A stretch of DNA of 64,000 nucleotides, taken from assembly GCA_964643955.1 (NCBI GenBank), contig CAZXUO010000003.1, forward strand, positions 19,865 through 83,864. Direction: 5' to 3'. The notes under the pieces are model-generated. The model worked only from the letters and a program-made list of their open reading frames with translations, was not told where the DNA came from and did no database searches. Below, one piece after another: positions 1 to 64,000 of the stretch; positions within the stretch are counted from its first letter, which is position 1, and each line of letters begins with the position of its first letter. Source of the DNA: an uncultured Candidatus Saccharibacteria bacterium (GTDB lineage Bacteria > Patescibacteriota > Minisyncoccia > Phycocordibacterales > UBA918). The translations under genes and the position numbers were made by a program.

Positions 1-37
1 GTATCGGTACGAACTTGAGTTCCGCAAAGAGGCAATT

Positions 38-748
38 GTGCCATTTTATCGTCGAATGCTTGACGCTGCGCTTCAGTACGAGCATATATCAAAAACAGAA
101 TTCCTTAACGACGATGGTCTCCTCGAATACCTCGAGAGTGAGGAATTTTTGCAGATGTTTGACTACATTTCCAAGAATACATCGTTTGTGATCTGGGTTG
201 ATAGCGAGGGGCGCTTAGGAGCTATGGAATATTCAATGCGTCTCGTGCCACCTGATACGGCGATTCAGCTCAAAGACAAGCAAGCTGTTGCGACAATACG
301 ACTTATGTTATCTGAACTCAATGAAGAAATTCTTATTGAAGCACCACAGAATGCGAAGTCATTCACTGAGCTTTCAGAAGAGATAGATGCAAATCAATCA
401 AGTGCGCGTAGTAAAGGTGCTGCGGCGTCTGTCAAAGCCAATCTGAATAATGCACGCGCGCAGGCGAGTCTCGTGTATAACGAGACTAAGAGCTACGGTG
501 CTGCGGCATTTACGCTTGGGGCATGCGTAAAGAAACCAGGTACTCTTTTTGAAGATGATGGACTATTTAAGATGATTGATGCTGCTTCCGAGGTAGCAGG
601 AGGCGTGCCGCTTATGTGCGCGTCTACCAGGACTGCGTATGCGATTTCTGCTCCGCTACCGGGTTCTGATGGCTATAGTTGGTGCGTCGATAGTACCGGT
701 GCTTCGCAACAAATCCTCGGAGTGCTTAAAGGGACCTCGTGTCGCTAG
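38..748 (+). CDS. Hypothetical protein with four C-terminal Cys; frame is open to the window edge and may be 5'-partial
   Basis: 236-aa ORF with normal composition. No stop upstream in frame from position 2. No recognisable motif. Confidence 0.4.
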   Translation: MPFYRRMLDAALQYEHISKTEFLNDDGLLEYLESEEFLQMFDYISKNTSFVIWVDSEGRLGAMEYSMRLVPPDTAIQLKDKQAVATIRLMLSELNEEILIEAPQNAKSFTELSEEIDANQSSARSKGAAASVKANLNNARAQASLVYNETKSYGAAAFTLGACVKKPGTLFEDDGLFKMIDAASEVAGGVPLMCASTRTAYAISAPLPGSDGYSWCVDSTGASQQILGVLKGTSCR

Positions 749-783
749 TGCCTGAGTGATTCTATATTTGCTATGCTGTCGGT

Positions 784-1578
784 ATGCAGGATTCTGATAC
801 TGTGTCGCCGACGCTGCTCGTGATATTTAGGAGCTGTTCAGTGGTCGCTTCGTACCATGGACAGAAGCGGTTTCTTGATGTGCCAAAATCCGAGCTCTTG
901 CTCGGATGCTTTCGCTCGCTCGTTACTTCAATTGCGTATGCGCGTGAAAAAACGACGTGGAATATTACGCTTGCGCTCATTGATGATCACTCAGATGAGG
1001 CTGTGGTGAAAGAATTGCAACAGATCGCGCGCGCAAGCGGAACCACGTTTTCATTTGAAGCGCTAACCGAAACAACGGGGAATGGCGCGTCGCTTGCAGC
1101 GTGCTACGCGTATGCTGACACTGCAAGCGCAGACCTGCTCTACTTTGTCGAGGATGATTATTTGCATAGTGAGGGCGCACTTATTGAGATGCTTGAGGCG
1201 TACCAATATATGCGCATGCGTTTGGGCCAGGAGGTGGTCGTGCATCCGTATGATTCGCCCGATCGCTACGCAGCGCCGTACCTGTCGTTTATTTTTTCGT
1301 CGAGTGAGCGCTACTGGCGCACGGTGCGGCATACGACTGGTACTTTTTTAGTATCGAAAGATATTTTTACGAAGTACCGCGCAAAATACACTGATTTCTC
1401 AACTGAAGGCGAGCGTGGAATTATTGAAGACGGGACGATCAATACTATATATGAGGAAGTTCCATGTGTTGCTCCAATGCCGTCGCTTGCTGTGCATATG
1501 GAAAGTCCTGCTCATATTCCACCGTTTGTCCCGTGGAGGATGTGGTGGGAGCGTGCTGTCGAGAAAAAGGGTGAGTAG
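784..1578 (+). CDS. Putative family-2-like glycosyltransferase (nucleotide-diphospho-sugar transferase fold)
   Basis: 'LALIDDHSDE' and 'YFVEDDY' segments resemble the GT-A DxD/'DDGS' motifs. Upstream 'TTTGCTATGCT' −10-like element lies 7 nt before the ATG. Confidence 0.4.
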   Translation: MQDSDTVSPTLLVIFRSCSVVASYHGQKRFLDVPKSELLLGCFRSLVTSIAYAREKTTWNITLALIDDHSDEAVVKELQQIARASGTTFSFEALTETTGNGASLAACYAYADTASADLLYFVEDDYLHSEGALIEMLEAYQYMRMRLGQEVVVHPYDSPDRYAAPYLSFIFSSSERYWRTVRHTTGTFLVSKDIFTKYRAKYTDFSTEGERGIIEDGTINTIYEEVPCVAPMPSLAVHMESPAHIPPFVPWRMWWERAVEKKGE

Positions 1579-1613
1579 CACCCATGCAGCCGTGCTAGGA
1601 TAATGATACCTAT

Positions 1614-2174
1614 ATGAGTACTCCGACAAAGGTACTTCTCTGGAGTAGTAATCTCTGGCAGCTCGGCGCCGGTATGCTCGGCCCGCTCTTTGCTGTTTTT
1701 GCAGAGGAAGTCGGTGGGAATATTCTTGATATTTCGTGGGTATGGGCGGTGTATCTCATCGTGACGGGCATAGGTATCGTCCTCGTGGGGAGGATGGGTG
1801 ATGCGCGCGGACATTTTCCGCTCATGATGCTCGGCTACGGCCTCTCTTCTCTCGCAACATTTGCGTACCTGCTTGTTGATTCGCCACTTGATCTGATGGT
1901 GGTACAGATTGTCCAAGGTGTCGCGCTTGCGCTTTCGCAGCCGACGTGGCTTGCACTCTACGATCGCTTTTCGGGAGACGGTTCGCGCGATGGGTATTCG
2001 TGGGGACTTTCTTCAGGAGAGGGTTATATCTTCTCAGGACTCGCCATCATTGCAGGAGGTTCTATCGTGTATTATTCTTCGTTTGAAATACTGTTTATAG
2101 TGATGGGTACGATACTTGCACTTGCGACAGCATACCAAGCGCTCCTCGGGCGGTATCTCACAAAAAATATATGA
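1614..2174 (+). CDS. Half-size MFS-like membrane protein (6 predicted TM; N-terminal half of a major facilitator)
   Basis: Hydrophobic helices and a 'GRMGDARG' loop resembling the MFS TM2–TM3 motif. Only 186 aa, about half a normal MFS. Confidence 0.4.
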   Translation: MSTPTKVLLWSSNLWQLGAGMLGPLFAVFAEEVGGNILDISWVWAVYLIVTGIGIVLVGRMGDARGHFPLMMLGYGLSSLATFAYLLVDSPLDLMVVQIVQGVALALSQPTWLALYDRFSGDGSRDGYSWGLSSGEGYIFSGLAIIAGGSIVYYSSFEILFIVMGTILALATAYQALLGRYLTKNI

Positions 2175-2641
2175 GCGTCAAAACACTTCTCTTTTTATAT
2201 AAACCGAGTGAAAAAAAGATTCTGCTTGCGATGAAAAAGCGTGGGTTTGGTGAAGGCAAGTGGAATGGCGTCGGCGGGAAAGTAGAGGTGGGCGAGAGTA
2301 TTGAAGAGGCAGTTGCGCGTGAAGCGCTCGAGGAAATCGGCGTGGTCGTCGATCCTGACGTGCTCAAGAAGAAAGGTGTCATTCACTTTTCGTTTGAAGA
2401 CAAGCCCGAGTTTACGCAGGATGTACATGTATATTTTGCAACGCGCTGGGAAGAGGAGCCGACCGAGAGCGAAGAGATGAAGCCTGAGTGGTATGACATC
2501 GACGAGATTCCGTATAGCTCGATGTGGATTGATGATCAGTATTGGCTCCCGATGGTCCTCGACGGAGATACCATCACGGCGCATTTTCATTTTAATAACG
2601 CGGGTACGGAGGTGCTCGATATGGAGATCAATAAGGACTAG
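2171..2641 (+). CDS. NUDIX hydrolase (MutT-like)
   Basis: Nudix box 'GGKVEVGESIEEAVAREALEEIGV' (GX5EX7REUXEEXGU). Start overlaps the previous stop (ATGA). Confidence 0.8.
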   Translation: MSVKTLLFLYKPSEKKILLAMKKRGFGEGKWNGVGGKVEVGESIEEAVAREALEEIGVVVDPDVLKKKGVIHFSFEDKPEFTQDVHVYFATRWEEEPTESEEMKPEWYDIDEIPYSSMWIDDQYWLPMVLDGDTITAHFHFNNAGTEVLDMEINKD

Positions 2642-2649
2642 TCATATTT

Positions 2650-3264
2650 ATGCGTCATACCTTTACGCGTGCGGAGAAATGGATCGGTCTTCTCACGTTT
2701 GCATATCTTTTTGCCGCAGGCGCATATTTCGCACGTGATTTCAATCTTGAATTCGTTATCTACGTCGGTGTCATTGTGGCAATTCTCGGTTTCATATTTG
2801 CGACGCTCGCCGTCACGCGTTTCCCTGCATACCTGCTCGCACTCGTGAGTATCTGGGGACTCATGCATGTGCTCGGCGGTGGATTGCCGGTGGATGGTGG
2901 CGTACTTTTCGGATGGCGCATCTATCCGTTCCTCGATTACGGCGGAGAGTTTTATGTATTGAAATACGATCAGGTCGTGCACTTCTATCTGTATGGCGTG
3001 GTCGCGCTCATGTTTCATCATCTTCTGCGCACCATTTTCATGGTCCGTGGGCAGACATTGCTTGTTGCGATTGTGGCGATTATGGCGTCGCTCGGCGTGA
3101 GCGCGATGAATGAGATTATGGAGTTTCTCATTGCTGTGACGGTGGAGCGCAATGGTGTTGGTGGGTATGAAAATGCGATGCTTGATCTCATTTTCAATTT
3201 CTCAGGTGCACTACTTGCGGTGGCGGCGTATGAGGTCGCGCAGAAATTGAAAAGCCGGCGATAA
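2650..3264 (+). CDS. Integral membrane protein (DUF2238-like)
   Basis: 204 aa with multiple hydrophobic helices. No catalytic motif recognised. Confidence 0.45.
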   Translation: MRHTFTRAEKWIGLLTFAYLFAAGAYFARDFNLEFVIYVGVIVAILGFIFATLAVTRFPAYLLALVSIWGLMHVLGGGLPVDGGVLFGWRIYPFLDYGGEFYVLKYDQVVHFYLYGVVALMFHHLLRTIFMVRGQTLLVAIVAIMASLGVSAMNEIMEFLIAVTVERNGVGGYENAMLDLIFNFSGALLAVAAYEVAQKLKSRR

Positions 3265-3283
3265 TATACTACGATAGCGGCAC

Positions 3284-3356
3284 GCCACCGTAGCTCAGTT
3301 GGTAGAGCATTGCATTCGTAACGCAAAGGTCCGCAGTTCGATCCTGCGCGGTGGCT
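3284..3356 (+). tRNA. tRNA-Thr (anticodon CGU)
   Basis: Cloverleaf: acceptor gccaccg/cggtggc; D-arm gctc-agttggta-gagc; anticodon loop ttCGTaa with U33 and A37; T-arm cgcag-ttcgatc-ctgcg. CCA not encoded. Confidence 0.85.
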
Positions 3357-3363
3357 CAAACTT

Positions 3364-3624
3364 ATGAATCCCGAATCACTAGGACAAACACCCGAACATG
3401 ATGTGCTCAGCATCAGTCCTGATGAATTTCGTGCGATGGCTTTGCGTGATCGTGAAGGCACTCGTCTTTTGGTACGCCACGCGTTACTGCGCATCAGCAA
3501 CATTCTTGATGAGATGCCCCAACGTTTTTCAGAAGCAACAGCGGCAGAAATGCAGGCGACACGGGCAGACCTTAAGTCTCGAGCGGATGAACTTGCCGCG
3601 CTTGCTCGCACGTTGGAGCATTAG
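3364..3624 (+). CDS. Small hypothetical protein (86 aa) between the two tRNA-Thr genes
   Basis: Intact ORF of ordinary amino-acid composition starting 8 nt after the tRNA. No homology recognised. Confidence 0.35.
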   Translation: MNPESLGQTPEHDVLSISPDEFRAMALRDREGTRLLVRHALLRISNILDEMPQRFSEATAAEMQATRADLKSRADELAALARTLEH

Positions 3625-3691
3625 AAGTTTTTTGCTATGCTAGCCGAGTCGCACACTTTCCTTCGCCACCGCTTGTGAGAGTTGTGTGATG

Positions 3692-3767
3692 CCCGTCGCA
3701 GAAATGTTCATTCACCCTCAGGGCCCTACCCTTGGGGCGAGCCGTACTCCACATTTTCTGCGACGGG
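3692..3767 (+). other. Long-stem structured element (15-bp stem closing a ~45-nt interior) immediately 5' of tRNA-Thr(GGU)
   Basis: 5' arm cccgtcgcagaaatg (3692–3706) pairs with 3' arm cattttctgcgacggg (3752–3767) with one bulged T. The interior is GC-rich and palindromic ('agggccct', 'ccttgggg'). A 'TTTTTTGCTATGCT' promoter-like motif sits at 3627–3640. Confidence 0.3.
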
Positions 3768-3775
3768 CCCCTTTT

Positions 3776-3851
3776 GCCAATGTAGCTCAGTCGGTAGAGC
3801 ACGTCCATGGTAAGGACGAGGTCGTCGGTTCAATCCCGACCATTGGCTCCA
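3776..3851 (+). tRNA. tRNA-Thr (anticodon GGU), CCA encoded
   Basis: Acceptor gccaatg/cattggc; D-arm gctc-agtcggta-gagc; anticodon stem cgtcc/ggacg with loop atGGTaa; T-arm gtcgg-ttcaatc-ccgac; discriminator T then CCA. Confidence 0.85.
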
Positions 3852-3941
3852 TTAATTTGTACACAGGTGTGCAAATTCTCTGGTGTGTGTAACGTATGAT
3901 TGGTGTAATTGGTAGGGTTTTAATATCTTATTTTTAATTAC

Positions 3942-5375
3942 ATGCGTACGTTCAAAGTCGCACTTTTATTTGTAGGTTTATTTCTTTTCGTTTCGCCGGT
4001 ATTCGCACAAAGTAGCACAACACAGGCACAGATTGATGCGCTTCTCGCGCAAATCCGTGTCCTCCAAGAACGACTTGCGCAGATGCAAGGAAGTATGTCC
4101 TTAAAAGGATGTGTTGATCTTTCATATAATCTCTATGCTGATCGCACTGACGCGCAGACAGGCGGAGAGGTCTCGAAACTTCAAATGTTTCTCGCGCAAA
4201 CACCGCATATCTATCCATCTGGTCTTATCACAGGATATTTTGGTCCAGCCACTGAAGTAGCGGTACAAAAATGGCAGGCAGCTGCGGGTATTGTTTCGTC
4301 CGGTTCTCCAGAGACGACGGGGTATGGATATGTTGGTCCGAAGACTCGCTCGCTGATGTCGTGCGGTTCACCTATACCACAGACTATTCCTCCAGTAGTA
4401 ACCACACCTCCTATAGTAGTGTCGGAATCCTGTACCATTACCGCGAGCAAGACGAGCGTAGGGGTCGGAGAATCATATACGATCTCATGGACCACTCGAA
4501 ACATTGATGATCCCGTCATGTACGAGGAGGTCAAAGCTGGTGGTACTGTGGAAATAAATAAGCGGGGCTCGAAAGAATTTACGACGCCGTATGTTGGCAC
4601 CGATACGTATCAAATCGGCGCAGGTGGACTCAGTGCACCATATAGACCTCTTTGTTCGGTGTCGGTAACTGCTTCGGATGACGCAGTCGCAGAGATCGGC
4701 GAGGTGGATATTTCCGACAGCCGGGCACTTGAGGGAGAGATTGTGGAGTTTGAGTGGAGTATAAAAAATCCTGCTGGATCAGTGAAAATTGTCTTGAGAG
4801 AGTATGGGCGTGCTGACATTCCTGTGTATAGGGGAAGTGCGCAAGAGAGGGGACAATATAATTGGTCTGCCACACTTCCGTCAGGTAGATCAGTCTTTGG
4901 AGGCAGTGCGTATCTTGAGCTGTATAACGAAATGGGTCAAAAGATTGAGGAAGAACATATCTCTGCTCTTGCTATAAACAAGTCTTCTGATGGTCGTGAT
5001 CCTGACGTTACGGTTATTAGCCCAGACAGCGACCTGTCTGTTGGAAGAGGAGGTCAATTTTACATCAAGTGGAAGACGGATGATGTGGATCCGATGGATT
5101 ACATAGGATTCTCTCTTGTCGGCAGTGGCGGTGAGTATCCTGCAGGAGGTGGGTACTATGCAATTAATGGTACGACAGATTATGGAACAGTACAGCAAAA
5201 TGTACCAGACGGTTCTTATCGTGTGCGCGTATACGCATATCAAATAAGTTGTATGCCGCCAGAGTACGCACAAAGGTCATATGAAGAGAAAAGTGATTTC
5301 TCTCGGATGACAATGTGTCAAGATAGTCAGTATGGGTACGGTGATAGTGAAGGAATGATCACCGTTTCTCAGTAA
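3942..5375 (+). CDS. Secreted cell-surface protein: signal peptide, coiled-coil, PG_binding_1-like domain and Ig-like beta repeats
   Basis: N-terminal 'MRTFKVALLFVGLFLFVSPVFAQ' signal. 'GEVSKLQMFLAQ…GYFGPATEVAVQKWQAAAGI' matches the putative peptidoglycan-binding domain signature. Remaining sequence is Thr/Ser/Gly-rich beta-type. Confidence 0.6.
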   Translation: MRTFKVALLFVGLFLFVSPVFAQSSTTQAQIDALLAQIRVLQERLAQMQGSMSLKGCVDLSYNLYADRTDAQTGGEVSKLQMFLAQTPHIYPSGLITGYFGPATEVAVQKWQAAAGIVSSGSPETTGYGYVGPKTRSLMSCGSPIPQTIPPVVTTPPIVVSESCTITASKTSVGVGESYTISWTTRNIDDPVMYEEVKAGGTVEINKRGSKEFTTPYVGTDTYQIGAGGLSAPYRPLCSVSVTASDDAVAEIGEVDISDSRALEGEIVEFEWSIKNPAGSVKIVLREYGRADIPVYRGSAQERGQYNWSATLPSGRSVFGGSAYLELYNEMGQKIEEEHISALAINKSSDGRDPDVTVISPDSDLSVGRGGQFYIKWKTDDVDPMDYIGFSLVGSGGEYPAGGGYYAINGTTDYGTVQQNVPDGSYRVRVYAYQISCMPPEYAQRSYEEKSDFSRMTMCQDSQYGYGDSEGMITVSQ

Positions 5376-5383
5376 TACTCCGT

Positions 5384-5427
5384 AAACACACCTCTCGCGC
5401 TATGCGCGAGAGGTGTGTTTATTTTTG
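5384..5427 (+). terminator. Rho-independent terminator
   Basis: Perfect 17-bp inverted repeat aaacacacctctcgcgc / gcgcgagaggtgtgttt followed by ATTTTTG. Confidence 0.7.
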
Positions 5428-5441
5428 CTATACTGCTCTCC

Positions 5442-6320
5442 ATGAAGCCGGAAGACGTACAGAAACGTGTAGCGGAAATTGAGGCGGCAATGCTTGCGCC
5501 GGATTTTTGGAATGATTCTCGAAAAGCACAAGCACTCATTAAAGAGCTTCAAGAACTCAAGGAGCAAGCTGCTGGAAAAGGAAAATATGATCGCAACAAC
5601 GCGATTGTGACTATTGTGGCCGGCGCCGGTGGCGATGATGCCGAAGATTTTGCGCGCATGCTCGTGGAGATGTATCAGCGGTACGCTGAGGGGCGCAACT
5701 GGAGCGTCGGCATACTTGATGAAAATAGGAATGATCACAATGGGTATCGAAACATCGTACTAGAGATTGCAGGGAAGAATGCGTACGGGACATTGAAGCG
5801 TGAGTCGGGTGTGCATCGCCTCGTGCGCATGTCGCCATTTAATGCGTCGGGCAAACGGCAAACATCGTTTGTATTGGTCGAAGTGTCGCCAAAATTTGAA
5901 TCGCAAGAGGCTGCGGTTTTGAATGAAGATGATCTTGAGGTGTCATTTGCACGCTCGGGTGGCGCGGGCGGCCAAAATGTAAACAAACGTGAGACAGCGG
6001 TACGTATCGTACACAAGCCGACCAATATTTCTGTGAATGTTTCCTCTGAACGGAGCCAACAGCAGAATAAAGAGCGCGCGCTCGCGCTCATCGCGGGCAA
6101 GCTCTATGCTTTCGAGGAGGCGCAGCGCGCGCGTGAACAGCAGGGTCTTGCCGTGGAAAAGAGCGTAAAAATCGAATGGGGAAGCCAAATACGTTCGTAT
6201 GTCCTCCACCCATATCAGCTTGTAAAAGATCATCGTACCGACGTCGAGGTCCGTGATACGGATCGGGTGCTCGGAGGAGATATTTCGATGTTCCTCGACG
6301 CAGAAGCGCAGGTGGAGTAA
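5442..6320 (+). CDS. prfB: Peptide chain release factor 2, short form with a truncated N-terminal domain 1 and no programmed +1 frameshift
   Basis: SPF tripeptide ('[15 protein letters not shown]') and GGQ motif ('[18 protein letters not shown]'). '[24 protein letters not shown]' matches the RF2 domain-2 start. The ATG at 5442 is preferred over the tool's GTG at 5415, which lies inside the terminator hairpin. Confidence 0.85.
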
Positions 6321-6349
6321 AATAGTCAGGTTACAAGGTGTGCACGTTT

Positions 6350-7033
6350 ATGATCTATTTCGACAACGTATCAAAGGTATACAACAATAGAGGATCCGTG
6401 GCACTTGAAGATGTCACGTTCCAAGTTGCACCGGGTGAATTTGTCTCCATTGTCGGTCATTCAGGAGCGGGAAAGACGACGCTCATAAAGATGCTTATCG
6501 TTGAAGATCGTCCGACGTCCGGCACGGTCTTTTTTGAGTCGCTCGATGTGCACAGTATTCCGCACGGTCGTCTTCCACAGTATCGTCGCAAGATTGGTAC
6601 GGTCTTTCAGGATTTCAAACTGCTCCCGCACAAGACGGCGTATGAAAATATCGCATTTGCCATGGAGGCAAATGGTCGCACAGAAGAGGAGATTATAGAA
6701 AATGTGCCGCAGGCACTTGAGCTCGTCGATCTTGCCGACAAGATGGATAATTTCCCCGGAGAGCTCTCAGGTGGCGAGAAGCAGCGGGTCGCCATCGCGC
6801 GCGCGATCGTCAATCAGCCCGAGCTCATCATCGCCGACGAGCCGACCGGCAACCTTGATCCGATCGCAACGTACGAGGTGGTGCAGATTTTGAAGAAGAT
6901 CAATGATCTCGGCACGACTGTCATTATGACGACGCACAATAAAGGGGTGATTGACGCACTCGGACGCCGCGTGATCACGATGGATGGAGGTCGAATTGTT
7001 CGCGATGACAATGAGGGCCGGTACGTGCTTTAA
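6350..7033 (+). CDS. ftsE: Cell-division ABC ATPase FtsE
   Basis: Walker A 'GHSGAGKTT', signature 'LSGGEKQRVAIARA', Walker B 'LIIADEPTGNLD'. Conserved pairing with the downstream ftsX. Confidence 0.85.
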   Translation: MIYFDNVSKVYNNRGSVALEDVTFQVAPGEFVSIVGHSGAGKTTLIKMLIVEDRPTSGTVFFESLDVHSIPHGRLPQYRRKIGTVFQDFKLLPHKTAYENIAFAMEANGRTEEEIIENVPQALELVDLADKMDNFPGELSGGEKQRVAIARAIVNQPELIIADEPTGNLDPIATYEVVQILKKINDLGTTVIMTTHNKGVIDALGRRVITMDGGRIVRDDNEGRYVL

Positions 7034-7987
7034 TTGAACAGATATATGTGGACCACATTCAAACGAATAGTGCGGGGAGGCGTGATTAATTTTTGGCGCA
7101 ATGCGTTTGTTTCTTTTGCTTCTGTTCTCGTGATGACCATTGCGCTCTTTATGGTCGCAACGACGATGTTCAATAACCACTCGCTTGAAGCAGCGCTCGG
7201 AGAGCTTCAAGAAAAAGTTGATATCAATATTTATTTCCTCACGACAGCTCCCGAGGAGCGTATTATGGCGCTGAAGGGCGAGCTTGAGAGTTTCCCGGAG
7301 GTTGCTGAAGTGACATACACGTCGCGAGAACAGGCACTTGAAAATTTTAAAGCGCGTCACATCGACGATGAGCTCACGATTCAGGCGCTCAATGAGCTCG
7401 GTGACAACCCGCTTGGAGCAGTGCTCTCGGTTCGCGCTCGCGAGACCTCACAGTACGAGGGCATTGCCACTTACCTCGAGGAGCAGCGTGCTGCAGCTTC
7501 CGCTGAAACCGCGGTGATTGATCGTGTAAATTATTTCCAAAACAAATCAGCGATCGAGCGACTCACCGAAATCATCAACGACACACGCGACAACAACACC
7601 ATGAAGACGATTTTCCTCGTCATCGTCGCGCTCATTGTCGCCTTCAATACTATCCGCCTTGCGATTCACAATTCTCGTGAAGAAATCGGTGTGATGCGAC
7701 TCGTTGGTGCGTCAAATACGTATATCAGCAGTCCATTTATCATTACGGGTATCATGCAGGGTCTCATTGCGGGCGTGCTCGTACTTATTTTGCTCTATCC
7801 TGCACTCATCTTTTACGAAGGTGCGTTCTATCCATTCCCATTCTTTGATGAAGTAGGGTACGACGGACTCCTGTTCAATCATTTTGTGAATGATTTTCCA
7901 AAGATCTTCTTTACGATCGTTGGTAGTGGCATTCTTATTGGTGCAGTTTCAAGTTTCCTCGCGGTACGGCGATATCTTCATATCTAA
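7034..7987 (+). CDS. ftsX: Cell-division permease-like FtsX (TTG start at 7034; ATG alternative at 7046)
   Basis: N-terminal TM, large extracytoplasmic domain, then three C-terminal TM helices. Immediately follows ftsE. Confidence 0.7.
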   Translation: MNRYMWTTFKRIVRGGVINFWRNAFVSFASVLVMTIALFMVATTMFNNHSLEAALGELQEKVDINIYFLTTAPEERIMALKGELESFPEVAEVTYTSREQALENFKARHIDDELTIQALNELGDNPLGAVLSVRARETSQYEGIATYLEEQRAAASAETAVIDRVNYFQNKSAIERLTEIINDTRDNNTMKTIFLVIVALIVAFNTIRLAIHNSREEIGVMRLVGASNTYISSPFIITGIMQGLIAGVLVLILLYPALIFYEGAFYPFPFFDEVGYDGLLFNHFVNDFPKIFFTIVGSGILIGAVSSFLAVRRYLHI

Positions 7988-7990
7988 CCT

Positions 7991-9673
7991 ATGGCGCGCG
8001 CACAACGAACGACACGGAGCACCAACAAACACAGGAAATACATCTTCATCGTCGGCGGTGTCATGTCGGGAGTCGGCAAAGGTATTGCCGCTTCTTCTAT
8101 TGCGCATATCCTTCAGGCGCGCGGGCTTGTCGTGACGGCGATGAAGATCGATCCGTATATCAACGTGGACGCAGGTACGATGAATCCGACCGAGCACGGA
8201 GAAGTGTTTGTGCTTAAGGATGGCCTCGAGACGGATCAGGACATGGGTAACTATGAGCGTTTTCTCAATATCGACATTCCGAGCGCCAACTACATGACGA
8301 CCGGCAGCGTGTACCAGGAAGTCATCCGTCGTGAACGCAACCTCGAGTACGGAGGCAAGAATGTGGAGGTAGTACCCGATATTCCGCTTGAAGTTATCCG
8401 TCGCATCACAAAGGCGGGCGAGCTCGCGAAGGCACATGTGGTGATCACCGAGATCGGCGGCACCGTCGGTGAGTATCAAAATATTCTTTTCCTCGAGGCG
8501 GTCCGTATGATGAAGAGTCGTGCGCCGCAGAGTGTCGCCACGGTGCTCGTGAGCTACTTGCCGGTGCCGGGTTCGATCGGTGAGATGAAAACCAAGCCGA
8601 CGCAGTATGCGGCGCGTACGCTCAATAGCGCGGGTGTTTTTGCAGATGTGATCATCGCGCGCGCACCTGTCGCGATTGATCAGAAACGAAAAGAAAAAAT
8701 TGCGACGTTCTGCAACGTATCACCGGAGCATGTGATTGCTGCGCCTGATGTTGCAAGTATCTACGATGTGCCGATTAATTTTGAAAAAGACAATCTCTCG
8801 AAAAAACTCTGCGATCTGCTTTCGATAAAGAAGTGTAAAGGTACGGCGGATCTTGCTCCGTGGAAATCGTTTGTTGCGAAGTCAAAGAATACAAAGGGAA
8901 GCGTGAAGATCGCCGTGGTAGGGAAGTATTTTGATTCAGGTGACTTCGTCCTCTCGGACGTGTATATCTCAGTACTTGAGGCCATCAAGTCTGCGGCGTA
9001 CCACGAAGGGGTGAAGCCTGAGATTGACTACCTCTCGTCGGTGAAATTTGAAAAAGGATTGATGCCACTCTCGACACTCGACCATTACGACGGGGTACTT
9101 ATTCCTGGCGGATTCGGTTCAACGGGTATTGAGGGAAAAATAAAAGTGATTGAGTATGTGCGAAAGAAAAAGATTCCATACTTCGGCATTTGCTACGGCA
9201 TGCAGCTTGCGGTCGTTGAGTATGCGCGCAATATGTTGGGACTGAAGGGAGCATCGACTGGTGAGATTGATCCGAAGTCAAAGTATCTCGTGGTGGATGT
9301 GATGCTCGAACAAAAAGAGAAGATCGCAAAGAATGAGATGGGAGGTACGATGCGACTCGGTGAATATCCCGCGCATCTTGCAAAAGGAAGTATCGCCCGC
9401 GCGGCGTACGGAAAGGATGTCATCATTGAGCGCCACCGTCATCGCTATGAGGTGAATCCCGAGTATGTCGAGCGCCTCCGCGCGGGCGGCGCCATTTTCT
9501 CAGGCACCTCTCCAGATGGTCGTCTCATGGAAATCATGGAGCTCCCAAAAGAAAAACACCCATTTTTTGTAGGTGTCCAGTTTCATCCAGAATTTCACGC
9601 GCGACCACTTGCTCCGCATCCGATCTTTCGAGCGTTCATAGAAGCGTCGAAGAAAAACAGGAAAGTTAAATAG
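7991..9673 (+). CDS. pyrG: CTP synthase
   Basis: 'KYIFIVGGVMSGVGKGIAASS' N-terminal synthetase motif. C-terminal class-I glutamine amidotransferase 'GILIPGGFG…GICYGMQ' with the catalytic Cys. 560 aa. Confidence 0.95.
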   Translation: MARAQRTTRSTNKHRKYIFIVGGVMSGVGKGIAASSIAHILQARGLVVTAMKIDPYINVDAGTMNPTEHGEVFVLKDGLETDQDMGNYERFLNIDIPSANYMTTGSVYQEVIRRERNLEYGGKNVEVVPDIPLEVIRRITKAGELAKAHVVITEIGGTVGEYQNILFLEAVRMMKSRAPQSVATVLVSYLPVPGSIGEMKTKPTQYAARTLNSAGVFADVIIARAPVAIDQKRKEKIATFCNVSPEHVIAAPDVASIYDVPINFEKDNLSKKLCDLLSIKKCKGTADLAPWKSFVAKSKNTKGSVKIAVVGKYFDSGDFVLSDVYISVLEAIKSAAYHEGVKPEIDYLSSVKFEKGLMPLSTLDHYDGVLIPGGFGSTGIEGKIKVIEYVRKKKIPYFGICYGMQLAVVEYARNMLGLKGASTGEIDPKSKYLVVDVMLEQKEKIAKNEMGGTMRLGEYPAHLAKGSIARAAYGKDVIIERHRHRYEVNPEYVERLRAGGAIFSGTSPDGRLMEIMELPKEKHPFFVGVQFHPEFHARPLAPHPIFRAFIEASKKNRKVK

Positions 9674-9677
9674 AAAA

Positions 9678-9702
9678 GGTCGCCGCGCGAACGCGCGGCG
9701 AC
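9678..9702. terminator. Bidirectional GC hairpin terminator between pyrG (+) and a small minus-strand gene
   Basis: gtcgccgcgcg-aac-gcgcggcgac; flanked by A-run on the plus side and T-run on the minus side. Confidence 0.6.
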
Positions 9703-9713
9703 CAAGGCGCCGG

Positions 9714-9914
9714 TCATGCCGGTGCTCGCTCCTGCTCGACGAGACGGGGACTGGTCGAGCTGGTCGACATTCCCGCGTCGTGTGCCGGCTTGAAGGCATG
9801 GTCCCCCATCAGGCGCGGGAGCGTGTCGTGCTCCTCGCTCGTCCGGCCGCAGATGGCGCCTGTCTTCGGGTCGCGGTGCTGGCAGAGCTGTCCTCTCATG
9901 GCACTCTCCATCAT
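9714..9914 (-). CDS. Small hypothetical protein (66 aa) inside a ~63%-GC islet
   Basis: Own −10 (TATACT) and a GGAGA Shine-Dalgarno 6 nt before the ATG on the minus strand. Terminated by the bidirectional hairpin. Local GC is well above the ~50% window average. Confidence 0.4.
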   Translation of the reverse strand: MMESAMRGQLCQHRDPKTGAICGRTSEEHDTLPRLMGDHAFKPAHDAGMSTSSTSPRLVEQERAPA

Positions 9915-10017
9915 TCAGCTGGCGATAGTATGCCACATTTTCGCCAGCGCGCCATATGTTTGAGTGGAGCGCATTTTGATGTATTCTGAAGCCGTGGCAT
10001 TTTGCCATATATTTCAT

Positions 10018-10088
10018 TGCGGGATCGTCTAATGGTAGGACACTGGGTTTTGGTCCCAGGTATCTAGGTTCGAGTCCTAGTCCCGCAG
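10018..10088 (+). tRNA. tRNA-Gln (anticodon UUG)
   Basis: Acceptor tgcggga/tcccgca; D-arm gtct-aatggta-ggac; anticodon stem ctggg/cccag with loop ttTTGgt; T-arm ctagg-ttcgagt-cctag. No CCA. Confidence 0.8.
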
Positions 10089-10236
10089 CAGTCATGTGAG
10101 ATAGACTGAGACACCTAAACCAGTCATATTTCTCAAAGTATTTTTTGAACGAGTCATGGACACGAACCCTCATTATTTTCCTTGAAATTAAAACATCCAT
10201 ATTTCAAGGCGTTCTCTAGGTTCGTGCCCTAGAGAC
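10085..10236 (+). repeat. Repeat copy A: 75-bp core (10085–10159) abutting the tRNA-Gln 3' end, followed by a degenerate duplicate of the tRNA T-arm (ctctaggttcgtgccctagag, 10214–10236)
   Basis: Core gcagcagtcatgtgagatagactgagacAcctaaaCcagtcatatttctcaaagtattttttgaacgagtcatgg is 73/75 identical to copy B. Flanks ggttcgagtcc / ggacacgaacc are inverted. Confidence 0.7.
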
Positions 10237-10327
10237 TTTTTATCTTGCGACAGAAGCGATCCGTTTATCCGATAAATTTGAATTATTTTATTTATCGCGT
10301 CCATACTTCTGTTACAATTATTCGGTC

Positions 10328-12412
10328 ATGGAACTTTTTTCATACATGGGGCTGCACACAGCCTATCTATTTATCTTTTCGATTGGGCTAGCGCTTGGCA
10401 TTGGCGCGTCAGCTCTGAGTTACGCACTCTTTCTATTTGCAGGGCGAGACGGGCGCATATCGAAGGATGAGTTGGCTCTACTTTCGCTTTCTCGCAAGAC
10501 GGTATGGACTGCGTTTCTTTTGTATGGATTTAGTGGTATAGGGCTTTTCTCGCTCGCCTATGAATCAATGCTCTCTCTCGGCATCTTTTACGCAAGTATG
10601 ACGGTCGCGGCAATTCTTGTCGCGACCGAGCTTGCGTTTAGCTTCCGACATTTACCACGCGTACGGGATACGCGAGATGGAAGCGTGGCTCTTGATGCGT
10701 TCCTTCTCGAGAGCGGAGTCATCTCTGTCATTTCGTGGGTATTTCTTATGTTCCATCACGTAATCTATCGGACCGACATTGGCTATTTTGCGTTCATGGC
10801 TCTCTACACGGGCGCGCTTGCATTCGGGATGCTTGTTACGTGGGTAATCAGGCGCACGTCCATTCGTAGAAGCGATACGAAGATACTGAAGCGATCCATG
10901 ATTGCCGCGATTATGCTCGCGATCTGCTTTGGTGCCGCGTGGTTATTGGGTATCAGTACAATTGTCGATCCAGCGCAGATTGGAAAGGGTATCGTGCAGA
11001 ATGTAACTGGTACGAATTATACTGTTGACGACGTAGCACTCCACAACAACTCAGAGGACTGCTGGCTCATTATTGACGGCAAGGTATTCAATGCGACCGA
11101 GGCTTCAAAGCTGCACCCAGCCATGTTTGCGTGTGGTACTGATGTGAGCCTTAATTACCACAAGAATCACGGAGAGATTATTCGTGACAAGATGATGAAG
11201 TTCTATATCGGTGAACTTGGGGACGAGACCGGTGTTAAAAATGTTGACATTCCCTTTAAAAAACATGAGAACTTGAAGCCCTATCGCGAGCTGTATGCAA
11301 AGGAAGGTACGTGGGATCCCCATAATCTGATGCTCGTTGTTGAGAAAGATGAGGAAAAGCTCTTGGCGATAGATGGGTCGACGCATGAACTAGTCGGCCG
11401 GATCCATGAAGTTGGATTTCAGCCGCACACCTCGGTTTTCTCGTCGGATGCCGTATACATGTTCATCATCTCTCGCGACGGCTGGCTCACTAAGATCGAC
11501 CTTCGAACGCTCGAGCTGGTACGGACGGTGCATGTTGGGGAGAACTCGCGCGGCACCGCTCTTACGGATAATGACAAGTACGTCGCAATTGGAAACTACG
11601 CTCCGGGCAACCTGGTCATTCTCGACGCTGACACTATGGAGATGAAAAAGACTATACCCCTTGTCGAAGAGGTGAATGGAAAGGCCATTGAATCGCGCGC
11701 GGGCGCAGTCGTAGAGGATGGCAATCGCATTATCGTAGCACTAAAAGACGCTACGAGTGTCTGGGCGATTGATACAGACAATCCAGATTTCCCCGTCACA
11801 CATAAATTTAGAGACATTGGAGATAATGTCCCCGCACTGCACGATGCGTTTCTAACGCCAGGAGGATCGCACTACATAGTCGCCTCCCAAGGATCAAAGA
11901 CTGCATGGGTTCTCGATCTTGCGACTATGAAGCCGATTGCTGAAGTGGAGACTGGAGAGACGCCGCACACGGGTCCTGGAGCCGCGTGGGGTAACTACAT
12001 CTACATTCCTTCGCTTGGAGAAGGTCTCATCACCGTCATTGATACGACTACCTGGAAGACAGCCAAGTACATAAAGACAGGTGGCCCGGGGTTATTTGTG
12101 CGCAGCTACAGCAAGGATCCGTCGTATCCGTATGTATGGGCAGATACAGCATTTGGCGACCGCAAGGATGAGATATACGTTATCGATGGGCGAGTGAATG
12201 AGATAGTAAAGACCATCATTCCCGTGAAGGGAGAGAGCTCATGGCACCCAGAATTTACGTACGATGGAAAATTCGTGTACGTTGTCTCACCTTCGGCAAA
12301 TGAAGTTGAAGTATATGATGCGTACACGTTTGAGTTGATAAAACGCATTCCATCACAGATGCCATCAGCTATATCGAATGTGGGCCTTCGTATTGAGGAG
12401 CCGGGACTCTAA
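10328..12412 (+). CDS. Membrane-anchored cytochrome b5-like / cd1-nitrite-reductase-type (NirS/NirN/NirF-like) d1 beta-propeller fusion protein
   Basis: ~215-aa N-terminal multi-TM region. Then a cyt-b5-like heme domain ('LHNNSEDCWLIIDGKVFNATEASKLHPAMFACG', both axial His positions present). Then ~390 aa that align by eye to the NirS d1 domain ('FIISRDGWLTKIDL', 'YVAIGNYAPGNLVILDADTME', 'ETGETPHTGPGAAWGNYIY', 'GGPGLFVRSYSKDPSYPYVWADTAF'). Extended −10 TGTTACAAT lies 9 nt before the ATG. Confidence 0.6.
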   Translation: MELFSYMGLHTAYLFIFSIGLALGIGASALSYALFLFAGRDGRISKDELALLSLSRKTVWTAFLLYGFSGIGLFSLAYESMLSLGIFYASMTVAAILVATELAFSFRHLPRVRDTRDGSVALDAFLLESGVISVISWVFLMFHHVIYRTDIGYFAFMALYTGALAFGMLVTWVIRRTSIRRSDTKILKRSMIAAIMLAICFGAAWLLGISTIVDPAQIGKGIVQNVTGTNYTVDDVALHNNSEDCWLIIDGKVFNATEASKLHPAMFACGTDVSLNYHKNHGEIIRDKMMKFYIGELGDETGVKNVDIPFKKHENLKPYRELYAKEGTWDPHNLMLVVEKDEEKLLAIDGSTHELVGRIHEVGFQPHTSVFSSDAVYMFIISRDGWLTKIDLRTLELVRTVHVGENSRGTALTDNDKYVAIGNYAPGNLVILDADTMEMKKTIPLVEEVNGKAIESRAGAVVEDGNRIIVALKDATSVWAIDTDNPDFPVTHKFRDIGDNVPALHDAFLTPGGSHYIVASQGSKTAWVLDLATMKPIAEVETGETPHTGPGAAWGNYIYIPSLGEGLITVIDTTTWKTAKYIKTGGPGLFVRSYSKDPSYPYVWADTAFGDRKDEIYVIDGRVNEIVKTIIPVKGESSWHPEFTYDGKFVYVVSPSANEVEVYDAYTFELIKRIPSQMPSAISNVGLRIEEPGL

Positions 12413-12439
12413 TTTAAGCACTGAACTATTTTGCGTTTC

Positions 12440-12595
12440 GGTTCTAGACCGAGACGGTTTCGAGTCCCTGTCGGGCAGCAGTCATGTGAGATAGACTGAG
12501 ACGCCTAAATCAGTCATATTTCTCAAAGTATTTTTTGAACGAGTCATGGGCTCGAACCGTCTCGGGAGGGTGTCCTAGACGGGTCGTAAAATGAT
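12440..12595 (+). repeat. Repeat copy B: 75-bp core (12475–12549) enclosed by ~17-bp inverted flanks (ccgagacggtttcgagtcc / ggctcgaaccgtctcgg)
   Basis: Core is 97% identical to copy A. Flanks contain the T-loop-like 'ttcgagtcc' and 'tctagac' motifs. Confidence 0.7.
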
Positions 12596-12606
12596 ACGAT
12601 GTAGTT

Positions 12607-13638
12607 ATGCAAAAGCTTTCTAAATTATCAAAGGGAGACAAAGTGGCGATTCTTTCGCCAAGCTTTGCTGCGCCGGGTCGTTTCCCTGAAGTCTACAAAC
12701 TCGGATTGGAACGATTGCAGCAGGTTTTCGGACTCGTACCAGTTGAGTATCCAACTACAGCGAAACTCGGGGCTTCCGCTGAAGATAGAACCGCTGATCT
12801 CATTGAGGCTTTCGAAGACCCAGAAATCAAAGCCGTGATCGCAACTATTGGCGGCAACGACCAAGTTACCTATGTAAAAAATCTTCCACCAGAACCTTTC
12901 GTACAGAATCCAAAGTCTTTCTTTGGCTATAGTGACAACTCGCACCTTGCAAACTTCCTCTTCTTGAACGGCATTCCGTCATACTACGGCGGTTCAATTT
13001 TCACTCAATACGCTATGCAGGGTGAAATGGATGACTTTACTGTCGAATATCTTAAGCATGCTCTCTTTGACGAAGGAGAATTTGAACTCAAGGCATCCGA
13101 AACATACAACGACATGGGATTGAGTTGGGATGATTCTTCACTTCTTAAAACCAAGCGTCAGCACTGGCCGAACGAAGGCATGGTCTGGGACGGATCAGTT
13201 AATACCGAAGGATTGCTTTGGGGTGGCTGTGTTGAATCGGTCGATGAGATGTTACGTCATGGAGTGCCGATTCCGAGCCTCGAACAGTTTGAGAAAATCG
13301 TGTTAATGCTTGAGACCTCTGAAGAGATACCAAGTGCGGACTACGTATTCCGCGTTATGCGTGCGCTAGGTGAGCGCGGCATACTGGGACGGGTTCAAGG
13401 TGTCCTGATAGGACGAGCGAAAGCTTGGGAATTCGATAAGCCCAATTCATCAGAAGCAAAGACGGCGTACTGCAAAGAACAGCAGGAGACAATTCTTAAG
13501 GCAGTACGTTCGTATAACAAGACTGTTCCAGTGCTTCAGAACATGAATTTCGGACATACTGATCCTCAAATACCAATGCCGTACGGCGGTAAAGTACGAA
13601 TTGAGGGCGTAAATAAAAGGATCTTTTCCAGTTTCTAA
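12607..13638 (+). CDS. LD-carboxypeptidase (peptidase S66, LdcA/MccF-like)
   Basis: N-terminal 'GDKVAILSPSFAAP…TADLIEAFEDPEIKAVIATIGG' matches the S66 family signature; 343 aa. Confidence 0.7.
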   Translation: MQKLSKLSKGDKVAILSPSFAAPGRFPEVYKLGLERLQQVFGLVPVEYPTTAKLGASAEDRTADLIEAFEDPEIKAVIATIGGNDQVTYVKNLPPEPFVQNPKSFFGYSDNSHLANFLFLNGIPSYYGGSIFTQYAMQGEMDDFTVEYLKHALFDEGEFELKASETYNDMGLSWDDSSLLKTKRQHWPNEGMVWDGSVNTEGLLWGGCVESVDEMLRHGVPIPSLEQFEKIVLMLETSEEIPSADYVFRVMRALGERGILGRVQGVLIGRAKAWEFDKPNSSEAKTAYCKEQQETILKAVRSYNKTVPVLQNMNFGHTDPQIPMPYGGKVRIEGVNKRIFSSF

Positions 13639-13639
13639 G

Positions 13640-13757
13640 TCGCACCAGTCATGTGCGACCGAGAAGGTTCTAGACCGAAGAACACAGCAGCCATGTGAGA
13701 CCGACCGAGACGCTGATTATCGAGGATAGTAGTTCGCACCAGTCATGGGCACGAACT
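13640..13757 (+). repeat. Repeat copy C (diverged)
   Basis: Shares 'cagtcatgtg', 'ggttctagaccgaag', 'cagccatgtgagaccgaccgagacg' and 'cagtcatgggcacgaac' blocks with copies A and B. Confidence 0.5.
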
Positions 13758-13898
13758 TGTCCAGAATCAGCATTCGGAGTCTCCAGGTACTATTCCGAAA
13801 ATCGCATACCCGGTGAGTCCAGTATCCAGACAGAAAAACCACCTGCATGGGTGGTTTTTCTGTCCCGCTTGCGAATCCCTAACAGGGGGCGTCCTGTA

Positions 13899-14429
13899 CT
13901 AACAGGTTCTGCTAACGACACGCTGCGCGCCTGCACGCTTCTGCAACATGGCGAACACCCACTCAAATACTCCCAGAAGAGAAGCTGCGTAAAATAAGTC
14001 CCCGATAAACATATTTCTTAGAAACGGCAGACCGGCGACATAGGAAGCGATAAGGCCTTCAAGCGTCGGCGGATACCACGAAGAAGCAGCCCATACGGCA
14101 AAGTTCGTCACGAGGAAGAAGAGTATGGAGGAAGCCATGACAAGAAGCATGACCGTCGCGGGTCGCGTTCCTCGGGCGAGGATACCCACACCGCCAATCA
14201 CTGCAATGGATCCGTAGACGCTTAAGAGCACCTTCCAATCGTAGAATCCGATGACCAAATCTGCAGCGACCATTACGATAAGAGGAATGGCGATGGCCCA
14301 TAGAGGCCCGACATATTTTCCCGCAGCAAATGCGATTGCGGTCACGGGGGTTGTGTTAGGTGGGTGCGGCGCAAGCCGTCCGAGAAGGCCGACCCCTATA
14401 AGTCCTAGAATAGAGAGGAATGTCTTCAT
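13899..14429 (-). CDS. Small multi-TM membrane protein, putative ECF-type S-component (CbrT-like); start taken at the internal Met (MKTFLSIL)
   Basis: ~176 aa with 5–6 TM, the size and topology of an ECF S-component. Abuts the DUF4430 gene with a 1-nt spacer. The tool's longer ORF (to 14513) would overlap the upstream gene. Confidence 0.45.
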   Translation of the reverse strand: MKTFLSILGLIGVGLLGRLAPHPPNTTPVTAIAFAAGKYVGPLWAIAIPLIVMVAADLVIGFYDWKVLLSVYGSIAVIGGVGILARGTRPATVMLLVMASSILFFLVTNFAVWAASSWYPPTLEGLIASYVAGLPFLRNMFIGDLFYAASLLGVFEWVFAMLQKRAGAQRVVSRTC

Positions 14430-14430
14430 A

Positions 14431-15072
14431 CTAGAATCCCTTGAATTCCCAGACCACTGCCTTTCCGTCTGTAAGTTCGTACTGGTCTGCCCCGACCATC
14501 GGCGTTTCTCCATCCACCTGATACTGCCAGTAGTTCCCGTCGGTACCGTTTACAAGTCCGCCCATCGCGGTCACCAATATCCCCATATCTCCGTAGTCCT
14601 CGGTCGCAAGGTCAAGGTCCGGGTCAGTTGCATCGAGGCGTGTCAGAAGTTCAAGCACAGTTTCGCCGCTCTCGATTGGCGTGGTCGTTGCTTCGTATAC
14701 GCCTTCGATGGTGAGTGTTACGGTGTCGACCTCCTCTTCTTCCGTTTCGGTTTCGTTCGTGTACGTATTGTTCGTGACGTAATACGTGCGCGAAGTACGT
14801 GAACTCTCGTTGGATGTTTGGGCTGGCGCAGACTCCGTTGTAGCAAGCGTAGAGGTAGCAATTATCACATTGACTGTGATGACTGGTGGTGCTAGTTGGG
14901 GGGACGAGTTCTCAATGATAATTGGAGCGGTTGAGGGCGTTGACGTTGAAGTTACAAACACTTGAATGGGTGGTGTCTGTACGTCCGCTCTCGTACCGTT
15001 GCCATAGGTGAAGAGAAGTCCCACGACAAGAGTGAAGACTGAGAATACTGCGAGCCATGTGTAATCTTTCAT
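14431..15072 (-). CDS. Membrane-anchored surface protein with C-terminal DUF4430 domain (transcobalamin-like B12-binding fold)
   Basis: N-terminal TM, Thr/Ser-rich linker, then 'ILVTAMGGLVNGTDGNYWQYQVDGETPMVGADQYELTDGKAVVWEF' typical of DUF4430. Confidence 0.6.
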   Translation of the reverse strand: MKDYTWLAVFSVFTLVVGLLFTYGNGTRADVQTPPIQVFVTSTSTPSTAPIIIENSSPQLAPPVITVNVIIATSTLATTESAPAQTSNESSRTSRTYYVTNNTYTNETETEEEEVDTVTLTIEGVYEATTTPIESGETVLELLTRLDATDPDLDLATEDYGDMGILVTAMGGLVNGTDGNYWQYQVDGETPMVGADQYELTDGKAVVWEFKGF

Positions 15073-15090
15073 AAAGAGTGCGCTAGGGTG

Positions 15091-15612
15091 CTAATAAGTA
15101 GGCGACTTCTCTGCGTTTCCGCTTGTCTGCGCATCACGCCGCGCAAGCGCATAGAAGAAACTTGAGAGCCGATTGAGGAATGCGTTGAGCTCGATTGAAT
15201 CTTCTAGGCGTGCCCGCACGACTGCGCGTTCGGTTCGCCGCGTCACGGTTCGGGCGAAATCAAAGAGGGCTGAAAGCATGGTCGCGCCAGGGACGACAAA
15301 TGATGTTGGCTTCTCTATGGTCGTTTCGATAGAGTCGATGACGGTCTCAAGTGCGTTTACATGCGTATTCGTCACTCGCATCGTCGAACCGGCAAGCTGC
15401 GCTTGCGCGATGAAAAGAACTTCCTGTACCTGCTCTAGTTCATCCGCAGTTTCCTTATGGTCTTCGCGTACATATGCTTTGCAGAGCCCGGTGAGTGAAT
15501 TGAGCTCGTCGATGCTACCTAAAGCTTCAAACAAGGGGTGGTCCTTCGAAACACGCTCCTTAGTTCCAAAGAGTCCTGATGTACCGTTATCTCCTTTGCG
15601 GGTGTACAACAT
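15091..15612 (-). CDS. ATP:cob(I)alamin adenosyltransferase, PduO type
   Basis: N-terminal 'MLYTRKGDNGTSGLFG' matches the PduO-type 'IYTRTGDxGxT' motif; 173 aa. Confidence 0.8.
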   Translation of the reverse strand: MLYTRKGDNGTSGLFGTKERVSKDHPLFEALGSIDELNSLTGLCKAYVREDHKETADELEQVQEVLFIAQAQLAGSTMRVTNTHVNALETVIDSIETTIEKPTSFVVPGATMLSALFDFARTVTRRTERAVVRARLEDSIELNAFLNRLSSFFYALARRDAQTSGNAEKSPTY

Positions 15613-15616
15613 ATTT

Positions 15617-17956
15617 TTACTGTGTTGCGGCTGCTTCTAACGATTCGACAGGTAGCGTCATATCGACCTCGCATGTACCGCCAGCACAGGCTAGCTCGCG
15701 CTTTTGTTCCGTTTCGTCCGCATGTTCATACACGAGTAACTTCGAGTAATCAACAGCAGGTATTTTTTTTGCCATTTCCTCGTACTGTTCTTTAGTAATC
15801 GTCTCGTACGGTGCAAGTCGATAGACATGATCGAAGCGCGGTAGGAACGAAAGCCCGCCGATGATATCCCAATTCTTTTGCACCCAGTCAACAACGCTAA
15901 TCCACTCATCTTCTCCGACTGATATCGTCGCAGATGGATTGTGCTCTGTGTAATTGAGTTTGACCGTTTTCCAGTATTCGAGTTGTTCGAGCGCTGAGAA
16001 GTCGTCCTTGAATCTAGCGTTTCCTGGAGACTCAATCGGGAATTCTAAGACAAAAGTCGTCGCGTTCTCTTCTGTCTGGCCGACTTCCGGATGGTAGGGA
16101 ACTCCTTGATCTTTCAGCATTTTGAATAGAGAGTCGGTTGCTGATATGCGCACGCGCCGAATGTAATATTTTGCATGACGCGGATGAATACCAGAAGAGC
16201 AGTTGAATGTTTGCGAGACTGTTCCCGAGGGTTTTACAGCAGTAACTGAGAGGGATGGCTTAATCCCAAAACGTTTCGCATACACCTCATTGGTTCTGAC
16301 AGCTATGTCGCGCATTGCCTGCATTGCCTCGGGATTGCGTGCTGTCTCGGAATCCCACTGTCCCGTTACGGAAACTCCTAAAAGACGTTCCTCTTCGCAA
16401 TGTTCCGTCCAATCCTTGGAGATGTAGTTAAAGCGTGACAAAGAAGACTGATATGTACCAAGAAGCGATGCCAACCGGGCCTTTCGCACCAAGCTCTCAA
16501 GAGTGTCATCTTCGCGAGCGATAATTTCCGATAGATTACAGAACTGTTTCGATTGCAGAATAATCTCGCCGCATGGGTTAGTGCCTATAGGCCCCTGCAC
16601 CACACCATCTTCGCCGATGAATCCAACACTTTTGAAATACTTTTCACGTCGCTTCGGTAATGTATTTGCAAGCGATCCACGATTAAAGATTCCTCGTTCA
16701 CCAGATCCGCTTTTCATCAGGGCGACCCACTCTTCCATGAGTTCATTACTCGTCGGTCTCGTTCCATACACAGCTGAATTGTTCGCAACAGAACGATGCG
16801 GTTCCGCGAGGAAGAACTGGCCCTTTTTTGCATCACGCATATCAACGTCATCGAGGTCGGAGAGGCTGATCATGGCAGTTCGCCGCACGCCTCCCGACAC
16901 AACGCACTCGCCGATTTTGCATACGATGTCGTGGACATCAATCGGGCGCAGTCGTCTGCCTTGTCGTCTCAATATCTTTTCGCGTGCAAAAGCGAGAAGC
17001 GACTGAAGCGGTTCCGGTCCGGATGCTTTGCCTCCCATTGTTTTCAAACGTGCACCTGCCGGACGAATAAGGGAAAAATCAAAATTTATATCATTTCCTG
17101 CGTACCAAGTTTTGAGTCCAAGTGTTAGCGCGTCGCACCATCCCTCTTTGGAATCTGCTACGGCATGGGTCGGTAACTTTTTCTTTTGAGACTGTTTCTG
17201 TATTTGAGGCAGCTGTTCTATATTCTGGCTTTCAACTGCGAACCCAACACCGCATCCTTGCATGGAAAGATACATAATCTCCGCGAAGTCTTGGAGAGCT
17301 GCCGGAGCAATAAATGTGCAGTTATAGGCGCAAGTATTACAGCGACGCGCAGGTTCGCCCGCAAACTGCATCAGGCGCATTGAAGGCATGACCTCTTGCT
17401 TGAGAATTGCTTCACGCACTTCTGTGTACTCTTCTTCAGAGAGCTTATCGCCAAGATTCTCGCGCATAAACGCTACATAACGATCCACCGTCTCAACCCA
17501 TGTCTCGCGTCGCTTTTCGGCATCAATCCAGCGAGCATACGTGCGCAGGTAGACAAATTCACCCAGAGGGTTTCCTGCAAAGTATTTTTTGCTTTCCGCA
17601 GTCAAAGCACGAACATGATCTGGCACTTCACCTATTTCAAACCGCTTCTCTGCGCGCTCAGCACGGTACAAAATATATGCCTTTGCTGATTTAAGAAAGC
17701 CAAGCATCATAAGTTCTGTTTCTACTTCGTCCTGCACACCTTCAACGGTAGGGACAAAGTGCTCGTCGGCGCGTTTCTTTGCTTCGAGTTTCTTTTCAAC
17801 TGCACGAGCAACCGTCTTCATGGCGCTTTCCTCAAATTCACCAACTGATCTCATTGCTTTACTGATTGCAACTGCGATCTTCTCCCTCTCAAAGGGAACA
17901 GTGGTACCATTTCGCTTTATAATGCAGGTAATTTTGGGGAAAGTGGTTTGCGACAT
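15617..17956 (-). CDS. nrdJ: Ribonucleotide reductase class II (adenosylcobalamin-dependent, NrdJ) with N-terminal ATP-cone
   Basis: ATP-cone 'IKRNGTTVPFEREKIAVAI', 'LRTYARW', active-site 'TNPCGEI', C-terminal Cys pair 'CAGGTCEVD'; 779 aa. Confidence 0.85.
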   Translation of the reverse strand: MSQTTFPKITCIIKRNGTTVPFEREKIAVAISKAMRSVGEFEESAMKTVARAVEKKLEAKKRADEHFVPTVEGVQDEVETELMMLGFLKSAKAYILYRAERAEKRFEIGEVPDHVRALTAESKKYFAGNPLGEFVYLRTYARWIDAEKRRETWVETVDRYVAFMRENLGDKLSEEEYTEVREAILKQEVMPSMRLMQFAGEPARRCNTCAYNCTFIAPAALQDFAEIMYLSMQGCGVGFAVESQNIEQLPQIQKQSQKKKLPTHAVADSKEGWCDALTLGLKTWYAGNDINFDFSLIRPAGARLKTMGGKASGPEPLQSLLAFAREKILRRQGRRLRPIDVHDIVCKIGECVVSGGVRRTAMISLSDLDDVDMRDAKKGQFFLAEPHRSVANNSAVYGTRPTSNELMEEWVALMKSGSGERGIFNRGSLANTLPKRREKYFKSVGFIGEDGVVQGPIGTNPCGEIILQSKQFCNLSEIIAREDDTLESLVRKARLASLLGTYQSSLSRFNYISKDWTEHCEEERLLGVSVTGQWDSETARNPEAMQAMRDIAVRTNEVYAKRFGIKPSLSVTAVKPSGTVSQTFNCSSGIHPRHAKYYIRRVRISATDSLFKMLKDQGVPYHPEVGQTEENATTFVLEFPIESPGNARFKDDFSALEQLEYWKTVKLNYTEHNPSATISVGEDEWISVVDWVQKNWDIIGGLSFLPRFDHVYRLAPYETITKEQYEEMAKKIPAVDYSKLLVYEHADETEQKRELACAGGTCEVDMTLPVESLEAAATQ

Positions 17957-18013
17957 ATCGATGAATACGTTATATTGATAATGGTCTATGTATTATAATA
18001 TAGATGAGTATCT
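17957..18013. promoter_or_regulatory. AT-rich divergent promoter region between nrdJ (−) and the arsR–nirK operon (+)
   Basis: 57 bp with a palindromic 'tattataata' usable as −10 in both directions. No Shine-Dalgarno on either side. Confidence 0.5.
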
Positions 18014-18385
18014 ATGAATAAGAAAAAGTTGGGGAAAACGAATACTATTAAGCAGGGCGACACGAAAAATTCGGGCCGTACATACCCTCGCCCGTCGTGG
18101 GTGCCTAAAACCGTTTTAGGCGAGGAAGAACTGTGCCCTGATTGCTTTAAGGTTGTCGGAGAGAGAAGCCGCTATAATCTTGTGTGTACGTTGGGTAAGA
18201 ATGCAGAGGGTATGACGGTTGGCGAATTGACTGAAACCATGAAGTTGCGTCAGCCTACGGTTACGCATCATTTGCAAGTTCTTCGTTCCGTCGATGCTGT
18301 TGAGATGGAACCGCGAGGTCGGGAACGTATTTACAAACTTAATCGAGGAGCGCACTGCTTCGAAGAGTGTAAAATCCCTTATTAA
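18014..18385 (+). CDS. ArsR/SmtB-family transcriptional regulator with extra Cys pairs (CPDC…HCFEEC)
   Basis: wHTH recognition helix 'LRQPTVTHHLQVLRSVDAV' (ArsR 'QPTVSHHL' signature). The stop lies 6 nt before the nirK start. Confidence 0.7.
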   Translation: MNKKKLGKTNTIKQGDTKNSGRTYPRPSWVPKTVLGEEELCPDCFKVVGERSRYNLVCTLGKNAEGMTVGELTETMKLRQPTVTHHLQVLRSVDAVEMEPRGRERIYKLNRGAHCFEECKIPY

Positions 18386-18391
18386 CATTCT

Positions 18392-19612
18392 ATGGAACTA
18401 TTTTCATATCTTTGGCAGTATCTAGTGGGGGGCTTCGGTCTTGTGATCGCGTACGGCTTCGCGGCGATATTTATTTTTCTTGTGTTGCGCCAGTTCCATT
18501 CATGGAAAATCACTACAGCACTTGTCGCTATTTTTATAGGTGCCTCGATTGCCTTTTATGTTCCAAACGGTATTCCTCATGCATTTGAATATCCTCTGGG
18601 ACTCCGCACCTTTGGACCTTCCGAAGGTCCCGTTCTGCCGCTTTCAAATGTATTTTCGTTCTTGAAGAATTTCAGCTCGTTTGAGCGTGTCGCGAATATT
18701 GCCCGCAATCCCGATGACGTACCAGGCACAGCCGTGCAGAGTGTAGACGGTATCGTTGAAATCAACCTGGTTGCAAAGGAGGTGGTCGGTGAGATGGCCG
18801 ATGGAGTGACGTTTAACTATTGGACATTTGATGGCACCGTTCCAGGCCCATTCTTGCGAGTGCGCGAAGGCGATACGATTCGTCTAACACTTACGAACGA
18901 TCCATCGAGTCTGCATCATCACTCAATCGATCTTCATGCAGTAACTGGTCCAGGAGGAGGAGCGGCCGCCACTATAGTCGCGCCTGGCGAAAGCAAAACG
19001 ATAACGTTCAAGGCTTTGAATCCTGGCATTTTCATTTATCACTGCGCACATCCGAATGTTGCAAATCACATGGCACATGGGATGTATGGATTAATTCTTG
19101 TTGAGCCAGAGGAAGGACTACCTCCCGCAGACAAAGAATTTTACCTTGTGCAAGGTGAATTCTACAGTTCAGGATCACTTGGCCGTAAAGGACTTCAACT
19201 CTTTGACGCCCAGGCGATGCTTGAAGGGAAGCCACAATACATCGTTTTCAACGGCAAAACCGGCGCACTTGTTGATAATATGAAAGCCGATGTGGGTGAC
19301 ACCGTTCGCCTATATATTGGTAATGGCGGAGTCAATCTTATCTCCAGCTTCCACGTGATTGGCGAGATTTTTGACCGCGTATACCGAGAGGGAGACCTAG
19401 TAACTCCTCCTGCACAGAGCGTGCAGACTACGTTAGTTCCAGCTGGAGGCGCTGCAATGGTTGAGTTTAAGGTTGATTACCCGGGTAATTACGTTCTTGT
19501 TGACCACGCACTCTCTCGACTTGATCGTGGCGCGTGGGGAGTCCTGCATGTTGAGGGAGAAGCAGACCCAATGATTTTCGATGGAGAGATACAGAGCGGT
19601 CACGGACATTAA
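18392..19612 (+). CDS. nirK: Copper-containing nitrite reductase NirK with N-terminal two-TM anchor
   Basis: 'HHHSIDLHAVTGPGGGAA…PGIFIYHCAHPNVANHMAHGMYGLILVEP' carries the type-1 and type-2 Cu ligand pattern (H-x4-H, HC, H, M). Two cupredoxin domains. N-terminus 'MELFSY…' is hydrophobic. Confidence 0.85.
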   Translation: MELFSYLWQYLVGGFGLVIAYGFAAIFIFLVLRQFHSWKITTALVAIFIGASIAFYVPNGIPHAFEYPLGLRTFGPSEGPVLPLSNVFSFLKNFSSFERVANIARNPDDVPGTAVQSVDGIVEINLVAKEVVGEMADGVTFNYWTFDGTVPGPFLRVREGDTIRLTLTNDPSSLHHHSIDLHAVTGPGGGAAATIVAPGESKTITFKALNPGIFIYHCAHPNVANHMAHGMYGLILVEPEEGLPPADKEFYLVQGEFYSSGSLGRKGLQLFDAQAMLEGKPQYIVFNGKTGALVDNMKADVGDTVRLYIGNGGVNLISSFHVIGEIFDRVYREGDLVTPPAQSVQTTLVPAGGAAMVEFKVDYPGNYVLVDHALSRLDRGAWGVLHVEGEADPMIFDGEIQSGHGH

Positions 19613-19634
19613 TTTAGGTTTGCTGAAACTTCAA

Positions 19635-19976
19635 CTAAATTAAGCTCAGTTTTTTCTCTTTAAGAAGCATCCTGCTTCTTAGGTGGCTCAGCAATTCTCG
19701 CTTCTCGTACATCGGGCGCTTCCGTAAGATGTACTTTGCGTAATTCCGGATATCTATTTCCTTGATTTTTACCTTTTCCTTAACTTCGCGCCCTAGCACC
19801 GATTCTTGGAATTCATTGTGCGCCAATATCTCAGCTTTAATCCTGTCTTTCATTCCGATCTCGTCCAACGACACAGTATCGAGTATTTCCGCTAGCTGTT
19901 CGGTCAGTTCCTCCTCCCGGATGTAGCCGCATGGGCAATCCTTATCCCTGAATTTCGTGCATCCGTAGTGGGACAT
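19635..19976 (-). pseudogene. Remnant of a large serine recombinase (C-terminal zinc-ribbon and coiled-coil only)
   Basis: 'YGCTKFRDKDCPCGYIREEELTEQLAEIL…' resembles the recombinase zinc-beta-ribbon and coiled-coil region. No catalytic resolvase domain upstream. Sits in a ~42%-GC islet. Confidence 0.45.
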
Positions 19977-20007
19977 TAAGGTATCCGAAAGAACTGGTCA
20001 TCGTAGT

Positions 20008-20226
20008 TTGGTTAATCGCTATTACATACAGCAAGTGTTCAACAATATTGAAGTCATTCCTGACGACCTGTTGAAGAGAGCTCTAGATTTGATCGAAGAT
20101 ATCGGAGGCAGCTCACCCCAACCAGAGTTGATAATTTCAAAAGTGGAAGACTATATAGAAGGAACGTTACTTTTTATGAAAGATGAAATTGGCAATAGCG
20201 AGCTCTCAAAGTATCGTTTATCCTAG
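20008..20226 (+). CDS. Hypothetical small protein in the low-GC islet
   Basis: 72-aa ORF; AT-rich; no motif. Confidence 0.25.
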   Translation: MVNRYYIQQVFNNIEVIPDDLLKRALDLIEDIGGSSPQPELIISKVEDYIEGTLLFMKDEIGNSELSKYRLS

Positions 20227-20454
20227 TTAATATTTAACGTTTTTAGCAAGAATTGTAATTTTAGATTTTAGGCACGCAAGTAAGTCTCGTAATGACCATA
20301 AAATTTTGGTTTATCGATAGGATGGTTGGCCTCGTGGAGAAGAGCTAGTATTGTTTCTGGACTAATGTTTGGCGTGGGTTGTCGCGTAATGTATAGAGTG
20401 GGGATGTAAAGCTCGCTTTACTCTCTCGAAGTACCTGCATATAATGAGCGGCGT

Positions 20455-20667
20455 ATGCAGGAGAAGATAAAGAATGCGGTGAGTAAGTACCGAATGCAAA
20501 TGGGCGTGACTCAAGAGGAGCTTGCTTCCAAAGTGAATGTAAGCCGCCAGACGATCATTGCTCTGGAGAAAGGGAATTACACACCATCAATCTTACTAGC
20601 GTTAAAAATTGCTGGTTTTTTTAAGATGCCTGTAGAAAAGCTCTTTAACATTTCATATGAGAAATAA
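20455..20667 (+). CDS. XRE-family (Cro/C1-type) HTH transcriptional regulator, YozG-like
   Basis: 'MGVTQEELASKVNVSRQTIIALEKGNYTPSILLALKIAGFF' is a classic XRE HTH; 70 aa. Confidence 0.75.
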   Translation: MQEKIKNAVSKYRMQMGVTQEELASKVNVSRQTIIALEKGNYTPSILLALKIAGFFKMPVEKLFNISYEK

Positions 20668-21019
20668 TCTAATCGAGGCAGTGGTCACGATCGCGCTGGT
20701 TGGTATTGCGGTGTTACTCCTCAATCCATTTCATTTCTGGATGCCTGACATGATGGTGATCTGCATGCTTGCAATCACTCTCGGTCTGTTTGGAATATTT
20801 GCAAGCTTTATTCTCCGAGAGGGTGCCGCGGATGAACGCGATAGTGTGCACCGCACGCTCGCCGGAAGAAATGCATTTCTTGCAGGCTCTGGCGTACTGA
20901 CGCTTGGGATCGTTATTCAGGGATACACACACTCGGTTGATCCGTGGCTTGTTGCGGCGCTCGTCGTGATGATTGTTGTGAAGATTGTGACGCGGGTGTG
21001 GAGTGACAAAAATCGGTAA
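20657..21019 (+). CDS. Small membrane protein (DUF2178-like) translationally coupled to the XRE regulator
   Basis: Overlaps the regulator stop by 11 nt; three to four TM helices. The yozG-like regulator plus DUF2178 is a known two-gene module. Confidence 0.5.
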   Translation: MRNNLIEAVVTIALVGIAVLLLNPFHFWMPDMMVICMLAITLGLFGIFASFILREGAADERDSVHRTLAGRNAFLAGSGVLTLGIVIQGYTHSVDPWLVAALVVMIVVKIVTRVWSDKNR

Positions 21020-21129
21020 AGCCAGACCAAGTTATCCACCAAAGCAGATGTAAAGTACACTTTACATCTGCTTTGGTGTTTATTACACTTATGTTCATAC
21101 AAGAGCATTAAGCGGCAAACATCTTTCTT

Positions 21130-21630
21130 ATGAACAAGCTCACGGGAATCATTTTAGGAATCGTCATCATCATAATCATTGCAGGTGTTGCATATGCGTC
21201 GCTCATGCAGCGTGAGGACGAGATGGTCGATGCAAAGATGGAAGAGGCAGGCATGATGGATGAAAAGATGATGTCACCAGAAGACGAGAAGATGATGGCT
21301 GATGAAAAAGAGATGGCCGCGCCAGGAGTTTATGAATCGTATGCGCCCGAGAAGCTCGCGCGAGCAGAGACGGGCGACGTCGTGTTGTTCTTCCACGCAT
21401 CGTGGTGCCCTTCGTGCCGCGGACTCAATGCAGATATTGAGAAAAATCTCGATGCAATACCGTCTGGGGTAAATATCTTGAAGGTGGATTATGACTCAGA
21501 GACAGAGCTCAAGAAGAAGTACGGCATTACCTACCAGCACACACTCGTGCAGGTTGCGGCCGACGGCACGATGATTAATAAGTGGAGCGGCAGTCCAACG
21601 CTCAGTAGCGTAGTCTCAAACATCAATTAA
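21130..21630 (+). CDS. Membrane-anchored thioredoxin-like protein (TlpA/ResA-like, WCPSC active site) with a Met/Glu/Asp-rich linker
   Basis: TM helix 'LTGIILGIVIIIIIAGVAYA'. Linker 'MVDAKMEEAGMMDEKMMSPEDEKMMADEKEMAAP' has 11 Met in 34 aa. Thioredoxin fold with 'FHASWCPSCRG'. Confidence 0.7.
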   Translation: MNKLTGIILGIVIIIIIAGVAYASLMQREDEMVDAKMEEAGMMDEKMMSPEDEKMMADEKEMAAPGVYESYAPEKLARAETGDVVLFFHASWCPSCRGLNADIEKNLDAIPSGVNILKVDYDSETELKKKYGITYQHTLVQVAADGTMINKWSGSPTLSSVVSNIN

Positions 21631-23445
21631 ATGATTTTTTTCGGCATCTCAGTACTCGCAGGTATCTTCACCGTCGTTGCGCCTTGTATATTGCCGCTTC
21701 TCCCGGTGGTGATGGGCGCATCAGAGACGGGTGATCGGCATGTTGGGAAGCGGGCGCTCATCGTCATTGGTGCGCTCTCGCTCTCGGTCATCATCTTCAC
21801 GCTTTTACTCAAAGCAACAACCCTCCTCATTGGTATTCCGCAAGTATTCTGGAGTTGGTTTTCTGGTAGTATCATCATCGCCGTAGGGTTTGCGATCACG
21901 TTTCCTTCATGGTGGGCGCGCGTGCCATACATTAATAAAGTGAGTGTACTCAGCAATCAGGCGGTCGGTGCGGGATATCAGAAGAAAAGTTATACCGGTG
22001 ATGCGCTGATGGGACTTGCGCTCGGTCCAGTTTTTACCACGTGCTCACCGACATACCTCTTCATTATTGCGACCGCGCTCCCTGCGACGTTTGCAACCGG
22101 CCTTTTGTATCTCTTCGGCTTCACGTTTGGGCTTGCTCTCTCACTTCTTGTGATTGCGTATTTTGGACAAACGCTCATCAATGCGTTGAATGCGCGCATG
22201 GATACTGCCGGAAGGGCGAAGCAAGTATTCGGGATTCTCATCATCGTGGTCGGGGTTTTGATCGTGACTGGTTTTGATAAAAAGATAGAGGCGTACATCC
22301 TCGATTCCGGCTATGGCGCGACGATACAATTAGAAAATAAACTCATCGAGCAATTTGCTCCCACATCTATGTCGACAAAAGAAGCACGCACGAGTGGTGG
22401 TGCCTACGAAACGATCACGCTCGCAGGAGGTTGTTTCTGGTGTACCGAGGCGTACTTTCAAGAACAAGAGGGAGTCATTGATGCAGTGTCGGGATATGCA
22501 GGTGGAGACGAATCGACTGCGTCGTATCTCGTGGTTGCGCAAGGTACGACGAAGCATCGAGAGGCAGTACAGGTGACGTACGACCCAGAAATTATTTCTA
22601 CTGAAAAGATTCTCGATATTTATTGGTCACACATCGATCCGACAAATACGGTCGGACAGTTTGCTGATGAGGGTTTCCAGTACACAAGCGCAATCTTTTA
22701 TCACACCGATGAGCAGCATGCGGTTGCGCATGATTCCAAGAATCGACTTGAAGTGAGTGGTCTCTTTGATAAACCAATTGCAACTGAAATTCTTCCGTTC
22801 AGTACTTTCTTTAAGGCGGAGGAGTATCATCAGGACTATTATAAGAAGGCGTCCGATCATTATGAGCGGTACAAGGAAGCGTCGGGTCGCGCTGGATTTG
22901 TCGAGGAGACGTGGGCGAAAGATGCAGCTATTCAATTTTTAGAATCGGAAGAAACAAAAACTATGAACACAAACGAGTCGTCGAAGAGTGACAACAAGTA
23001 CGAGTATACCGATGAGGAAATTGCAGAAAAGTTAAAAAACCTTGATCCACTTGCGTATCATGTGGTTGCTGAAAATGGTACCGAGTCACCATTTAATAAC
23101 GCCTACTGGGATAATAAGGCGGACGGCATCTATGTGGACATCGTGACAGGTAAGCCGCTGTTTTCGAGCACGCATAAGTATGACTCGGGTACCGGCTGGC
23201 CAAGTTTCTGGAGGACTATCGATGATGATTCGGTGACGATGCATGAAGATAATTCGCTTTCAACGACCCGCACCGAAATACGAACTGAGGCAGGGCATGT
23301 CGGGCATGTGTTTGAGGATGGGCCCGCAGAAGAAGGGGGAAGGAGATTTTGTACCAACTCCGCATCACTTCGGTTTGTACCAAAAGCGGACATGGAAAGA
23401 GAAGGATATGGTCAGTACCTGTATCTCTTCACGGAATCAGTTTAG
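21631..23445 (+). CDS. msrAB: CcdA-MsrA-MsrB tri-domain fusion (membrane thiol-disulfide transporter fused to both methionine sulfoxide reductases)
   Basis: N-terminal ~230-aa CcdA/DsbD-type domain with Cys in TM helices ('VVAPCILPLLP', 'FTTCSPTYLF'). MsrA motif 'LAGGCFWCTE'. MsrB domain 'GTGWPSF…HVGHVFEDGP…RFCTNSASLRF'. Start ATG overlaps the upstream stop (TAAATGA). Confidence 0.85.
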   Translation: MIFFGISVLAGIFTVVAPCILPLLPVVMGASETGDRHVGKRALIVIGALSLSVIIFTLLLKATTLLIGIPQVFWSWFSGSIIIAVGFAITFPSWWARVPYINKVSVLSNQAVGAGYQKKSYTGDALMGLALGPVFTTCSPTYLFIIATALPATFATGLLYLFGFTFGLALSLLVIAYFGQTLINALNARMDTAGRAKQVFGILIIVVGVLIVTGFDKKIEAYILDSGYGATIQLENKLIEQFAPTSMSTKEARTSGGAYETITLAGGCFWCTEAYFQEQEGVIDAVSGYAGGDESTASYLVVAQGTTKHREAVQVTYDPEIISTEKILDIYWSHIDPTNTVGQFADEGFQYTSAIFYHTDEQHAVAHDSKNRLEVSGLFDKPIATEILPFSTFFKAEEYHQDYYKKASDHYERYKEASGRAGFVEETWAKDAAIQFLESEETKTMNTNESSKSDNKYEYTDEEIAEKLKNLDPLAYHVVAENGTESPFNNAYWDNKADGIYVDIVTGKPLFSSTHKYDSGTGWPSFWRTIDDDSVTMHEDNSLSTTRTEIRTEAGHVGHVFEDGPAEEGGRRFCTNSASLRFVPKADMEREGYGQYLYLFTESV

Positions 23446-23556
23446 ACCGATAATCAACCGGATAGGCCTCCGCTTGCAGAGATTTCAGTGGTTCACAATG
23501 GGCGGGTTTCAAGGGTACTTTTCATTGGTATAATTTTTCTAATGGGTCACGTATTG

Positions 23557-25455
23557 ATGCGGAGCGCATGGACAGCGGTTTTTGCTATTGCGCTCATGTT
23601 TCCTTCATACATTTTTGCAGCAGATGAGCCGATCATGCATCTGAAATTTGATGATGGTTCTGGTACGACACCGCAGGATAGTAGTGCAAACAATGTCGAT
23701 GGCTCTTTCACTGCGACGCAGCCGACATGGTCGACGACGGTTCCTGATGTGGCATTTGATAATCCCCGTTCGCTCGACTTCACGGGATCAAATGATGGTG
23801 TGAATGTGACGTGGCCTGAAGCACTCGACTTTGCCGCAACTGACCCACGTACATTTTCATTCTGGTATCGTCCGACAGCGAATGGAGAAGGAGCGTATTC
23901 ACGCCTCTTGAGCTGGACGAGTGACCAGTTGGAAATTGCCGGTACGGAGGCTGGTGGGTCAACGCACAAGATCACATACTACGATGGTGAGTGGCATGCG
24001 ACTGACATCACATTGTCGATTGGTACGTGGTATCACGTGACGTTTACGTATGATGGAACGACTGCAAAGTTTTATATTGGTGATGAACTCCAAGATGAGC
24101 ATGCACTCGCAGGGCGTGCACTGAGCGGAACTCTTAAAATAGGTAATCGTGTTCAGGATGGAAATGAAGGTATCAATGGTCAGATGGATGATATTCGCAT
24201 CTATGACTATGCACTCAATGCGACGCAAGTCGGGAATCTTGCGTCGGGATCAAATGATCCAGACTCAGCGCCGGATGAGACCGCACCAACGTTTTCGAGT
24301 ATTAGCGCAAGTGCATCCTCGAGTGGTGCGACCGTGACATGGACAACCAATGAAGCGGCTTCGACTAAAGTCGTCTACTCAGTCGATGGTACCTACGCAT
24401 CTTCGACAGCGCACACCGATACATCGACGCGCGTGACGAGTCATAGTACAAGCGTGAGTGGACTTCTCTCGTGTACGTTGTATTGGTATCGAGTCGTTTC
24501 AGCTGATGCGGCGGGGAATTATGCGACCTCCACCGCAAGTCAGACTACGTTTAGTACAACCGGCTGTACGGGAGGAGACTCACCACAGATCTCGTCTGCA
24601 ACTCTGGCCACCAATGCAGGTGCAACGACAACACGCACGACGAGTGGACGAAGTTTGGCTGTCCATACACCAGAAAATTTTACCGATGATGTGGATTCGG
24701 TTGTGTTGCAAGTCGCATCATTGACGTCAAGTAGTGCACTTGGCGTGATCGGAAAACCTAATAGCAGCCTCACGAGTGCTGCCGCGTATGTGTTTGATGT
24801 GAAAGCATTGATCAACAACACAACTGAACTCGATTCATTTGATCTTCCGGTCAGGCTCACACTTACGTATACCGACGCAGACATGAGCGGACTCGATGAA
24901 AGTTCACTTGCTATGTATCACTACTCAGATAGTGCATGGTCAGAGCTTGATGACTGTACGGCCAATACGACAGCGAATACCATCACCTGTGAGACAGACA
25001 GTTTTTCGATATTTGGAATTTTTGGGACAGGGACGAGTGGAAGTGGTAGTACATCTGGTAGTGGCGGCGGTATACGATATGGATGCAAGGATAAGTCTGC
25101 ATTGAATTACGAGTATTTTTCTTCACACCGACAAGATTTGTGCAGATATACTGAGGTTCAGACAGGTTTGTGTCCGCGATACCAATTCACACGTCGACTC
25201 CAGTTTGGAAGTGAAGGAGAGGATGTGCGGGCATTACAAAAATTCTTGAATTGTGCCGGATTTACGATTGCATACGAAGGGCTTGGTGCGCCCAGTAACG
25301 AGACTTTATATTTTGCAGACCGTACGCTCGCAGCAGTGAAGCTCTTTCAAACAGCGTATGCTACTGAGATACTTTTGCCAGGTGGCTTCTTGAGTCCAAC
25401 TGGAATTTTTGCAACATTTTCACAAGCTAAAGCATACAGTCTGATGCAGCCATAA
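23557..25455 (+). CDS. Secreted surface protein: LamG/concanavalin-like lectin domain, FN3-like domain, C-terminal PG_binding_1 domain
   Basis: Signal peptide 'MRSAWTAVFAIALMFPSYIFAADEP' chosen over the tool's upstream start. 'GQMDDIRIYDYALNATQV' is typical of LamG_3. The C-terminus 'GSEGEDVRALQKFLNCAGF…AVKLFQTAYATE' is peptidoglycan-binding-like. TGGTATAAT lies at 23524–23532. Confidence 0.6.
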   Translation: MRSAWTAVFAIALMFPSYIFAADEPIMHLKFDDGSGTTPQDSSANNVDGSFTATQPTWSTTVPDVAFDNPRSLDFTGSNDGVNVTWPEALDFAATDPRTFSFWYRPTANGEGAYSRLLSWTSDQLEIAGTEAGGSTHKITYYDGEWHATDITLSIGTWYHVTFTYDGTTAKFYIGDELQDEHALAGRALSGTLKIGNRVQDGNEGINGQMDDIRIYDYALNATQVGNLASGSNDPDSAPDETAPTFSSISASASSSGATVTWTTNEAASTKVVYSVDGTYASSTAHTDTSTRVTSHSTSVSGLLSCTLYWYRVVSADAAGNYATSTASQTTFSTTGCTGGDSPQISSATLATNAGATTTRTTSGRSLAVHTPENFTDDVDSVVLQVASLTSSSALGVIGKPNSSLTSAAAYVFDVKALINNTTELDSFDLPVRLTLTYTDADMSGLDESSLAMYHYSDSAWSELDDCTANTTANTITCETDSFSIFGIFGTGTSGSGSTSGSGGGIRYGCKDKSALNYEYFSSHRQDLCRYTEVQTGLCPRYQFTRRLQFGSEGEDVRALQKFLNCAGFTIAYEGLGAPSNETLYFADRTLAAVKLFQTAYATEILLPGGFLSPTGIFATFSQAKAYSLMQP

Positions 25456-25502
25456 TTTGGCTCGTTATAAAAGAGAGTTTATGCAGTTAATAGTAGTGAC
25501 TA

Positions 25503-25528
25503 ACAGCCTGCTCCGGCAGGCTGTTTTT
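25503..25528 (+). terminator. Rho-independent terminator
   Basis: cagcctgc-tccg-gcaggctg followed by TTTTTAT. Confidence 0.65.
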
Positions 25529-25618
25529 ATATGGATGTACGTGTTAATCCGCGCAGATAGTTTTGGATGTTTGTTATAATAGGGAGCGCACTTAAGAACT
25601 AACTTACACAAGCTTTAT

Positions 25619-26371
25619 ATGGATTTGAATCGACAAAGAATTATTATTGGAGGAATTGCCGTATTTGTCGGCCTCCTCGTCATCGCCGCCGCAATCTTTT
25701 TTGTAAGAGGGGGAATGTCGGGTGGCTTTACGCAGGAAGTTTCAACGTCTGATGCGGCAAACACCGTTCTTGATTTCTATGATCCATGGTTGCTCGCGGC
25801 ACAATCAACGAGCACCGATCCATATAAAGAAGGACTGGCTGACACATCGATATTGAGCAAGGAGCTACGTGAACGTCTTTCAAATACCGACGGCGAGGTT
25901 GATCCGGTGCTCTGTTCGGCGACTGTACCTGAGCAGATTTCTGCGCGGGTCGTGTTTGAGAATGAAGAGAGAGCTGAGGTACTTGTCTTGGCTACGGATC
26001 GAACGCGGACGGAGCAGTCGATTGTAGAGCTTTTACGTCACAACAACGGTTGGTATATCAATGATATTGAGTGTTCTCCGGGAGAGTTTGCACCAGATCG
26101 TGAGTTTAGCTTTGAGCAAGAGGGCTTTCTTCTGAAGAGCGTCGTGCCGCCGCTTGATCCTCAATACTGGCATCTCGTTTTTGAGCAAAATGGCCAGCAA
26201 GGACATGTTGCACAACTTTTCTTTGACGCTAATAGTGTTTGTGTGATGCCTGAAGGTCAGGAATCTACATGCGCACCTGATCAATTTATCGAGCCATCTC
26301 GAGCGCTCGTGAAGGGTGAGATGTCTGAGCGTGGCGTCCAAGTGAAGCGCGTCGAAATGCGAGGGGAGTAG
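25619..26371 (+). CDS. Membrane-anchored hypothetical protein
   Basis: N-terminal TM 'IIIGGIAVFVGLLVIAAAIFFV'. TGTTATAAT lies at 25572–25580 upstream. No motif recognised. Confidence 0.45.
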   Translation: MDLNRQRIIIGGIAVFVGLLVIAAAIFFVRGGMSGGFTQEVSTSDAANTVLDFYDPWLLAAQSTSTDPYKEGLADTSILSKELRERLSNTDGEVDPVLCSATVPEQISARVVFENEERAEVLVLATDRTRTEQSIVELLRHNNGWYINDIECSPGEFAPDREFSFEQEGFLLKSVVPPLDPQYWHLVFEQNGQQGHVAQLFFDANSVCVMPEGQESTCAPDQFIEPSRALVKGEMSERGVQVKRVEMRGE

Positions 26372-26609
26372 TAATGAGAACGGCCTCTCTCGATTTTTCG
26401 AGTGAGGCCGTGAGTGCGCTCCTGAACTGATAGAAACTTATATCACCAACCTCTTTAGGTGTCGGGGACTCATTTCTAAAACAACTTTATCTACACAGGT
26501 TCTTCATTCATGAAGTAATAGAGTGAGAGGGATGTCGTCACCACTTATGAGTGGGGCGGCACTTAGTTTGTTAATTCCTTATAAGTATTAACCACTAATA
26601 ACCACTCAT

Positions 26610-27980
26610 ATGATCATAGGAAATATTGGTGCATTTTTACTCGCTCCGTTTATGATGACGTCCGCATTTACGGGAGTCAGTGTGGAGAGTCCGGCGTTCG
26701 ATCAGGCGATGGCGCGTGCGTCGTCGCACTGGGAACGTGTCATGGATGCTCCGCGATGGAGTAACTCATTCTTTAATCGCGTTGCACAGGCGCAGACTGA
26801 CGAAGACGAGCTTGCGGTAACTGAGATTGATCCGACTGAAGGTCCGACAGGAACGGAGGTCGTGCTTACTGGTGAAGGATTTACGGACGATAGTATCGTG
26901 CGCTTTGGAAAGGGTGCGATACATGATGTCGTGGTAAATGCGAGCGGTACGACACTCGCATTCACGGTTCCCGAATCGATGGGTAAGTATTGTCCGGACG
27001 GACGATTCTGTACGCAGATTGCGTACGAGGTGGAGCCGGGAGATTATCGTGTGCGCGTACAGGATGGCGACGAGACCAGTAATCGCGTTTGGTTTGAAGT
27101 AACTGAAGATGGTGGAAATGGTGATGGTGATCTTGCAATCGAAAAGATCGACGGACCAACTGCACTTGAGGTAGGTGCAGAGGGCACATGGACGGTTGAT
27201 GTTGCTGGAGATTTTGAAGGGAATCTCCAGTACTCGGTGAAGTGGGGAGATGAGGGCTTTAGTCCAATGCGTCTCCTGGGATTGTCTGATGATACACAGG
27301 CATCAGCAACCTTTACTCACACGTACAATGAGCCAGGTACGTACGCACCAGAGTTTACGGTGACAGACGAAGATGGAAATGAGGTGACAAAGGCAAGTGC
27401 GTCGGTCGTCGTCTCTCACGAGACTGATGTACATATTGCTTCCATTAATCCAGAAAAGGCAACGGTCGGTACCACGGTGACATTGACGGGTCATGGATTT
27501 GATTCTGATAGTACGGTCATGGTCGGCAGTACTACCGCCGAGGACATCATTGTCGAAGATGATGAAACCATCACCTTCACCGTTCCTAAGGTCTCGCTCG
27601 ACACTGAGCATATGGTCGTGGTGAAGAATGACGACGGAACAAGCAATACGATCGGCTTGATGGTGATAGCCGAGAAGGGTCGGGTGTCAGTCTCGGGTAT
27701 TGACGCACCAACGCGACTTCTTGTCGGCGAGGATGGCACATGGACGGTCGATGTGATGACAAATCTCTCGGGTAATTTGAGCTACTCAGTTGTCTGGGGG
27801 GATGAAGGTTCAAGTATGAGTGCACGAAGTGCGCTCAGCGAGAATACGCAGTCATCAGCGACATTCACTCATGCGTATGATGAAGCAGGTATTTATAAAC
27901 CAAAGTTCACGGTGATTGATGAGCAGGGCCATTCGGCAAGCGTGAGTGCATCAGTGGTTGTAACTGCAAATGATGAGTAA
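26610..27980 (+). CDS. Secreted protein with tandem (IPT/TIG-like + PKD) module duplication
   Basis: Two consecutive ~190-aa units, each with an IPT-like part ('GTEVVLTGEGF' / 'GTTVTLTGHGF') and a PKD part ('YSVKWGDEG…ATFTHTYNEPGTY' / 'YSVVWGDEG…ATFTHAYDEAGIY'). Confidence 0.6.
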   Translation: MIIGNIGAFLLAPFMMTSAFTGVSVESPAFDQAMARASSHWERVMDAPRWSNSFFNRVAQAQTDEDELAVTEIDPTEGPTGTEVVLTGEGFTDDSIVRFGKGAIHDVVVNASGTTLAFTVPESMGKYCPDGRFCTQIAYEVEPGDYRVRVQDGDETSNRVWFEVTEDGGNGDGDLAIEKIDGPTALEVGAEGTWTVDVAGDFEGNLQYSVKWGDEGFSPMRLLGLSDDTQASATFTHTYNEPGTYAPEFTVTDEDGNEVTKASASVVVSHETDVHIASINPEKATVGTTVTLTGHGFDSDSTVMVGSTTAEDIIVEDDETITFTVPKVSLDTEHMVVVKNDDGTSNTIGLMVIAEKGRVSVSGIDAPTRLLVGEDGTWTVDVMTNLSGNLSYSVVWGDEGSSMSARSALSENTQSSATFTHAYDEAGIYKPKFTVIDEQGHSASVSASVVVTANDE

Positions 27981-28021
27981 GATGACGCGATGGTGTAGTT
28001 GTGCTGGGATGTAGTGAGATG

Positions 28022-28060
28022 GAAACCACCCGCAAAGCCTTTGGCTTTGCGGGTGGTTTC
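28022..28060 (+). terminator. Strong hairpin terminator (18-bp perfect stem)
   Basis: gaaaccacccgcaaagcc-tt-tggctttgcgggtggtttc. Confidence 0.6.
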
Positions 28061-28118
28061 GTCTATGGAGAGTCTGCATCTTCATCCTGCCCTCACGATT
28101 TTTTGCTATACTGCGCAT

Positions 28119-28652
28119 ATGAATTATCTTCTTGGGCTCGCTGTTGTTATTTTTGCGGTTACTGGCGTTTTCTTTTTTACCCGAGATGAGAATACAAATC
28201 TGATTTCTCCAGAGACTCAGTCTCAAGAATACGAGCAAGGAGAAGAGAGGGCGGAGACAGTCGAGACATCTGATGATACAAAACTCGACTTAAGTGGGCA
28301 GGGTCTCACGAGCGTTTCGCGCTCAGTATTTGATCGGACCGATATCGAAGTACTCGATCTCTCGGATAATGAACTGAGCGGCGCCTTGCAGGGGGAGGTA
28401 CGTTTTCTCAAAAATCTCCACACACTTGATCTTAGCGATAACAATTTTACGGGCGTTCCTGCTGAGGTCGGACAATTGTCTCGTCTTGAGATTCTTGATC
28501 TCTCAAACAATCCACTGACGGGATTGCCGAATGAAATAGGAAATTTGAAAAATCTCAAGGTCCTCGACTTACGCGGTACGTCATATTCAACGCAAGATCT
28601 TGAAGTTATTCGGCAAGGTCTCTCGTCGGGCGTAGATATTCGAGTTGATTAA
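28119..28652 (+). CDS. Membrane-anchored leucine-rich-repeat (LRR) protein
   Basis: N-terminal TM, then LxxLxLxxNxL repeats ('LDLSDNELSG', 'LDLSDNNFTG', 'LDLSNNPLTG', 'LKVLDLRG'). Start chosen at the ATG that follows the TGCTATACT-gcgcat motif. Confidence 0.7.
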   Translation: MNYLLGLAVVIFAVTGVFFFTRDENTNLISPETQSQEYEQGEERAETVETSDDTKLDLSGQGLTSVSRSVFDRTDIEVLDLSDNELSGALQGEVRFLKNLHTLDLSDNNFTGVPAEVGQLSRLEILDLSNNPLTGLPNEIGNLKNLKVLDLRGTSYSTQDLEVIRQGLSSGVDIRVD

Positions 28653-28675
28653 TTACGAAACGAAATATATCCACT

Positions 28676-29584
28676 ATGCAAAAAATCATTCCACATCTTT
28701 GGTTCGACACCGAGGCAAAGGAAGCTGCGGAGTTTTATGTTTCAATCTTCCCAACATCACGCATCACCCATGTGTCGACGCTCCATGACACGCCATCGGG
28801 AGATGCTGACGTTGTTTCTTTTGAGCTCGCCGGCTTCACCTTTATGTCGATCAGTGCGGGACCGTACTTTAAGATAAACCCAGCACTATCTTTTATGGTA
28901 AATTTTGATCCATCAAAAGATAGTGATGCGGAAGCACGGCTCGATACGCTATGGGGCGCGCTCTCGGAGGGCGGCAAAGTACTGATGCCGCTCGATACAT
29001 ATCCGTTTAGTAAAAAGTATGGATGGGTCGAAGATAAGTACGGCGTCTCATGGCAGCTCATTCTCACAAACCCCGATGGCGAGGAACGCCCGTTCATTAT
29101 TCCGTCAATGCTTTTCACAAACGATGTATGTGGCAAGGCGAAAGAAGCAACTGATTTCTACCTTTCAGTTTTTAAGGATACAAAGCGCGGGGCGCTCGCG
29201 CGCTATCCTGCCGGAATGGAGCCGGATAAAGAAGATACGGTGATGTTTACGGATTTCCAGCTTGAGGGACAGTGGTTTGCTGCAATGGACAGCGCACGCT
29301 CACACGATTTCTTTTTTAACGAAGCGATTTCATTTATCGTAAAGTGCGATACGCAGGATGAGATTGATTACTATTGGGAAAAGCTCTCAGCTGTTCCTGA
29401 GGCGGAGCAGTGTGGTTGGCTGAAAGACAAGTATGGCCTTTCGTGGCAGATCACTCCCGCAAGGATGGATGAGATGATGCGCGACGGTACGCCCGAGCAG
29501 ATCAGTCGTGTCACGCAGGCATTTTTGCAAATGAAGAAGTTTGATCTCGCGACACTTGAGCGCGCGTACCGTGGGGAATCCTGA
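28676..29584 (+). CDS. Tandem-duplicated PhnB-like / VOC (glyoxalase-bleomycin-resistance fold) protein
   Basis: Two homologous halves ('IIPHLWFDTEAKEAAEFYVSIF…' and 'IIPSMLFTNDVCGKAKEATDFYLSVF…'), each matching the 3-demethylubiquinone-9-methyltransferase-like/PhnB family. Confidence 0.6.
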   Translation: MQKIIPHLWFDTEAKEAAEFYVSIFPTSRITHVSTLHDTPSGDADVVSFELAGFTFMSISAGPYFKINPALSFMVNFDPSKDSDAEARLDTLWGALSEGGKVLMPLDTYPFSKKYGWVEDKYGVSWQLILTNPDGEERPFIIPSMLFTNDVCGKAKEATDFYLSVFKDTKRGALARYPAGMEPDKEDTVMFTDFQLEGQWFAAMDSARSHDFFFNEAISFIVKCDTQDEIDYYWEKLSAVPEAEQCGWLKDKYGLSWQITPARMDEMMRDGTPEQISRVTQAFLQMKKFDLATLERAYRGES

Positions 29585-29617
29585 TGAGCTGAGGACGGGC
29601 TGTGGTAGTCTGAGAAG

Positions 29618-29908
29618 ATGCGAGTGAAGAAGATCGTCCATCGACATTTTATTGATAGGGTCGCACTCATTAATGCGTTCGTGAGTGCGTTTGCGCTCTA
29701 CCCACAGCTTTTTGTGCTGCTTACCAATGTGCATGTTGATACGAAAAGTTTTTCGATGGTCTCCTTTATACTCATATTTACAAGTAGTATCTTGTGGCTT
29801 TGGTACGGTGTGCACCAGCGTGTCGTCCCACTCATCGTCTCATCGTTACTAAATGCGGGTGCTGCTGGCGGCATCATCCTGCTACTTCTATTTCATCGCA
29901 TGTTCTAA
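29618..29908 (+). CDS. Small 3-TM PQ-loop protein (SemiSWEET-like transporter)
   Basis: 96 aa with three hydrophobic helices and a 'YPQLF' PQ motif in helix 1. Confidence 0.45.
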   Translation: MRVKKIVHRHFIDRVALINAFVSAFALYPQLFVLLTNVHVDTKSFSMVSFILIFTSSILWLWYGVHQRVVPLIVSSLLNAGAAGGIILLLLFHRMF

Positions 29909-29910
29909 TA

Positions 29911-30567
29911 TCAAGCAAGAACTCTCTTAAGCTTTTCAATATCGGGGATGTGGATGATTTTGTTTGAGACTTTGATGATTCTCTTTTTGATGAATATGCG
30001 CATGATAGTGTTGGTGCTTTCCCGTGTCATATGGAGGAAGTTTGCGATGGTGGTTTGTGTGAGTGGTATGTAGATGTGGCACCCATTCTTTACTTCAGTG
30101 CCGTAATGCTTTGCCATAAAGAGAAGCCATCGAGCAAATTTGCGCTCGATGCCATTTTCGCCTTGGTAGATGATGCGTTCGATAAGATAGATGCGACTTC
30201 GCAATACCATGTCGAGGTATTCTTGCGCGAACTCCGGATCACGCCCGAGGTGCATAAAAAAGTCAGACCGCTTGACCCGATAGAGCGACACTGCTGTCTC
30301 TGCGGTGTACTCGAGTTTGCCGCCTTCGTCGCCAAAAAAAGATCCGCTCTGCGCGAAGGTTGTACCGGGACGGAAGAATCCGATGATGCGAGTAGTACCG
30401 TCCGAGAGGGTAAATGAGGAGCGTACATACCCTGACACAAGGAAGTACACCCATGGATATTGTTCGGCAGGCCAGACGAGAAGCTGGTCTTTTTTGTACC
30501 ACAGGAGTTCTCCGTGTTTCTTGAAAAATGTCTCGTGTACGTGGGAGTACTTGTAGAGAAGCGGCAT
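29911..30567 (-). CDS. Crp/Fnr-family transcriptional regulator
   Basis: cNMP-binding beta-roll (N-terminal half) and C-terminal HTH 'LTQTTIANFLHMTRESTNTIMRIF'; 218 aa. Confidence 0.75.
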   Translation of the reverse strand: MPLLYKYSHVHETFFKKHGELLWYKKDQLLVWPAEQYPWVYFLVSGYVRSSFTLSDGTTRIIGFFRPGTTFAQSGSFFGDEGGKLEYTAETAVSLYRVKRSDFFMHLGRDPEFAQEYLDMVLRSRIYLIERIIYQGENGIERKFARWLLFMAKHYGTEVKNGCHIYIPLTQTTIANFLHMTRESTNTIMRIFIKKRIIKVSNKIIHIPDIEKLKRVLA

Positions 30568-30645
30568 ACCGGTGGATAAGTTTCCACTACTATATCATTT
30601 TGTGAAATAAGTCACAGTATTTATATGGGTTTTTTTATACCGTTA

Positions 30646-30661
30646 GAGCACCTAGGTGCTC
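30646..30661. promoter_or_regulatory. Perfect 16-bp palindrome GAGCACCTAGGTGCTC in the divergent intergenic region
   Basis: Lies between the crp/fnr-family gene (−) and the surface-protein gene (+), 15 nt upstream of the latter's ATG. Confidence 0.3.
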
Positions 30662-30675
30662 GATAATGGATACAT

Positions 30676-32307
30676 ATGCGGGACGTATATGTGCCACTTT
30701 TTTTGCGTACCGGAATTTTTATTTTGGTTTTATTGGCCGCGCTTTCTTTGTGGATACCTTCGGTTTATGCAACGACTGTTTTGAGTAACATTGGTGAGAC
30801 GAATGATAAATCGACAACTTCTGTTCGAAGCAATGTGTGGAAGGCGTGGAAATTTACTGCAGGAGGTCCGGCGACAATAACAAGTGTCACTATGGCAGTC
30901 GATCTCGTCCAGTCTGTTACCGGACTTGATATTAAATTTTACAACGATAATAACGGCAATCTTGGCACGCAGATTGGTGGCTATCTTGACTACACCTCGA
31001 CAAATACTGATGCAAGTCAGGCAACATATGGAACACTTGTAGGAAACAGTATTGTCATTCCGAGTGCTGGCTCGTACTGGATTGGTCTGGTACCACCTTC
31101 GTCAGCAAATATTTATTTGAAATTGACATCTTCTACGAATGAGACCGGTATTGCGGGATGGGAGATGTTTTTAGGAAACAATGGTTTTGTTTCATTTTAT
31201 TCTGGACAGTTTTATAACAACACGGCAACAATTGGTACTCTTATGTTAACGATGTCAGGCGATACTACTGATGAGACTGCCCCGACGATCAGTACACTTT
31301 CGCCTGCGGATGGTGCGACGACAACTGCAACCACGGCGAACCTCGTTATGACGTTTAGTGAAGCAGTTGATGCGGAGACGGGTAATATCACCATCAAAAA
31401 GGGAAGCGACAACAGCACCATTGAGACAATTGCTGTGACGAGTGGTCAAGTGACGGGAAGTGGTACGGCAACAATTACCATAAATCCATCGAGTAATCTT
31501 TTAGAGAATACTGCGTACTATGTACAGGTAGACGCAACTGCATTTGATGATGCTGCGGGTAATAGCTATGCCGGTATCTCAAATACGACCTCATGGAATT
31601 TTACGACGGCAGATGCTTCAGGTGGTACGACACAAGGTTGGTCGCGACCACCATCGCCAAGAATTGAGGTTTCTTTAAAAGATGCTACGTCAGTGATAGT
31701 AGCTGGTTCGCTTACAGATAGTAGTGTGCGTGTAAATGAAATGGGCTTTGAATATTGGCGAACAAAGAAGAATCCTGAAAAGATAGTACTCTCGGGGACG
31801 CCGCGCTCATACCGATACACTGTTCGAGATCTTTTGTGTGGTACAACATATACTCTTCGTGGGTTTACCAAAAATATAACAGGTACTACCTATACTGATG
31901 AGGTGACATTTGAGACAGAAGATTGTGAGGCAGAGGAAGACAATTCTAAAGACGACGAAAGTATGTCAGAAGATGAAGATGTGACGGATACTGAGGATTC
32001 AGTTTTCATGACGCCGTCAGTCTCACTTCAGTCGTCGACGTATGAATCACTTGATGAGCGCGATCTCTTTTTAGAGGCTGAGGGTGAGGATGTGCGTGTG
32101 CTTCAGTTATTCTTAATAGAGCAAACCGTCGGTCCTGCCGCACGTGAGCTTGCACGTGTTGGTGCGACTGGATATTTTGGTACGTACACACAAAATGCGC
32201 TTGGTGAATTTCAAAAAGCTAATGGAATTGTGCCGCATGCGGGATATTTTGGTCCCATCACTCGCTTGTTTATAAAAAATATGAGCAGCCTCTCATTTGG
32301 TTCTTGA
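30676..32307 (+). CDS. Secreted surface protein: Ig-like (Big_5-type) domain, FN3-like domain, acidic linker, C-terminal PG_binding_1
   Basis: Signal/TM 'GIFILVLLAALSLWIPSVYA'. 'APTISTLSPADGATTTATTANLVMTFSEAVD…YYVQVDATAFDDAAGN' is Ig-like. The C-terminus 'GEDVRVLQLFL…NALGEFQKANGI' is peptidoglycan-binding-like. Confidence 0.6.
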   Translation: MRDVYVPLFLRTGIFILVLLAALSLWIPSVYATTVLSNIGETNDKSTTSVRSNVWKAWKFTAGGPATITSVTMAVDLVQSVTGLDIKFYNDNNGNLGTQIGGYLDYTSTNTDASQATYGTLVGNSIVIPSAGSYWIGLVPPSSANIYLKLTSSTNETGIAGWEMFLGNNGFVSFYSGQFYNNTATIGTLMLTMSGDTTDETAPTISTLSPADGATTTATTANLVMTFSEAVDAETGNITIKKGSDNSTIETIAVTSGQVTGSGTATITINPSSNLLENTAYYVQVDATAFDDAAGNSYAGISNTTSWNFTTADASGGTTQGWSRPPSPRIEVSLKDATSVIVAGSLTDSSVRVNEMGFEYWRTKKNPEKIVLSGTPRSYRYTVRDLLCGTTYTLRGFTKNITGTTYTDEVTFETEDCEAEEDNSKDDESMSEDEDVTDTEDSVFMTPSVSLQSSTYESLDERDLFLEAEGEDVRVLQLFLIEQTVGPAARELARVGATGYFGTYTQNALGEFQKANGIVPHAGYFGPITRLFIKNMSSLSFGS

Positions 32308-32363
32308 TTATTATGTGGAGTGCTGAGCTGACGTCGTGTAGTGGGAGGTGAGATACTAGAGAA

Positions 32364-32918
32364 GTGAGAAAGAAGAGTCGTCAGAAAAAATGGGCGTATC
32401 AGAATACGATACTTTTGTTATTGTCGCTTACGGCACTTTTTATACTTGCTGATTCCGCACCTGTACAGAAACTCCTTCATGATGTCTCTTCGTACGGATA
32501 TCTCGGCACGTTTATAGCGGGTATATTTTTCGTTTCGACGTTTACGATTGCGCCCGCGTCGCTTGTTCTACTGCATCTTGCTGACAGTCAGCCACTTGCG
32601 ATACTCGCGCTTGTCGCAGGATTGGGCGGTATGATCGGAGATTTACTCATTTTCCGCTTCTTCAAGGATCAGATTTTTTCGGAGCTTGCGCCGCTTTTCT
32701 CACGGATCACTGGGAAGGGCGTGTGGTGTCTGGCATGCAGTCCGTATTTCAGCTGGCTCATGCCGGTCTTCGGAGCGCTCATTATCGTCTCACCATTTCC
32801 TGACGAGATTGGTGTCGGCTTGATGGGGGTGAGCAAGATAAAGACCTGGCAGTTTATGGCGCTCACGTTTGTCCTCAATGTCTTTGGAGTGCTCCTCATT
32901 ATCTTTCTATTTCGATAG
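32364..32918 (+). CDS. Integral membrane protein (GTG start)
   Basis: Four to five TM helices; GGAGGTGA lies ~15 nt upstream. No motif recognised. Confidence 0.4.
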   Translation: MRKKSRQKKWAYQNTILLLLSLTALFILADSAPVQKLLHDVSSYGYLGTFIAGIFFVSTFTIAPASLVLLHLADSQPLAILALVAGLGGMIGDLLIFRFFKDQIFSELAPLFSRITGKGVWCLACSPYFSWLMPVFGALIIVSPFPDEIGVGLMGVSKIKTWQFMALTFVLNVFGVLLIIFLFR

Positions 32919-33000
32919 TCAACAAAGTCGAGAAAAAACGCTATAATCAAGAGTAATTCACTTGATTGTGTGATTATTTTAACTGTAATTTAGTCTGCTC

Positions 33001-33438
33001 ATGGAGGATTATTTTTTAGTGAATGAAGCGAAGGTGGTGAGTCAGACTCTTGAGGGAGAGGCGATCGTGATCAATCTCGAAAAAGGAAACTACTACAGTT
33101 TCAACGTGACTGGCTCAGAAATATGGGACCTCATGGTTGCTGGGCATGCGCTGCATGCCATCGAGCAATATATCTCTGATCGGTACAATGTCTCACTTGA
33201 GCAGGCAGAGGAGGATGTGCGCGCGTTTGTGACGTCTTTGGAACAGGAGGATCTCGTCACACGTACAGAGAAAGGTGAGACAGCGCATTCTGCGCCGACA
33301 GTGACAAAAGCAACAGAACAATTCGTACGCCCTTCGTTTGAACGATACGACGATATGCAAGAAATGCTGCTCGCCGATCCAATCCACGATGTGGGCGAGG
33401 CTGGGTGGCCTGTTCTCAAAAAAGAAGAAGCGGTATGA
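33001..33438 (+). CDS. PqqD-family RiPP-recognition-element (peptide chaperone) protein with a ~55-aa C-terminal extension
   Basis: 'VSQTLEGEAIVINLEKGNYYSFNVTGSEIWDLMVAGHALHAIEQYISDRYNVSLEQAEEDVRAFVTSLEQEDLV' fits the PqqD/RRE profile. The stop overlaps the next start (ATGA). Confidence 0.7.
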   Translation: MEDYFLVNEAKVVSQTLEGEAIVINLEKGNYYSFNVTGSEIWDLMVAGHALHAIEQYISDRYNVSLEQAEEDVRAFVTSLEQEDLVTRTEKGETAHSAPTVTKATEQFVRPSFERYDDMQEMLLADPIHDVGEAGWPVLKKEEAV

Positions 33439-34094
33439 GTGATCTACCACGCATCTCTGTAGTCACTCCGGTATTTAACGGAGTCAGGTACATTGAAGCA
33501 ACCGTCCACTCAGTGCTCGAACAGGGGTATCCCAACCTCGAGTACATTCTCGTTGATGATGGTTCAACTGATGCGACTCGTGAAGTCCTTGCACAATTTG
33601 GCGACGCTGTGCGTGTGATTGTTCAGAAAAATACAGGACATGTCATTGCTCGAAACGTAGGGCTGCGCGCTGCAACAGGAAGCATAATCTCGTTTATTGA
33701 TCAGGATGATGTGTGGCCGCATGGTCGGCTCGAGAAAATGCTCCCGTTCATAATGAGTGGGGAATACGATTATGTTCGAGGGAAGACACTTTTGTTTGGA
33801 GATTATATTGAAAAAGATCTACCGATTCATCGTTATCCGATCATTGGCGCGTGTCTGTATCGAAGTGAGATATTTCAAAGTATCGGTCTTTTTGATGAAG
33901 GGATGGATGCGGGAGAGGATTTCGACTGGAATGTTCGTCTGGGAGAATCAACATTTCGCGAAAAACGGATTGACGATGTGACGCTCTTGTACCGCCAGCA
34001 TGATACAAATCTGTCTCACACGGATGGTTTTCTTGCGCGCGGACAGTTTGATACGCTCCGGAAAAAATTGAAGCGCGCACGTACACACATATAA
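33435..34094 (+). CDS. Family 2 glycosyltransferase
   Basis: 'ISVVTPVFNGVRYIEATVHSVLEQGYPNLEYILVDDGSTD' and a 'DQDD' DxD motif. Confidence 0.8.
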   Translation: MSDLPRISVVTPVFNGVRYIEATVHSVLEQGYPNLEYILVDDGSTDATREVLAQFGDAVRVIVQKNTGHVIARNVGLRAATGSIISFIDQDDVWPHGRLEKMLPFIMSGEYDYVRGKTLLFGDYIEKDLPIHRYPIIGACLYRSEIFQSIGLFDEGMDAGEDFDWNVRLGESTFREKRIDDVTLLYRQHDTNLSHTDGFLARGQFDTLRKKLKRARTHI

Positions 34095-34107
34095 CTATCC
34101 AGCAGCC

Positions 34108-35178
34108 ATGAACTCGCAATTACCAACTAGAAACTTTCTCGGAATTTCTGCATCATATTTTGAAAAAGAATTTTTGCCAACATTCACGAGAGTGTCTGCA
34201 CGCACGTCGCCGCAGGAGGTCCAGTACGAGATTGCAGGAGTGAAGATATCTTTGCGATTTTTTTGCGAGCAACTTGCAGAGCGGCTCATGCCGGCATTCG
34301 CTCATTTGCCGAAATTCTCGGGGGCGCCGGACATTGTTGTTAATCTTGTAGACGGATCGATCATGCCGCTTATGCCTCCGTGGTCGCGCGCAGATTTTTT
34401 ACAAAGTGGTGCAGATGTTTCTCTAAACCGTTCTTCATTTCGCGGAGTGTACATAAGTGGGGAGGAATCTTTGAACTTCTATGATGCTGAATCCAGAGTT
34501 GCGTATTTTTGGACAAATGACGTTGGTGCACTGCCGGGTTGGGTTGTTGGCGCGCCGCTTCGAGCAATTTTGCATTGGGTGTTATCTTCTCGAGATATAC
34601 AACTAGTCCACGCGGCTGCAGTCGGACGTGGTGATGAGACGGTGCTTTTAACGGCGAAGAGTGGGTCGGGAAAATCAACAACAGCTCTCTCGTGCGTACT
34701 CTCAGGCATGACTTACTTGGGGGATGATTATGTCGGAGTCACTGCGGGTGCGAATGATTTGGTGGCACATAGCTTGTATGATTCAGCGAAGATGACTCCG
34801 AACACGCAAAAGATGTTTCCTGAGTATGCAGAAGGTGTTGTCACGGTCCCGTCAGTAGATGATCGGAAATCAGTCGTGTACCTCTCTCAGATTTTTCCTG
34901 AACGAGTACGAACGGTATCCAGTGTGCGCGCTATTTTAATACCGAGTATTGATTCTGCCGCGGAAGCGTCGTTTCTCATTCCCGCACGAAAGCATGAAGC
35001 ACTTCGTGCGCTTGCTCCGACCGTGCTTTTTCAGCTGCCCGGGGCAGGCACTATGCTCCTCGGTCGACTCGCTGAAATCGTTTCGTGCGTGCCGTCGTAC
35101 CATCTGCGACTCGGCTCTGATGTGCGCGCAATCCCGAGCGTGATCGATACTGTTTTTTCTTACCATCGCTCGATATGA
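34108..35178 (+). CDS. HPr-kinase-related P-loop kinase (HprK C-terminal-domain-like; 'HprK-related kinase A'-type)
   Basis: 'VLLTAKSGSGKSTTALSCVLSGMTYLGDDYV' parallels the HprK/P P-loop plus 'ADD' segment. The N-terminal ~200 aa are unrelated to HprK. The stop overlaps the ABC start. Confidence 0.6.
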   Translation: MNSQLPTRNFLGISASYFEKEFLPTFTRVSARTSPQEVQYEIAGVKISLRFFCEQLAERLMPAFAHLPKFSGAPDIVVNLVDGSIMPLMPPWSRADFLQSGADVSLNRSSFRGVYISGEESLNFYDAESRVAYFWTNDVGALPGWVVGAPLRAILHWVLSSRDIQLVHAAAVGRGDETVLLTAKSGSGKSTTALSCVLSGMTYLGDDYVGVTAGANDLVAHSLYDSAKMTPNTQKMFPEYAEGVVTVPSVDDRKSVVYLSQIFPERVRTVSSVRAILIPSIDSAAEASFLIPARKHEALRALAPTVLFQLPGAGTMLLGRLAEIVSCVPSYHLRLGSDVRAIPSVIDTVFSYHRSI

Positions 35179-36842
35179 GTGCAACGTTTCAAAACTTGAG
35201 AGGATTTTATACACAATATTTTGCAAAGCATACGCGGCGCTTTGGTGTGAGTCTCATGCTCGCTATTGTTCAAGCGTTACTACTCGTACCTATTCCGTTT
35301 TTAGTACATGCGCTGTTTAAAACACTTTCGACGCACGGAGAAGTACGTTCACTCTTCCTCATCCTCGGGTCCATTATTTGTTTGATTATAGGTGCAGCTA
35401 CTGCTGCGATAATGAATCGCCGCATAACACTTTCTCTCATTAAAGAATCTGTTGGGGATTTGCGCGCTCATCTTGTAGAGCAGACGCTTGCACGCTCTCG
35501 CGCTGAGTACGCAACACTTGAAGTTGATGCGATTCACTCCGACATCGTGTACGGTACCGAGCGGATTGATTGCATGATGAGTGCGCTTTTCACACAGGTG
35601 GTACCTGGCATTCTGGTTGGTCTCGGAATCGGTATCGTCCTCCTCTACCTCAGTCCGCTCCTCACGCTCGTTGTCGTGCTCTCACTCCCAATTCTGTATG
35701 TGTGCGCACGGGCGTTCGGGAGACGGGTGCAGATACTTGTGAAGAAATTTCATGGTGACTTCTCAACTTTTAGTGAAAAGATTTCTTTCGTTACTCATTT
35801 TCATGAGCTTATAAAAATATCAGGGTCAGAGAGATTTGAATTGTCGCAGCAGCGACGATCGATACAAGATCTACGTTTTTCAAGTAGCGCGATGGCATTC
35901 TTTTCGACGATCCATACGATCATGCAGGGGAACGTGATGGTGCTCGTCGGTGTGATTGTGCTACTCGTGGGTGGTATACAGATTATCTCTGGCACGATGA
36001 CGCTCGGTGTAGTCCTCTCATTTTATATTGCACTAAGTGTGCTGATATCGCATATGCGCGTCGCGGTTGGAGCGCTCCCGACAGTCTTGGAGGGCTGGGA
36101 ATCTCTTCACGCACTCAGTGTGCATCTCGGATGGACGCCGACACTCTCGTCGGGTGGTCGTAACATCGATTCGATTACCCGTATCGATATGGAAGATGTT
36201 TCGTTTGGTTATGGGGATGAGCGTATGCTGCAGGGCGTCAGTCTGACGCTCACGCACGGTGAAATGATCGGGCTGTACGGCCCTTCGGGCTCAGGCAAAT
36301 CAACACTTGCGAGCCTGCTTTCGGGTCTTTATCAACCGCAGTCAGGCAGGGTGAGTTTCAATGGAGTTGATCTTCAGGATATTAATCCCGAGAGCTATCG
36401 GTCACGTATTGGAATGCTCACACAAGGATTATTGATCTTCTCGGGTTCAATCCGAGACAATCTTACCTACGGCATTGCGGATGTTTCTGATGATCTCTTG
36501 CGAGAAGTTTGTACGATGTGTGGGATACAAGAATATATTGATGCGCTGCCGGAGGGATATGATACACCGGTCGGTGCGAACGGCACGCAGCTTTCGGGTG
36601 GACAGCGGCAGCGTGTAGCACTTGCTCGTGCGCTCGTTCGGCAGCCCGATATACTGATACTTGATGAGCCCGATAATAATCTCGATCAGATGATGATCGA
36701 GAGCATACTTACTCACATCCACCAAAAGAAGATCACTACACTCGTGATCACACACAATCGATCATTGGCGCATCATTTTGATCGGGTTTACGAATGTACA
36801 AAAGTAGGCGGCGTGACTTTAGTGCGTGAGCAGAAAATATAA
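35175..36842 (+). CDS. ABC exporter, fused TMD-NBD (MsbA/lasso-peptide-D-like)
   Basis: Six-TM N-terminal domain, Walker A 'GPSGSGKST', signature 'LSGGQRQRVALARAL', Walker B 'ILILDEP'. Confidence 0.85.
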   Translation: MSATFQNLRGFYTQYFAKHTRRFGVSLMLAIVQALLLVPIPFLVHALFKTLSTHGEVRSLFLILGSIICLIIGAATAAIMNRRITLSLIKESVGDLRAHLVEQTLARSRAEYATLEVDAIHSDIVYGTERIDCMMSALFTQVVPGILVGLGIGIVLLYLSPLLTLVVVLSLPILYVCARAFGRRVQILVKKFHGDFSTFSEKISFVTHFHELIKISGSERFELSQQRRSIQDLRFSSSAMAFFSTIHTIMQGNVMVLVGVIVLLVGGIQIISGTMTLGVVLSFYIALSVLISHMRVAVGALPTVLEGWESLHALSVHLGWTPTLSSGGRNIDSITRIDMEDVSFGYGDERMLQGVSLTLTHGEMIGLYGPSGSGKSTLASLLSGLYQPQSGRVSFNGVDLQDINPESYRSRIGMLTQGLLIFSGSIRDNLTYGIADVSDDLLREVCTMCGIQEYIDALPEGYDTPVGANGTQLSGGQRQRVALARALVRQPDILILDEPDNNLDQMMIESILTHIHQKKITTLVITHNRSLAHHFDRVYECTKVGGVTLVREQKI

Positions 36843-36844
36843 AT

Positions 36845-37531
36845 ATGGATACGACTGGTCTCGTGAGTGTCATTGTGCCTGCATATAACGCTGAGCGTTA
36901 TATAGGTGAGGCGCTTGAAAGTGTCTTTGCTCAGTCATACCAATATATGGAGGTAATCTGTGTGAATGACGGATCGACTGACAAGACGGGCGAGATCATT
37001 CGTTCGTACGGTGATCGAGTCGTATTTATCGATCAAGAAAAAAATAGTGGCATAGCGACGACTCGGAATGTTGCGCTACGACACGCTCGCGGCGCGTGGA
37101 TTGCTCTCATGGATGCAGATGATGTATGGGAGCCAGAGAAATTGCAGCTACAACACGCCTATGCAGATGGTCATCCGGACGTCGGTATTATTTTTACACA
37201 CGCGCAATGCTTCATCAGTCCTGATCTTCCGCCTGAAGTTCGAAGACTTCGACATTGTCCAGTTGAACCTTTGCCGGGGTTGCTTGCTGCATCTGCTTTT
37301 ATAAAAAAAGAACTTTTTGATACGGTCGGTTTTTTTGATGAGCGTTGGAGAGTAGGGGAATTTATCGATTGGTTTTCGCGAGCCCAGAGTATGGGAATTG
37401 AACATAAAGTGCTTGATGAAGTACTCTTGCGTCGTCGTATACATGATACGAACACGGGCGTCGAGAAGCGTCCTGAACGCGTCGACTATGTTGGTATTGT
37501 GCGTGAAGCTTTGAAGCGTCGGAGGGTATAG
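36845..37531 (+). CDS. Family 2 glycosyltransferase (second copy)
   Basis: 'VSVIVPAYNAERYIGEALESVFAQSYQYMEVICVNDGSTD' and 'DADD'. Confidence 0.8.
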   Translation: MDTTGLVSVIVPAYNAERYIGEALESVFAQSYQYMEVICVNDGSTDKTGEIIRSYGDRVVFIDQEKNSGIATTRNVALRHARGAWIALMDADDVWEPEKLQLQHAYADGHPDVGIIFTHAQCFISPDLPPEVRRLRHCPVEPLPGLLAASAFIKKELFDTVGFFDERWRVGEFIDWFSRAQSMGIEHKVLDEVLLRRRIHDTNTGVEKRPERVDYVGIVREALKRRRV

Positions 37532-37535
37532 AAGT

Positions 37536-38741
37536 ATGTCGCATACCATGTTATTTCCACTAAGTTTCCCAAACACTGAGGAGGAATCATTTCTCAGACT
37601 ATTACTTGCTGATCGCGAGCATTTTCGCGAGCTTTGGGAAGCATGGAAGACAACAGTTGTTTTTGATGATATTGATTTTGCAACGCTTCGACTGCTTCCA
37701 CTCTTGTACATGCGGCTGCGTGAAGCGGGGATTACGGACGACAAATATGTCGGGAAAATACGCGGCGTATATCGCATGGTGTGGGCGCGTAATCAGTGTC
37801 TCATCAACGAGGTGGCTGCGGTCGCTGATACATGTAGGGAGCGCGGCATTGACGTGCTACTTCTCAAAGGGCTCGCATTGCTTATTGATATGTATCGAGA
37901 TCCAGCAGCGCGGTTTTTGGGAGATGGAGATATTTTAATAAAAAAAGAGGATGTGCCGAGAGTTTTTGAAATCTTAGAAGAACTCGGGTGGACATGCGTC
38001 GATCCGTCGGTGTCACTAAAACATAACGCGCGCTACGAGGGGCTATTTGAGGTTACGCACGCAGTCGCGTTTAGAAATAAAACGGGTGTAGAGATCGAGG
38101 TACATTGGCATGTTTTTCATGTTGAGCTCGAGCGAGATCTTTTACGCTTGCTATTACTTTTGAGTCCGCACAATCGTGCAAATACAACCCTGTCGTGGCA
38201 GCGCGCTCGCGCGATCAAGCTCAAGGAAGTGCCAGTAAAAATGCTCTCGTATGAAGATATGCTCGTACATGTAATCGTGCACGGTGCTGAGGGTAATGAT
38301 AATCATCGGACATTGCGATGGGTCGTTGATGCTGCCTATATCATAAATACAACTTCGCTCGATTGGGATCGTGTACTTGAGATCACTCGTGATGGGGCGC
38401 ATATCGTCGCGATGCGTTACGGGATCACGTATCTCAAAGATAAGATGCATACAGATATTCCCTCTGTGTTTGTCTCAAAGCTTATGCAGCTTACATATTC
38501 ATCCCGTGAACATAGAAATTATCTACGTCGCACGCGTGTATGGTTTCCGCCACTTGGTAATTTTCCGTCACTCTGGTATCGATATTGGAAATATGAATCT
38601 TATGGCTCGTATCTGGAGCGCCTACGCCACTTCTCTTCATATCTGAAGCAAGTGTGGTCTGTTTCTCCTGCAGAGAGCCTGCTCACTTTCATTTATCGTA
38701 AGTATTGCGGCCGGATGATGCGAAAGTTCGGTAGAAAATGA
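37536..38741 (+). CDS. Nucleotidyltransferase-family protein (NTP_transf_5 / 'uncharacterised nucleotidyltransferase' type)
   Basis: 'IDVLLLKGLALL…FLGDGDILIKKEDVPRVFEILEELGWTC' matches the family's GDxD…GW core. 401 aa, 4 nt after the previous gene. Confidence 0.55.
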   Translation: MSHTMLFPLSFPNTEEESFLRLLLADREHFRELWEAWKTTVVFDDIDFATLRLLPLLYMRLREAGITDDKYVGKIRGVYRMVWARNQCLINEVAAVADTCRERGIDVLLLKGLALLIDMYRDPAARFLGDGDILIKKEDVPRVFEILEELGWTCVDPSVSLKHNARYEGLFEVTHAVAFRNKTGVEIEVHWHVFHVELERDLLRLLLLLSPHNRANTTLSWQRARAIKLKEVPVKMLSYEDMLVHVIVHGAEGNDNHRTLRWVVDAAYIINTTSLDWDRVLEITRDGAHIVAMRYGITYLKDKMHTDIPSVFVSKLMQLTYSSREHRNYLRRTRVWFPPLGNFPSLWYRYWKYESYGSYLERLRHFSSYLKQVWSVSPAESLLTFIYRKYCGRMMRKFGRK

Positions 38742-38805
38742 TGCTGCATTTGATTTGGTATAATGCGGTGTGCATTTACTACAGTAACGAATTTATCTCA
38801 TATAT

Positions 38806-39513
38806 ATGACAAAAACACTTATCATTGGCTTGGTAGTAGTTGCAGTGATTGCTCTCGGTGGATTCTTTTTGTGGACTCCCGCAGGAGCGCCTGAGACGAC
38901 TGATGAAGCGCGTCAAGAAGCGCAATCTGAAGCAATTACTGAAGAATCAAAAGTAGTAACTTCAGGAACGTACGTGGTCGTTCCTGAAGAAAGTGATGTG
39001 CGATGGGCAGGAAAGAAACCGCTTATCGATGGGTATGTAAATTCAGGCTCACTCGCACTCGAGAGCGGTTCAATCGTGGTGACTGAAACGACAGCAACTG
39101 GTGACTTTGTGATTGATATGAACACACTTTCTGTCTCACAGACGCCTACGAAACCAGGAAAAGAATCATCGCTTGAAGGACATTTGAAGGGTGAGAATTG
39201 GTTTAATGTCGCTGCGTTTCCTACCGCAACCTTCGATATTGTTGAAGTTTCTCCGCGCGCAGATAGCGGAACTGCATTTGTCTACAACGTCCGCGGCAAT
39301 CTCACGATGAAAGGGGAGACACATGAACTCTCATTTCCCGCACTGATTTACCTTGATGCAAATGGCGTGCTCCATGCAGATGCAACGCTTGAGTTTGATC
39401 GTACACTCTGGGGTATCACCGCAGGTTCAGGCTCGTTTTTCGACAATCTCGCAGATAACGCGATTGACGACATGGTTTCGCTCTCATTCAATCTTGTTGC
39501 TGAGAAGCAATAG
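38806..39513 (+). CDS. Membrane-anchored YceI-like domain protein
   Basis: N-terminal TM, then a YceI-like beta-barrel ('SDVRWAGKKPLIDGYVNSG…FNVAAFPTATFDIVEV…NVRGNLTMKGETHELSF'). TGGTATAAT lies at 38757–38765. Confidence 0.65.
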   Translation: MTKTLIIGLVVVAVIALGGFFLWTPAGAPETTDEARQEAQSEAITEESKVVTSGTYVVVPEESDVRWAGKKPLIDGYVNSGSLALESGSIVVTETTATGDFVIDMNTLSVSQTPTKPGKESSLEGHLKGENWFNVAAFPTATFDIVEVSPRADSGTAFVYNVRGNLTMKGETHELSFPALIYLDANGVLHADATLEFDRTLWGITAGSGSFFDNLADNAIDDMVSLSFNLVAEKQ

Positions 39514-39518
39514 TAGAC

Positions 39519-41282
39519 ATGCACGCGCGTCTCTCACAAGGTGCCGCGTTCTGGATGCCGGCAGTAGTGGCCGTCTTACTCATACTCAGCTTTTTTGATG
39601 CGCCGTTCGTACTGTTATGCGCAATCGGACTCGGACTCATTCGAATTCTTTTTGAGTCGTATCGGGAAATCCGTGAGGGGAGATATGCGCTCGACTATAT
39701 CGCGCTGGTTGCGCTCGGCGTCTCAATCATTGCTGGAGAGTATCTTGCAGGTGCGCTTGTCGCGTTGATGTTTACGGGAGGAAAAGCGTTGGAGGATTTT
39801 GCATCACGTAAAGCGTATGCTGCACTGAAGTCGCTTAGCGAGACGATTCCTAAAACGGTCTTTGTTGAGCGTGGAGGAAAATTTGAGGAAGTGCCGTTGC
39901 AAGAAGTACGTGATGGTGAACATATACTCGTAAAGCAAGGGGAGCTCGTGCCGCTCGATGGTATTGTGCGTGCTCCTGCGCAGGGACTGTTTGATCTTGC
40001 AAATCTCACCGGTGAAGCAGGCGCGCAGTATTTTGCTGCCGGAACATTTGTAAAAAGCGGTGCGATAAACAGAGGCGAGACCGTTACACTACAGGTTGTT
40101 GGCACCTTTGCTTCATCGACGTATCACAAGATTGCCGAACTCGTAGCTCAAGCAAAGTCGCATCCTGCGCGCATGGTGCTGCTCTCTGCACGTGCGAATA
40201 TCTACTTCACGGTGATTACCTTTGTTATTGCCGGGATTGCATTTGTACTTGGTGATGGTGTGACGCGCGCACTTGCGGTGCTCGTCATTGCGACGCCGTG
40301 TCCACTCATCATCGCGGCACCAGTTGCGTTTATTGGCGGTATGTCGCGACTTGCACGTTCGGGCATCATTGTGAGAGTGCCGGCGGCGCTTGAGGGAATC
40401 GCGCAGTCCGACACGGTCTTCTTCGACAAGACCGGTACGCTCACACTCGGAGAGCCGGCTCTCACAAGAATAGAGATTTGTCAGACCACAATGTCAGAAG
40501 AAGAACTTTTGCGCATCGCGGCCGGTATTGAGATTCACTCACTCCACCCACTTGCACGAGCGATAGTAGCTGAAGCTGAGCGTCGTCAGATTACCTACCA
40601 GATCGCGGATGTTGCTGCGGAAAAGATTGGAAAGGGAATCTCGGGCAAAATCGGAGGAAAGACATACATCATCTCTGGAACTGACGAGGAATATCGAGGC
40701 ATTACGCTCGCACTTAAATCGAACGATACAATCCTCGCGCGTTTTCATTTTGCTGACGTGCTTAAGGATGGCGCTTTAGATTTTATTGGAGAGCTCAAGA
40801 AAAGCGGGGTGCGCACCGAGATCATTACAGGAGATACAAAAGAGAATGCGAACGAGATTTTCGGCAAGACGGCTCTCCTCGTCCACGCTGCAGCATCGCC
40901 TCAAGATAAACATCACTTTGTTGAGGAAGCGCATGCGCGCGGCGCTGTCGTAACAATGATCGGTGATGGACTCAATGATGCGCCTGCGCTCGCTCGAGCA
41001 GACGTCGGTGTTGTGTATTCGGGTACTGAGAATAGCGCCTCGATCGAGGCGGCTGACATCGCGATACTCGATCGGCGTATCGATCGAGTGCGAGAACTTT
41101 TTTCGGTCTCGCACCGGACTGTGTCTATTGCGCGACAAAGTATCTACGGGGGAATTGTGCTCTCAACGATCGGCATGATAGCTGCGGCGCTCGGATATAT
41201 TCCACCCGTTTACGGCGCCCTTCTTCAGGAGACTATTGATATTATTGTGATTCTCAATGCACTGCGTGTGCTGCGTGCCTAA
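39519..41282 (+). CDS. P-type ATPase, P1B-like (TPCP membrane motif), lacking an N-terminal metal-binding domain
   Basis: 'DKTGTLT' phosphorylation motif, 'GDGLNDAPALARADVG' hinge, 'ATPCPLIIAAP' in TM6. 587 aa, short for the family. Confidence 0.75.
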   Translation: MHARLSQGAAFWMPAVVAVLLILSFFDAPFVLLCAIGLGLIRILFESYREIREGRYALDYIALVALGVSIIAGEYLAGALVALMFTGGKALEDFASRKAYAALKSLSETIPKTVFVERGGKFEEVPLQEVRDGEHILVKQGELVPLDGIVRAPAQGLFDLANLTGEAGAQYFAAGTFVKSGAINRGETVTLQVVGTFASSTYHKIAELVAQAKSHPARMVLLSARANIYFTVITFVIAGIAFVLGDGVTRALAVLVIATPCPLIIAAPVAFIGGMSRLARSGIIVRVPAALEGIAQSDTVFFDKTGTLTLGEPALTRIEICQTTMSEEELLRIAAGIEIHSLHPLARAIVAEAERRQITYQIADVAAEKIGKGISGKIGGKTYIISGTDEEYRGITLALKSNDTILARFHFADVLKDGALDFIGELKKSGVRTEIITGDTKENANEIFGKTALLVHAAASPQDKHHFVEEAHARGAVVTMIGDGLNDAPALARADVGVVYSGTENSASIEAADIAILDRRIDRVRELFSVSHRTVSIARQSIYGGIVLSTIGMIAAALGYIPPVYGALLQETIDIIVILNALRVLRA

Positions 41283-41382
41283 TCTTCATCTTTTGTTCAT
41301 GAGGTTTTTGTCATGATGTGTATGTCGAGCGGTGTGGCCACTTTTATGCGTAATGCCACATATACGCGCGCACATAAAAAAT

Positions 41383-41703
41383 ATGAACAACAGCACCGTA
41401 ATGTATCGATGGTTGGCGGTAGTGCTCGCAATCGCTTTAGTGTGTGTGGTAGTGCTCTGGATTAATGCAAAAAATGATCTTGGCAACGTCACCGAAGATT
41501 TTCAGGGTGGTGTTGCGGAGTATCGTGCAGAAATTGCTGAAAAATGTACATTCACCGCAACTACTACGCAGGCAGAGCGTCGCGAGTGTGAAGAACTGCT
41601 TGAAGAATTCTCAGATGTCTTGCGTGATTACCGTGATGTCTTTATTGATATGACAGGTACATCAACGGCACCTGTTGCAACAACGACCGAGATTGAAGGG
41701 TAA
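41383..41703 (+). CDS. Membrane-anchored hypothetical protein
   Basis: TM 'WLAVVLAIALVCVVVLWI' then a soluble acidic domain. Start taken at the internal ATG. Confidence 0.35.
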   Translation: MNNSTVMYRWLAVVLAIALVCVVVLWINAKNDLGNVTEDFQGGVAEYRAEIAEKCTFTATTTQAERRECEELLEEFSDVLRDYRDVFIDMTGTSTAPVATTTEIEG

Positions 41704-41739
41704 TAGGGAGTATTATGAGATTATGTTGACATAAATACC

Positions 41740-41943
41740 ATGATTACATCAAGTGAGATGCAGCGGTACTTGGAAGGTATTGAGTATCCGACCAGTAAAG
41801 CGCAGATCATAGAAGTTGCGCGCATGCAGGGTGCGCCCGATAGCGTTGTCGAAATTCTTGAACATGTGCGTGATGGTGAATATTTTAGCCTCCCTGATCT
41901 TATGGGTGAACTTGAGGAGGAAGAGAATGAATCAGAGGGGTAG
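41740..41943 (+). CDS. DUF2795-family small protein
   Basis: 'LEGIEYPTSKAQIIEVARMQGAPDSVVEILEHVRDGEYFSLPDLMGEL' matches the DUF2795 consensus. Confidence 0.5.
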   Translation: MITSSEMQRYLEGIEYPTSKAQIIEVARMQGAPDSVVEILEHVRDGEYFSLPDLMGELEEEENESEG

Positions 41944-41977
41944 ACCATTGTAGCTATCAACTAGAAGAAAAAACTCT

Positions 41978-42235
41978 ATGAACATTCTATTGTGGATTAT
42001 ATTTGGTGGAGCAGCAGGATGGGTGGCGAGCCTCATTGTGGGGACGGATGAGCGCATGGGGCTTATTGCTAATATCGTAATTGGTATTATCGGCGCGTTT
42101 ATTGGAGGCTGGCTTTCACATAGCCTCGGTATGGATCCCGATAGCAACCCTGAACGACCTACGTCGTTCTTCAGTTTTGTGTGGGCAGTCGCTGGCGCAG
42201 CGATCCTTCTCATCGGCCTCAACCTTATTTTGTAG
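41978..42235 (+). CDS. GlsB/YeaQ/YmgE-family stress-response membrane protein
   Basis: 85 aa; 'ILLWIIFGGAAGWVASLIVG…GLIANIVIGIIGAFIGGWL' is the family hallmark. Confidence 0.7.
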   Translation: MNILLWIIFGGAAGWVASLIVGTDERMGLIANIVIGIIGAFIGGWLSHSLGMDPDSNPERPTSFFSFVWAVAGAAILLIGLNLIL

Positions 42236-42244
42236 AAGCGATAT

Positions 42245-43360
42245 TCACTTCGCTTTCTTTGAAAAGTTGAACGCAATGTGCGCTGGGGACGTTAGTTCCT
42301 CGGCGCCATTTGCTTCTGGCTTGATTGGTAGGGAGAGGGTAAACGTCGTGCCTGATCCTTCAGAACTCTCGACCTCGATCGCACCTTTGTGAAGCTTGAT
42401 AATTTCAAATACCACCGCGAGCCCGATACCGGTGCCCGACAATTTTCCTGTTTTCTCTGATCGGTAGAATGGTTCAAAGATATGCGGGAGGTCCTTTTGC
42501 GGTATGCCAATACCAGTGTCAGCAACACTCACAGAGATGGCAGTGCTTGTCTTGCCGGAATAGGTGAAAAGTACTTTGCCACCTTTTGGTGTGTACGAGA
42601 TCGCATTTTTTATGAGATTGAAGAATACTTGCTCGAGCGCGGTTTTGTTGCCGATGATTGGCGGTATGTGTGTTGAGGTGATTGAGATCGTAACCTCTTT
42701 CTTTTCGGCAAGCTCTGAAAGCTGTGCGGCAACTGAGAGAGCGATTGCGCGTACGTCTACTTCTTCAAATCGTAAGGAGTCGGCTGAGACCATGCGTTCA
42801 AAGAGGAGGAGATTATTGAGAATCTCATTGATCTTGTCGATATCCGCGATATTTTCTTCAAACGTTGTGGTTGCTGCGGTGTTTGCCTCTGCCTCAGCAT
42901 CGAAGCGCGCTATTTCGTTGTTCATGCGGAGGATACTGAGTGGCGTGCGAAGCTCGTGAGCGATGCCCGAGATGAAGCGCTTTTGCATTTCAAAGGCGTG
43001 GCGAATAGGGCCAAGTGCAAGTCGAGATACGGTAAAGCCAGTGAGGATTGCCAAAAGTATCACGAGTGCAATGGTACTGTATGTTGCGACCTCTGCTCCT
43101 CGACTTGATTCTGCAATGATCGACGGATCATTTACTCCACTTGCAACCGCGAGAAGAAGTGATTCAATCACACCCGTCATGAGGACGCGCTTGATATGCC
43201 AGAGTAAAGTAATAAAGCCTGCAGCAGTAATCGCCACGAAGATCGTCAAGGATATGAGTATCTTGACGCGCGTCGAAAAAAATATGTCGTGCTTAAACTT
43301 ATGCCGCAAAGCGGTAACCAACCCCACTGACTGTTTCAATATAGTCATCACCGTATTCAT
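42245..43360 (-). CDS. Sensor histidine kinase (HisKA + HATPase_c); true start probably downstream of the tool's start
   Basis: H-box 'ISGIAHELRTPLSIL', N/G boxes 'FNLIKNAISYT…ADTGIGIP…GTGIGLAV'. Two N-terminal TM helices. The annotated 5' end overlaps the response-regulator gene by 61 nt. Confidence 0.8.
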   Translation of the reverse strand: MNTVMTILKQSVGLVTALRHKFKHDIFFSTRVKILISLTIFVAITAAGFITLLWHIKRVLMTGVIESLLLAVASGVNDPSIIAESSRGAEVATYSTIALVILLAILTGFTVSRLALGPIRHAFEMQKRFISGIAHELRTPLSILRMNNEIARFDAEAEANTAATTTFEENIADIDKINEILNNLLLFERMVSADSLRFEEVDVRAIALSVAAQLSELAEKKEVTISITSTHIPPIIGNKTALEQVFFNLIKNAISYTPKGGKVLFTYSGKTSTAISVSVADTGIGIPQKDLPHIFEPFYRSEKTGKLSGTGIGLAVVFEIIKLHKGAIEVESSEGSGTTFTLSLPIKPEANGAEELTSPAHIAFNFSKKAK

Positions 43361-43976
43361 TTTTACCTAGCTTTTTTCGTAAATTCTTTACGTGCACATC
43401 GACCACGTTACTAAATGAGTTGAAATTGAAATCCCATACATGGTCGAGTATGTGTTCGCGATCGAGGACTTTGTCAGGATTTCGCATAAAGAACTCAAGC
43501 AGTGCGAACTCTTTGACGGTCAGTGGCACCTCGTTCTCGCCACGGTACACCTTGTGTTTTGCAACATCAAGTCGAAGATCATGCGTACGGAGCTCTGAAG
43601 GATAGTGCGTATCAGGGCGGCGCAGGAGCGCATGGCCACGTGCGATAAGTTCAGCGATCGCAAATGGTTTTGTCATATAGTCGTCTGCACCAGCATTGAG
43701 GAGACTCACTTTGTCAGCAGTTTGGTCCTTTGCGGTGAGGATAAGGATAGGTACATTTACACCATGTTCACGCACTGAGGTGCAGATTGCGAGTCCATCA
43801 GCACCGGGGAGCATGAGGTCGAGGATGACGAGGTCGTATACCGAATGGTGGATCAAGAGATGTTCGCGCGCCTCGATGCCGTCATGTCGCGCATCAACTG
43901 CAAATCCATGCTGCTCAAGGCCGCGTTTTAAAGCGTTTGCAAGGCGACGTTCATCTTCTACGATGAGTACTCTCAT
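43299..43976 (-). CDS. OmpR-family response regulator
   Basis: Receiver domain 'MRVLIVEDERRLANALKRGL…DLVILDLMLPGADG' plus winged-helix 'YDDYIETVSGVGYRF'. Confidence 0.85.
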   Translation of the reverse strand: MRVLIVEDERRLANALKRGLEQHGFAVDARHDGIEAREHLLIHHSVYDLVILDLMLPGADGLAICTSVREHGVNVPILILTAKDQTADKVSLLNAGADDYMTKPFAIAELIARGHALLRRPDTHYPSELRTHDLRLDVAKHKVYRGENEVPLTVKEFALLEFFMRNPDKVLDREHILDHVWDFNFNSFSNVVDVHVKNLRKKLGKNEYGDDYIETVSGVGYRFAA

Positions 43977-44383
43977 AGCGTATATGTTGAATTAGTCTAA
44001 CAAAAAGCGGCGTCAATCTCACGGTACGCCTTTTGGTATGAAGAGTTCATGAAGAATACTTCATGTACCGAGATATGGCCGGAGGCCGTGCTCCCATACA
44101 GGTATGCACGGCCTCCGGCGATCACGTCTTGTAGCTATCTGCTGATGGCAGATGAAGTTTTTCTTGCATGGGCGGATGCAAAAAATTATCTACCGTTAAA
44201 TAACACAACACACAATGTCGCATGCCAACTCCAAAAGAACGCGCGACTCCATACACTCTACGCGCATTGTGATGAAATCCGTATGAACGAGGAATGTACA
44301 CTTCGGTCCCGCTCGCGTGTGGTATTTTTAGGGTGTAAGTACCGGGAGATTGTTCCGTCTCAGTAAAGGTATACTTCTTATAT

Positions 44384-45580
44384 ATGGTTATTTCTCGTTT
44401 CCTCAGTAATACAGCTGTCGTAGGGCTCTGTGCCCTTATCTTCTTCGGAGTACCGTATGCAGCATCTGCGGCAGGCGATCTTGAGGTTTCAGGATGGATT
44501 CCGTATTGGAGCGGTACTGACGGTATCCATGATGCAGAAAAGCGTCTCTCGGTACTTGATGAAATCCACCCATTCTCTTTTTCAGTAAAGAGCGATGGCA
44601 CACTACTCGATCTCCTCGGTCTTGATAAAAGTGCATGGAAGCGCCTCATTAGAAAAGCAGAAGCGAAAGATGTGCTTGTGACGCCGACGGTGATGACGAG
44701 CGATGGTGCGATGCTCCATGCGCTCTTGAGTGATCCTCTGCGTCGTACTGCGCACGTTGCTTCTATTGCGCGTATGGTTGAAGAGGGAGGATATGACGGC
44801 GTCAATATAGACTATGAAGCAAAGCGTTCGGAGACAAAAGATTTTTTCTCACTTTTCTTAAAAGAGCTTAAAGTCGCACTTGGTAATAAACGACTGAGCT
44901 GTGCGGTAGAAGCACGCACGCCACCCGACTCACTCTACCGTACGCCGCCAGCAGTCATCGAGTATGCAAACGATTATGCAGAGATAGGCGCACACTGTGA
45001 TCGTGTGCAGATTATGGCATACGACCAGCAGCGTGCTGATATAAAACTCAACGACGCGCGCCGCGGCGCACCGTACATGCCGGTGTCTGATACTGAGTGG
45101 GTGCGGAAAGTCGTTGCACTTGCAGTACAAAACATTCCGAAAGAAAAACTCGTGCTCGGCATCCCGACCTATGGATATGAATACGAGGTGACAGTGTCAC
45201 CTGATTGGTACCAAAACTACACGCGCGTACGCGCACTCAATCCGGGTGATGCAAAATCACTTGCACGAAAGAAAAAAGTCTCAGCAACGCGAAATGCTGC
45301 GGGTGAGATGAGCTTTACGTACGCAACTACCTTTACCGATAAGAGTGTGAAGTCATATAAAGTCCCGCGCGACACGACAAAAGGAAATACGGTTGCGGCG
45401 CAAGCACTTGCGTATGCAAACAAAACCGGAAAGACGACGTACTTCAATATCGTTTCGTGGAGCGATGCTGAGTCAATAGAGGCAAAAGTTGATCTCGCAG
45501 AAGAATTTGATCTCCGTGGCGTTGCCATCTTTAAGATTGATGGGGAAGAAGATGCGAAGTTGTGGAGCATTTTCCGCTAG
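44384..45580 (+). CDS. Secreted glycoside hydrolase family 18 (chitinase/peptidoglycan-hydrolase-like)
   Basis: Signal peptide, then GH18 catalytic 'GGYDGVNIDYE' (DxxDxDxE). Confidence 0.7.
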   Translation: MVISRFLSNTAVVGLCALIFFGVPYAASAAGDLEVSGWIPYWSGTDGIHDAEKRLSVLDEIHPFSFSVKSDGTLLDLLGLDKSAWKRLIRKAEAKDVLVTPTVMTSDGAMLHALLSDPLRRTAHVASIARMVEEGGYDGVNIDYEAKRSETKDFFSLFLKELKVALGNKRLSCAVEARTPPDSLYRTPPAVIEYANDYAEIGAHCDRVQIMAYDQQRADIKLNDARRGAPYMPVSDTEWVRKVVALAVQNIPKEKLVLGIPTYGYEYEVTVSPDWYQNYTRVRALNPGDAKSLARKKKVSATRNAAGEMSFTYATTFTDKSVKSYKVPRDTTKGNTVAAQALAYANKTGKTTYFNIVSWSDAESIEAKVDLAEEFDLRGVAIFKIDGEEDAKLWSIFR

Positions 45581-45610
45581 TTAGAGCAGTGCTCGTTGTA
45601 TACTTTGTGT

Positions 45611-46024
45611 ATGACACTCATACAATATGTGTACGTGTACCTCGTATCCGTACCCGTCTTTTTTGCGATCGACATGGTGTGGCTTGGGTTGGTTGCAAAG
45701 AATTTTTATCAGGGACGGCTTGGACATTTGCTTTCAGAAACAGTCAATTGGCCCGTTGCCATTAGCTTTTATCTTTTGTTCCTCGTCGGACTTTTGATTT
45801 TTGCTATTGCTCCGGCGCTTGCGGCAGGAGATAGTCAGCGCGCACTCATATATGGTGCGCTCTTTGGCTTCTTTACTTATGCAACATACGACCTCACCAA
45901 CTGGTCGACCCTCCGTGATTGGCCTGCATCGGTCGCTCTTGTCGATATGTTGTGGGGTACGGTGCTCTCTGCATCGGTCGCATACCTCACGTATCTTATT
46001 GCAAGTTCGCTCATCGTCCGCTAA
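45611..46024 (+). CDS. Small membrane protein (DUF2177-like)
   Basis: Four TM helices. Start at the ATG 6 nt after a TGTATACT −10. Confidence 0.4.
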   Translation: MTLIQYVYVYLVSVPVFFAIDMVWLGLVAKNFYQGRLGHLLSETVNWPVAISFYLLFLVGLLIFAIAPALAAGDSQRALIYGALFGFFTYATYDLTNWSTLRDWPASVALVDMLWGTVLSASVAYLTYLIASSLIVR

Positions 46025-46026
46025 GT

Positions 46027-46800
46027 ATGGATATACTTCTTTTTGGACTTGCTGCGCTCGGCATCTACATGAGCTTTCTCTTTGTGTGTGCGCTCATCGG
46101 TAAGAATAATGGTATTGCGGATGTGGGGTATGGAGTTGCGTTTATGGTGCTCGTGGCGACGGTCTGGTGGTGTGCGCCAAACGTAAGTGAGTATGCGCTC
46201 ATACTCGCGGCGCTGCCATTTATATGGGGTGTGCGATTGGCATTTCGCATTGGTCGAAAGAATTGGGGGAAACCTGAGGATTTTCGATATCGCGCATGGC
46301 GCGAGGCATGGGGACGTACTTTTGTCGTGCGGAGTTTTCTCCAGATTTACATGCTGCAAGGTCTCGTCGTGTTTGTCGTTGCGCTACCAGTGACGCTCGC
46401 ACTCGTGTTTCCAGCTCTGATCGTCAATCCACAGATCTTTTTTCTCGGCATCGGGCTGTGGATCGTTGGCTTTCTTTTTGAATCAGTTGCAGATCTCCAG
46501 CTTGATCGCTTCATTCGAAATCCTGAGAATAAGGGAAAGATCATGATGAGCGGTCTTTGGCGCTATTCTCGTCATCCAAATTATTTTGGAGAGAGCATGA
46601 TGTGGTGGGGAATTGCGATTGCTGCTTCAGGTATCTCGGCGCTCCCACTGCTCGGCTTTGTGAGTCCACTACTCATCACATACCTCCTCCTCTTTGTATC
46701 GGGCGTGCCACTCCTTGAAAAGCGTTGGGAAGGAAATCCTGAATGGGATGCATATAAAGCGCGTACGTCGGTGTTTATTCCACTACCGGTGAAAAAGTAG
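46027..46800 (+). CDS. DUF1295-family membrane protein (steroid-5α-reductase/ICMT-like fold)
   Basis: 'LWRYSRHPNYFGESMMWWGIAI' is the hallmark of the DUF1295/isoprenylcysteine-carboxyl-methyltransferase-like superfamily. Start overlaps the previous stop. Confidence 0.65.
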   Translation: MDILLFGLAALGIYMSFLFVCALIGKNNGIADVGYGVAFMVLVATVWWCAPNVSEYALILAALPFIWGVRLAFRIGRKNWGKPEDFRYRAWREAWGRTFVVRSFLQIYMLQGLVVFVVALPVTLALVFPALIVNPQIFFLGIGLWIVGFLFESVADLQLDRFIRNPENKGKIMMSGLWRYSRHPNYFGESMMWWGIAIAASGISALPLLGFVSPLLITYLLLFVSGVPLLEKRWEGNPEWDAYKARTSVFIPLPVKK

Positions 46801-46862
46801 GAAGCGTATAGCGGAGGTTTGGTATACTGGAGCGTGCTTTATTTACCTGTGTATTTTTCTGT

Positions 46863-47732
46863 ATGAATAAAATCATTGTTGCTGTGTTTCTACTCGTCAT
46901 CCTCGCGGTCGCTGCCGGCGGTATTGTCTTTTTTCTAAAATATAAAAAAGAAGAACCGGTCGTAGTCGAGACAATAGATACGCAGACAATACCGGAGACA
47001 GATATTCAGGCAGTCTTTTCGTGCGCGGAAGGCAAAATGATCATTGCTGATTTTTCTGATCGACAGGTGACGCTGACACTCAGTGATAAGCGCGCATATA
47101 CACTTCCGCAGACCATTTCAGCATCAGGCGCGCGCTATGCAGATGAAGGAGAGACCATCGTATTTTGGAATAAAGGAAATACAGCGTTTATTCAAGAAGA
47201 CGGCACTGAGACATTTAGAGATTGCGTCGCATCAGAAACACCTGCGGTAGGTACCGCATTGTACGGATCGGAGGCACATGGCATCTCATTTGCATACCCG
47301 ACTGCGTACTACCTTCGTGAGACTGAGGCGGGTACTCCGGAGCTGCCGCAAGGATCGATTGTACTTGTCGAAGATACACAAGAGAATCGTGATCTGATCG
47401 ACGGTGTATCTACCGAGCCGCGTGAGGGTCCGACCAGCATCACTATCGATGTGTATGAAAACCTTGATCAACTTTCTGCGATTTCATGGGCAGAGCGCGA
47501 TACAAATTGGACAATCTCAAGTCGCGCAACAACAACGATCTCGGTCGGTGGATTTGAAGGCATTTCAGTTCCATGGGATGGATTGTACGCAGGCAAGACT
47601 CTCGTAGTCGCAGCAGGCGATAAAGCGTATGTATTTTCAGTGACATGGATGACCGCAGAAGATCGTATCCTCGCTGATTTTGAAGCATTACTTGAAACGG
47701 TTGGATTCTCCGCGCCGGTGCCCGTCATGTAG
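46863..47732 (+). CDS. Membrane-anchored protein with MliC-like (lysozyme-inhibitor) domain plus a second domain
   Basis: 'FSCAEGKMIIADFSDRQVTLTLSDKRAYTLPQTISASGARYADEGETIVFWNKGNTAFIQ…CV' shows the MliC two-Cys/'SGARY' pattern. Confidence 0.5.
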   Translation: MNKIIVAVFLLVILAVAAGGIVFFLKYKKEEPVVVETIDTQTIPETDIQAVFSCAEGKMIIADFSDRQVTLTLSDKRAYTLPQTISASGARYADEGETIVFWNKGNTAFIQEDGTETFRDCVASETPAVGTALYGSEAHGISFAYPTAYYLRETEAGTPELPQGSIVLVEDTQENRDLIDGVSTEPREGPTSITIDVYENLDQLSAISWAERDTNWTISSRATTTISVGGFEGISVPWDGLYAGKTLVVAAGDKAYVFSVTWMTAEDRILADFEALLETVGFSAPVPVM

Positions 47733-47761
47733 TCTTCATGTATGCGTGCTATAGTGCGCAT

Positions 47762-48142
47762 ATGAAATCATTCTTCACAATATTTTTTGTGGTGCTCGGA
47801 GTCATCTTTTTGATGATCATTATTGCGACGACTCTATTTGTGATTCTTGATCCCTTCGGATTGCGTGCGGCATTTTTTAGCACAAACGAGTCCGGAACAT
47901 CTGCAGGTGTGACATCTGAGAATGGAGGTGTCGTTGAGGATAAAAATCCAGTATTGTCGCCGGCACAAGAACAAGCACTCGAGACCTTTGGTATAGATCC
48001 TGCGCGCGTGCCGTCAGAGATTACTCCGGAGCAAGAAGCATGTTTCGTTGCTCGTCTGGGTGAAGCGCGGGTAGCAGAAATCAAAGCAGGCGCGACGCCG
48101 ACCTCTGCAGAGTTTTTCAAGGCACGCGACTGCATTGAGTAG
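47762..48142 (+). CDS. Small membrane-anchored hypothetical protein
   Basis: ATG follows the TGCTATAGT-gcgcat motif; TM then soluble domain. Confidence 0.35.
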   Translation: MKSFFTIFFVVLGVIFLMIIIATTLFVILDPFGLRAAFFSTNESGTSAGVTSENGGVVEDKNPVLSPAQEQALETFGIDPARVPSEITPEQEACFVARLGEARVAEIKAGATPTSAEFFKARDCIE

Positions 48143-48324
48143 TAGAGAGGTGCTACGATAGAAGTATTATCGGATAATTTCATCACTATGGCAGAGCGAC
48201 AAATGTACCGAAAGGAGAAGAAAAAGCCAAAGAAAGATAAGAAGAAGTAATACATGCGCGCCCTCTGGGCGCGCATGTTTGTCCTCGACACGCGACTGTG
48301 CGCAGTGTATTGTCGAGTGATTCT

Positions 48325-49575
48325 ATGAAGAAACAACAGACACATCATTTTGATGTCATTGTGATCGGCGGCGGAGCCTCGGGCCTCATGGCTGCGGGGC
48401 GTGCTGCAGAACGCGGCCGCCGCGTACTCATCCTTGAGAAAAACGCGCAGGTGGGCGAGAAGCTCAAGATCACGGGCGGCGGCCGCTGCAACATCACGAA
48501 CGCCGAGATGGATACGCGAGCATTGCTTCCACACTACGGTGATGCGGAGCAGTTTCTATACTCTCCATTTTCACAATTTGGCGTGAAGGAGACATTCTCT
48601 TTTTTTGAGGAGCTCAAGCTTCCGATTGTTGTACAGAGCCGTAAGCGCGCATTCCCAGAAACCGAAAAGGCACCCGATGTTGTGCGTGCACTCGAGCGAT
48701 ACTTGCGAAAGGGCAAGGTGACCGTGCGGACAAATGCAAAAGTCACGCGCTTTGTGCGCAGTGATGCGCGTATTACGGGCGTTGTTGCTGACGGCGTTAC
48801 CTACACGGCCGAATCATACATTCTTGCGACCGGTGGGCTTTCGCATCCTGAGACGGGATCAACCGGTGATGGTTTTCGATACCTGGCGAAGCTCGGTCAC
48901 ACCGTCGTGAAGCCGACGCCGACGATTGTGCCGCTTGCAGTTGCCGATGCGTGGGTAAAGTCGCTCGCGGGTACCTCGATCTCGTTTATGAAGATCACGT
49001 TTCGTGGCGAAGATGGAAAGAAACTCGTAAAGAAAGGAAAGGTACTCTTTACTCACTTCGGACTTTCCGGTCCGTTGATCCTCAATGCGGCGGGTGCCGT
49101 CGGCGACATGCTCCACGCAGGTAGTGTGACTGCGTCGATTGATGTGTATCCTGATACCGACGAGGGCTCGCTCGAACGAAAAGTAATGGCGGCATTTGAT
49201 GCAAACAAAAACAAGATGTTTAAAAATGTTTTTAGTGAGATTGCTCCACGTGGTACGACCGATGCACTTCTCACCTTATTGCCAGCTATTGATCCAATGA
49301 CGGAGATCAACAGCATCACGAAAGAACAGCGTAAGGCTATTGTTTCGCTTCTTAAAAATCTTCCGATTACGGTGACGGGTCTTATGGGCTTTGATCGCGC
49401 GGTTGTTGCTGATGGTGGTATTCCACTTACTGAGGTCGATACGCGCACGATGCGTTCACAGAAATTTGAGAATCTTTTCCTCACCGGCGACCTCCTCCAT
49501 ATCACACGACCTTCAGGCGGTTACTCGCTCCAGCTCTGCTGGACGACCGGCTTCGTCGCAGGAAGTAACGCGTAG
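48325..49575 (+). CDS. HI0933/BaiN-like FAD-dependent oxidoreductase
   Basis: 'FDVIVIGGGASGLMAAGRAAERGRRVLILEKN' Rossmann, 'GGGRCNITN' and the C-terminal segments typical of the HI0933-like family. Confidence 0.75.
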   Translation: MKKQQTHHFDVIVIGGGASGLMAAGRAAERGRRVLILEKNAQVGEKLKITGGGRCNITNAEMDTRALLPHYGDAEQFLYSPFSQFGVKETFSFFEELKLPIVVQSRKRAFPETEKAPDVVRALERYLRKGKVTVRTNAKVTRFVRSDARITGVVADGVTYTAESYILATGGLSHPETGSTGDGFRYLAKLGHTVVKPTPTIVPLAVADAWVKSLAGTSISFMKITFRGEDGKKLVKKGKVLFTHFGLSGPLILNAAGAVGDMLHAGSVTASIDVYPDTDEGSLERKVMAAFDANKNKMFKNVFSEIAPRGTTDALLTLLPAIDPMTEINSITKEQRKAIVSLLKNLPITVTGLMGFDRAVVADGGIPLTEVDTRTMRSQKFENLFLTGDLLHITRPSGGYSLQLCWTTGFVAGSNA

Positions 49576-49576
49576 C

Positions 49577-49828
49577 ATGTCGTATTTTGTATATATCGTT
49601 GAGTGCAACGACGGGACGTATTACACGGGAAGTACGGATGATGTTGCCCGGAGGATAAAGGCACATAACGAGGGTAAGACGGGAGCAAAGTATACGAAGC
49701 CGCGCAGACCGGTGCGGCTCATATATAAGGAGGCGTGTAAAGACAAAGGTGCTGCGCTTTCACGCGAGGCTGCCATCAAGCGCCTCTCAAAAATGGGGAA
49801 ACGAGCGCTTATTAAGGCCGTAAATTGA
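49577..49828 (+). CDS. GIY-YIG nuclease-family small protein (UPF0213-like)
   Basis: '[37 protein letters not shown]' GIY-YIG core. Start placed 1 nt after the previous stop rather than at the tool's overlapping upstream ATG. Confidence 0.7.
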   Translation: [83 protein letters not shown]

Positions 49829-49860
49829 CGAGGCTTATTTTTTAGTGTAAAGTAATTGTT

Positions 49861-49887
49861 CGCGCGGAGGTTCGCGCGTTTTTATTT
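49861..49887 (+). terminator. Rho-independent terminator
   Basis: cgcgcg-gaggtt-cgcgcg followed by TTTTTATTTT. Confidence 0.6.
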
Positions 49888-49891
49888 TCAT

Positions 49892-51682
49892 ATGAACGGA
49901 CAAGAAATACGAAATATTGCCATTATTGCGCACGTGGACCACGGCAAAACCACGCTCACTGACGCTATCATGCGCCAGACCGGAGCCTCAAAAGAGGGTG
50001 TCTCAATGGACTCAAACTCGCTTGAACAAGAGCGCGGCATTACTATTTACGCAAAGAATGCGTCAATTTCATACAAGGGGACGAAGCTTAATATTGTCGA
50101 TACGCCCGGCCACGCAGACTTCGGTTCTGAGGTAGAGCGCGTACTCCGATCGATCGACTCGGTGCTGCTCGTCGTCGACGCACAGGAAGGTCCGATGCCA
50201 CAGACACGTTTCGTATTGAAGAAATCACTCGAGCTCGGACTCAAGCCGATTGTCGTCATCAACAAGATCGACAAGCCTGCTGCAGATCCTGATCGCGCAG
50301 AAGAGCAGGTACTTGAGCTTTTCCTTGAGCTTGGCGCTACTGACGAGCAAGCTGACTTTACGGTCGTGTACGCAATCGGTCGCGAGGGTATTGCGAAGCG
50401 TGCGCTTTCAGATGATTCGAAAGATCTTTCTCCACTCCTCGATACTATTCTTGAGAAAGTTCCTGCCGCTGCACCTTATAAAGAGGGAGATCCACTTCGT
50501 ATGCAGGTGTTCAATCTCGGGTACGACAATTTCATGGGTCGTCTTGCGATCGGCCGCATCTACGAAGGTTCGATTTCATTTGGTCAGCAAGTATTTGTAC
50601 GCAAAGAAGGTGAAGAGACGCGCAAAGGAAAAATCACGAAGCTCTTCAGCTTCGCTGGTCTCGAGCGTGTAGAGGCGCAGACTGCGTATGCGGGCGATAT
50701 CGTACTCGTAGCAGGTCTTCCCGACATTTTCATCGGCGAAACAATTACCGATGGTCCTGATGTACCAGCGCTCAAAGCGATTGCGGTGGATGAGCCGACG
50801 ATCGGTCTTGATTTCCTCGTCAACAATTCTCCATTTGCGGGTCGCGAAGGTAAGTTTGTGACGACACGCCAGATTAAGGATCGTCTCGAGAAAGAACTTG
50901 AGATCAACGTAGGTTTGCAGGTTGATTTTTCAAATCCTGACGCATTTCGTGTGTATGGTCGTGGAGAAATGCACATTGCGATTCTCCTTGAAAATATGCG
51001 CCGTGAAGGATATGAGCTTCAGGTTTCTCAGCCACAGGTAATTGAGCGCGAGATTGATGGCGCAAAGCACGAGCCGTTTGAGGAAGTGACCGTCGACGTG
51101 CCGAGTGAATACCAAGGTGTGGTGATCGAACGTTTGAGTCTTCGTGGTTTCCTTTTACAAAACGTGATCATGCACGGAAATCAGGTGCGCCTCATCCTCG
51201 AAGGACCAACGCGCGGACTTCTTGGATACCGCGGACAGTTTATTATTGATACGAAAGGCGAGGGTATTCTGTGCTCACGTGTGCTCGGCTTCCGTCCATA
51301 CGCAGGCGAAATCAAGAAACGCGCTGCAGGCTCTATGATTTCGATGGCTACCGGCAAGGCGCTCGGCTTCTCGCTCTGGAATCTCCAGGATCGCGGTACG
51401 CTCTACATTGCACCAGGTGTTGAGGTGTACGAAGGTATGGTTATTGGAAATACCTCAAAGGGTGAAGAGATGATCGTAAATCCTACCAAGGGCAAGCAGC
51501 TTTCAAACGTGCGCGCCTCTGGATCGGATGAAGCACTTGATCTCGTACCCGCACATCCTATTTCAATTGAAATTGGTCTTGAAGTGATGGCTGATGATGA
51601 GTATCTTGAAGTGACACCAAACTCAGTCCGCCTCCGCAAGCAGCATTTGAAGGAAAGCGAACGCGCGAAGAATCGCCGATAA
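49892..51682 (+). CDS. typA: Translational GTPase TypA/BipA
   Basis: 'IRNIAIIAHVDHGKTTL' G1, 'DTPGHADF' G3, 'NKIDK' G4, EF-G-like domains; 597 aa. Confidence 0.9.
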   Translation: MNGQEIRNIAIIAHVDHGKTTLTDAIMRQTGASKEGVSMDSNSLEQERGITIYAKNASISYKGTKLNIVDTPGHADFGSEVERVLRSIDSVLLVVDAQEGPMPQTRFVLKKSLELGLKPIVVINKIDKPAADPDRAEEQVLELFLELGATDEQADFTVVYAIGREGIAKRALSDDSKDLSPLLDTILEKVPAAAPYKEGDPLRMQVFNLGYDNFMGRLAIGRIYEGSISFGQQVFVRKEGEETRKGKITKLFSFAGLERVEAQTAYAGDIVLVAGLPDIFIGETITDGPDVPALKAIAVDEPTIGLDFLVNNSPFAGREGKFVTTRQIKDRLEKELEINVGLQVDFSNPDAFRVYGRGEMHIAILLENMRREGYELQVSQPQVIEREIDGAKHEPFEEVTVDVPSEYQGVVIERLSLRGFLLQNVIMHGNQVRLILEGPTRGLLGYRGQFIIDTKGEGILCSRVLGFRPYAGEIKKRAAGSMISMATGKALGFSLWNLQDRGTLYIAPGVEVYEGMVIGNTSKGEEMIVNPTKGKQLSNVRASGSDEALDLVPAHPISIEIGLEVMADDEYLEVTPNSVRLRKQHLKESERAKNRR

Positions 51683-51689
51683 ACGAAAA

Positions 51690-51720
51690 ATCCGCACTCA
51701 CCCCGAGTGCGGATTTTTTG
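51690..51720 (+). terminator. Rho-independent terminator
   Basis: aaaaatccgcactc-acccc-gagtgcggattttttg. Confidence 0.75.
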
Positions 51721-51742
51721 ATGCGCTATATACTATACGCAT

Positions 51743-52288
51743 ATGTTTCCAAATAAGATCGCCGTGGTGATCGCACTCGCACTTGTCGTAGTTGCTGGAC
51801 TCGTGGGCTATTCAATCGGTGTGCGGGTCGCACCAATGGAAGATACGAATGGATTAGAGCAGCCAGAAGCTGTTGCGTGTACGATGGAAGCAAAGATGTG
51901 TCCGGATGGATCGTACGTGGGTCGCATTGGGCCGAGCTGTGAGTTTGCTGCGTGCCCTTCGGTGGTTGCGCCGCTTGAGACTTCGATGATACTTGAAGCG
52001 AAATTGGGTGAGACGGTGTCAGCGTTTGGAGCCATCATTACTCCTGAAGTTCTCCTTGAAGATAGTCGATGTCCGACTGATGTGGTGTGTATACAAGCAG
52101 GAACCGTCCGCGTCCGCGCCGCACTCATGAGTGGTATGGGAAATGCGGTACAGGAATTTACGCTCGGCGAGACCTATACAACTGAAGCTGAAATGATCAC
52201 GCTTACTGAAGTCTCACCTCTACCAATCTCAACAGAATCGATTTCCGACAGTGAATATCAGTTTACCTTCCAAGTAGAAAAGCGTTAG
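51743..52288 (+). CDS. Membrane-anchored/secreted hypothetical protein with paired Cys
   Basis: N-terminal TM; no motif. Confidence 0.4.
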   Translation: MFPNKIAVVIALALVVVAGLVGYSIGVRVAPMEDTNGLEQPEAVACTMEAKMCPDGSYVGRIGPSCEFAACPSVVAPLETSMILEAKLGETVSAFGAIITPEVLLEDSRCPTDVVCIQAGTVRVRAALMSGMGNAVQEFTLGETYTTEAEMITLTEVSPLPISTESISDSEYQFTFQVEKR

Positions 52289-53103
52289 TCGTGCGCGTGG
52301 TCGTGGTGCATATCCTCTGCATGCATCTCTTCGTCTCCATGTGCGTCTTCATGGCCAATGTAGGTGTTGATGCTAAACATAAGAAGTGCGCCTGCAACAA
52401 ACCAGACGAAGTGTCGAAGGTATTGCTCATTCCGAATCGTTGATCGGATTGAGTGGGGAACAAGGTCGTAGAGAACAACGACGAAGATCGCACCAGCTGA
52501 AAGGCCAAGGAGCGGCAGCTTAAACATTTCAAACGTATCGAGCAAAAAGAATCCACCGAGCGCACCAATGAGGATGGTCGATGAGACGAAGAAATTGATG
52601 AGGAGCGCTCGCGTGGTGCTGTAGCCTGCTTGGCGAAGCACAAAGAATTCAGACACTTCTTGCACGATCTCATGGACGAGTACGCTCGCGGTTGTTGCAA
52701 TACCAAAGGGAACGCTGACTGCAAATGCAGCAGCGAGCAAGATGCCGTCTCCGGCATTGTGAAGCGCATCGCTTAAGAGTACGCGCCGTGCATCGAGTGG
52801 TTCGTGCGTATGGCTTTCGTCATGAGTATCGTGGTGATGGTGAAATGCAGGAAGTATTTTGAAAATAGTGAAGACGAGAAGTGCGCCGAGTGCAATCCAG
52901 ACGAGTGCATCGAGTGGCTCGTCGGCGTGCGCGAAGGTCTCTTTTGTGAGGCCGTATCCGATGAGGAGGAAAACGCCGGCAGAAAAGCTTACGAGCACAC
53001 TCAAGTTTCGCTCAATGATGGTGCCGAGGTGTTTCCAAACTGAGACGACGCCAATAAGCGAAGCGAGCATGACGGTAAGCGCGGCGAGTGTTGTATAAAT
53101 CAT
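52285..53103 (-). CDS. zupT: ZIP-family divalent-metal (zinc) transporter, ZupT-like
   Basis: His-rich loop 'HHHHDTHDESHTHE' and conserved 'HNAGDGILLAAAF…HEIVQEVSEF' TM motifs. Confidence 0.8.
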   Translation of the reverse strand: MIYTTLAALTVMLASLIGVVSVWKHLGTIIERNLSVLVSFSAGVFLLIGYGLTKETFAHADEPLDALVWIALGALLVFTIFKILPAFHHHHDTHDESHTHEPLDARRVLLSDALHNAGDGILLAAAFAVSVPFGIATTASVLVHEIVQEVSEFFVLRQAGYSTTRALLINFFVSSTILIGALGGFFLLDTFEMFKLPLLGLSAGAIFVVVLYDLVPHSIRSTIRNEQYLRHFVWFVAGALLMFSINTYIGHEDAHGDEEMHAEDMHHDHAHD

Positions 53104-53115
53104 AATGGTTATTTT

Positions 53116-53136
53116 AAATGCAAATTATTTGCATTA
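53116..53136. promoter_or_regulatory. Zur/Fur-box-like 10-1-10 palindrome in the zupT–zur divergent promoter
   Basis: aaatgcaaat-t-atttgcatta (9/10 symmetric). Overlaps the TGATATACT −10 of the zur gene and lies 13 nt from the zupT start. Confidence 0.55.
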
Positions 53137-53151
53137 TGATATACTACTCCT

Positions 53152-53589
53152 ATGAAACGCACAAGTATAACGGAAGCCCGTGCGAGCGCTGAAATACTGC
53201 TCGCCGAACGTGGACTGAAGCGCACGAGCACCCGGGTGCACGTCCTTGCGGAGCTCATGCGCGCGCATGAGCCGCTTTCGATTGATGTGCTCACAAAGCG
53301 CGTTCCTGATGTACACATGGTGACGCTCTACCGGATGCTTGAGCGATTTGTCGAAGAAGGAATTGTCTATCAGACGGATTTTAGAAATGGAAAGGCGTGG
53401 TTTGAGTTTCAGCCACATCACCACCATCACATTACCTGCACGGGATGTGGTCGCACCGAAGATATCGATATCTGCATAAAAAAAGAAGAGGAAAATGCGC
53501 TCCGTGCATCGCGCCATTTCACGTCGGTCAAAAGCCACATCCTCGAATTCTTTGGTCGGTGCCGTACGTGCAAAACCTTATCAACTTGA
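53152..53589 (+). CDS. zur: Fur-family metalloregulator (likely Zur)
   Basis: Winged helix, 'HHHHITCTGCG…CRTCK' metal sites. Divergent from the ZIP transporter gene. Confidence 0.75.
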   Translation: MKRTSITEARASAEILLAERGLKRTSTRVHVLAELMRAHEPLSIDVLTKRVPDVHMVTLYRMLERFVEEGIVYQTDFRNGKAWFEFQPHHHHHITCTGCGRTEDIDICIKKEEENALRASRHFTSVKSHILEFFGRCRTCKTLST

Positions 53590-53598
53590 TAGGATGGG

Positions 53599-54726
53599 AT
53601 GATGCGAGCACTATTTTCGTTAAGCCTTCTCTTAGGAGCCGCTTTTTCTTTTGCGGCCCCGTTTACCTATGCGCAGGAGCTCCATAATGAGGACCGCGGT
53701 ACGTATCGGGCGGTAGTGCATGAGATCATCGCGCAAGAGATGCGCGAGATTCCCGGTACCGAAGCAACGCACCTCTATCAGACCATCCGTGTAGAAATAC
53801 TCGAGGGCCCGATGGAAGGAAAGGAGGTCATTATTGAGAATGATTATCTCGAACTTTCAGAAGGAGATCGATTTTATCTCAGTCATACGGTGTTGATCGA
53901 CGGTTCGGAGCTGTATGGTGTCATCGGTATCGACCGCACAGTGGCGCTCTATTGGCTTGTCGGACTTTTTGTGGTGGTCGTGATTATGTTTGGTGGCTGG
54001 CAGGGTGTTCGCTCGCTGCTTGCGCTCGCCGGAAGCTTCGCAGCAATCATTTATATATTGATGCCCGGATTGCTCGGTGGATGGCCGCCGCTCGCGGTGA
54101 GTTTTCTCGTTGCCGCTGCAGTACTTTCAGTCGCGATCTTTTTTACGCACGGCTTCAATCGTGAATCAGTCGTTGCGTTTTCAGGTACGATGTTCGCCGT
54201 GCTTGCGACCGGTCTCTTTGCTGTTTTTGCAGTGTCACTCACGAGTCTCTCGGGGTTTGCTGCTGAAGAATCGGTTTATCTCAATTTTAATACAAAAGGC
54301 ACGCTCGACTTTCAAGGCCTTTTGCTTGGCGCGATCATCATTGGTGTGCTCGGAATTCTCGATGATATCGCGGTGACACAAGCGGCAGTGGTCGGAGAGC
54401 TCTATGCAGCAAAGCCTACTATGAGCCGCTTTGAGGCATACAAGCGTGCAATCCGTGTGGGGCGTGAGCACGTGAGTGCGCTCGTCAATACACTCGTGCT
54501 TGCATACACCGGTGCATCGCTTCCGCTCCTTCTTCTTTTTTATCTTTCTCCCGCTGATCCGTCTTCGACCATCAATATGGAAATATTTGCGACCGAGATC
54601 GTGCGTACGATTATAGGCTCTATCGGCCTTATCCTTACGGTGCCGGTTGTGACGGGGCTTGCCGCGTATTTCCTCCATGGTCATGTCCGAAAGGAAGGGA
54701 AGCATCTTCATACGCACGCGCATTGA
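53599..54726 (+). CDS. YibE/F-family membrane protein
   Basis: Signal peptide, extracytoplasmic N-domain, ~7 TM. Immediately downstream of zur (10-nt spacer). Confidence 0.6.
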   Translation: MMRALFSLSLLLGAAFSFAAPFTYAQELHNEDRGTYRAVVHEIIAQEMREIPGTEATHLYQTIRVEILEGPMEGKEVIIENDYLELSEGDRFYLSHTVLIDGSELYGVIGIDRTVALYWLVGLFVVVVIMFGGWQGVRSLLALAGSFAAIIYILMPGLLGGWPPLAVSFLVAAAVLSVAIFFTHGFNRESVVAFSGTMFAVLATGLFAVFAVSLTSLSGFAAEESVYLNFNTKGTLDFQGLLLGAIIIGVLGILDDIAVTQAAVVGELYAAKPTMSRFEAYKRAIRVGREHVSALVNTLVLAYTGASLPLLLLFYLSPADPSSTINMEIFATEIVRTIIGSIGLILTVPVVTGLAAYFLHGHVRKEGKHLHTHAH

Positions 54727-54777
54727 CGCGAAGAGACGGGTAGTGTCTAATGGCAGTCTTGTTCTTGTGGGGAGGTA

Positions 54778-55131
54778 GTGATGACGCAATCGATTCTGAG
54801 GATTCCGCCGCAGTCCGAAGTGCTGCTGCGTCGACCGCGGTTTCGGGTAGTGCGCTTCTTCGAGCTGCTCTTCACTCAGAATGTGCTCCATGTGTTGGAG
54901 CACGAGTTGGGTGTTCGGCCAGGGTCTTTCCAAGAACTCAAGTTTGCAGAGGAGCGGGATGACCGGCCCTCTGACTTCCCTGATATCATCATCGTCGCGC
55001 TCGGAGGGACCTATACGAAGAGTGGTCGCACGTACGTTCCGGTATGGAGGCCGGCAAGTGGTGCGCCAATCGAGTTCGTGCGCGACTATGGCGCTGCGTG
55101 GCCGGCGGACACTCGCTTCATTCTTCGGTAA
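54778..55131 (+). CDS. Hypothetical protein
   Basis: 117-aa ORF followed by a strong hairpin terminator. The large overlapping minus-strand ORF is Arg-rich antisense junk. Confidence 0.35.
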   Translation: MMTQSILRIPPQSEVLLRRPRFRVVRFFELLFTQNVLHVLEHELGVRPGSFQELKFAEERDDRPSDFPDIIIVALGGTYTKSGRTYVPVWRPASGAPIEFVRDYGAAWPADTRFILR

Positions 55132-55157
55132 GCCGCACTTTGCGGCGAGAGTTGGTT

Positions 55158-55190
55158 GGCCCGCGCGCTTGCGCGCGGGCCTTTTTCTAT
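55158..55190 (+). terminator. Rho-independent terminator
   Basis: ggcccgcgcgc-ttg-cgcgcgggcc followed by TTTTTCTAT. Confidence 0.7.
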
Positions 55191-55228
55191 GCTCGCGCAC
55201 CAAGATACGAGTGTTATACTAGCCCTAT

Positions 55229-55603
55229 ATGTCACATGGAAAAATCGTGATGCTCGGCATCGCATTCGTCGTCATTATCTTTGTTGGGTTTGGGATTTGG
55301 AATCGTACAACTCCCGGGAAATACGATACGTTTGCACAGTGCATCAGTGATGCAGGCGCGACCTTTTACGGCGCGTTTTGGTGTCCTCACTGCCAGGATC
55401 AGAAGTCGATGTTCGGACGTTCTGCTGAAAAACTTCCGTACAAAGAATGTTCGACACCAAATGGTCAAGATCAAGTTGCAGAATGTGATGAGGCTGGTGT
55501 AACTGGTTATCCAACATGGTTCTTCTCAAACGGTGAGAAGCTCGAAGGAATTCAAGAGTTCTCAACGCTTTCTGAAAAGACTGGTTGTGCGCTTCCTGTA
55601 TGA
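55229..55603 (+). CDS. Membrane-anchored thioredoxin-fold oxidoreductase (DsbA/BdbD-like, CPHC)
   Basis: TM then 'GAFWCPHCQDQ'. TGTTATACT lies 9 nt before the ATG. The stop overlaps the dsbB start. Confidence 0.65.
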   Translation: MSHGKIVMLGIAFVVIIFVGFGIWNRTTPGKYDTFAQCISDAGATFYGAFWCPHCQDQKSMFGRSAEKLPYKECSTPNGQDQVAECDEAGVTGYPTWFFSNGEKLEGIQEFSTLSEKTGCALPV

Positions 55604-56148
55604 TCCCACTCGAGACACTGAACTATTGGCTTGCGCTGGGAGCAATCGTACTCCAGCTCGTGACGCTCTATATCCTTGTCGAACATTTCTTTCTTAAAGA
55701 AAAGTACGTAACACCGTACCTTCATCGATTTGGATTGCATATCGTTTTTCTCGTGAGTGCCGCTGCAGCGCTGCTCACCCTCGTGTATTCGGAAGTCTTC
55801 GGTTTTATTCCTTGTGGACTTTGTTGGATGGAGCGCGTGTTCCTGTATCCTATTGCGATCATCTCGCTTGTTGCGCTCTACAAGCTGCGTCACGGCGCAC
55901 GTGATACTGCTGTTGCAGATTACGGCATAGCGCTTTCGGGTATCGGTGCAGTCATTGCGACATACCACCATTACCTCCAGATGGGTGGCAGTGCACTCAT
56001 CGCGTGTCCGACTGCAGGCGAAGGTGTTGATTGTGCAAAACGTGTCATCTTCGAATTTGGCTATGTGACGTTTCCGCTCATGGCTGCGATTGTCTTTGCG
56101 TTCATCATTATGACGCTCCTCGTGTATCGTACGGGTTCGCGTACCTAA
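55600..56148 (+). CDS. dsbB: Disulfide bond formation protein B (DsbB/BdbC family)
   Basis: Four TM helices. First-loop 'PCGLCWMERVFLYP' Cys pair and second-loop Cys pair 'ACPTAGEGVDC'. Confidence 0.7.
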   Translation: MIPLETLNYWLALGAIVLQLVTLYILVEHFFLKEKYVTPYLHRFGLHIVFLVSAAAALLTLVYSEVFGFIPCGLCWMERVFLYPIAIISLVALYKLRHGARDTAVADYGIALSGIGAVIATYHHYLQMGGSALIACPTAGEGVDCAKRVIFEFGYVTFPLMAAIVFAFIIMTLLVYRTGSRT

Positions 56149-56153
56149 CACTC

Positions 56154-56873
56154 ATGCGCACACTTGTTTTTGACATCGAGACGATTGGTGAAGAATGGGA
56201 TACGCTCGATGAGACAACGCAGCACGTGCTCACGCGCTGGATTGATCGCAACATAAAAAGCGAAGAGGAACGGGCTGCGGAACTTACTGACCTGAAAGAG
56301 GGACTCGGTTTTTCTCCACTTACCGGCTCTATCGTCGCGATTGGTTTGCATGACCTCGAGCAGGGGAAGAATGTCGTGTACTACCAAGCGCCCGGCGCGT
56401 CGGGTGAGATTGTCGATGGATCGACGACACTCAAAGTACGAAGTGAGCGTGATATGCTCGCAGACTTTTGGGCTGGCGCAAAAGCGTATGATACATTCGT
56501 GACATTTAATGGTCGGGGTTTTGATGTGCCGTTTCTTTTGCTTCGCTCGGCGATCTTGGGCGTCGCACCGACTCGTGATCTGATGGATGGTCGGTATCTT
56601 TATCAGCAGAAGGGCGCAAAGCATGTTGATCTTGCGGACCAGCTCTCTTTTTATGGTGCGGTCTTTCGCAAAGCGTCGCTCCATCTGTACTGCCGCGCAT
56701 TTGGCATCGAGAGCCCAAAAGCTGCGGGCGTGACCGGAGATGATGTTTCCGCACTTTTTCGAGAAGGGAAGTATGAGGATATTGCACGCTATAACGTACG
56801 AGACATTATTGCGACTGCCGAACTATACGAGCGGTGGCGTACGTACCTCGCGCCGTCGGCATTTCGGCCGTAG
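56154..56873 (+). CDS. RNase-H-like 3'-5' exonuclease-domain protein (YprB/PolB-exo-like)
   Basis: 'LVFDIETIG' Exo-I motif and later 'FNGRGFDVPFL'. Start at the ATG after the dsbB stop. Confidence 0.55.
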   Translation: MRTLVFDIETIGEEWDTLDETTQHVLTRWIDRNIKSEEERAAELTDLKEGLGFSPLTGSIVAIGLHDLEQGKNVVYYQAPGASGEIVDGSTTLKVRSERDMLADFWAGAKAYDTFVTFNGRGFDVPFLLLRSAILGVAPTRDLMDGRYLYQQKGAKHVDLADQLSFYGAVFRKASLHLYCRAFGIESPKAAGVTGDDVSALFREGKYEDIARYNVRDIIATAELYERWRTYLAPSAFRP

Positions 56874-56894
56874 CTCGTCTGGTATACTTTTCTC

Positions 56895-58130
56895 ATGTCA
56901 GAACCGAAAGAATTAACCTTCCCCGAAGGATTTTACTGGGGTGCGGCGTCCGCGTCGTACCAAGTTGAAGGTGGTATCGAAGATGTCGACTGGGCGCAAG
57001 CTGCACGCGAAGGAAAAGTGCCGCCGTGTGGACGTGCATGTGATCACTACAATCGCTTTGAAGAAGATTTTGACCTTGCAAAAGAGATCGGACACAACTG
57101 CCACCGTATTTCAATCGAGTGGGCGCGTATCGAACCTGAAGAAGGAAAATTTAATGAAGCGGAGATTGAACACTATCGTAAAGTGCTTGCAGCACTCCGT
57201 GCGCGCAGATTGAAGCCGTTTATTACGCTCTGGCACTTCACGCTCCCGCAGTGGTTTGCGGATAAAGGTGGTTTCCTCCATCCGGACGCGCCAGAGATTT
57301 TTGCGCGCTATTGTGGGTATGTGGCGAAGAAGCTTGGTAATGATTGTCGGCATTTCTCGACCATCAATGAACCAACAGTGTATGCCTCGCTCGGATGGCT
57401 CGCGGGAGTGTGGCCGCCGTTCCGACGATGGACAGGATTTAGTATCTTTAAACGCACACATCATCGCCAAGCGGTCCCCGGACAGAAACTTTCGTTTTGG
57501 CATATCTTCCAGTATCGAAAGGTTGTACGTCAGCTTGTACGTGCACACAATCTCGCATACGACGCGATCAAGCGTTCTGCCTTTGGTGCGGAAGTGGGCA
57601 TTGTGCATCACGTCGTGCTTTTCCATGCAAATGGCAATCCGATCAACAAGCTTCGAGCAGTGGTGATGAATCGGCTTTCAACACACAGCTTGATCAGACA
57701 GGTCTACAAGAAGTGTGATTCGATCGGCGTCAATTATTATCAGCACAAAAAATTCGGTGATCGTGCGACGTATCAGAAGACCGATATGGGCTGGGATGTG
57801 TATCCTGAAGGGCTTTGTAATGCACTCCTCATGCTTCGTCGGTACAAGAAGCCGCTCTGGGTTTCAGAAGCTGGTATTGCCGATGAAAAAGATACGATGC
57901 GTGCTGACTACATTACGCGGCTCATTCGCTGCATGCATGTCGCAATCCAAAAGGGAGCCGACGTGCGCGGATACATGTATTGGTCGCTTCTTGATAACTA
58001 TGAGTGGGCGCAAGGTTTTGAAAAACGCTTCGGACTGATTACCATCAATTACGAGACGCTCGAGCGTACAGTTCGTCCGTCTGCGTACGTGTATAAAGAG
58101 ATCATTCTGCGGAACGCAGTGCTAAAATAA
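56895..58130 (+). CDS. Glycoside hydrolase family 1 (beta-glucosidase/galactosidase)
   Basis: 'FPEGFYWGAASASYQVEGG' N-terminal signature; 'TINEP' acid/base and 'VSEAGIA' nucleophile regions. TGGTATACT lies 7 nt before the ATG. Confidence 0.85.
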   Translation: MSEPKELTFPEGFYWGAASASYQVEGGIEDVDWAQAAREGKVPPCGRACDHYNRFEEDFDLAKEIGHNCHRISIEWARIEPEEGKFNEAEIEHYRKVLAALRARRLKPFITLWHFTLPQWFADKGGFLHPDAPEIFARYCGYVAKKLGNDCRHFSTINEPTVYASLGWLAGVWPPFRRWTGFSIFKRTHHRQAVPGQKLSFWHIFQYRKVVRQLVRAHNLAYDAIKRSAFGAEVGIVHHVVLFHANGNPINKLRAVVMNRLSTHSLIRQVYKKCDSIGVNYYQHKKFGDRATYQKTDMGWDVYPEGLCNALLMLRRYKKPLWVSEAGIADEKDTMRADYITRLIRCMHVAIQKGADVRGYMYWSLLDNYEWAQGFEKRFGLITINYETLERTVRPSAYVYKEIILRNAVLK

Positions 58131-58134
58131 GTAC

Positions 58135-59073
58135 ATGGCAGTTTGGATCATACTTGCAGTCGCCGCGCAGATCATGCACGCGATTGTCGCACTTCTCGAT
58201 AAGTACATCGTGACGTCAAAAAACGTGCTCCCGCAGCCGTTTGTGTACGCATTCTATATGTGCGTGCTTTCTGCAGCGTCAATCGGCGTCTATGCGTTTA
58301 CGTGGGTACCGGTGCCGCTTGAAGGTGTCGCATTTCCAAGTCTTGCAAATGTCGGCTTTCCTTCGCTCACGGTCGTCGCGCTCTCAATGCTTGCTGCATA
58401 CACATTTTTCTATGCGCTCGTCTCGATGTTTACAGCGCTCCAAGAAGCCGATGCGTCAGACGTCGTACCAGTCGTGGGTGCCGTCTCTGCAGTGAGCTCG
58501 TACGGTCTTGCGTATCTCTTTTTGGATGCAGCACTCTCGCACAATTTTCTCTTTGGCGTACTCTTGCTCGCTGCGGGTACGGCATTTGTTTCGCGCATGC
58601 GCTTCTCATGGAAGACAGCGCTCCTCTCGGTGCATGCGGGCGTATTTTTTGCATTCCACTACGTCGTCATCAAAGGGCTTTTCAACACCACTTCGTTTGA
58701 CGACGGCTTTTTCTGGAGTCGTGTCGGCTTCGTCGTGTTTGCACTCACGCTTCTGTTGGTGCCTGCCTACGCGATCAAGATTTTTGCGCAGACACGCGCG
58801 ACCGGAAAGCGCGCCGGCGCGCTCGTCTTGGTCAACAAAGTGATTGCAGGTTTTGCGTCGATCATGGTGCTCAAAGCAACTGAGCTTGGGGATGTGTCGG
58901 TTGTACAGGCGCTCGGTGGATTACAGTACGTCTTCATTTTTATTTTTAGTTTGCTTCTTGGTCCCTACGGTCCGAATATCTGTAGTGAAGGGAAGTGCAG
59001 TACGCGAGAAATCATACACAAGGCTGTCTTTATCGCAGTCATTACGCTCGGCTTCTTTATACTTTTCAAATAA
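58135..59073 (+). CDS. Polytopic membrane protein (DMT/EamA-like; function unknown)
   Basis: Eight to ten hydrophobic helices; 4 nt after the GH1 gene. Confidence 0.45.
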   Translation: MAVWIILAVAAQIMHAIVALLDKYIVTSKNVLPQPFVYAFYMCVLSAASIGVYAFTWVPVPLEGVAFPSLANVGFPSLTVVALSMLAAYTFFYALVSMFTALQEADASDVVPVVGAVSAVSSYGLAYLFLDAALSHNFLFGVLLLAAGTAFVSRMRFSWKTALLSVHAGVFFAFHYVVIKGLFNTTSFDDGFFWSRVGFVVFALTLLLVPAYAIKIFAQTRATGKRAGALVLVNKVIAGFASIMVLKATELGDVSVVQALGGLQYVFIFIFSLLLGPYGPNICSEGKCSTREIIHKAVFIAVITLGFFILFK

Positions 59074-60084
59074 ATGATACGGCGACACTGGAAAGCAATT
59101 ATTCTATGGATACTCGGAGTGCTCGCCGTGTGTGCACTCGCGGTGCTTTTCCTCTTGCAAAAAGAGGTGCCTGAGACGATTACCTACGGCATGTCATTTA
59201 ATACGCCATACGTCGAGGAGCTCGGTCTCAACATGGAAGAGACGTACACGGCAATTCTCTCAGATCTCGGCGTACGACACCTCAGGCTTGCAGCGCATTG
59301 GACTATGATTGAGGAAAATCGAGATGCGTATGATTTTGCTGCCCTTGATTATCAAATCGAGCAGGCAAAAGTGTACGGAGCTGACGTCATTCTCGGCGTA
59401 GGGCGTCGGCTTCCGCGATGGCCAGAATGCCATGTGCCAGGATGGGCGCGCGAGCTCTCGTGGGATGAGCAGAAGGAAGAAATTCGTGCGTACATCACCG
59501 CGGTTGTTGAGCGATACAAAGACGAACCGCACATCATTTACTGGCAGGTTGAAAATGAACCGTATCTTGAAGTGTTTGCGAATGAACATTGCGGAGATCT
59601 CGATGAGAATTTCTTGCGTGAGGAAATCGAGCTCGTGCGCTCACTCGATGGCTCGCGGCCAATACTCGTGACCGATAGCGGTAACCTCGGTACGTGGCGT
59701 GGCGCGTATTCTCTCGGTGATGTGTTCGGTACGAGCGTGTACGTGTATTTTTGGAATCACCACCTCGGACAGTTTCGGACTATTCTTCCGCCAGCATTTT
59801 ATCGGGTGAAAGAAAATCTCGTTTCACTTTTCTATGGAGAGAAACCGACAATCTTGATTGAACTTTCAGCTGAGCCATGGCTCCTTGAACCGGTGGTTGA
59901 TGTGCCGATCGAGACGCAGTTCACGCGTATGGATCCTGAAAAATTTGATTCTATTATTGAGTATGCAAAAGAGACGCGGTACGCACGGCAGTATCTGTGG
60001 GGCGTTGAGTGGTGGTATTGGTTGAAGAAAAACAATCATCCAGAAATGTGGGAGAAGGGAAAGGAGTTGTTTGAGAAGAAATAA
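59074..60084 (+). CDS. Membrane-anchored TIM-barrel glycoside hydrolase (GH5/cellulase-superfamily-like)
   Basis: TM, then 'WQVENEP' acid/base region and a downstream Glu nucleophile region. Start overlaps the previous stop (TAAATGA). Confidence 0.55.
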   Translation: MIRRHWKAIILWILGVLAVCALAVLFLLQKEVPETITYGMSFNTPYVEELGLNMEETYTAILSDLGVRHLRLAAHWTMIEENRDAYDFAALDYQIEQAKVYGADVILGVGRRLPRWPECHVPGWARELSWDEQKEEIRAYITAVVERYKDEPHIIYWQVENEPYLEVFANEHCGDLDENFLREEIELVRSLDGSRPILVTDSGNLGTWRGAYSLGDVFGTSVYVYFWNHHLGQFRTILPPAFYRVKENLVSLFYGEKPTILIELSAEPWLLEPVVDVPIETQFTRMDPEKFDSIIEYAKETRYARQYLWGVEWWYWLKKNNHPEMWEKGKELFEKK

Positions 60085-60086
60085 AA

Positions 60087-60117
60087 AACCGCCGGCACGC
60101 AAGCGTGCCGGCGTCAG
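60087..60117. terminator. Bidirectional hairpin terminator between convergent genes
   Basis: aaaaaac-cgccggcacg-caag-cgtgccggcg. Confidence 0.65.
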
Positions 60118-60633
60118 TCACCGAAGCGGAACATTACGGAATGGTCCGCGGTCTCCGATTTGTCCGCGGCCGATCTCCTTGATACGGATTTGTGATCCGT
60201 CATCGGCGAGACCGAAGAAACGGACCGGGTCCTTACCGAGGAGGACGCGAACGGGGCCGTCGAGCGGAATCTGCGAGATCCCGGCGCAGCCATCGGATGC
60301 AATCCATCCGATGTACCAGGTCTCCCGTCGCAACTTCGCGTGTGGCTCGAGCACGACGTAGTCGCGCCACCCACCGAAGATCGGCATGTGGAAGATCGGG
60401 ATGATCCTCCAGTTGAATCGTGCGGCTGCTGTCGGAATGCCTTCGTAGTAGAGCATGCCGACCTCGCGAAGGAAGGACGCCTCACCCGCGAGCAACTTCT
60501 GGTTGTTCCAGAAGTGGGTCCGCTGCGGCGCTGGCTCAAACATGTAGAGGACATACATGATCGGCCATATGAGTGTATCCGCGATTTTCGCCCCTCGTCC
60601 GAGAGGCTGAATCACGAGCCGATTTTTGGCCAT
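60118..60633 (-). CDS. Hypothetical protein in a GC-elevated (~58–60%) segment
   Basis: 171-aa ORF with codon usage rich in CCG/GCG/CGC, unlike its neighbours. No motif recognised. Confidence 0.4.
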   Translation of the reverse strand: MAKNRLVIQPLGRGAKIADTLIWPIMYVLYMFEPAPQRTHFWNNQKLLAGEASFLREVGMLYYEGIPTAAARFNWRIIPIFHMPIFGGWRDYVVLEPHAKLRRETWYIGWIASDGCAGISQIPLDGPVRVLLGKDPVRFFGLADDGSQIRIKEIGRGQIGDRGPFRNVPLR

Positions 60634-60766
60634 CGTCTCCTCCCGTTGAGGGTGTAGAGTCTATACTTATTATAGCATATTTATTTATAAAAGTCAATTG
60701 AGTGGTGTATTCATTTTTCTACATACTTCCGATAAAAAGCGCTGTAAAAAGGTATACTGAAACAAT

Positions 60767-61882
60767 ATGAAAAAGCTTCTTACGGTGAGCGCTGTAATCG
60801 CACTCATTCTTATCGTCTCTGTGCCGTTTACTATTGCTGCGTCTCCTGTCTTGCGAAGTGGTGAAGCAATCTCTATCACCGAATCACAAGAAGTGCTCGG
60901 AGATTTTTATGCTGCAGGTGGTACGGTCTCGATGTCAGGCGCTGTTGCGGGTGATCTCTATGCTGCAGGTGGTACTGTCGCGCTCGATGGCGAAGTTGCA
61001 GAAGATGTCGTCGTCTTTGGTGGTTCGGTACAGATTGCAGGCGCAGTGGGAGATGATGTGCGTGTCATAGGAGGCGAAGTGACGATTTCAGGAGAAGTTG
61101 AGGGAGACGTGCTCGTACTCGGTGGTATCGTCCGCATTCTTGAAACATCGCAGATACGTGGCGATGTACTTTTTCTTGGTGGAGAAGTGAGTATCGAGGG
61201 TACGGTGAATGGCTCGGTCACGGGTCGTGCTGAGGGTATTCGCATTGATGGTCCGGTGATGGGGGACGTGTCTATTACGAGTGCTCGCCCGCTCGAGCTT
61301 GGCGACCGTGCAAATATCGACGGCGATGTTGAGTATCGTAGTCTACAGGACGTCGTGCGCGCCCCCGGCTCGGTGGTTGCAGGTGACGTGACAAAGAAAG
61401 AGACGTCGGCAGCGATGGAGGCGTCTTCGTTTAGTATGCTTTCGCTCCTCATTCTTTTTTTCACGTCGCTCGTGTACCTCTTTTTGTTCAAGAAAAAGCT
61501 CGATCCATTTATGCGCGAGACGATGCACTCATTTGGCAAGCGTGGAGCTATTGGCCTCGCGACGATCGTCGCCGTACCGGTAGCAGTCGTGATCTTGATG
61601 ATTACCGTGATTGGTATGCCGATCGGTATCGCGCTCGCATCTGCGCTCACATTTCTCTCGGTCATCGCATGGTCGCTCGGCGGTATCTTTCTCGGTGTGG
61701 TCCTTGCGCGTCTGGTAGAAGGGCAGGCAACACTTACACTCAAGTGGACACTCGTCGGCACCCTCGTATTTGGACTGTTTTCGTACATACCATTTATCGG
61801 TGGACTTCTTATTGCCGTGGTGGTGCTGATCGTTTTGGGAAGCATGGTACGTACCATCTACATCCGTATTCGACGCGCATAG
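60767..61882 (+). CDS. Bactofilin-like (polymer-forming cytoskeletal repeat) protein with C-terminal four-TM domain
   Basis: Signal peptide, then ~200 aa of 'GDxxAAGGTVxxxGxVxGDV' beta-helix repeats, then four TM helices. Confidence 0.5.
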   Translation: MKKLLTVSAVIALILIVSVPFTIAASPVLRSGEAISITESQEVLGDFYAAGGTVSMSGAVAGDLYAAGGTVALDGEVAEDVVVFGGSVQIAGAVGDDVRVIGGEVTISGEVEGDVLVLGGIVRILETSQIRGDVLFLGGEVSIEGTVNGSVTGRAEGIRIDGPVMGDVSITSARPLELGDRANIDGDVEYRSLQDVVRAPGSVVAGDVTKKETSAAMEASSFSMLSLLILFFTSLVYLFLFKKKLDPFMRETMHSFGKRGAIGLATIVAVPVAVVILMITVIGMPIGIALASALTFLSVIAWSLGGIFLGVVLARLVEGQATLTLKWTLVGTLVFGLFSYIPFIGGLLIAVVVLIVLGSMVRTIYIRIRRA

Positions 61883-61903
61883 GGGTTGTGCTAAAATCTT
61901 CGC

Positions 61904-62485
61904 ATGGCTAAAAACACGAAGAAGAAAAAAGTTGCGAAGAAGGTTACAAAAAAGGCGGTAAAGAAAACAGCAAAAAAGGCGGCGTCGAAGAAAAAGAGCG
62001 CCCCAAAAGCTCCTAAACAAAAGGTGGTCATGGGGATGATGGCGCCTGACTTCACGCTTCCAGGAAGCGACGGCAAGGATCATACACTTTCTGCGCAGAA
62101 CGCATGGACGTTGATATATTTTTATCCAAAGGACAATACGCCGGGCTGTACGGTTGAGGCGGAAGTATTTCGTGATACGCACGCGGATTTCAAGAAGCGC
62201 AAGATCGCTGTGTGGGGTATCAGTACTGATTCGATGCCAAGCCATATCAAGTTCCGCGACAAGTTTAATTTGCCGTTCGTACTCCTTTCGGATGTCGACA
62301 AAAAAGTCGTGCGCGCCTATGGTGTGTGGGGAAAGAAGAAGTTTATGGGACGTGAGTACCTCGGTACATTTAGACACTCATTTCTCGTGCGTCCCGACGG
62401 CGCCGTATTCCGTACATATACCGACGTAAAGCCTGCACTCCACGCACGTGAAGTGCTTGCTGATTTTGACGCACAAGCTAAATAG
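61904..62485 (+). CDS. bcp: Thiol peroxidase Bcp/PrxQ, as annotated carrying a 40-aa Lys/Ala-rich histone-H1-like N-terminal tail (alternative start at 62030)
   Basis: 'APDFTLPGSDGKDHTL…IYFYPKDNTPGCTVEA' peroxiredoxin motif. N-terminal 'AKNTKKKKVAKKVTKKAVKKTAKKAASKKK'. An AAGGTGG Shine-Dalgarno-like string precedes the internal ATG. Confidence 0.75.
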   Translation: MAKNTKKKKVAKKVTKKAVKKTAKKAASKKKSAPKAPKQKVVMGMMAPDFTLPGSDGKDHTLSAQNAWTLIYFYPKDNTPGCTVEAEVFRDTHADFKKRKIAVWGISTDSMPSHIKFRDKFNLPFVLLSDVDKKVVRAYGVWGKKKFMGREYLGTFRHSFLVRPDGAVFRTYTDVKPALHAREVLADFDAQAK

Positions 62486-62493
62486 TATTTTCG

Positions 62494-63162
62494 GTGAACG
62501 CTCGTAAGAAAAAAGAGCGCACGCTCCGCGTGCGGGCAATGAATCGTATTCTCAAACGGCTTTATCCGGAGGCGTTGATCGCGCTCAATTTCTCAAATCC
62601 TTGGGAGCTTATGGTCGCGGTGCAGCTCTCCGCGCAGTGTACTGATAAGCGAGTCAATCAGGTGACGGAGAAACTATTTAAAAAGTATCCGACACTTGAT
62701 GACTATGTGAAGGCGAAGCCACGGGAATTCGAGAAGGATATTTTCACGTGCGGCTTCTATAAAAACAAAACAAAAAATATCCTCGCTGCTGCAAAGATCG
62801 TCGCGCGAGATTTTGGTGGTGAAATCCCGCGGACAATGCCCGAGCTCCTCGCGCTTCCCGGAGTTGCACGAAAGACTGCCAATGTCGTGCTCTCAAACTT
62901 GTATGAGACGGCGGAGGGAATTGCGGTTGATACGCACGTAAGGCGCTTCGCAATACGGTTCGGTCTCTCTGACTTCACTGACCCCGTACGTATTGAGCGG
63001 GATTTGATGGAAATAATGCCAAAGAGTGAGTGGTGGATGTTCAATCATCGCCTTGTCCACTATGGGCGTGATATCTGTCCTGCGCGCATCCATGATTGTG
63101 AAGCGCATCCATTGACAAAAGTCTATCCCAAGGCTGCAATGCTGTGGCCGAAAGCGCACTAG
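62494..63162 (+). CDS. nth: Endonuclease III
   Basis: HhH-GPD 'LPGVARKTANVVL' and the [4Fe-4S] cluster loop 'CPARIHDCEAHPL'. Confidence 0.85.
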   Translation: MNARKKKERTLRVRAMNRILKRLYPEALIALNFSNPWELMVAVQLSAQCTDKRVNQVTEKLFKKYPTLDDYVKAKPREFEKDIFTCGFYKNKTKNILAAAKIVARDFGGEIPRTMPELLALPGVARKTANVVLSNLYETAEGIAVDTHVRRFAIRFGLSDFTDPVRIERDLMEIMPKSEWWMFNHRLVHYGRDICPARIHDCEAHPLTKVYPKAAMLWPKAH

Positions 63163-63226
63163 GCGCCCTGTCCGTGCCAAAAACTCCCGGCGGTGGTATA
63201 GTGCAGCCACTTCTTATACGACACGT

Positions 63227-64000
63227 TATGCGGGTACTTCTGGCTGTCATCGACGATCTCTACACCTTTGCCGTTTATATGCTTTTCGGTTGGTATGCTG
63301 ATCGCACACCGACACAGCCACTCTATTTACCGACGCCGCGCGTGCAAGTGCTCTCGACGACTGTTTCTCCACGTACGTTGCTCGAACAAAATCCTGAAGA
63401 GCCTGCCGTGCAGTTTGCGGATGCAGATGTCGTCATCACTGACGGATTGCCGAAGAAAAATACGATCGTGTATTGTGCGCGTGAATTTGTGCCGATGCGT
63501 ACGACGTCTGATGCTTCGCACGATACAGAGATCGCCACACTTTCGTACGGTGATATGCTCATGGTGCTTGATGCGGGAGAAGAGTGGTCGTATGTCGCAT
63601 TTGGAAATAAACAAGGCTACGTACCGACTGCAACGCTCGCACATACTGCTGCAGAGGTATATCCAGATTTTGAGATCGGTGTTGAATACGGCCCGCGCAA
63701 CGCAAGTACGGTCCGTCTCCGGTATGTGATTCGTGATGAGTTTTCTGCAAGTCTCAGCCAGCTTCCATTGCAGGCGCATGAGTATGCGTACTACAAACTT
63801 CTCCGAAGAAGTGTGCGGATTGCGTGGCCAGACATCCGTCCGCGTACGCCGGGTTCGTGGACACGAATTCTTTCGCTCTTGGACGGCGTTACGGTGGGGC
63901 ATGTGCCGACGGTGGGTGCGGTTATGGAGTTTACGCTCCACGATGGAAAGGCGCATCTCGCGTACGTTGAAAAGGTTTTCCCCGATCTCTCGATTCAGGT
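63227..64000 (+). CDS. Hypothetical protein with SH3b-like segment, 3'-partial (runs off the window)
   Basis: Open frame from the ATG at 63227 to the window end with ordinary composition ('GDMLMVLDAGEEWSYVAFGNKQGYVP' is SH3b-like). The overlapping minus-strand ORF is Arg-rich antisense. Confidence 0.45.

Follow-up and report, generated by a model that had tools for sequence, protein, structure and literature searches.

The window analysed here is a stretch of 64,000 nucleotides from an uncultured Candidatus Saccharibacteria bacterium (GTDB Patescibacteriota; Minisyncoccia; Phycocordibacterales; UBA918), covering positions 19,865-83,864 of the forward strand of contig CAZXUO010000003.1 (GCA_964643955.1). 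Within it, the gene for an ArsR-type regulator is followed by nirK and stands back to back with an operon that starts with nrdJ, the gene for a class II ribonucleotide reductase (RNR). The features of the locus, in window positions, are:

10328-12412, + strand: NirS-like membrane protein (Pfam Cytochrom_D1, 230 bits; Cyt-b5)
13899 to about 14429, - strand: DUF6580 membrane protein, nrdJ operon (Pfam)
14431-15072, - strand: DUF4430 protein, nrdJ operon (Pfam)
15091-15612, - strand: pduO-type cobalamin adenosyltransferase, nrdJ operon (Pfam)
15617-17956, - strand: nrdJ, adenosylcobalamin-dependent class II RNR with an N-terminal ATP-cone (Pfam, TIGR02505)
17957-18013, no strand: divergent control region between nrdJ and the regulator gene, 57 bp, a conserved spacer with inverted repeats
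17974-17989, no strand: predicted operator box A, ATTGATAATGGTCTAT, a 6-4-6 palindrome
18000-18015, no strand: predicted operator box B, ATAGATGAGTATCTAT, a perfect 6-4-6 palindrome
18014-18385, + strand: ArsR-type winged-helix regulator, Cys4(His), 123 aa, TAA stop (Pfam, NCBIfam, PDB profiles, AF2/Foldseek)
18392-19612, + strand: nirK, copper-containing nitrite reductase, 406 aa (TIGR02376, 6THE alignment, hydropathy)

The gap between the stop codon of the regulator and the nirK ATG at 18392 is 6 nt, as originally predicted. In about 40 other loci it is mostly 3-30 nt, a spacing that suggests co-transcription. On the opposite strand, NrdJ carries the ATP-cone, RNR_Alpha and RNR-II_ins_dom domains (Pfam) and matches TIGR02505 (RTPR, E 2e-93). 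The block nrdJ-pduO-DUF4430-DUF6580 has the same synteny in 11 genome loci, and the part of it beyond nrdJ (13899-15612) is likely a module for B12 uptake and activation, with uptake its putative role. The only Rfam matches in the window were three tRNAs, with no riboswitch or other RNA at the locus.

The divergent spacer and its palindromes

The original prediction described the spacer between nrdJ and the regulator gene as a palindromic promoter, and it does contain inverted repeats: two 16-bp palindromes of the form ATWGAY-N4-RTCTAT, the last two bases of box B being the AT of the regulator's ATG. Almost every base of the spacer is kept between species and between RNR classes. The common pattern of 60 distinct intergenic sequences reads (G/A)WTATATTGATAA-N3-TCTAT-N10-ATAGAY-N4-RTCT, followed directly by ATG. 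From one box start to the next the distance is 26-27 bp for 73 of the 81 tandem pairs, which leaves 10-11 bp between the boxes.

Box A overlaps a conserved TATATTGATAA element (17971-17981), which, partly because TGnTATATT recurs, may correspond to the -10 or extended -10 of the regulator gene. The promoter hexamers of the spacer are ambiguous, with TTGATA and TATAAT separated by just 13 bp, and a generic scan of the region for sigma-70 promoters and terminators gave nothing above shuffled sequence. An inverted-repeat operator that overlaps its own promoter is a trait of ArsR/SmtB autoregulation, and the predicted sites have this arrangement. The conservation of this putative operator supports the suggestion, also made originally, that the regulator controls both divergent units from the spacer.

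The tandem site is unique within the window. Two further single matches, at 383 and 63111, both lie inside ORFs, and no box was found in the window before the NirS-like, ldcA, thioredoxin-like or pduO genes, even when two mismatches were allowed.

Gene partners were counted in 53 metagenome loci that were anchored on the regulator and included 1.5 kb or more of upstream sequence. A divergent RNR gene is present in 49 (92%), encoding NrdJ in 23, NrdD in 20 and an ATP-cone NrdB in 6, with the classes (II, III and I) confirmed by Pfam. NirK lies directly downstream of the regulator in 16 (30%). The constant partner of the regulator across genomes is a DNA-precursor enzyme, not nitrite reductase. 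Seen from the other side, the regulator stands upstream of NirK in 24 of about 76 species genomes, and two thirds of NirK genes were found outside the arrangement.

The boxes follow the regulator gene. Of 98 regulator genes, 79 have tandem boxes; of 56 loci that lack the regulator, none does. They stay with the regulator in three loci where no RNR gene adjoins it (L006, L057 and L058), and regulator and boxes also persist at loci that have no nirK. RNR genes without the regulator (L007, L034 and L008) are also without boxes, and NirK genes without the regulator have no tandem boxes. Elsewhere, single matches are infrequent, numbering 54 over 1.8 Mb of loci, and this sequence contains no tandem site away from a regulator gene.

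Some loci vary the arrangement. A separately transcribed pduO has its own box in two (L036 and L051), and in another (L149) tandem boxes lie directly upstream of the NirS-like gene. L112 has an arsR-NirS-like-nirK operon, the NirS-like gene standing between the regulator and nirK, and in three loci (L096, L120 and L132) nirK lies at the end of the nrdJ operon. In regulator-less loci the neighbours of nirK were considered as alternative regulators, for example of the Rrf2/NsrR type, and proved heterogeneous, the largest clusters having three members.

Boxes also accompany distant Cys4 relatives of the regulator. In five of seven such relatives in other gene contexts a box lies just upstream of, or overlaps, the protein's own ATG; the match is exact in four and has one mismatch in L166, and in L168 the box has the same register to the ATG as box B. 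All the box-bearing relatives share the recognition helix QPT[VI]THHL. The relatives are located before Trx-like/VKOR/DoxX, YgaP-like and IscS-IscU genes, a thiol and Fe-S theme that comes from seven distant loci only.

The regulator and its cysteine site

The regulator has the winged helix-turn-helix core of the ArsR/SmtB family (alpha1-alpha4 and the beta wing). It scores above cut-off with Pfam HTH_20 (32.8 bits) and HTH_5 (27.9 bits) and with NCBIfam NF033788 (58.1 bits, cut-off 55). PDB profiles of CzrA, ArsR and SmtB match residues 40-109 only, the alignments ending at 109-112. In Foldseek searches with the AF2 model (pLDDT 77.7) the best matches were all ArsR/SmtB members (3F6O, HlyU, BigR, SmtB and CadC), with an rmsd of 1.1-2.2 A over 68-78 columns.

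The protein opens with a disordered, Lys-rich tail that carries a conserved RPxWVP motif. C41xxC44 follows at the helix 1 N-cap, and then come the recognition helix (QPTVTHHLQVL), the wing and, before the protein end, H114-C115xxxC119. The alpha5 helix, which is the C-terminal dimer interface of ArsR/SmtB proteins, is missing. The chain ends at residue 123, 14 residues past the wing, and the AF2 model has only a four-residue helix there, at 114-117.

The two extra Cys pairs that drew attention to the protein, C41-P-D-C44 and H114-C115-F-E-E-C119, are both present. Among 121 homologs, C41, C58, H114, C115 and C119 never vary, and C44 is Cys in 120 with a single Ser (C44S). The CxxC...CxxxC pattern is kept in a wider clade of 85-99 aa proteins. 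The positions of the classical ArsR/SmtB metal sites are well established, and none of the described ligand sets (alpha3 ELCVCDL, alpha3N Cys, alpha5 DxH...HxxH or alpha4C) was found in the regulator, in which the helix that matches the CVC region reads MTVGELTE. Nor does it belong with BigR/SqrR: it scores 36 bits with NF040642 (cut-off 155), and its Cys positions differ from the alpha2/alpha5 pair. The Cys4(His) site is non-canonical and may sense thiols, NO or an Fe-S state.

NirK and the NirS-like protein

NirK scores 334 bits with the equivalog TIGR02376 (cut-off 296), and its best PDB match is 6THE (E 4e-105). The two cupredoxin domains (residues ~100-400) carry the T1Cu ligands (His, Cys, His and Met), the T2Cu ligands (three His) and the catalytic Asp and His, all aligned and identical in 6THE, with the motifs HSIDLH, YHCAHPNVANHMAHGM, FHVIGE and VDHAL conserved. 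2DV6 and AniA 1KBV are further structural relatives.

As predicted, the enzyme appears to be anchored by two N-terminal helices and not exported by a cleavable signal. Hydropathy, the only basis for this assignment, places hydrophobic segments at about residues 9-33 and 39-60 and gives no cleavable Sec/Tat or lipoprotein signal. The N-terminus MELFSY is acidic, with no positively charged n-region, and the basic loop RQFHSWK lies between the two helices. The anchor comprises residues 1-60 (18392-18571), followed by a linker and the cupredoxin domains, and is conserved in 117 full-length NirK homologs.

NirK is already on record from Parcubacteria, in a study that considered its physiological role questionable (Danczak et al. 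2017, PMC5581439). The protein described here belongs to the same enzyme clade, with the Cu ligands conserved and the CPR clade distinct, but its two-helix anchor, ME-phi-phi-SY tail and linkage to an RNR regulon are not mentioned in that paper.

In the NirS-like protein, about six TM helices are accompanied by a cytochrome b5 domain and a beta-propeller of the cytochrome d1 type (PF02239, 230 bits). NirS itself combines a cytochrome c domain with the d1-heme propeller, and Pfam found no c-type domain here.

The first 19 nt of the two genes, ATGGAACTATTTTCATATC at 18392 and ATGGAACTTTTTTCATACA at 10328, are identical at 16 positions, and both encode MELFSY. A degenerate 18-mer of this start matches these two sites only in the window, against 0.00 expected from shuffles. 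The original prediction saw in this near-identity, which is real, a hint of a shared or recombined N-terminal anchor module of two nitrite-reductase-type proteins, and it named a similarity restricted to six codons as the outcome that would speak against this. In the N-terminal protein and DNA alignments homology does end after 6-7 residues: BLASTP and profile-profile comparison align residues 1-7 only (hhalign probability 5.8%), and alignment of 300 bp around each start found no DNA similarity upstream of the starts or past codon 6. The closest NirK relatives, 94-96% identical to this NirK, start with MDLLSY, and the architectures differ, with two TM helices in NirK and about six in the NirS-like protein. 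We therefore regard a common module as very unlikely. Judged by conservation, the hexapeptide match is not chance either, because an ME-phi-phi-S-Y start is conserved in both families: M-[ED]-phi-phi-x-[YF] occurs in 98 of 117 NirK and 68 of 111 NirS-like homologs, and in no other family in 1.8 Mb. A short acidic N-out tail under a common insertion or interaction constraint is a better account than an anchor module.

Control of the two divergent units

Taken together, the comparative data suggest that the regulator is probably an ArsR-fold autorepressor of both the nrdJ-B12 operon and arsR-nirK, acting through the two palindromes of the spacer and using the invariant Cys site as its sensor. 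The gene order, conservation, box distribution and fold were observed directly, while DNA binding, repression, dimerisation, cofactor and signal are proposals. Most likely one dimer would bind each box. As the likely -10/start regions of both units, and the regulator's start codon, lie under the boxes, bound regulator would silence nrdJ-pduO-DUF4430-DUF6580 and arsR-nirK together. As nirK lacks a promoter and a box of its own, its only transcript would be the autoregulated one, in which it is the second gene. The constant target across Patescibacteria would be the RNR gene of whichever class the genome carries, with nirK, and sometimes the NirS-like gene, an optional passenger of the regulon. 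Release from DNA would probably be triggered at the putative site that C41 and C44, where helix 1 begins, form with H114, C115 and C119, which come just past the wing and take the place of the alpha5 helix of other family members. A Zn-thiolate or an Fe-S centre could lie here and respond to oxidation of thiols, to reactive sulfur or to NO. There is no clear physiological reason that ties NirK to RNR, which counts against the model.

The tight coupling to nirK, the Cys/His motifs and the copper content of NirK would also fit a metal (Cu/Zn) or nitrite/NO sensor dedicated to nirK, with the nrdJ linkage incidental. The gene partners and the persistence of regulator and boxes at loci that have no nirK argue against such a sensor, as do regulator-less NirK genes, which have no tandem boxes, and a protein that lacks both the alpha5 helix and the alpha3 CVC, alpha3N and alpha5 ligand sets. 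We find this reading highly doubtful, and the data do not support the idea of a metal sensor devoted to NirK. Alternatively, the AT-rich spacer with its TATAAT/TATATT-like hexamers might act as a strong promoter in both directions, or be bound by a different factor (NrdR, for example), the ArsR-type gene being no more than a neighbour. In the 1.8 Mb of loci single boxes are rare and there is no tandem site off the regulator genes, so the site is not a general promoter. Moreover, it is the regulator gene, not the RNR genes, that the boxes accompany, and they recur before the distant relatives in non-RNR contexts. No NrdR-like small ATP-cone ORF was found in 1.8 Mb of neighbourhoods with an approximate E. 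coli NrdR sequence as query. An adjoining gene with no part in the control of the spacer is less probable still. The 155-aa ORFs before unlinked nrdJ genes, considered as NrdR candidates, were assigned by eye as GatB/YqeY-like, DUF192-like or membrane proteins.

The control of bacterial RNR genes is thought to run mainly through NrdR. The half-site here, ATAGAT, differs from the NrdR consensus. NrdR consists of a Zn-ribbon and an ATP-cone, whereas the regulator is a winged helix-turn-helix protein with no ATP-cone match in Pfam or NCBIfam, so it has no nucleotide-sensing domain, and its regulon also includes nirK, the NirS-like gene and B12 genes. The two systems nevertheless resemble each other: NrdR also has paired 16-bp palindromes over RNR promoters, occurs with all three RNR classes, frequently controls its own gene and has a four-Cys motif (PMC9110341, PMC12051234). 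NrdR boxes are separated by 15-16 or 25-26 bp, and when spacers of 12-27 bp were tested, binding was efficient only at 14-17 and 24-27 bp (PMC12051234); the 10-11 bp found here fit neither class and lie below the tested range.

With known ArsR/SmtB repressors (CzrA, SmtB, ArsR, CadC, BigR/SqrR and HlyU) the regulator shares the winged-helix core, the recognition helix, the small size, a palindromic operator over its own promoter and a divergent or operon layout with its targets. It differs from them in lacking alpha5, the alpha3 CVC, alpha3N and alpha5 D/H sites and the BigR Cys pair, in having the CxxC before helix 1, the HCxxxC past the wing and the Lys-rich RPxWVP tail, and in its target, RNR. 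The searchable literature contained no ArsR-type regulator of RNR, in CPR or elsewhere, and no mention of NrdR together with CPR or Patescibacteria.

The putative repressor is a protein of ultra-small bacteria, the Patescibacteria. A regulator of another kind, based on cysteines and located at class I, II and III RNR genes within a major uncultured radiation, would solve the problem of RNR control in a second way, and a sharply defined operator accompanies it, ready to test. The model would also place the Parcubacteria nitrite reductase, whose function was called questionable (PMC5581439), in a defined regulatory unit. Why fermenters carry NirK then becomes a testable question: which signal releases the repressor?

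A bolder reading, which we consider unlikely, makes the Cys4 ArsR-type protein the Patescibacteria counterpart of NrdR, a cluster- or thiol-based master switch for deoxyribonucleotide supply with NirK and the b5-d1 protein as deliberate members of the regulon. If so, dNTP supply would be set by NO, thiol or Fe-S status and not by nucleotide pools, and the long-unexplained CPR nitrite reductase would serve DNA precursor synthesis or its protection, not respiration.

Cluster- and thiol-based sensors are typically placed before Fe-S or thiol-redox genes. In this the distant Cys4 relatives, standing before IscS-IscU, YgaP-like and Trx/VKOR/DoxX genes, resemble SufR, IscR, NsrR and YgaV. IscR and NsrR belong to the Rrf2 family, and the Cys motif of SufR presumably has another spacing and position than that of the regulator. 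That a wider Cys4 clade has this palindrome in front of genes for thiol-redox functions and Fe-S assembly suggests that ArsR/SmtB includes a sensory branch not described so far.

The regulator, its neighbours and their transcription

Judged from sequence comparison, the main object of this region is probably not a "shared anchor" but a compact, sharply conserved ribonucleotide reductase (RNR)/NirK switch under an atypical Cys4 ArsR-type repressor. The original prediction described a metal- or redox-sensing regulator co-transcribed with nirK, and an N-terminal anchor module common to NirK and a NirS-like protein. It also proposed that the divergent spacer may control both units. The tight coupling to nirK and control from this spacer are supported, but the anchor module is not. 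The genes concerned are:

10328–12412 (+), NirS-like gene: about six TM helices, a cytochrome b5 domain and a d1-type propeller
15617–17956 (−), nrdJ: divergent from the regulator gene across 57 bp
18014–18385 (+), regulator gene: 123 aa, HTH_20 and HTH_5 matches, narrowly above the cut-off of the NCBIfam ArsR/SmtB subfamily model
18392–19612 (+), nirK: 406 aa, above the cut-off of the NirK equivalog model

The closest protein matches come from assemblies named "Patescibacteria group", "Parcubacteria" and "Kaiserbacteria", and the host genome is Patescibacteria, Paceibacteria/Kaiserbacteria-like. NirK matches solved NirK structures with an E of about 1e-105, with the copper ligands and the catalytic Asp and His all in place. 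NirK of Parcubacteria is already known and its role openly debated (PMC5581439).

The regulator stop codon lies 6 nt before the nirK ATG, and the gap is mostly 3–30 nt elsewhere, in agreement with the predicted co-transcription. nirK seems to lack both the room and the signals to initiate transcription itself, and from the layout its expression would follow the autoregulated regulator transcript. No recognisable Shine-Dalgarno sequence precedes any of four genes (nirK, 18386–18391; regulator, 18000–18013; nrdJ, 17957–17970; NirS-like, 10313–10327). Their leaders are apparently very short, that of the nrdJ operon at most about 30 nt.

On the minus strand nrdJ is followed by genes for a PduO-type adenosyltransferase, a DUF4430 protein and a DUF6580 membrane protein. 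This conserved operon (13899–17956, −) looks like one for B12 capture, adenosylation and use. An Rfam search of the window returned tRNAs only, with no cobalamin riboswitch before the operon, and the B12-related genes in the window appear to be under protein regulation.

Genomic partners and operator boxes

Anchored on NirK, a survey of about 76 Patescibacteria species genomes placed the regulator directly upstream of nirK in 24, often with a complete DUF6580-DUF4430-pduO-nrdJ block on the other flank; the neighbours of the remaining NirK loci are heterogeneous. Anchoring on the regulator gave 80 metagenome loci, and partners were counted in the 53 with at least 1.5 kb upstream. As 49 of these 53 have a divergent RNR gene upstream whereas only 16 have nirK downstream, distributed over all three RNR classes, RNR is the regulator's constant partner and NirK is optional.

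Divergent gene upstream of the regulator (53 loci)
Class II NrdJ: 23 loci
Class III NrdD: 20 loci
Class I small subunit (NrdB) with fused ATP-cone: 6 loci
None: 4 loci

Where nirK is missing, the next genes are usually unrelated and often convergent. nirK is the last gene of the nrdJ operon in three comparison loci (L096, L120, L132), entering the regulon from the opposite side. The NirS-like gene lies between regulator and nirK in one locus (L112, 6115–8196) and immediately behind a control region with tandem boxes in another (L149, 3443–5524). The N-terminal ATP-cone on the class I small subunit (PF03477 + PF00268; L084 939–2237, L126 4611–5885 and four further loci) is an unusual arrangement described for Leeuwenhoekiella (PMC5794259); the Patescibacteria genes that carry it face the same regulator.

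The nrdJ-regulator spacer is about 55–59 bp in most loci and conserved nearly base for base, with the consensus (G/A)WTATATTGATAA-N3-TCTAT-N10-ATAGAY-N4-RTCT-ATG. It consists of two 6-4-6 palindromes, ATWGAY-N4-RTCTAT, at 17974–17989 (box A) and 18000–18015 (box B) in the window. Box B is a perfect palindrome whose last two bases come from the regulator ATG. The boxes start 26 or 27 bp apart in 73/81 pairs. In one Kaiserbacteria genome (L018 5068–5636) the spacer is 568 bp and the control module occurs twice, one beside each gene.

Four observations on their distribution lead us to assign the boxes, as putative operators, to this regulator. Tandem pairs lie at 79 of the 98 regulator genes whose upstream sequence was long enough (most of the others show a wider spacing or only one box) but in none of 56 regulator-less loci. 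Boxes persist where the regulator has no adjacent RNR gene (L006, L057, L058) and are absent at RNR genes without the regulator (L007, L034, L008). In five of seven loci from a wider clade of relatives, a box overlaps or closely precedes the ATG of the relative's gene (four exact, L166 with one mismatch), among neighbours unrelated to RNR. Finally, the 1.8 Mb scanned has few single-box matches elsewhere (54), which also disfavours a general promoter motif. Two further single matches in the window both lie inside ORFs, and none lies upstream of its NirS-like gene.

A conserved TATATT (often TGnTATATT), which resembles an extended -10 element directed at the regulator gene, overlaps box A. The opposite strand has the mirror-image TATATT/TATAAT, directed at nrdJ; box B overlaps both this element and the regulator start codon. 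Because the boxes cover -10-like elements of both directions and the start codon, occupation of both would be expected to silence the two divergent units together.

Sensor site and comparison with known regulators

The AF2 model of the regulator (pLDDT 77.7) predicts an ArsR/SmtB fold, the top Foldseek matches being 3F6O, HlyU, SrnR, BigR, SmtB and CadC. It lacks two hallmarks of the family, the alpha5 helix and the known ligand sets. The protein ends only 14 residues past the wing, so there is no alpha5 helix, where the dimer interface and the classical alpha5 metal site are located in the family, and there is no Cys at the alpha3 and alpha3N ligand positions. In 121 sequences C41, C58, H114, C115, C119, P27 and W29 never vary; at C44, 120 have Cys and one has Ser.

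The wider clade comprises 85–99-aa proteins that share with the regulator the CxxC...CxxxC pattern and the recognition helix, QPT[VI]THHL; they keep the four Cys but not H114. Their genes precede membrane Trx-like/VKOR/DoxX genes, YgaP-like TM genes and an IscS-IscU pair. These short Cys4 ArsR-like proteins (distant relatives, L162–L169), with the palindrome ATAGAY-N4-RTCTAT in front of their own genes, look like a wider uncharacterised sensory clade.

The Cys conservation and the relatives' neighbours point to a signal related to thiol, sulfur or Fe-S. As the leading mechanism we propose, only tentatively, that oxidation, persulfidation or nitrosylation of a Zn-thiolate or Fe-S centre would lower the affinity for DNA; metal sensing of the classical kind has a much lower probability. 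As a candidate signal NO is attractive, being a product of NirK and an established inactivator of RNRs and of cobalamin.

In outline the system resembles NrdR, which has two 16-bp palindromes at RNR promoters of any class and controls itself (PMC9110341, PMC12051234). However, the regulator is not built from a Zn-ribbon and an ATP-cone, its boxes have another sequence, and they are separated by 10–11 bp, below the 12–27 bp tested for NrdR, where binding was efficient at 14–17 and 24–27 bp only (PMC12051234). These differences exclude the regulator as an NrdR member. We found no publication that connects RNR with an ArsR-type regulator, or the Patescibacteria radiation with NrdR; given incomplete coverage, this is absence of evidence only.

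N-terminal anchors and genes downstream of nirK

The sequence-level statements of the original prediction were all correct on re-check. NirK and the NirS-like protein both begin MELFSY, and their genes agree at 16 of the first 19 nt. The match ends there. BLASTP aligned seven residues, the DNA alignment found no similarity upstream or beyond codon 6, and a profile-profile comparison, run on the N-terminal regions of both families, matched columns 1–7 only (probability 5.8%). NirK proteins 94–96% identical to that of the window start MDLLSY. With nothing beyond this start in common, the data support neither a recent recombination nor a common anchor module.

The start M-[ED]-hydrophobic-hydrophobic-x-[YF] occurs in 98/117 full-length NirK homologs and 68/111 NirS-like homologs and, over all reading frames in 1.8 Mb of related loci, is confined to these families, so the match is not an accident of this genome. 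The two anchors, apparently unrelated, keep the same six residues. Both proteins have an acidic N-terminal tail and a basic loop after the first helix (RQFHSWK; GRDGRISKDE...SRK), which by the positive-inside rule fits an N-terminus-out topology with the catalytic domains outside the cell. The NirS-like protein, which has no cytochrome c domain, occurs widely among Patescibacteria; of its 218 homologs, many are 694 aa long.

At 21130–23445, 1.5 kb from nirK and with no operator box nearby, a membrane-anchored thioredoxin-like protein (WCPSC) precedes a 604-aa protein, by eye a CcdA-like membrane domain fused to MsrA and MsrB; the pair would be an extracytoplasmic thiol-repair module. A 113-aa ORF without a Pfam match (19635–19976, −) is convergent with nirK. 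Its homologs (42–47% identity) occur in NirK- or regulator-bearing loci (L001, L009, L064, L107), in L009 immediately after nirK.

Follow-up and report, generated by a model that had tools for sequence, protein, structure and literature searches.

Organisation of the locus

The window analysed here, a stretch of 64,000 nucleotides from an uncultured Candidatus Saccharibacteria bacterium (assembly GCA_964643955.1, contig CAZXUO010000003.1), carries a gene for a thioredoxin predicted to be exported, followed directly by a gene in which a CcdA-type membrane module is fused to MsrA and MsrB domains (Table 1). Both open reading frames lie exactly where the original prediction had placed them. The fusion was said to begin on the stop codon of the thioredoxin gene; the junction reads ATT TAA ATG ATT, the stop codon occupying 21628..21630 and the ATG start codon 21631..21633, and the two genes abut with a spacer of 0 nt and no overlap. 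Of 40 related loci, 36 have a thioredoxin gene immediately 5' of the fusion. In 35 of these loci it ends 0-5 nt before the fusion start or slightly overlaps it, the remaining locus (L021) having a gap of 61 nt.

Table 1. Features of the locus, with positions in the window
Feature	Position	Strand	Remarks
Palindrome ATGTAAAG-N4-CTTTACTC, putative operator copy 1	20404..20423	+	Overlaps the -35 box upstream of the regulator gene
Promoter-like site of the regulator gene, TTTACT-17-TATAAT	20417..20445	+	
XRE-family helix-turn-helix regulator, 70 aa	20455..20667	+	Pfam HTH_3, E=2.1e-13
Four-TM membrane protein, DUF2178-like, 120 aa	20657..21019	+	Homologues with PF09946
Perfect hairpin, 19-bp stem, then T-rich tract	21037..21078	+	Core is palindrome copy 2
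Palindrome copy 2, ATGTAAAGTACACTTTACAT	21048..21067	+	Hairpin core
Sigma-70-like promoter of trx-ccdA-msrAB	21061..21089	+	-35 TTTACA, 17-nt spacer, -10 TACACT
Exported thioredoxin gene, 166 aa	21130..21630	+	Signal-anchor or signal peptide, Met-rich tether, Trx domain
Thioredoxin N-terminal hydrophobic helix, residues 3-25	21136..21204	+	KD hydropathy 2.87; AF2 helix 3-23
Met-rich acidic tether, residues 26-62	21205..21315	+	10 Met in 37 residues; quasi-repeat [A/T/G]-M-M-[D/E/K]
Thioredoxin active site W92-C93-P94-S95-C96	21403..21417	+	Conservation in 85 homologues
CcdA-MsrA-MsrB fusion gene, 604 aa	21631..23445	+	
CcdA-type six-TM electron-transfer module, residues 1-245	21631..22365	+	Includes conserved post-TM6 helix
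CcdA redox pair, C19 and C138	21685..21687; 22042..22044	+	Both invariant in 121 homologues
MsrA domain, residues 259-412	22405..22866	+	Pfam PMSR (PF01625), residues 261-412, E=4e-57
MsrA GCFWC, residues 267-271	22429..22443	+	C268 catalytic, C271 resolving; both invariant in 121 homologues
MsrB domain, residues 469-604	23035..23445	+	Pfam SelR (PF01641), residues 471-584, E=1.7e-41
MsrB catalytic C574 in RFCTNS	23350..23352	+	Invariant in 121 homologues

The original prediction confined the unit to these two genes and was in this respect too small, missing a regulator and membrane-protein pair with a shared putative operator immediately upstream. On balance the locus is probably a four-gene, two-promoter Patescibacteria cassette which builds a cell-surface methionine sulfoxide reduction system. 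The XRE regulator is present upstream, in the same order and on the same strand, in 22 of the 40 related loci at 60-96% identity. The DUF2178-like protein is conserved in 25 of the 40 and has conserved outer-loop motifs, NPFHFWMPDMM and QGYTHxVDPW. A Pfam search with the window's own copy of this protein gave no match; PF09946 (DUF2178) is carried by many of its homologues at 73-83% identity. It is a candidate sensor partner of the XRE regulator.

The core of the palindrome has just two matches in the window where 0.21 would be expected, copy 1 carrying two mismatches. Each promoter has a copy of the palindrome overlapping its -35 box, and the TTTACA of the second promoter sits inside the descending arm of the hairpin. 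In 18-19 of 22 related loci the same palindrome precedes the called start of the helix-turn-helix gene by 18-60 nt, mostly by 40-60, and across loci the TTTACA and TAYACT boxes keep a constant distance from each other. The inner 8 bp of the hairpin are invariant or nearly so in 20 loci, in which six outer pairs stay paired via double changes; an Rfam search with the hairpin matched no family. The hairpin is read as the terminator of the upstream pair and, at the same time, as a putative operator. From conserved synteny and the shared motif, which are the whole basis of the regulator–target link, we infer that the XRE regulator, probably with the DUF2178-like protein as its partner, governs both its own promoter and that of the thioredoxin and msr genes through the GTAAAG-N4-CTTTAC palindrome lying over both -35 boxes.

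The fusion protein, its partner thioredoxin and the probable route of electrons

The N-terminal module of the fusion resembles CcdA/DsbD proteins over the whole membrane domain. DsbD_TM (Pfam PF02683) scores 26.1 bits over residues 6-212, just below the cut-off of 27.1; many close homologues carry a precomputed PF02683 match. A profile of the TM domain made from 13 sequences (A1) matches the solved Thermus thermophilus CcdA, 5VKV, across profile positions 4-224 (E=1.5e-9), and this makes up for the weak Pfam score. The two redox cysteines expected of the family, in TM1 and TM4, occur in proline-containing motifs, C19 within APCILPLLP and C138 within GPVFTTCSPTY, and both are invariant in 13 divergent family members as well. 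C19 aligns with the TM1 cysteine of 5VKV; the TM4 region of the alignment is gapped, and there the cysteine of the chain falls one column off that of the profile.

Both reductase domains exceed their family cut-offs, MsrA with 174.8 bits against 108.1 (TIGR00401) and MsrB with 169.4 bits against 113.05 (TIGR00357), and each has its catalytic cysteine in the expected motif, GCFWG/C and RxCxN respectively. The cysteine at +3 in GCFWC is the resolving residue of Bacillus-type MsrA enzymes. In MsrB, alignments with 7E43, 5FA9 and 3E0M place SGTGWPSF opposite SGCGWPSF, threonine taking the place of the canonical resolving cysteine. Neither the resolving cysteine of GCGWPSF nor the Zn-binding CxxC pairs were found in the domain, where C574 is the sole cysteine. 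These absences point to a 1-Cys, Zn-free MsrB, a state that on the sequence defines a subtype and leaves family membership unaffected. The whole fusion has exactly five cysteines, all invariant among 121 homologues. Its AF2 model is of low confidence (mean pLDDT 65.8, pTM 0.43).

Full fusion to CcdA had been described as unusual, which holds only against characterised systems. Within Patescibacteria, sequence comparison indicates that it is the standard form, represented by more than 120 clusters (73-81% identity) and in no fewer than 34 reference genomes. A table in a 2026 review lists Trx-MsrAB, MsrAB, TM-MsrAB and MsrBA with a CcdA fusion absent, and no paper describing a CcdA-MsrA-MsrB fusion was found in the literature. 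A fuller single-polypeptide fusion, CcdA-Trx-MsrA-MsrB, also exists in P0514, a code-25 relative.

A cytoplasmic location of the Msr domains would run counter to the extracytoplasmic role first proposed for them. Charge distribution, homology to the solved CcdA and relatives with other anchors instead predict that they lie outside the cell. Hydropathy gives six TM segments in the CcdA module, and the AF2 helices break at both C19 and C138. The mean number of Lys and Arg is 11.3 in loops 1-2, 3-4 and 5-6, assigned to the inside, versus 3.1 on the other side (121 sequences), and the Cys-bearing TM1 aligns with TM1 of 5VKV. The module is thus predicted to have the six TM helices of the CcdA/DsbD family with both termini on the outer face. 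In its closest relatives the C-terminal position taken here by MsrA and MsrB is occupied by Redoxin-Thioredoxin_10 or DUF3179 domains. Members of the same MsrAB clade have other anchors, a single TM helix in L036 and L038 and a signal peptide plus SLH-like repeats in L035.

The partner protein has the fold and the WCxxC motif of the thioredoxin family, matching Pfam Thioredoxin (PF00085) above cut-off with E=1.8e-11. AF2 models residues 66-166 as a thioredoxin-like beta/alpha domain (pLDDT >90). In the active site W92, C93, P94 and C96 do not vary across the 85 homologues, and conservation of S95 is at least 90%. The N-terminal helix ends in a conserved Y-A-S, with Y22 at least 90% conserved, which could be a signal-peptidase site; cleavage there would leave the protein untethered. 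A lipobox is present in the relatives P0122 and P0123.

By homology, cytoplasmic thioredoxin would reduce C19/C138 of the six-TM CcdA module, which would reduce C93/C96 of the exported thioredoxin. Electrons would pass from this protein to MsrA, at the C268-C271 disulfide, and to the 1-Cys MsrB, at the C574 sulfenate. Both Msr domains would hang outside from the C-terminus of CcdA, and the fusion would serve chiefly as a membrane anchor that keeps the reductase next to its source of electrons in a cell without a periplasm. The route from CcdA through thioredoxin to MsrA and MsrB is well supported by inference: the corresponding S. pneumoniae pathway, CcdA to Etrx to MsrAB2, has been shown experimentally (PMC3914529), and thioredoxin, ccdA and msrAB genes are linked in F. 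nucleatum (PMC9239216). A shorter path, in which the fused CcdA reduces its own MsrA and MsrB directly and the adjacent thioredoxin serves other surface substrates, is suggested by the presence of the CcdA cysteines and the Msr domains on one polypeptide and by the CxxC-like GCFWC motif of MsrA itself. It is nevertheless most improbable, as known CcdA/DsbD membrane domains hand electrons to thioredoxin-fold partners (PMC3322552; PMC3914529). Furthermore, in 35 of the 40 loci the thioredoxin gene lies translationally adjacent to the fusion, P0514 has its thioredoxin inserted after CcdA and before MsrA, as electrons would flow, and L036 pairs the same Met-rich thioredoxin with an MsrAB that is not fused to CcdA. 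The extracytoplasmic CcdA–thioredoxin–MsrA/MsrB unit originally envisaged is thus supported by the domains and by the predicted topology, and repair of oxidised methionines at the cell surface is the most likely function of the compact cassette.

The methionine-rich tether of the thioredoxin

The linker peptide first singled out, KMEEAGMMDEKMMSPEDEKMMADEKEM, is found in the thioredoxin. The Met-rich linker is real, although its composition had been overstated as 11 Met in 34 residues: residues 26-62, 37 in all, contain 10, and no stretch of 34 contains more than 9. Background Met in the 67 ORFs of the window is 2.5%, the next-best 37-residue stretch in any of them has 5 Met, and the thioredoxin domain itself has only 1.1%. 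The enrichment is well beyond chance, with P of about 1.8e-8 for a single such stretch and about 4e-4 when corrected for all of them.

The 118 orthologous linkers are highly divergent in sequence and range from 11 to 80 residues in length. They are composed of 19.2% Met and 42.8% charged residues, with Lys at 12.9%, His and Cys both at 0.0% and a mean net charge of about -6. A Met content of about 19% is kept in 118 of 120 homologues which share only 45-75% identity and come from loci of differing base composition. A stretch absent or not conserved in orthologues would have told against its importance; by this comparison the linker is conserved in composition, not in sequence. The spacing of the methionines is also distinctive. 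Amongst the 118 linkers MM doublets are enriched whilst spacings of 2-4 are almost absent, with 3 MxM observed versus 138 expected (z=-13), 6 MxxM versus 110 (z=-11) and 26 MxxxM versus 88. The doublets recur about every 6-8 residues, spacings of 5-7 being enriched (z=+5 to +14). The tether is predicted to be disordered, AF2 giving coil with pLDDT <50 for residues 28-60. Its DNA is of low complexity and rich in GAT, GAA and ATG, which suggests that replication slippage contributes to the form of the linker.

A composition of this kind has been described for MrpX of the Azospira suillum MrpX-MsrP (YedY) system, a hypochlorite-scavenging system in which MrpX is the sacrificial Met-rich peptide; MrpX has 20% Met and 44% charged residues, lacks a fold and shows little sequence conservation (PMC4436054). 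The tether likewise combines about 20% Met and more than 40% charged residues with low sequence conservation and a predicted unfolded state. As the segment just after the export helix, in the gene next to that of MsrAB, it is predicted to be exported and is genetically linked to a methionine sulfoxide reductase, as MrpX is. This disordered Met/Asp/Glu/Lys segment of about 40 residues may, with less certainty than attaches to the electron route, be an MrpX equivalent built into a thioredoxin. HOCl or peroxide would oxidise its paired methionines and the adjacent MsrA and MsrB would re-reduce them, the unit thereby both repairing surface proteins and consuming oxidant catalytically at a cost in cytoplasmic reducing power. 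By analogy, a tether acting as a rechargeable oxidant sponge is plausible. Related arrangements recur in other phyla: the exported MsrAB proteins of L050 (Desulfobacteraceae) and L065 (Ghiorsea) have Met-rich N-terminal linkers, and in a Marinobacter locus a signal-peptide protein rich in Met, Asp, Glu and Lys precedes RR-HK-MsrAB. The MM-doublet grammar is absent from this Marinobacter MrpX-like ORF, and a simple sink leaves the strictness of that grammar unexplained. The tether is kept in L036 even though the MsrAB there is not fused to CcdA. In the four-domain P0514, by contrast, the linker is short and not Met-rich, which suggests that the tether is dispensable for electron transfer and that its role is an add-on and could be something else.

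The short linker of P0514 is also what might be expected if the tether were a mere flexible charged spacer, reaching the CcdA and Msr sites, with Met as a by-product of slippage and no redox role. Its predicted disorder and its widely varying sequence and length would fit such a spacer. This reading is unlikely given the persistence of Met in 118 of 120 homologues, as neutral drift would favour Ser, Gly, Pro, Thr and Asn, as seen in the TM-MsrA linker of L036. The non-random [A/T/G]-MM-[D/E/K] grammar implies constraint, and Met-rich segments arise independently next to exported MsrAB in other phyla. The doublet periodicity could line up Met along one side of a helix. In SRP54 and chloroplast Hsp21, clients are bound by amphipathic helices rich in Met, and the tether belongs to a protein that must visit both Msr domains. 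It could be a docking or client-binding element, either a pseudo-substrate that, when oxidised, recruits the Msr sites and draws the thioredoxin domain to them, or a Met-lined amphipathic surface holding unfolded oxidised clients. AF2, however, gives a low-confidence coil and no helix, the periodicity is loose (5-7) with no strict heptad, and the net negative charge disfavours a hydrophobic binding surface, all of which makes such a role quite improbable.

Cu(I) binding was the other role originally suggested for the linker; a metal site, for Cu(I) or Ag(I) for instance, would bind or buffer copper at the cell surface. Met-rich metal-binding regions are known from CueO, PcoA/CopA, CusF and the 'Mets' motifs of Ctr1. 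The tether combines high Met density with acidic residues, a NirK-type copper nitrite reductase gene (TIGR02376, 334 bits) lies 1.5 kb upstream in the window, and a Met/Lys/Asp/His-rich ORF occurs near MsrAB in a Zetaproteobacteria locus. Against this, the chelating spacings MxM, MxxM and MxxxM are almost absent, His and Cys are lacking whilst Lys is frequent, the NirK neighbour is found in none of the 40 related loci, and the gene kept next to that of the thioredoxin encodes a methionine sulfoxide reductase rather than a copper protein. A Cu(I)-binding 'Mets' motif of the Ctr1, CopC/PcoC, CusF or CueO type, with clustered MxM/MxxM and often His, was not found in the linkers. A metal site is thus highly unlikely. 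Of the two roles proposed at the outset, the sacrificial sink is favoured by MrpX-like composition, predicted disorder and recurrence in other phyla, and Cu(I) binding is disfavoured.

Parallels with known systems

The cassette is a variant, and a new one, of the known CcdA–thioredoxin–MsrAB pathway. The trx-ccdA-msrAB loci of S. gordonii and Fusobacterium nucleatum are related to that of S. pneumoniae. In the S. pneumoniae CcdA1–Etrx1–MsrAB2 pathway (PMC3914529), as here, the genes for a CcdA electron conduit, a thioredoxin-fold protein of the cell surface and a surface MsrA-MsrB fusion are neighbours in a monoderm-type setting, with the same inferred direction of electron flow; the thioredoxin and MsrAB of the present locus are likewise predicted to lie outside the cytoplasmic membrane. 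The differences lie in the construction. CcdA and MsrAB2 are encoded by separate genes in S. pneumoniae, MsrAB2 having its own TM anchor, whereas here they form one polypeptide. The thioredoxin would be anchored by an N-terminal helix rather than through a lipobox, a single thioredoxin would serve both Msr domains, and MsrB has no resolving cysteine. The Met-rich tether has no counterpart reported for Etrx1 or Etrx2. As putative regulator, an XRE/DUF2178 pair takes the place of a two-component system.

Other systems share single elements of the design. Neisseria PilB also physically couples thioredoxin, MsrA and MsrB in the envelope and draws reducing power through a DsbD-family membrane protein. 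PilB fuses the thioredoxin and leaves DsbD separate, whilst here CcdA is fused and the thioredoxin separate; P0514, unlike PilB, fuses all four. The closest non-Msr relatives of the CcdA module, 44-50% identical, are those of DipZ/Rv2874-type CcdA-Redoxin-Thioredoxin_10 proteins, which share the C-terminal fusion point and a conserved post-TM6 DKKxExxxLDxG segment but carry a thioredoxin-like ectodomain as passenger in place of MsrA-MsrB. In the related genome L036 a DipZ-type protein occurs together with the Met-rich thioredoxin and a TM-MsrAB that is not fused to CcdA. With MrpX-MsrP the cassette would share the proposed logic of sacrificial oxidation followed by enzymatic recycling. MrpX, however, is a free periplasmic peptide of a proteobacterium, whereas the Met-rich segment here is part of a thioredoxin in a monoderm-like Patescibacterium. 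The molybdoenzyme MsrP, fed by MsrQ, is replaced by thiol-based MsrA and MsrB fed by CcdA, and the MM-doublet grammar is specific to the tether family. We therefore regard the tether as an analogue of MrpX by composition and make no claim of family membership or of sequence homology.

It is tempting to go further, if only tentatively, and to consider the cassette a self-regulated and perhaps mobile oxidant reductase that would run a methionine cycle at the naked surface of ultra-small Patescibacteria. HOCl or peroxide would be consumed catalytically by the tethered MM-repeat as a sink, which the fused MsrA and MsrB would recharge with reducing power drawn from the cytoplasm via CcdA and thioredoxin. 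The DUF2178 protein would sense surface oxidation through its FWMPDMM and QGYTH outer loops, releasing or activating the XRE regulator at the two GTAAAG-N4-CTTTAC operators. If this proved to be the case, DUF2178/XRE pairs would gain their first assigned signal and regulon, and an MrpX-like strategy would have been built into a thioredoxin.

Domains, cysteines and predicted orientation of the fusion

A thioredoxin gene and the gene for a CcdA–MsrA–MsrB fusion follow an XRE-type helix-turn-helix (HTH) gene and a gene for a DUF2178-like protein with four transmembrane (TM) helices, the four genes making up a cassette whose reading frames, domains, invariant cysteines, conserved tether composition, gene order and putative operator motif can be read directly from the sequences. 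The original prediction had the fusion gene starting on the thioredoxin stop codon; the two genes are directly adjacent, but they abut rather than overlap, the TAA at 21628..21630 being followed by an ATG which begins at 21631. Within the fusion, the MsrA domain matches Pfam PMSR with E=4e-57 and the MsrB domain matches SelR with E=1.7e-41. The membrane domain of about 245 residues which lies N-terminal to them scored slightly below the cut-off for Pfam DsbD_TM as a single sequence, and phmmer searching of the PDB with the single fusion sequence did not find CcdA. As these single-sequence matches were weak, the CcdA assignment was settled with a profile of 13 diverse relatives, which matches the solved CcdA of Thermus thermophilus (5VKV) over the whole membrane domain (E=1.5e-9) with the TM1 cysteine aligned.

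Features of the cassette and of other parts of the window
Feature	Coordinates	Strand	Properties
ArsR-type HTH gene	18014..18385		Precedes the NirK-type gene
NirK-type copper nitrite reductase	18392..19612		N-terminal membrane segment; TIGR02376, 334 bits
113-aa ORF	19635..19976	-	Recombinase zinc-ribbon match, sub-threshold
GTAAAG-N4-CTTTAC palindrome, copy 1	20404..20423		Over the -35 of the TTTACT-17-TATAAT promoter before the HTH gene
XRE-type HTH gene	20455..20667		Same strand and order as cassette in 22/40 loci
Four-TM protein gene	20657..21019		Same strand and order in 25/40 loci
Hairpin	21037..21078		19-bp stem, within the 110-nt gap before the thioredoxin gene
GTAAAG-N4-CTTTAC palindrome, copy 2	21048..21067		Hairpin core; overlaps the -35 of the trx-msr promoter
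Thioredoxin gene	21130..21630	+	166 aa: hydrophobic helix (residues 3-25), Met-rich segment, thioredoxin domain (WCPSC at 92-96)
Met-rich segment	21205..21315		Thioredoxin residues 26-62
Fusion gene	21631..23445	+	604 aa: membrane domain, MsrA, MsrB
LamG-like protein	23488..25455		655 aa; signal or anchor, LamG-like, FN3-like, C-terminal peptidoglycan-binding domain
Thioredoxin-like and DsbB-family genes	55229..56148		TM-anchored FWCPHC protein, 124 aa, overlapping the DsbB-family start (PF02600, E=3.3e-13)

The fusion contains exactly five cysteines, every one of which is invariant in an alignment of 121 homologues. C19 and C138 belong to TM1 and TM4 of CcdA, respectively; the MsrA motif GCFWC contributes C268 and C271, and the MsrB motif RFCTNS contributes C574. 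In place of the resolving cysteine usual in MsrB, the fusion has a threonine (SGTGWPSF), the corresponding stretch of the solved MsrAB fusions 7E43, 5FA9 and 3E0M being SGCGWPSF. The MsrB domain is therefore of the 1-Cys, zinc-free type, which makes reduction of the C574 sulfenate dependent on an external thiol.

Across the 121 sequences, loops 1–2, 3–4 and 5–6 hold a mean of 11.3 lysines and arginines, against 3.1 in the N-terminus, loops 2–3 and 4–5 and the segment after TM6; this bias predicts an N-out/C-out fusion with its Msr domains outside. An AF2 model, which at a pLDDT of 65.8 and pTM of 0.43 is of low confidence and served for helix counting only, shows six helices in the membrane and breaks TM1 and TM4 at the two cysteines. 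MsrAB of the same clade is preceded by a single TM helix in two related loci, L036 and L038, and by a signal peptide and SLH-like repeats in a third, L035, whilst the nearest other relatives of the CcdA module have, C-terminal to it where the fusion has MsrAB, either a thioredoxin-like ectodomain (Redoxin and Thioredoxin_10) or DUF3179. The orientation of CcdA is thus predicted, homology to DsbD lending background support, and a cytoplasmic location of the Msr domains, which would have undermined the original prediction, runs counter to the charge bias and to the anchors and ectodomains of the relatives.

In 36 of 40 related loci the fusion is immediately preceded by a thioredoxin ORF, which ends 0–5 nt before it or slightly overlaps its start in 35 of the 40. 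In S. pneumoniae, a route from CcdA through a surface thioredoxin to MsrAB2 has been shown experimentally (PMC3914529), and the corresponding genes are functionally linked in F. nucleatum (PMC9239216). Electrons would take the S. pneumoniae route here also, from CcdA to the surface thioredoxin and on to MsrAB, and the fusion to CcdA would chiefly serve to anchor MsrAB next to its electron source. A homologous protein, P0514, places Trx between CcdA and MsrA, matching the order of electron flow. The series of TM-MsrAB, SLH-MsrAB, CcdA-MsrA, CcdA-MsrAB and CcdA-Trx-MsrAB fusions forms a natural Rosetta-stone set which supports the same route. Both this route and the outside location of the Msr domains are highly probable.

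Two other sets of thioredoxin-like proteins were observed. The closest non-Patescibacteria-like relatives of the thioredoxin, P0122 and P0123, are tandem double-Trx lipoproteins of 270–279 aa with a lipobox; both are without a Met-rich N-terminal linker, and the inter-domain linker of P0122 is mildly Met-enriched. Further along the window, the FWCPHC protein and the DsbB-family protein likely constitute a disulfide-forming pair, in which case oxidising and reducing thiol pathways would both operate at the cell surface.

Distribution and neighbourhood

More than 120 clusters of approximately 600 aa, with the same three domains at 73–81% identity, came up in a word-indexed search, the source names given being all Patescibacteria or Paceibacteria, and an exhaustive search of 50%-identity representatives returned just a handful of full-length clusters. 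Scanning of one genome per species found a near-full-length fusion (query residue 1 through residue 552 or beyond) in 34 loci at 68–80% identity. Every one of the 34 bears a Patescibacteria label, the lineages being Paceibacteria, Nomura-, Falkow- and Lloydbacteria, WWE3, Microgenomates and MAGs named as Saccharibacteria. Matches from Desulfobacterota, Anaerolineales, Vibrio, Idiomarina and others, by contrast, cover the MsrAB part only (44–51%). Searches of the literature found no description of a CcdA–MsrAB fusion and nothing relevant on Msr in Patescibacteria/CPR, and a 2026 review that tabulates MsrAB architectures includes no CcdA fusion. The architecture is thus unusual, as first proposed, in being missing from that table, but within one phylum it is routine, annotated merely as 'MsrA' and uncharacterised.

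The same MsrAB clade exchanges its anchors (L036 6007..9638, L035 5353..6996, L038 6049..7242, P0514 and P0241). P0241 is a variant with CcdA-MsrA alone, and P0514 is a CcdA-Trx-MsrA-MsrB polypeptide of 689 aa from a lineage which reads UGA as Gly. In L036, a single-TM MsrAB accompanies a Met-rich Trx and a DipZ-type CcdA-Redoxin-Thioredoxin_10 protein.

The HTH gene (22 of 40 related loci) and the four-TM gene (25 of 40) are the only neighbours in the window which are conserved. The NirK-type gene, the ArsR-type gene preceding it and the downstream LamG-like protein each occur next to the cassette in just 0–3 of the 40 loci; the LamG-like protein, directly downstream of the cassette here, adjoins it in only three. 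The four cassette proteins (20455..23445) are 45–96% identical across MAGs assigned to different Patescibacteria classes (L001–L040), and the fusion is 62–80% identical across these loci, with unshared flanking genes. High identity across classes combined with unshared flanks suggests that the cassette has spread laterally, 68–81% seeming more than vertical descent would leave, although the MAG labels may be unreliable. The GC profile across 16–28 kb has no anomaly at the cassette and carries no foreign-DNA signal, and the recombinase zinc-ribbon match of the 113-aa ORF (E=0.067) is too weak for it to be claimed as a serine recombinase remnant.

The methionine-rich tether

The segment joining the helix to the thioredoxin domain contains 10 Met in 37 residues, and its best 34-residue stretch contains nine; strong Met enrichment is therefore upheld, the original count of 11 in 34 being too high. 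Met accounts for 2.5% of residues across 67 gene-like ORFs in the window, any other ORF having at most five in a 37-residue stretch, and the probability of at least 10 by chance is around 2e-8 per such stretch. The linkers of 120 thioredoxin homologues have medians of 43 residues and nine Met, the adjoining Trx domain having 1.1% Met. In 118 linkers, Met makes up 19.2%, charged residues 42.8% and His plus Cys 0.0%, with a mean net charge of -6. The sequences are scarcely alignable between homologues. What orthologues conserve of the Met-rich stretch, a point on which the original prediction depended, is thus its composition. AF2 renders residues 28–60 as coil with pLDDT below 50, and the Trx domain with pLDDT above 90.

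Two roles had been proposed for this segment, a sacrificial sink and a Cu(I)-binding motif, and the spacing of Met in the 118 linkers, which is strongly non-random, bears on both. Adjacent MM pairs are in excess (279 observed, 170 expected, z +10), as are Met 5–7 apart (z +5 to +14), whilst MxM (3 against 138, z -13), MxxM (6 against 110, z -11) and MxxxM (26 against 88, z -7) are depleted. Spacings suited to chelation, such as Cu(I) 'Mets' motifs typically have, are hence nearly excluded. The NirK-type copper enzyme upstream is a neighbour in none of the 40 related loci, and a link to it was rejected. Scarce chelating spacings, the lack of His and the NirK count together make copper binding unlikely, and this role was discarded.

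The sink has a close counterpart in MrpX, a periplasmic peptide which serves as a sacrificial target of hypochlorite oxidation and is then recycled by MsrP; it has 20% Met and 44% charged residues, is unfolded and shows low conservation (PMC4436054). The tether resembles it in Met and charged content, in (predicted) disorder and in poor sequence conservation. L036 retains the Met-rich thioredoxin though its MsrAB is separate from CcdA. Outside Patescibacteria, Marinobacter sp. C7 (L063 3374..7152) encodes a 95-aa signal-peptide protein rich in Met, Asp, Glu and Lys, after which come genes for a response regulator, a histidine kinase and an exported MsrAB, and the exported MsrAB proteins of a Desulfobacteraceae locus (L050) and a Ghiorsea locus (L065) have Met-rich N-terminal linkers. 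This repeated, independent pairing of Met-rich exported segments with exported Msr favours a sink. A simple sink does not account for the quasi-repeat of the doublets, which recur every 6–8 residues, mostly as [A/T/G]-M-M-[D/E/K] (21205..21315 and 118 linkers, P0124–P0240). The tether may act as a sacrificial sink, an assignment which is tentative, at slightly less than even odds.

Met-rich sequences were also observed in a 97-aa Met/Lys/Asp/His ORF near MsrAB in a zetaproteobacterial locus (L073 8195..8488) and, past the first 200 residues, in the MsrAB ORF of L047.

Proposed control of the cassette and its possible significance

DUF2178 is present in homologues of the four-TM protein, whose outer-loop motifs, NPFHFWMPDMM and QGYTHxVDPW, are near-invariant and rich in Met, His and Trp. 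Literature searches found no published study of the DUF2178/XRE pairing and nothing relevant on DUF2178. In 20 loci, the inner 8 bp of the intergenic hairpin (ATGTAAAG/CTTTACAT) are essentially invariant and the outer pairs covary, with double compensatory changes at six pairs. On the 3' side of the hairpin are a tract rich in T and the conserved box TAYACT; the right arm of the hairpin supplies a -35 sequence, TTTACA, 17 nt from this -10 box. The search for a known RNA family yielded only a spurious microRNA match (E=0.096).

The core palindrome recurs upstream of the HTH gene in 18–19 of 22 loci. Most loci (at least 17 of 22) have exactly two copies, one ahead of each transcription unit, the extended stem being restricted to the thioredoxin-proximal copy. 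On these comparative data, the shared palindrome would serve the XRE regulator as its operator at each of the two promoters, and the thioredoxin-proximal copy may also terminate the regulator transcript. The DUF2178-like protein, with its conserved outer-loop motifs, is a candidate sensor. A link between regulator and target is reasonably probable, and the shared putative operator provides a concrete candidate regulon for the DUF2178/XRE pair.

The CcdA–thioredoxin–MsrAB pathway is already known, and the Patescibacteria cassette departs from it as a variant. Were the tether a sink, the sacrificial-methionine principle would extend from the proteobacterial molybdenum MsrP system to thiol-based MsrA/B, and an electron carrier could itself hold a built-in sink. 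Few oxidative defences are known in Patescibacteria, which are tiny, mostly uncultured and often surface-attached. For such cells, a cassette which is conserved, compact and apparently shared widely, and which spends cytoplasmic reducing power at the surface, would be one of the main defences.

Follow-up and report, generated by a model that had tools for sequence, protein, structure and literature searches.

A tightly packed six-gene operon

Within the window, which is the whole 64,000-nucleotide stretch that we analyzed, six genes follow each other on the + strand. They encode a 145-aa PqqD-like protein with an RRE (33001-33438); a GT2, which we will call GT2a (33435-34094, 219 aa, with an ATG start, although an alternative GTG at 33405 is open too); an HprK-like kinase (34108-35178, 356 aa); an ABC half-transporter (35175-36842, 555 aa); a second GT2, or GT2b (36845-37531, 228 aa); and an NTP_transf_5 protein (37536-38741, 401 aa). 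From 5' to 3', the junctions are -4, +13, -4, +2, and +4 nt, with ATGA overlaps between the RRE and GT2a genes (33435-33438) and between the kinase and ABC genes (35175-35178). A preliminary description of this DNA had proposed that six coupled genes form one unit. All of its ORFs are where it placed them, the tight junctions are confirmed, and its domain identities are right.

A sigma-70-like sequence, TCAACA-17-TATAAT (32919..32947, + strand, 10/12 matches), precedes the first gene by 54 nt and is the sole + strand match to the consensus within 32200-39600. Because such sites were no more frequent in our scan than in shuffled sequence, we consider it just a hint of a promoter.

The preliminary description also suggested looking for small ORFs nearby. 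We scanned the flanking intergenic regions and found no precursor-like ORF of at least 20 aa. Neither the operon nor the 30 ORFs that we scanned (window 3.9-51.7 kb) encode a lasso cyclase or a B2 protease, so the earlier statement that this is not a canonical lasso cluster holds for these genes. The scanned ORFs around the operon do not include any polysaccharide genes either.

A lasso-B1-like RRE with a conserved tail

The RRE (PqqD-like winged-helix) domain occupies residues 1-89 of the 145-aa protein (33001..33267, + strand), and PF05402 matches residues 20-86 (E = 2.7e-15). This RRE is closest to lasso B1 models. It has the lasso-B1 topology (beta1-4, alpha1-3, beta5), scores 58 bits against NF033536 (lasso_PqqD_Bac), and resembles TbiB1 (5v1u/5v1v) according to Foldseek, with a TM score of 0.9 and 27-30% identity. 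A profile of the family's RREs gives 56 bits for TbiB1, 49 bits for PbaB1 (9x90), and 30 bits for LppB (9x8z). The leader-groove residues are kept: G29, Y31, Y32, and N35 are invariant or close to invariant across the family.

The preliminary description had singled out the 55-aa tail of this protein as unusual and as a possible substrate, and conservation strongly bears out the suspicion that it is special. The tail begins with a Ser/Thr/Pro/Ala/Glu-rich linker (residues 90-107; 33268..33321, + strand) that varies in both length and sequence across the family. Next is a leader-like motif, F108-V-R-P111-S-F113-E-R-Y116 (33322..33348, + strand), whose consensus is [F/Y]xxPx[L/I/V/F]x[K/R][Y/F]. 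Across 79 loci, the F/Y is present in 73/78, the P in 77/79, and +5 is hydrophobic in 76/79. The motif has the same form as [Y/W]xxPx[L/V/I/F/A], which was defined experimentally as the leader motif of lasso peptides and LPPs that binds B1 RREs (PMC13381572).

The motif is followed by a near-invariant core, D117-D118-M-Q-E-M-L-L-A-D126-P-I-H129-D-V-G-E-A-G135-W-P137 (33349..33411, + strand). In 58 sequences, there is no variation at D126, P127, I128, H129, D130, G135, W136, or P137; D(-8), D0, and H+3 of the core are likewise invariant in all 79 loci. The family consensus for the tail is [F/Y]xxPx[L/I/V/F]…D-M-Q-E-L-L-L-x-D-P-I-H-[D/E]-V-x2-3-G-W-P. In the family alignment, no other part of the protein is as conserved as the tail, the RRE domain itself included. 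The protein ends with a short, basic, and variable C-terminus (VLKKEEAV and a stop codon that overlaps the ATG of GT2a; 33412..33438, + strand). With the tail alone (45 aa) as the query, we found 1072 representatives of 50%-identity clusters at E ≤ 1e-3, and the tail adjoins a kinase gene in 79/89 loci.

The AF2 model of the protein has a mean pLDDT of 83.8, with values above 90 over most of the RRE domain. The mean falls to 69 for residues 91-100, rises to 92 for residues 101-110 (where the linker ends and the leader-like motif starts), and is 85 for residues 111-120, with a strand at residues 113-116, following FxxPxF. The natural fusion protein P0184 has three RREs, and the segment after each of them that matches the leader-like motif is likewise ordered. 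Judging only from secondary structure and pLDDT, we infer that this strand may dock in cis in the RRE groove. The core has a pLDDT of about 41-52 in both the window protein and P0184, that is, it is predicted to be flexible by itself.

The enzymes and the transporter

The kinase-like protein scores 20.5 bits against PF07475, below the cut-off of 33.3. A profile of its family, which has 312 full-length homologues, aligns the catalytic core of HprK/P (the His, the P-loop, and the DD) to solved HprK/P structures with E = 1e-6. The corresponding motifs are H168, G186-S-G-K-S-T191, and D206-D207. In a natural fusion protein, the best structural neighbour of the kinase portion is PEPCK. We classify the 356-aa protein as HprK/PEPCK-superfamily P-loop kinase-like.

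The two GT2s are short, soluble, single-domain proteins that share 35% identity. GT2a (PF00535, 2e-33) has DDGS at 41-44 and DQDD at 89-92, and GT2b (3.8e-36) has NDGS at 41-44 and DADD at 90-93. The ABC protein is of the MsbA/TAP type (ABC_membrane and ABC_tran), with Walker A at 369-377, LSGGQ at 473-477, and Walker B at 493-498; the domain calls do not include a peptidase domain. The NTP_transf_5 protein (PF14907, 4.5e-45) has the motif G-D130-G-D132, which is at a similar position to the catalytic D134/D136 of PsmN (PMC6993621). In three relatives (L007, L023, and L029), the NTP_transf_5 ORF is ~750-870 aa long, and a fusion to a Polysacc_synt flippase is confirmed by Pfam in L007 only.

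Distribution of the cassette

As the preliminary description had proposed, we checked whether the six genes co-occur in relatives. Among 82 non-redundant loci, each with a relative of the kinase, 78 contain GT2s (1-5 copies per locus), 76 contain a tailed PqqD protein, and 61 contain NTP_transf_5. All four families are present in 57/82, and the exact six-gene order of the window recurs in L009, L018, L019, and L022. This arrangement is far above chance. The GT2s had been described as an expansion of a trio of kinase, RRE, and nucleotidyltransferase, but they belong to the core, and only the ABC exporter (27/82) is facultative.

The carriers come from more than ten phyla. They include Patescibacteria, Proteobacteria, Acidobacteriota, Cyanobacteria, and Chloroflexota, as well as Planctomycetota, Chlamydiota, Bacteroidota, Actinomycetota, and Heliomicrobium. 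We did not find a description of this family of tailed-RRE cassettes in the searchable literature. The cassette is large, very widespread, phylum-spanning, and uncharacterised.

No other conserved family, small or large, accompanies these genes, and no further family occurs in more than 9 loci. The embedded accessory genes encode sulfotransferases, GT1/GT4 enzymes, methyltransferases, flippases, ABC-2, and Polysacc_synt proteins, and never a peptidase, a cyclase, or a radical-SAM enzyme. Such accessory genes, along with the multiple GT2s, would fit a cassette that serves mainly to make and export a capsule-, teichoic-, or LPS-like glycan bearing phospho, sulfo, or methyl groups, with the RRE protein in a regulatory or priming role and an ABC or Wzx-type protein flipping a lipid-linked intermediate. 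Also, the fusion in L007 lies within a polysaccharide locus that also contains Bac_transf and Wzy_C, the ABC protein of the window is MsbA/PglK/HepA-like, and LPP and paeninodin clusters are located in capsule loci (PMC13381572). However, these enzymes universally come with an RRE that binds peptides and carries a leader-type motif, and neither a priming phosphoglycosyltransferase nor a polymerase is a conserved part of the loci. The lack of polysaccharide genes around the window's operon and the small size and solubility of its GT2s also argue against an envelope glycan, which we consider improbable.

Comparison with known systems

The preliminary description placed these genes with the HPr-rel-A system, in which an HprK-superfamily kinase likewise occurs together with a PqqD-family protein. 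We rejected this: TIGR04352 gives 31 bits against a cut-off of 200 bits (the best family member has E = 1.4e-14), and TIGR04353, the HPr-rel-A model for PqqD, is matched by just 1/58 of the family's RREs (E = 8.7e-4). Because the NCBIfam scores are far under the cut-offs, the cassette is not HPr-rel-A. The idea that the trio has no experimental function is outdated, given PsmN (PMC6993621) and LppK (PMC13381572).

Phosphorylated lasso peptide pathways, such as those with PadeK (paeninodin) or PsmK and PsmN (pseudomycoidin, PMC6993621), resemble the cassette in their B1-type RRE, their HprK-family kinase, their ABC exporter, and a PF14907-type enzyme without which the phosphate receives no hexose. 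Unlike them, the cassette lacks an Asn-synthetase-like cyclase, a B2 protease, a separate precursor, and a C-terminal Ser. With neither cyclase nor B2, it was rejected as a lasso cluster.

The LPP clusters of the Bacillota (Popov et al., Nat Commun 2026, PMC13381572) have a similar [Y/W]xxPx[L/V]-type leader motif and are frequently ringed by glycosyltransferases. LPP clusters are restricted to Bacillota and encode a SpI-like leader peptidase and separate precursors of 35-200 aa, with variable cores and a phospho-Ser3. In contrast, the cassette spans more than ten phyla and has no peptidase, its peptide is fused to the RRE, its core is invariant and without Ser, its GT2s are core genes, and its RRE profile gives LppB only 30 bits. 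An LPP cluster was rejected because the SpI peptidase is missing and the precursor motif is different.

It is very improbable that this is one of these defined systems, with a precursor and a peptidase elsewhere. TIGR04352 and TIGR04355 do match weakly, lasso B1 models are nearest to the RRE, and LPP clusters share the enzyme trio and the exporter. But every NCBIfam score is far under its cut-off, neither the 30 window ORFs nor the embedded genes of related loci include a cyclase, a B2 protease, or a SpI-like peptidase, and the conserved peptide has a motif other than YxxPxVLxHQxIxFETxxS, without the Ser of the latter. The cassette seems to be a hitherto undescribed relative of the phosphorylated-lasso-peptide pathways. 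It shares a toolkit with them and with LPPs: a B1-type RRE, an HprK-like kinase, NTP_transf_5, and an optional MsbA-like exporter. Its hallmark is a substrate-like peptide that is covalently fused to the RRE, with small soluble GT2s added and no cyclase or leader peptidase.

The mycofactocin and PQQ pathways also have an RRE and a precursor that is strongly conserved, and this implies a single conserved product instead of an antibiotic that varies. In mycofactocin, a GT2 (MftF) carries out the oligoglycosylation, and the window's GT2s match the MftF model over the N-terminal half (6.6e-20). The likeness is of logic only, as the cassette has no radical-SAM enzyme, peptidase, or oxidase.

A possible role for the tail

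Borosins (OphMA-type) have their core peptide fused to the modifying enzyme and thus offer an example of a RiPP substrate that belongs to a biosynthetic protein instead of being a free peptide. In borosins, the fusion partner is a catalytic methyltransferase, while in the cassette, it is the recognition element, which in turn is only at times joined to the kinase or a GT2.

Our best reading, which we propose tentatively, is that the tail serves as a precursor peptide in fusion with the RRE that recognizes it, and that it is then decorated with phosphate and sugars and exported; this is quite possible, but well short of certain. The FxxPxF motif (F108xxP111xF113) would sit in cis in the groove of its own RRE and hold the near-invariant 20-residue core (D118…D126-P-I-H-D-V…G-W-P137) at the usual site for presenting RiPP core peptides. 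The kinase would phosphorylate a segment of the presented tail; NTP_transf_5 would place the first sugar or nucleotide-derived group on the phosphate; the two GT2s would lengthen this group; and the ABC protein would export or flip the product. Similar chemistry has been published: LppK polyphosphorylates Ser3 in LPPs (PMC13381572), and in pseudomycoidin, PsmK polyphosphorylates Ser and PsmN is needed to add 1-2 hexoses to the phosphate (PMC6993621).

Some observations weigh against a fused precursor. HprK-like RiPP kinases phosphorylate Ser, but no Ser or Thr of the tail is conserved in the 79 loci, so there is no obvious acceptor. Five of the 79 tails have no Ser or Thr at all from the leader motif through the C-terminus. 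Also, the loci have no conserved protease, and just a third have an ABC exporter.

Alternatively, the tailed RRE could be a scaffold and not a substrate, locked by its own leader as by a cis-fused leader peptide. The invariant tail would assemble or switch on the kinase, GT2, and NTP_transf_5, and these would act on a target encoded at another site, be it a surface protein, an unlinked peptide, or a glycan on a lipid or polymer. We consider such an adaptor somewhat unlikely. It would account for a tail that is as invariant as a docking motif without a conserved hydroxyl. The only frequent hydroxyl is at position -9 (T/S in 51/79); the window has Asp there, yet its kinase is intact. RREs have also been reported to potentiate partner enzymes (PMC12710340). 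On the other hand, no candidate for an external substrate is conserved near the loci, and some tails stand alone, as precursor-like peptides of 51-63 aa with too little space upstream for an RRE (L089, L091/L092, and L093). Such peptides are uncommon, with 3 independent cases in ~170 loci, each of them on a short contig, and a targeted metagenome scan gave no additional clear case.

Natural fusions bear on both of these explanations. The RRE-tail is fused to the kinase in 24 proteins from Acidobacteria and to a GT2a-type enzyme in some relatives (P0279). That it remains with the enzymes is expected of an adaptor, and a core that is internal fits poorly with the release and export of a small peptide from a fused precursor. 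In an AF2 model of a natural kinase fusion, the invariant core is not docked onto the kinase. A mere tether should decay after fusion, but the core is intact in both kinds of fusion, and therefore it is more than a tether to those enzymes.

The operon and its proteins

The operon at 33001-38741 has six ORFs on the + strand. They lie where the preliminary description placed them, and the junctions are -4 nt (ATGA at 33435), +13, -4 (ATGA at 35175), +2, and +4 nt. A consensus scan found a promoter-like site, TCAACA-17-TATAAT, 54 nt upstream of the operon, but the number of such sites was not above that in shuffled sequence, so this site is only a hint.

Pfam supports the domain identities that had been proposed for five of the proteins: a PqqD domain (residues 20-86 of 145), two GT2 glycosyltransferases, an ABC half-transporter (ABC_membrane and ABC_tran), and an NTP_transf_5 nucleotidyltransferase. 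The third protein, which had been described as an HprK-related kinase, matches Hpr_kinase_C below the threshold only. Catalytic motifs are intact in both GT2 proteins (DxD), in the ABC ATPase, and in the NTP_transf_5 protein (G-D130-G-D132). PADLOC gave no defense-system match besides generic ABC ATPase models.

When a profile of the kinase family was compared to solved structures of HprK/P, the catalytic core aligned (E = 1e-6), with His168, the P-loop (186-191), and Asp206-Asp207. For the kinase part of a natural fusion protein (residues about 430-785), the best structural neighbor in Foldseek is a PEP carboxykinase, and HprK/P ranks below whole ATP-dependent PEP carboxykinases, which align over about 400 columns. 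In this model, the two-domain architecture of the kinase looks more like PEP carboxykinase than like HprK/P. The catalytic domain of HprK/P is also PEP carboxykinase-like, which would fit the match to HprK/P in sequence. Many relatives of the kinase (P0009, P0010, and others) have a precomputed assignment to the Pfam family PF27840.

The possibility that the third protein is an ordinary HprK/P of carbon catabolite control can be rejected: it scores 20 bits with TIGR00679/PF07475, versus a cut-off of 240 bits, and the alignment covers only about 55 residues near the P-loop.

Distribution of the cassette

We detected 312 full-length homologs of the kinase-like protein. A genome scan with the single kinase sequence as the query found no relatives, but a profile scan in which each GTDB species was represented by one genome found a relative in at least 319 genomes. 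The closest relatives (38-46% identity) are from Patescibacteria. The others are from the Gamma-, Alpha-, and Deltaproteobacteria, Acidobacteriota, Cyanobacteria (Nostoc and Halomicronema), Chloroflexota, Planctomycetota, Parachlamydiaceae, Bacteroidota, Actinomycetota, Nitrospiraceae, and Heliomicrobium; named carriers also include Terriglobus, Bosea, and Halioglobus. In all, the cassette is found in more than 10 phyla, including the reduced genomes of many Patescibacteria.

Among 82 non-redundant kinase loci, 78 contain GT2 (1-5 copies), 76 contain a PqqD protein with the C-terminal tail, 61 contain NTP_transf_5 (many of the contigs are cut), and 27 contain an ABC exporter. The tailed RRE (RiPP recognition element), the kinase, GT2, and NTP_transf_5 occur together in 57 of the 82. 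If a tailed-RRE cassette is defined as an RRE with the C-terminal motif [F/Y]xxPxh...DMQxLLLxDPIH[D/E]V...GWP that is adjacent to the 350-aa kinase, to NTP_transf_5, and to one or more GT2s, then every feature is present in the window. The preliminary description had called for a check of gene order in relatives, and the exact order of the window (PqqD-GT2-kinase-ABC-GT2-NTP_transf_5) recurs at four of the related loci (L009, L018, L019, and L022). Because these four include Gammaproteobacteria and Paceibacterota, the cassette moves horizontally.

All-against-all clustering of the ORFs of at least 40 aa around the kinases gave no additional family in more than 9 loci. The 44 embedded or immediately flanking genes include 11 sulfotransferases, 9 GT1 or GT4 proteins, 3 methyltransferases, 2 Polysacc_synt proteins, and 2 ABC-2 proteins. 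Radical-SAM genes are absent from every locus examined. About a quarter of the cassettes with extra genes have sulfotransferase genes inside them (for instance, L006:11736-12584, L037:11679-12524, L070:11628-12464, and L059:13874-14773). Sulfotransferases also accompany kinases and nucleotidyltransferases in some lasso peptide clusters, and the cassette mirrors this association.

The C-terminal tail of the RRE protein is highly conserved

The preliminary description had singled out the tail of the PqqD-like protein as unusual, and this was well founded: no other part of the protein is as well conserved as its last 40 residues, across 58 database homologs and 79 loci. Numbering from the Asp of the DPIH motif as position 0, the tail has F/Y at -18 (73/78), P at -15 (77/79), L/I/V/F at -13, K/R at -11, Y/F at -10, T/S or D/E at -9, and an invariant D at -8, followed by M-Q-[E/D]-L-L-L-[L/A]. 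It ends with the invariant D-P-I/V-H-[D/E]-V, 2-3 variable residues, and G-W-P. The tail in the window is F108-V-R-P111-S-F113-E-R-Y116-D-D118-M-Q-E-M-L-L-A-D126-P-I-H129-D-V-G-E-A-G135-W-P137, and then VLKKEEAV.

With the 45-residue tail alone as the query, we obtained 1072 matches at E <= 1e-3 among 1.84 billion cluster representatives (50%-identity clusters). Together with the species-representative genomes that contain the kinase, this makes the cassette common. Among the matches listed, almost all are proteins of 140-160 aa with the motif at the C-terminus. The tail did not match any solved structure. We considered whether its conservation could be a by-product of overlap with the downstream gene, and rejected this because the downstream gene is a GT2 or a kinase, depending on the lineage, while the motif is unchanged.

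At position -9 (D117 in the window, 33349-33351), 51 of the 79 loci have Thr or Ser, and 15, the window among them, have Asp or Glu. This alternation would be typical of a phosphorylation site that is sometimes replaced by a phosphomimetic residue. We rejected this position as the essential phospho-acceptor, as the kinases in the 15 loci with Asp or Glu are intact. No Ser or Thr is conserved in the tail, and 5 of 79 tails have no Ser or Thr at all.

The RRE resembles lasso B1 proteins and has a leader-like motif in cis

The RRE is nearest to the B1 chaperones of lasso peptide clusters. NF033536 matches 54 of 58 relatives, and the protein in the window scores 58 bits, below the cut-off of 80 bits. 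Foldseek aligned the window's RRE to TbiB1 with a TM score of 0.9 (27-30% identity), and the profile of the RRE family matches TbiB1 (56 bits), the paeninodin-type PbaB1 (49 bits), and LppB (30 bits). It is thus a B1-like RRE, a type that binds YxxPxL leaders in lasso clusters, and it carries an FxxPxF leader-like motif in cis.

In crystal structures of the RREs for lasso peptides and for linear polyphosphorylated peptides (LPPs), the leader motif [Y/W]xxPx[L/V/I/F/A] lies in a groove, and the residues that follow extend the beta-sheet along beta4 (PMC13381572). The [F/Y]xxPx[L/I/V/F] of the tail has the same form. Also, the matching beta4 residues are kept in the window's RRE: G29, Y31, Y32, and N35 vary little or not at all.

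AlphaFold2 modeled the RRE protein (mean pLDDT 83.8) with the B1 topology: beta1-4, alpha1-3, and beta5. A stretch of the linker (residues 91-100) has a lower mean pLDDT of 69. It is followed by a strand at 113-116, just after P-x-F, with block means of 92 and 85, while residues 121-145 are at a pLDDT of about 50. The first part of the tail therefore looks like a leader that is bound in cis; we infer its docking in the groove of the RRE from the secondary structure, the confidence, and the register of the motif. The second part, which is flexible in the models and is located where the core of a RiPP would be, behaves like a presented core.

Natural fusions and stand-alone peptides

In 24 proteins from Acidobacteria (P0184-P0207), the tailed RRE is fused to two more RREs and the kinase. 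These triple-PqqD-kinase fusions (785 aa; L052:8666-11023 and L073:8672-11023) have a leader-like segment after each PqqD domain, but the DPIH...GWP core is in the first tail only. In the AlphaFold2 model of this fusion, the domains are confident, and each of YLAPEV, FRPPDL, and the segment of the third repeat is followed by an ordered strand and then by disorder; the invariant core is disordered as well. The tailed RRE is also fused to GT2 (P0279). Because the core is kept in fusions to the kinase and to GT2, the sequences argue that it is probably more than a tether to these enzymes.

Other fusions join the enzymes to each other or to transport proteins. The kinase is fused to GT2 in P0052 and at L056, as identified by Pfam, and, judging from the sequence or the length of the ORF, probably at L069, L075, and L087. 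At L007:11811-14210, Pfam shows NTP_transf_5 joined to a Wzx-like Polysacc_synt membrane domain, and the NTP_transf_5 ORFs at L023 and L029 are similarly long. The fusion at L007 would suit a cassette that is essentially an envelope-glycan module, a reading that we consider improbable. The surroundings of the L007 cassette are a polysaccharide locus, which includes Bac_transf, Wzy_C, and an epimerase.

On three independent short contigs, the tail is encoded as a stand-alone peptide of 51-63 aa, with no room for an RRE upstream. These peptides (L089:773-943, L091:995-1150, L092:762-917, and L093:185-376) have a short N-terminus, an FxxPxL-type motif, and the invariant core. At L089, the peptide is 62 bp from the start of a divergent acetyltransferase gene, and its stop codon is overlapped by the next gene; at L091/L092, which come from two samples, the distance to a divergent permease gene is 5 bp. 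The contigs are too short to cover the remainder of the cluster.

A metagenome scan seeded with a stand-alone peptide found 80 loci. In these and the loci that were fetched just before, 73 of the 87 motif-bearing ORFs are fused to an RRE. The others are cut by the ends of contigs, except for the known stand-alone cases and one probable frameshift. A 42-aa ORF with the motif at L081 was rejected as a separate gene, as it is a frameshifted fusion. Stand-alone tail peptides are rare. The preliminary description had also suggested that the substrate might be a small ORF, and among ORFs of at least 20 aa in the intergenic regions that flank the operon, none was precursor-like.

Comparison to known systems

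A lasso peptide cluster requires a cyclase and a B2 protease. The Asn-synthetase-like cyclase (C protein) is absent from the operon, from the 30 window ORFs that were scanned, and from the embedded genes of relatives. Similarly, the operon, its neighbors, and the embedded genes have no Pfam match to the B2 transglutaminase-like peptidase. We therefore reject a lasso cluster, as the preliminary description had done.

The LPPs of the Bacillota are made with an SpI-like peptidase, a discrete RRE, the kinase LppK, the NTP transferase LppN, and an MsbA-like exporter (Popov et al. 2026, PMC13381572). The motif of LPP precursors is YxxPxVLxHQxIxFETxxS, and Ser3 of their core is polyphosphorylated by LppK; in a heterologous host, LppN showed no activity, and LPP clusters are found in capsule loci (PMC13381572). 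The window shares the RRE, the HprK-like kinase, the NTP transferase, and the MsbA-like exporter (LppK and LppN were compared by description) but has neither the peptidase nor a separate precursor. Specifically, we found no SpI-like (SipW-type) peptidase similar to LppS in the operon, its flanks, or the 44 accessory genes, and there was no ORF for a separate precursor; the consensus of the fused tail differs from that of LPP precursors. By simple counting, D126 is 18 residues after F108, which, going by the published motif, would equal the spacing from Tyr-16 to phospho-Ser3 in LppA. By this spacing, an invariant Asp is found where the phosphorylatable Ser3 would fall.

In the pseudomycoidin system, the HprK-like PsmK phosphorylates a C-terminal Ser, and the PF14907-type PsmN is required for the addition of one or two hexoses to the phosphate; a D134A/D136A mutant is inactive (PMC6993621). 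The enzymes of the cassette form a toolkit of a known kind, the one that tailors phospho-lasso peptides and LPPs.

The preliminary description had likened the genes to the computationally defined HPr-rel-A system, and this assignment does not hold up. With TIGR04352, the window's kinase scores 30.8 bits versus a cut-off of 200 (the best of 43 relatives has E = 1.4e-14), and TIGR04353 does not match the window's protein and matches just 1 of 58 relatives (E = 8.7e-4). GeoRSP is rejected as well (33 bits versus 200 for TIGR04355, 23 bits versus 100 for TIGR04302, and no radical SAM/SPASM maturase). Even with the shared toolkit, these comparisons make it very improbable that the cassette belongs to a system that has already been defined.

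Full-text searches did not find a description of this cassette family in the searchable literature. A 2025 survey mentions in passing RREs that are fused to GT2, and in a metagenome study that used antiSMASH, PqqD-like, RRE-associated genes were among the core biosynthetic genes that were detected most often. The architecture combines obligatory GT2s with an RRE whose tail is a precursor-like, invariant peptide, and it lacks both a cyclase and a peptidase; it is undescribed in the searchable literature.

Possible functions

Our preferred reading, which is plausible but tentative, is that the tailed RRE is a self-presenting substrate: it would hold its own leader and offer the invariant core to NTP_transf_5, the GT2s, and the kinase. 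On the core, these enzymes might then build a phosphate-linked glycan, which in some lineages would carry sulfate or methyl groups; export or flipping of the product might be the role of the ABC protein or, elsewhere, of a Wzx-like domain. Because the core is invariant, the analogy to PQQ or mycofactocin suggests one conserved product with a cofactor-like logic, rather than a variable antibiotic.

The weak point of the substrate reading is the acceptor, as -9 is Asp in the window and the kinase is intact regardless. Without a conserved Ser or Thr, either the tail is not the substrate or its chemistry is unlike the phosphorylation of Ser that is known for this family of kinases. If the chemistry differs, then the invariant Asp, His, and Trp are candidate acceptors. 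If the tail is not the substrate, then the tailed RRE could be a scaffold or activator that is locked by its own leader, with the enzymes acting on an unlinked peptide, protein, or glycan. The missing hydroxyl acceptor fits this alternative, while the retention of the core in fusions to the enzymes fits better with a substrate; we regard a scaffold as the main rival, but as less likely than a substrate.

Extending the self-presenting substrate to the whole family, the cassette could be a RiPP-like pathway that is pan-bacterial, with a precursor covalently fused to its own RRE, and the DPIH(D/E)V...GWP core would give rise to one conserved phospho-glycosylated product (via phosphorylation of Asp or His or another new linkage). 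The product might be cofactor-like or associated with the envelope, and important enough to be retained in the minimal genomes of Patescibacteria. This broader proposal is more doubtful than self-presentation itself.

If the tail is the substrate, then this would be, to our knowledge, the first RiPP-type system whose precursor is fused to the RRE. What the HprK-like kinase and NTP_transf_5 do to a tail without a conserved Ser or Thr would then be a clear chemical question. Because the system is small (5-6 genes), it is directly testable by heterologous expression.

Surroundings of the operon

We compared 30 window ORFs, at positions 3.9-51.7 kb, to Pfam; 24 of these are outside the operon. None encodes a lasso cyclase, a B2 protease, a signal-peptidase-like protein, or a radical-SAM protein, in agreement with the preliminary description as to the first two. 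The scanned neighbors are housekeeping, redox, and secreted proteins, a Crp-like regulator, YceI, a P-type ATPase, and a two-component system.

The redox genes include a cytochrome d1 (NirS-type) heme-domain protein with an N-terminal cytochrome b5-like domain (10328-12412) and a multicopper oxidase (18392-19612). These two genes are unexpected for Patescibacteria, if the affiliation of the genome holds; the cassette proteins are closest to those of Patescibacteria. Also, in a single 604-aa ORF (21631-23445), MsrA and MsrB are joined to a DsbD-like transmembrane domain; a thioredoxin-like gene (21130-21630) precedes this ORF.

Three large secreted or surface proteins (3942-5375, 23488-25455, and 30676-32307) contain PG_binding_1, either at the end or inside the protein, plus Laminin_G_3 or Big_5. 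One of these is just upstream of the operon, and between them is a 184-aa membrane protein (32364-32918) with no family match.

Most of the large ORFs in the window are on the + strand, as are all of the domain-supported ones from 18 to 42 kb except for the Crp-like regulator (29911-30567). The cumulative GC skew climbs almost monotonically across the window (1-64000), from 0.12 to 2.77. Together, the strand bias and the GC skew suggest a single replichore with a strong bias of genes towards the leading strand.
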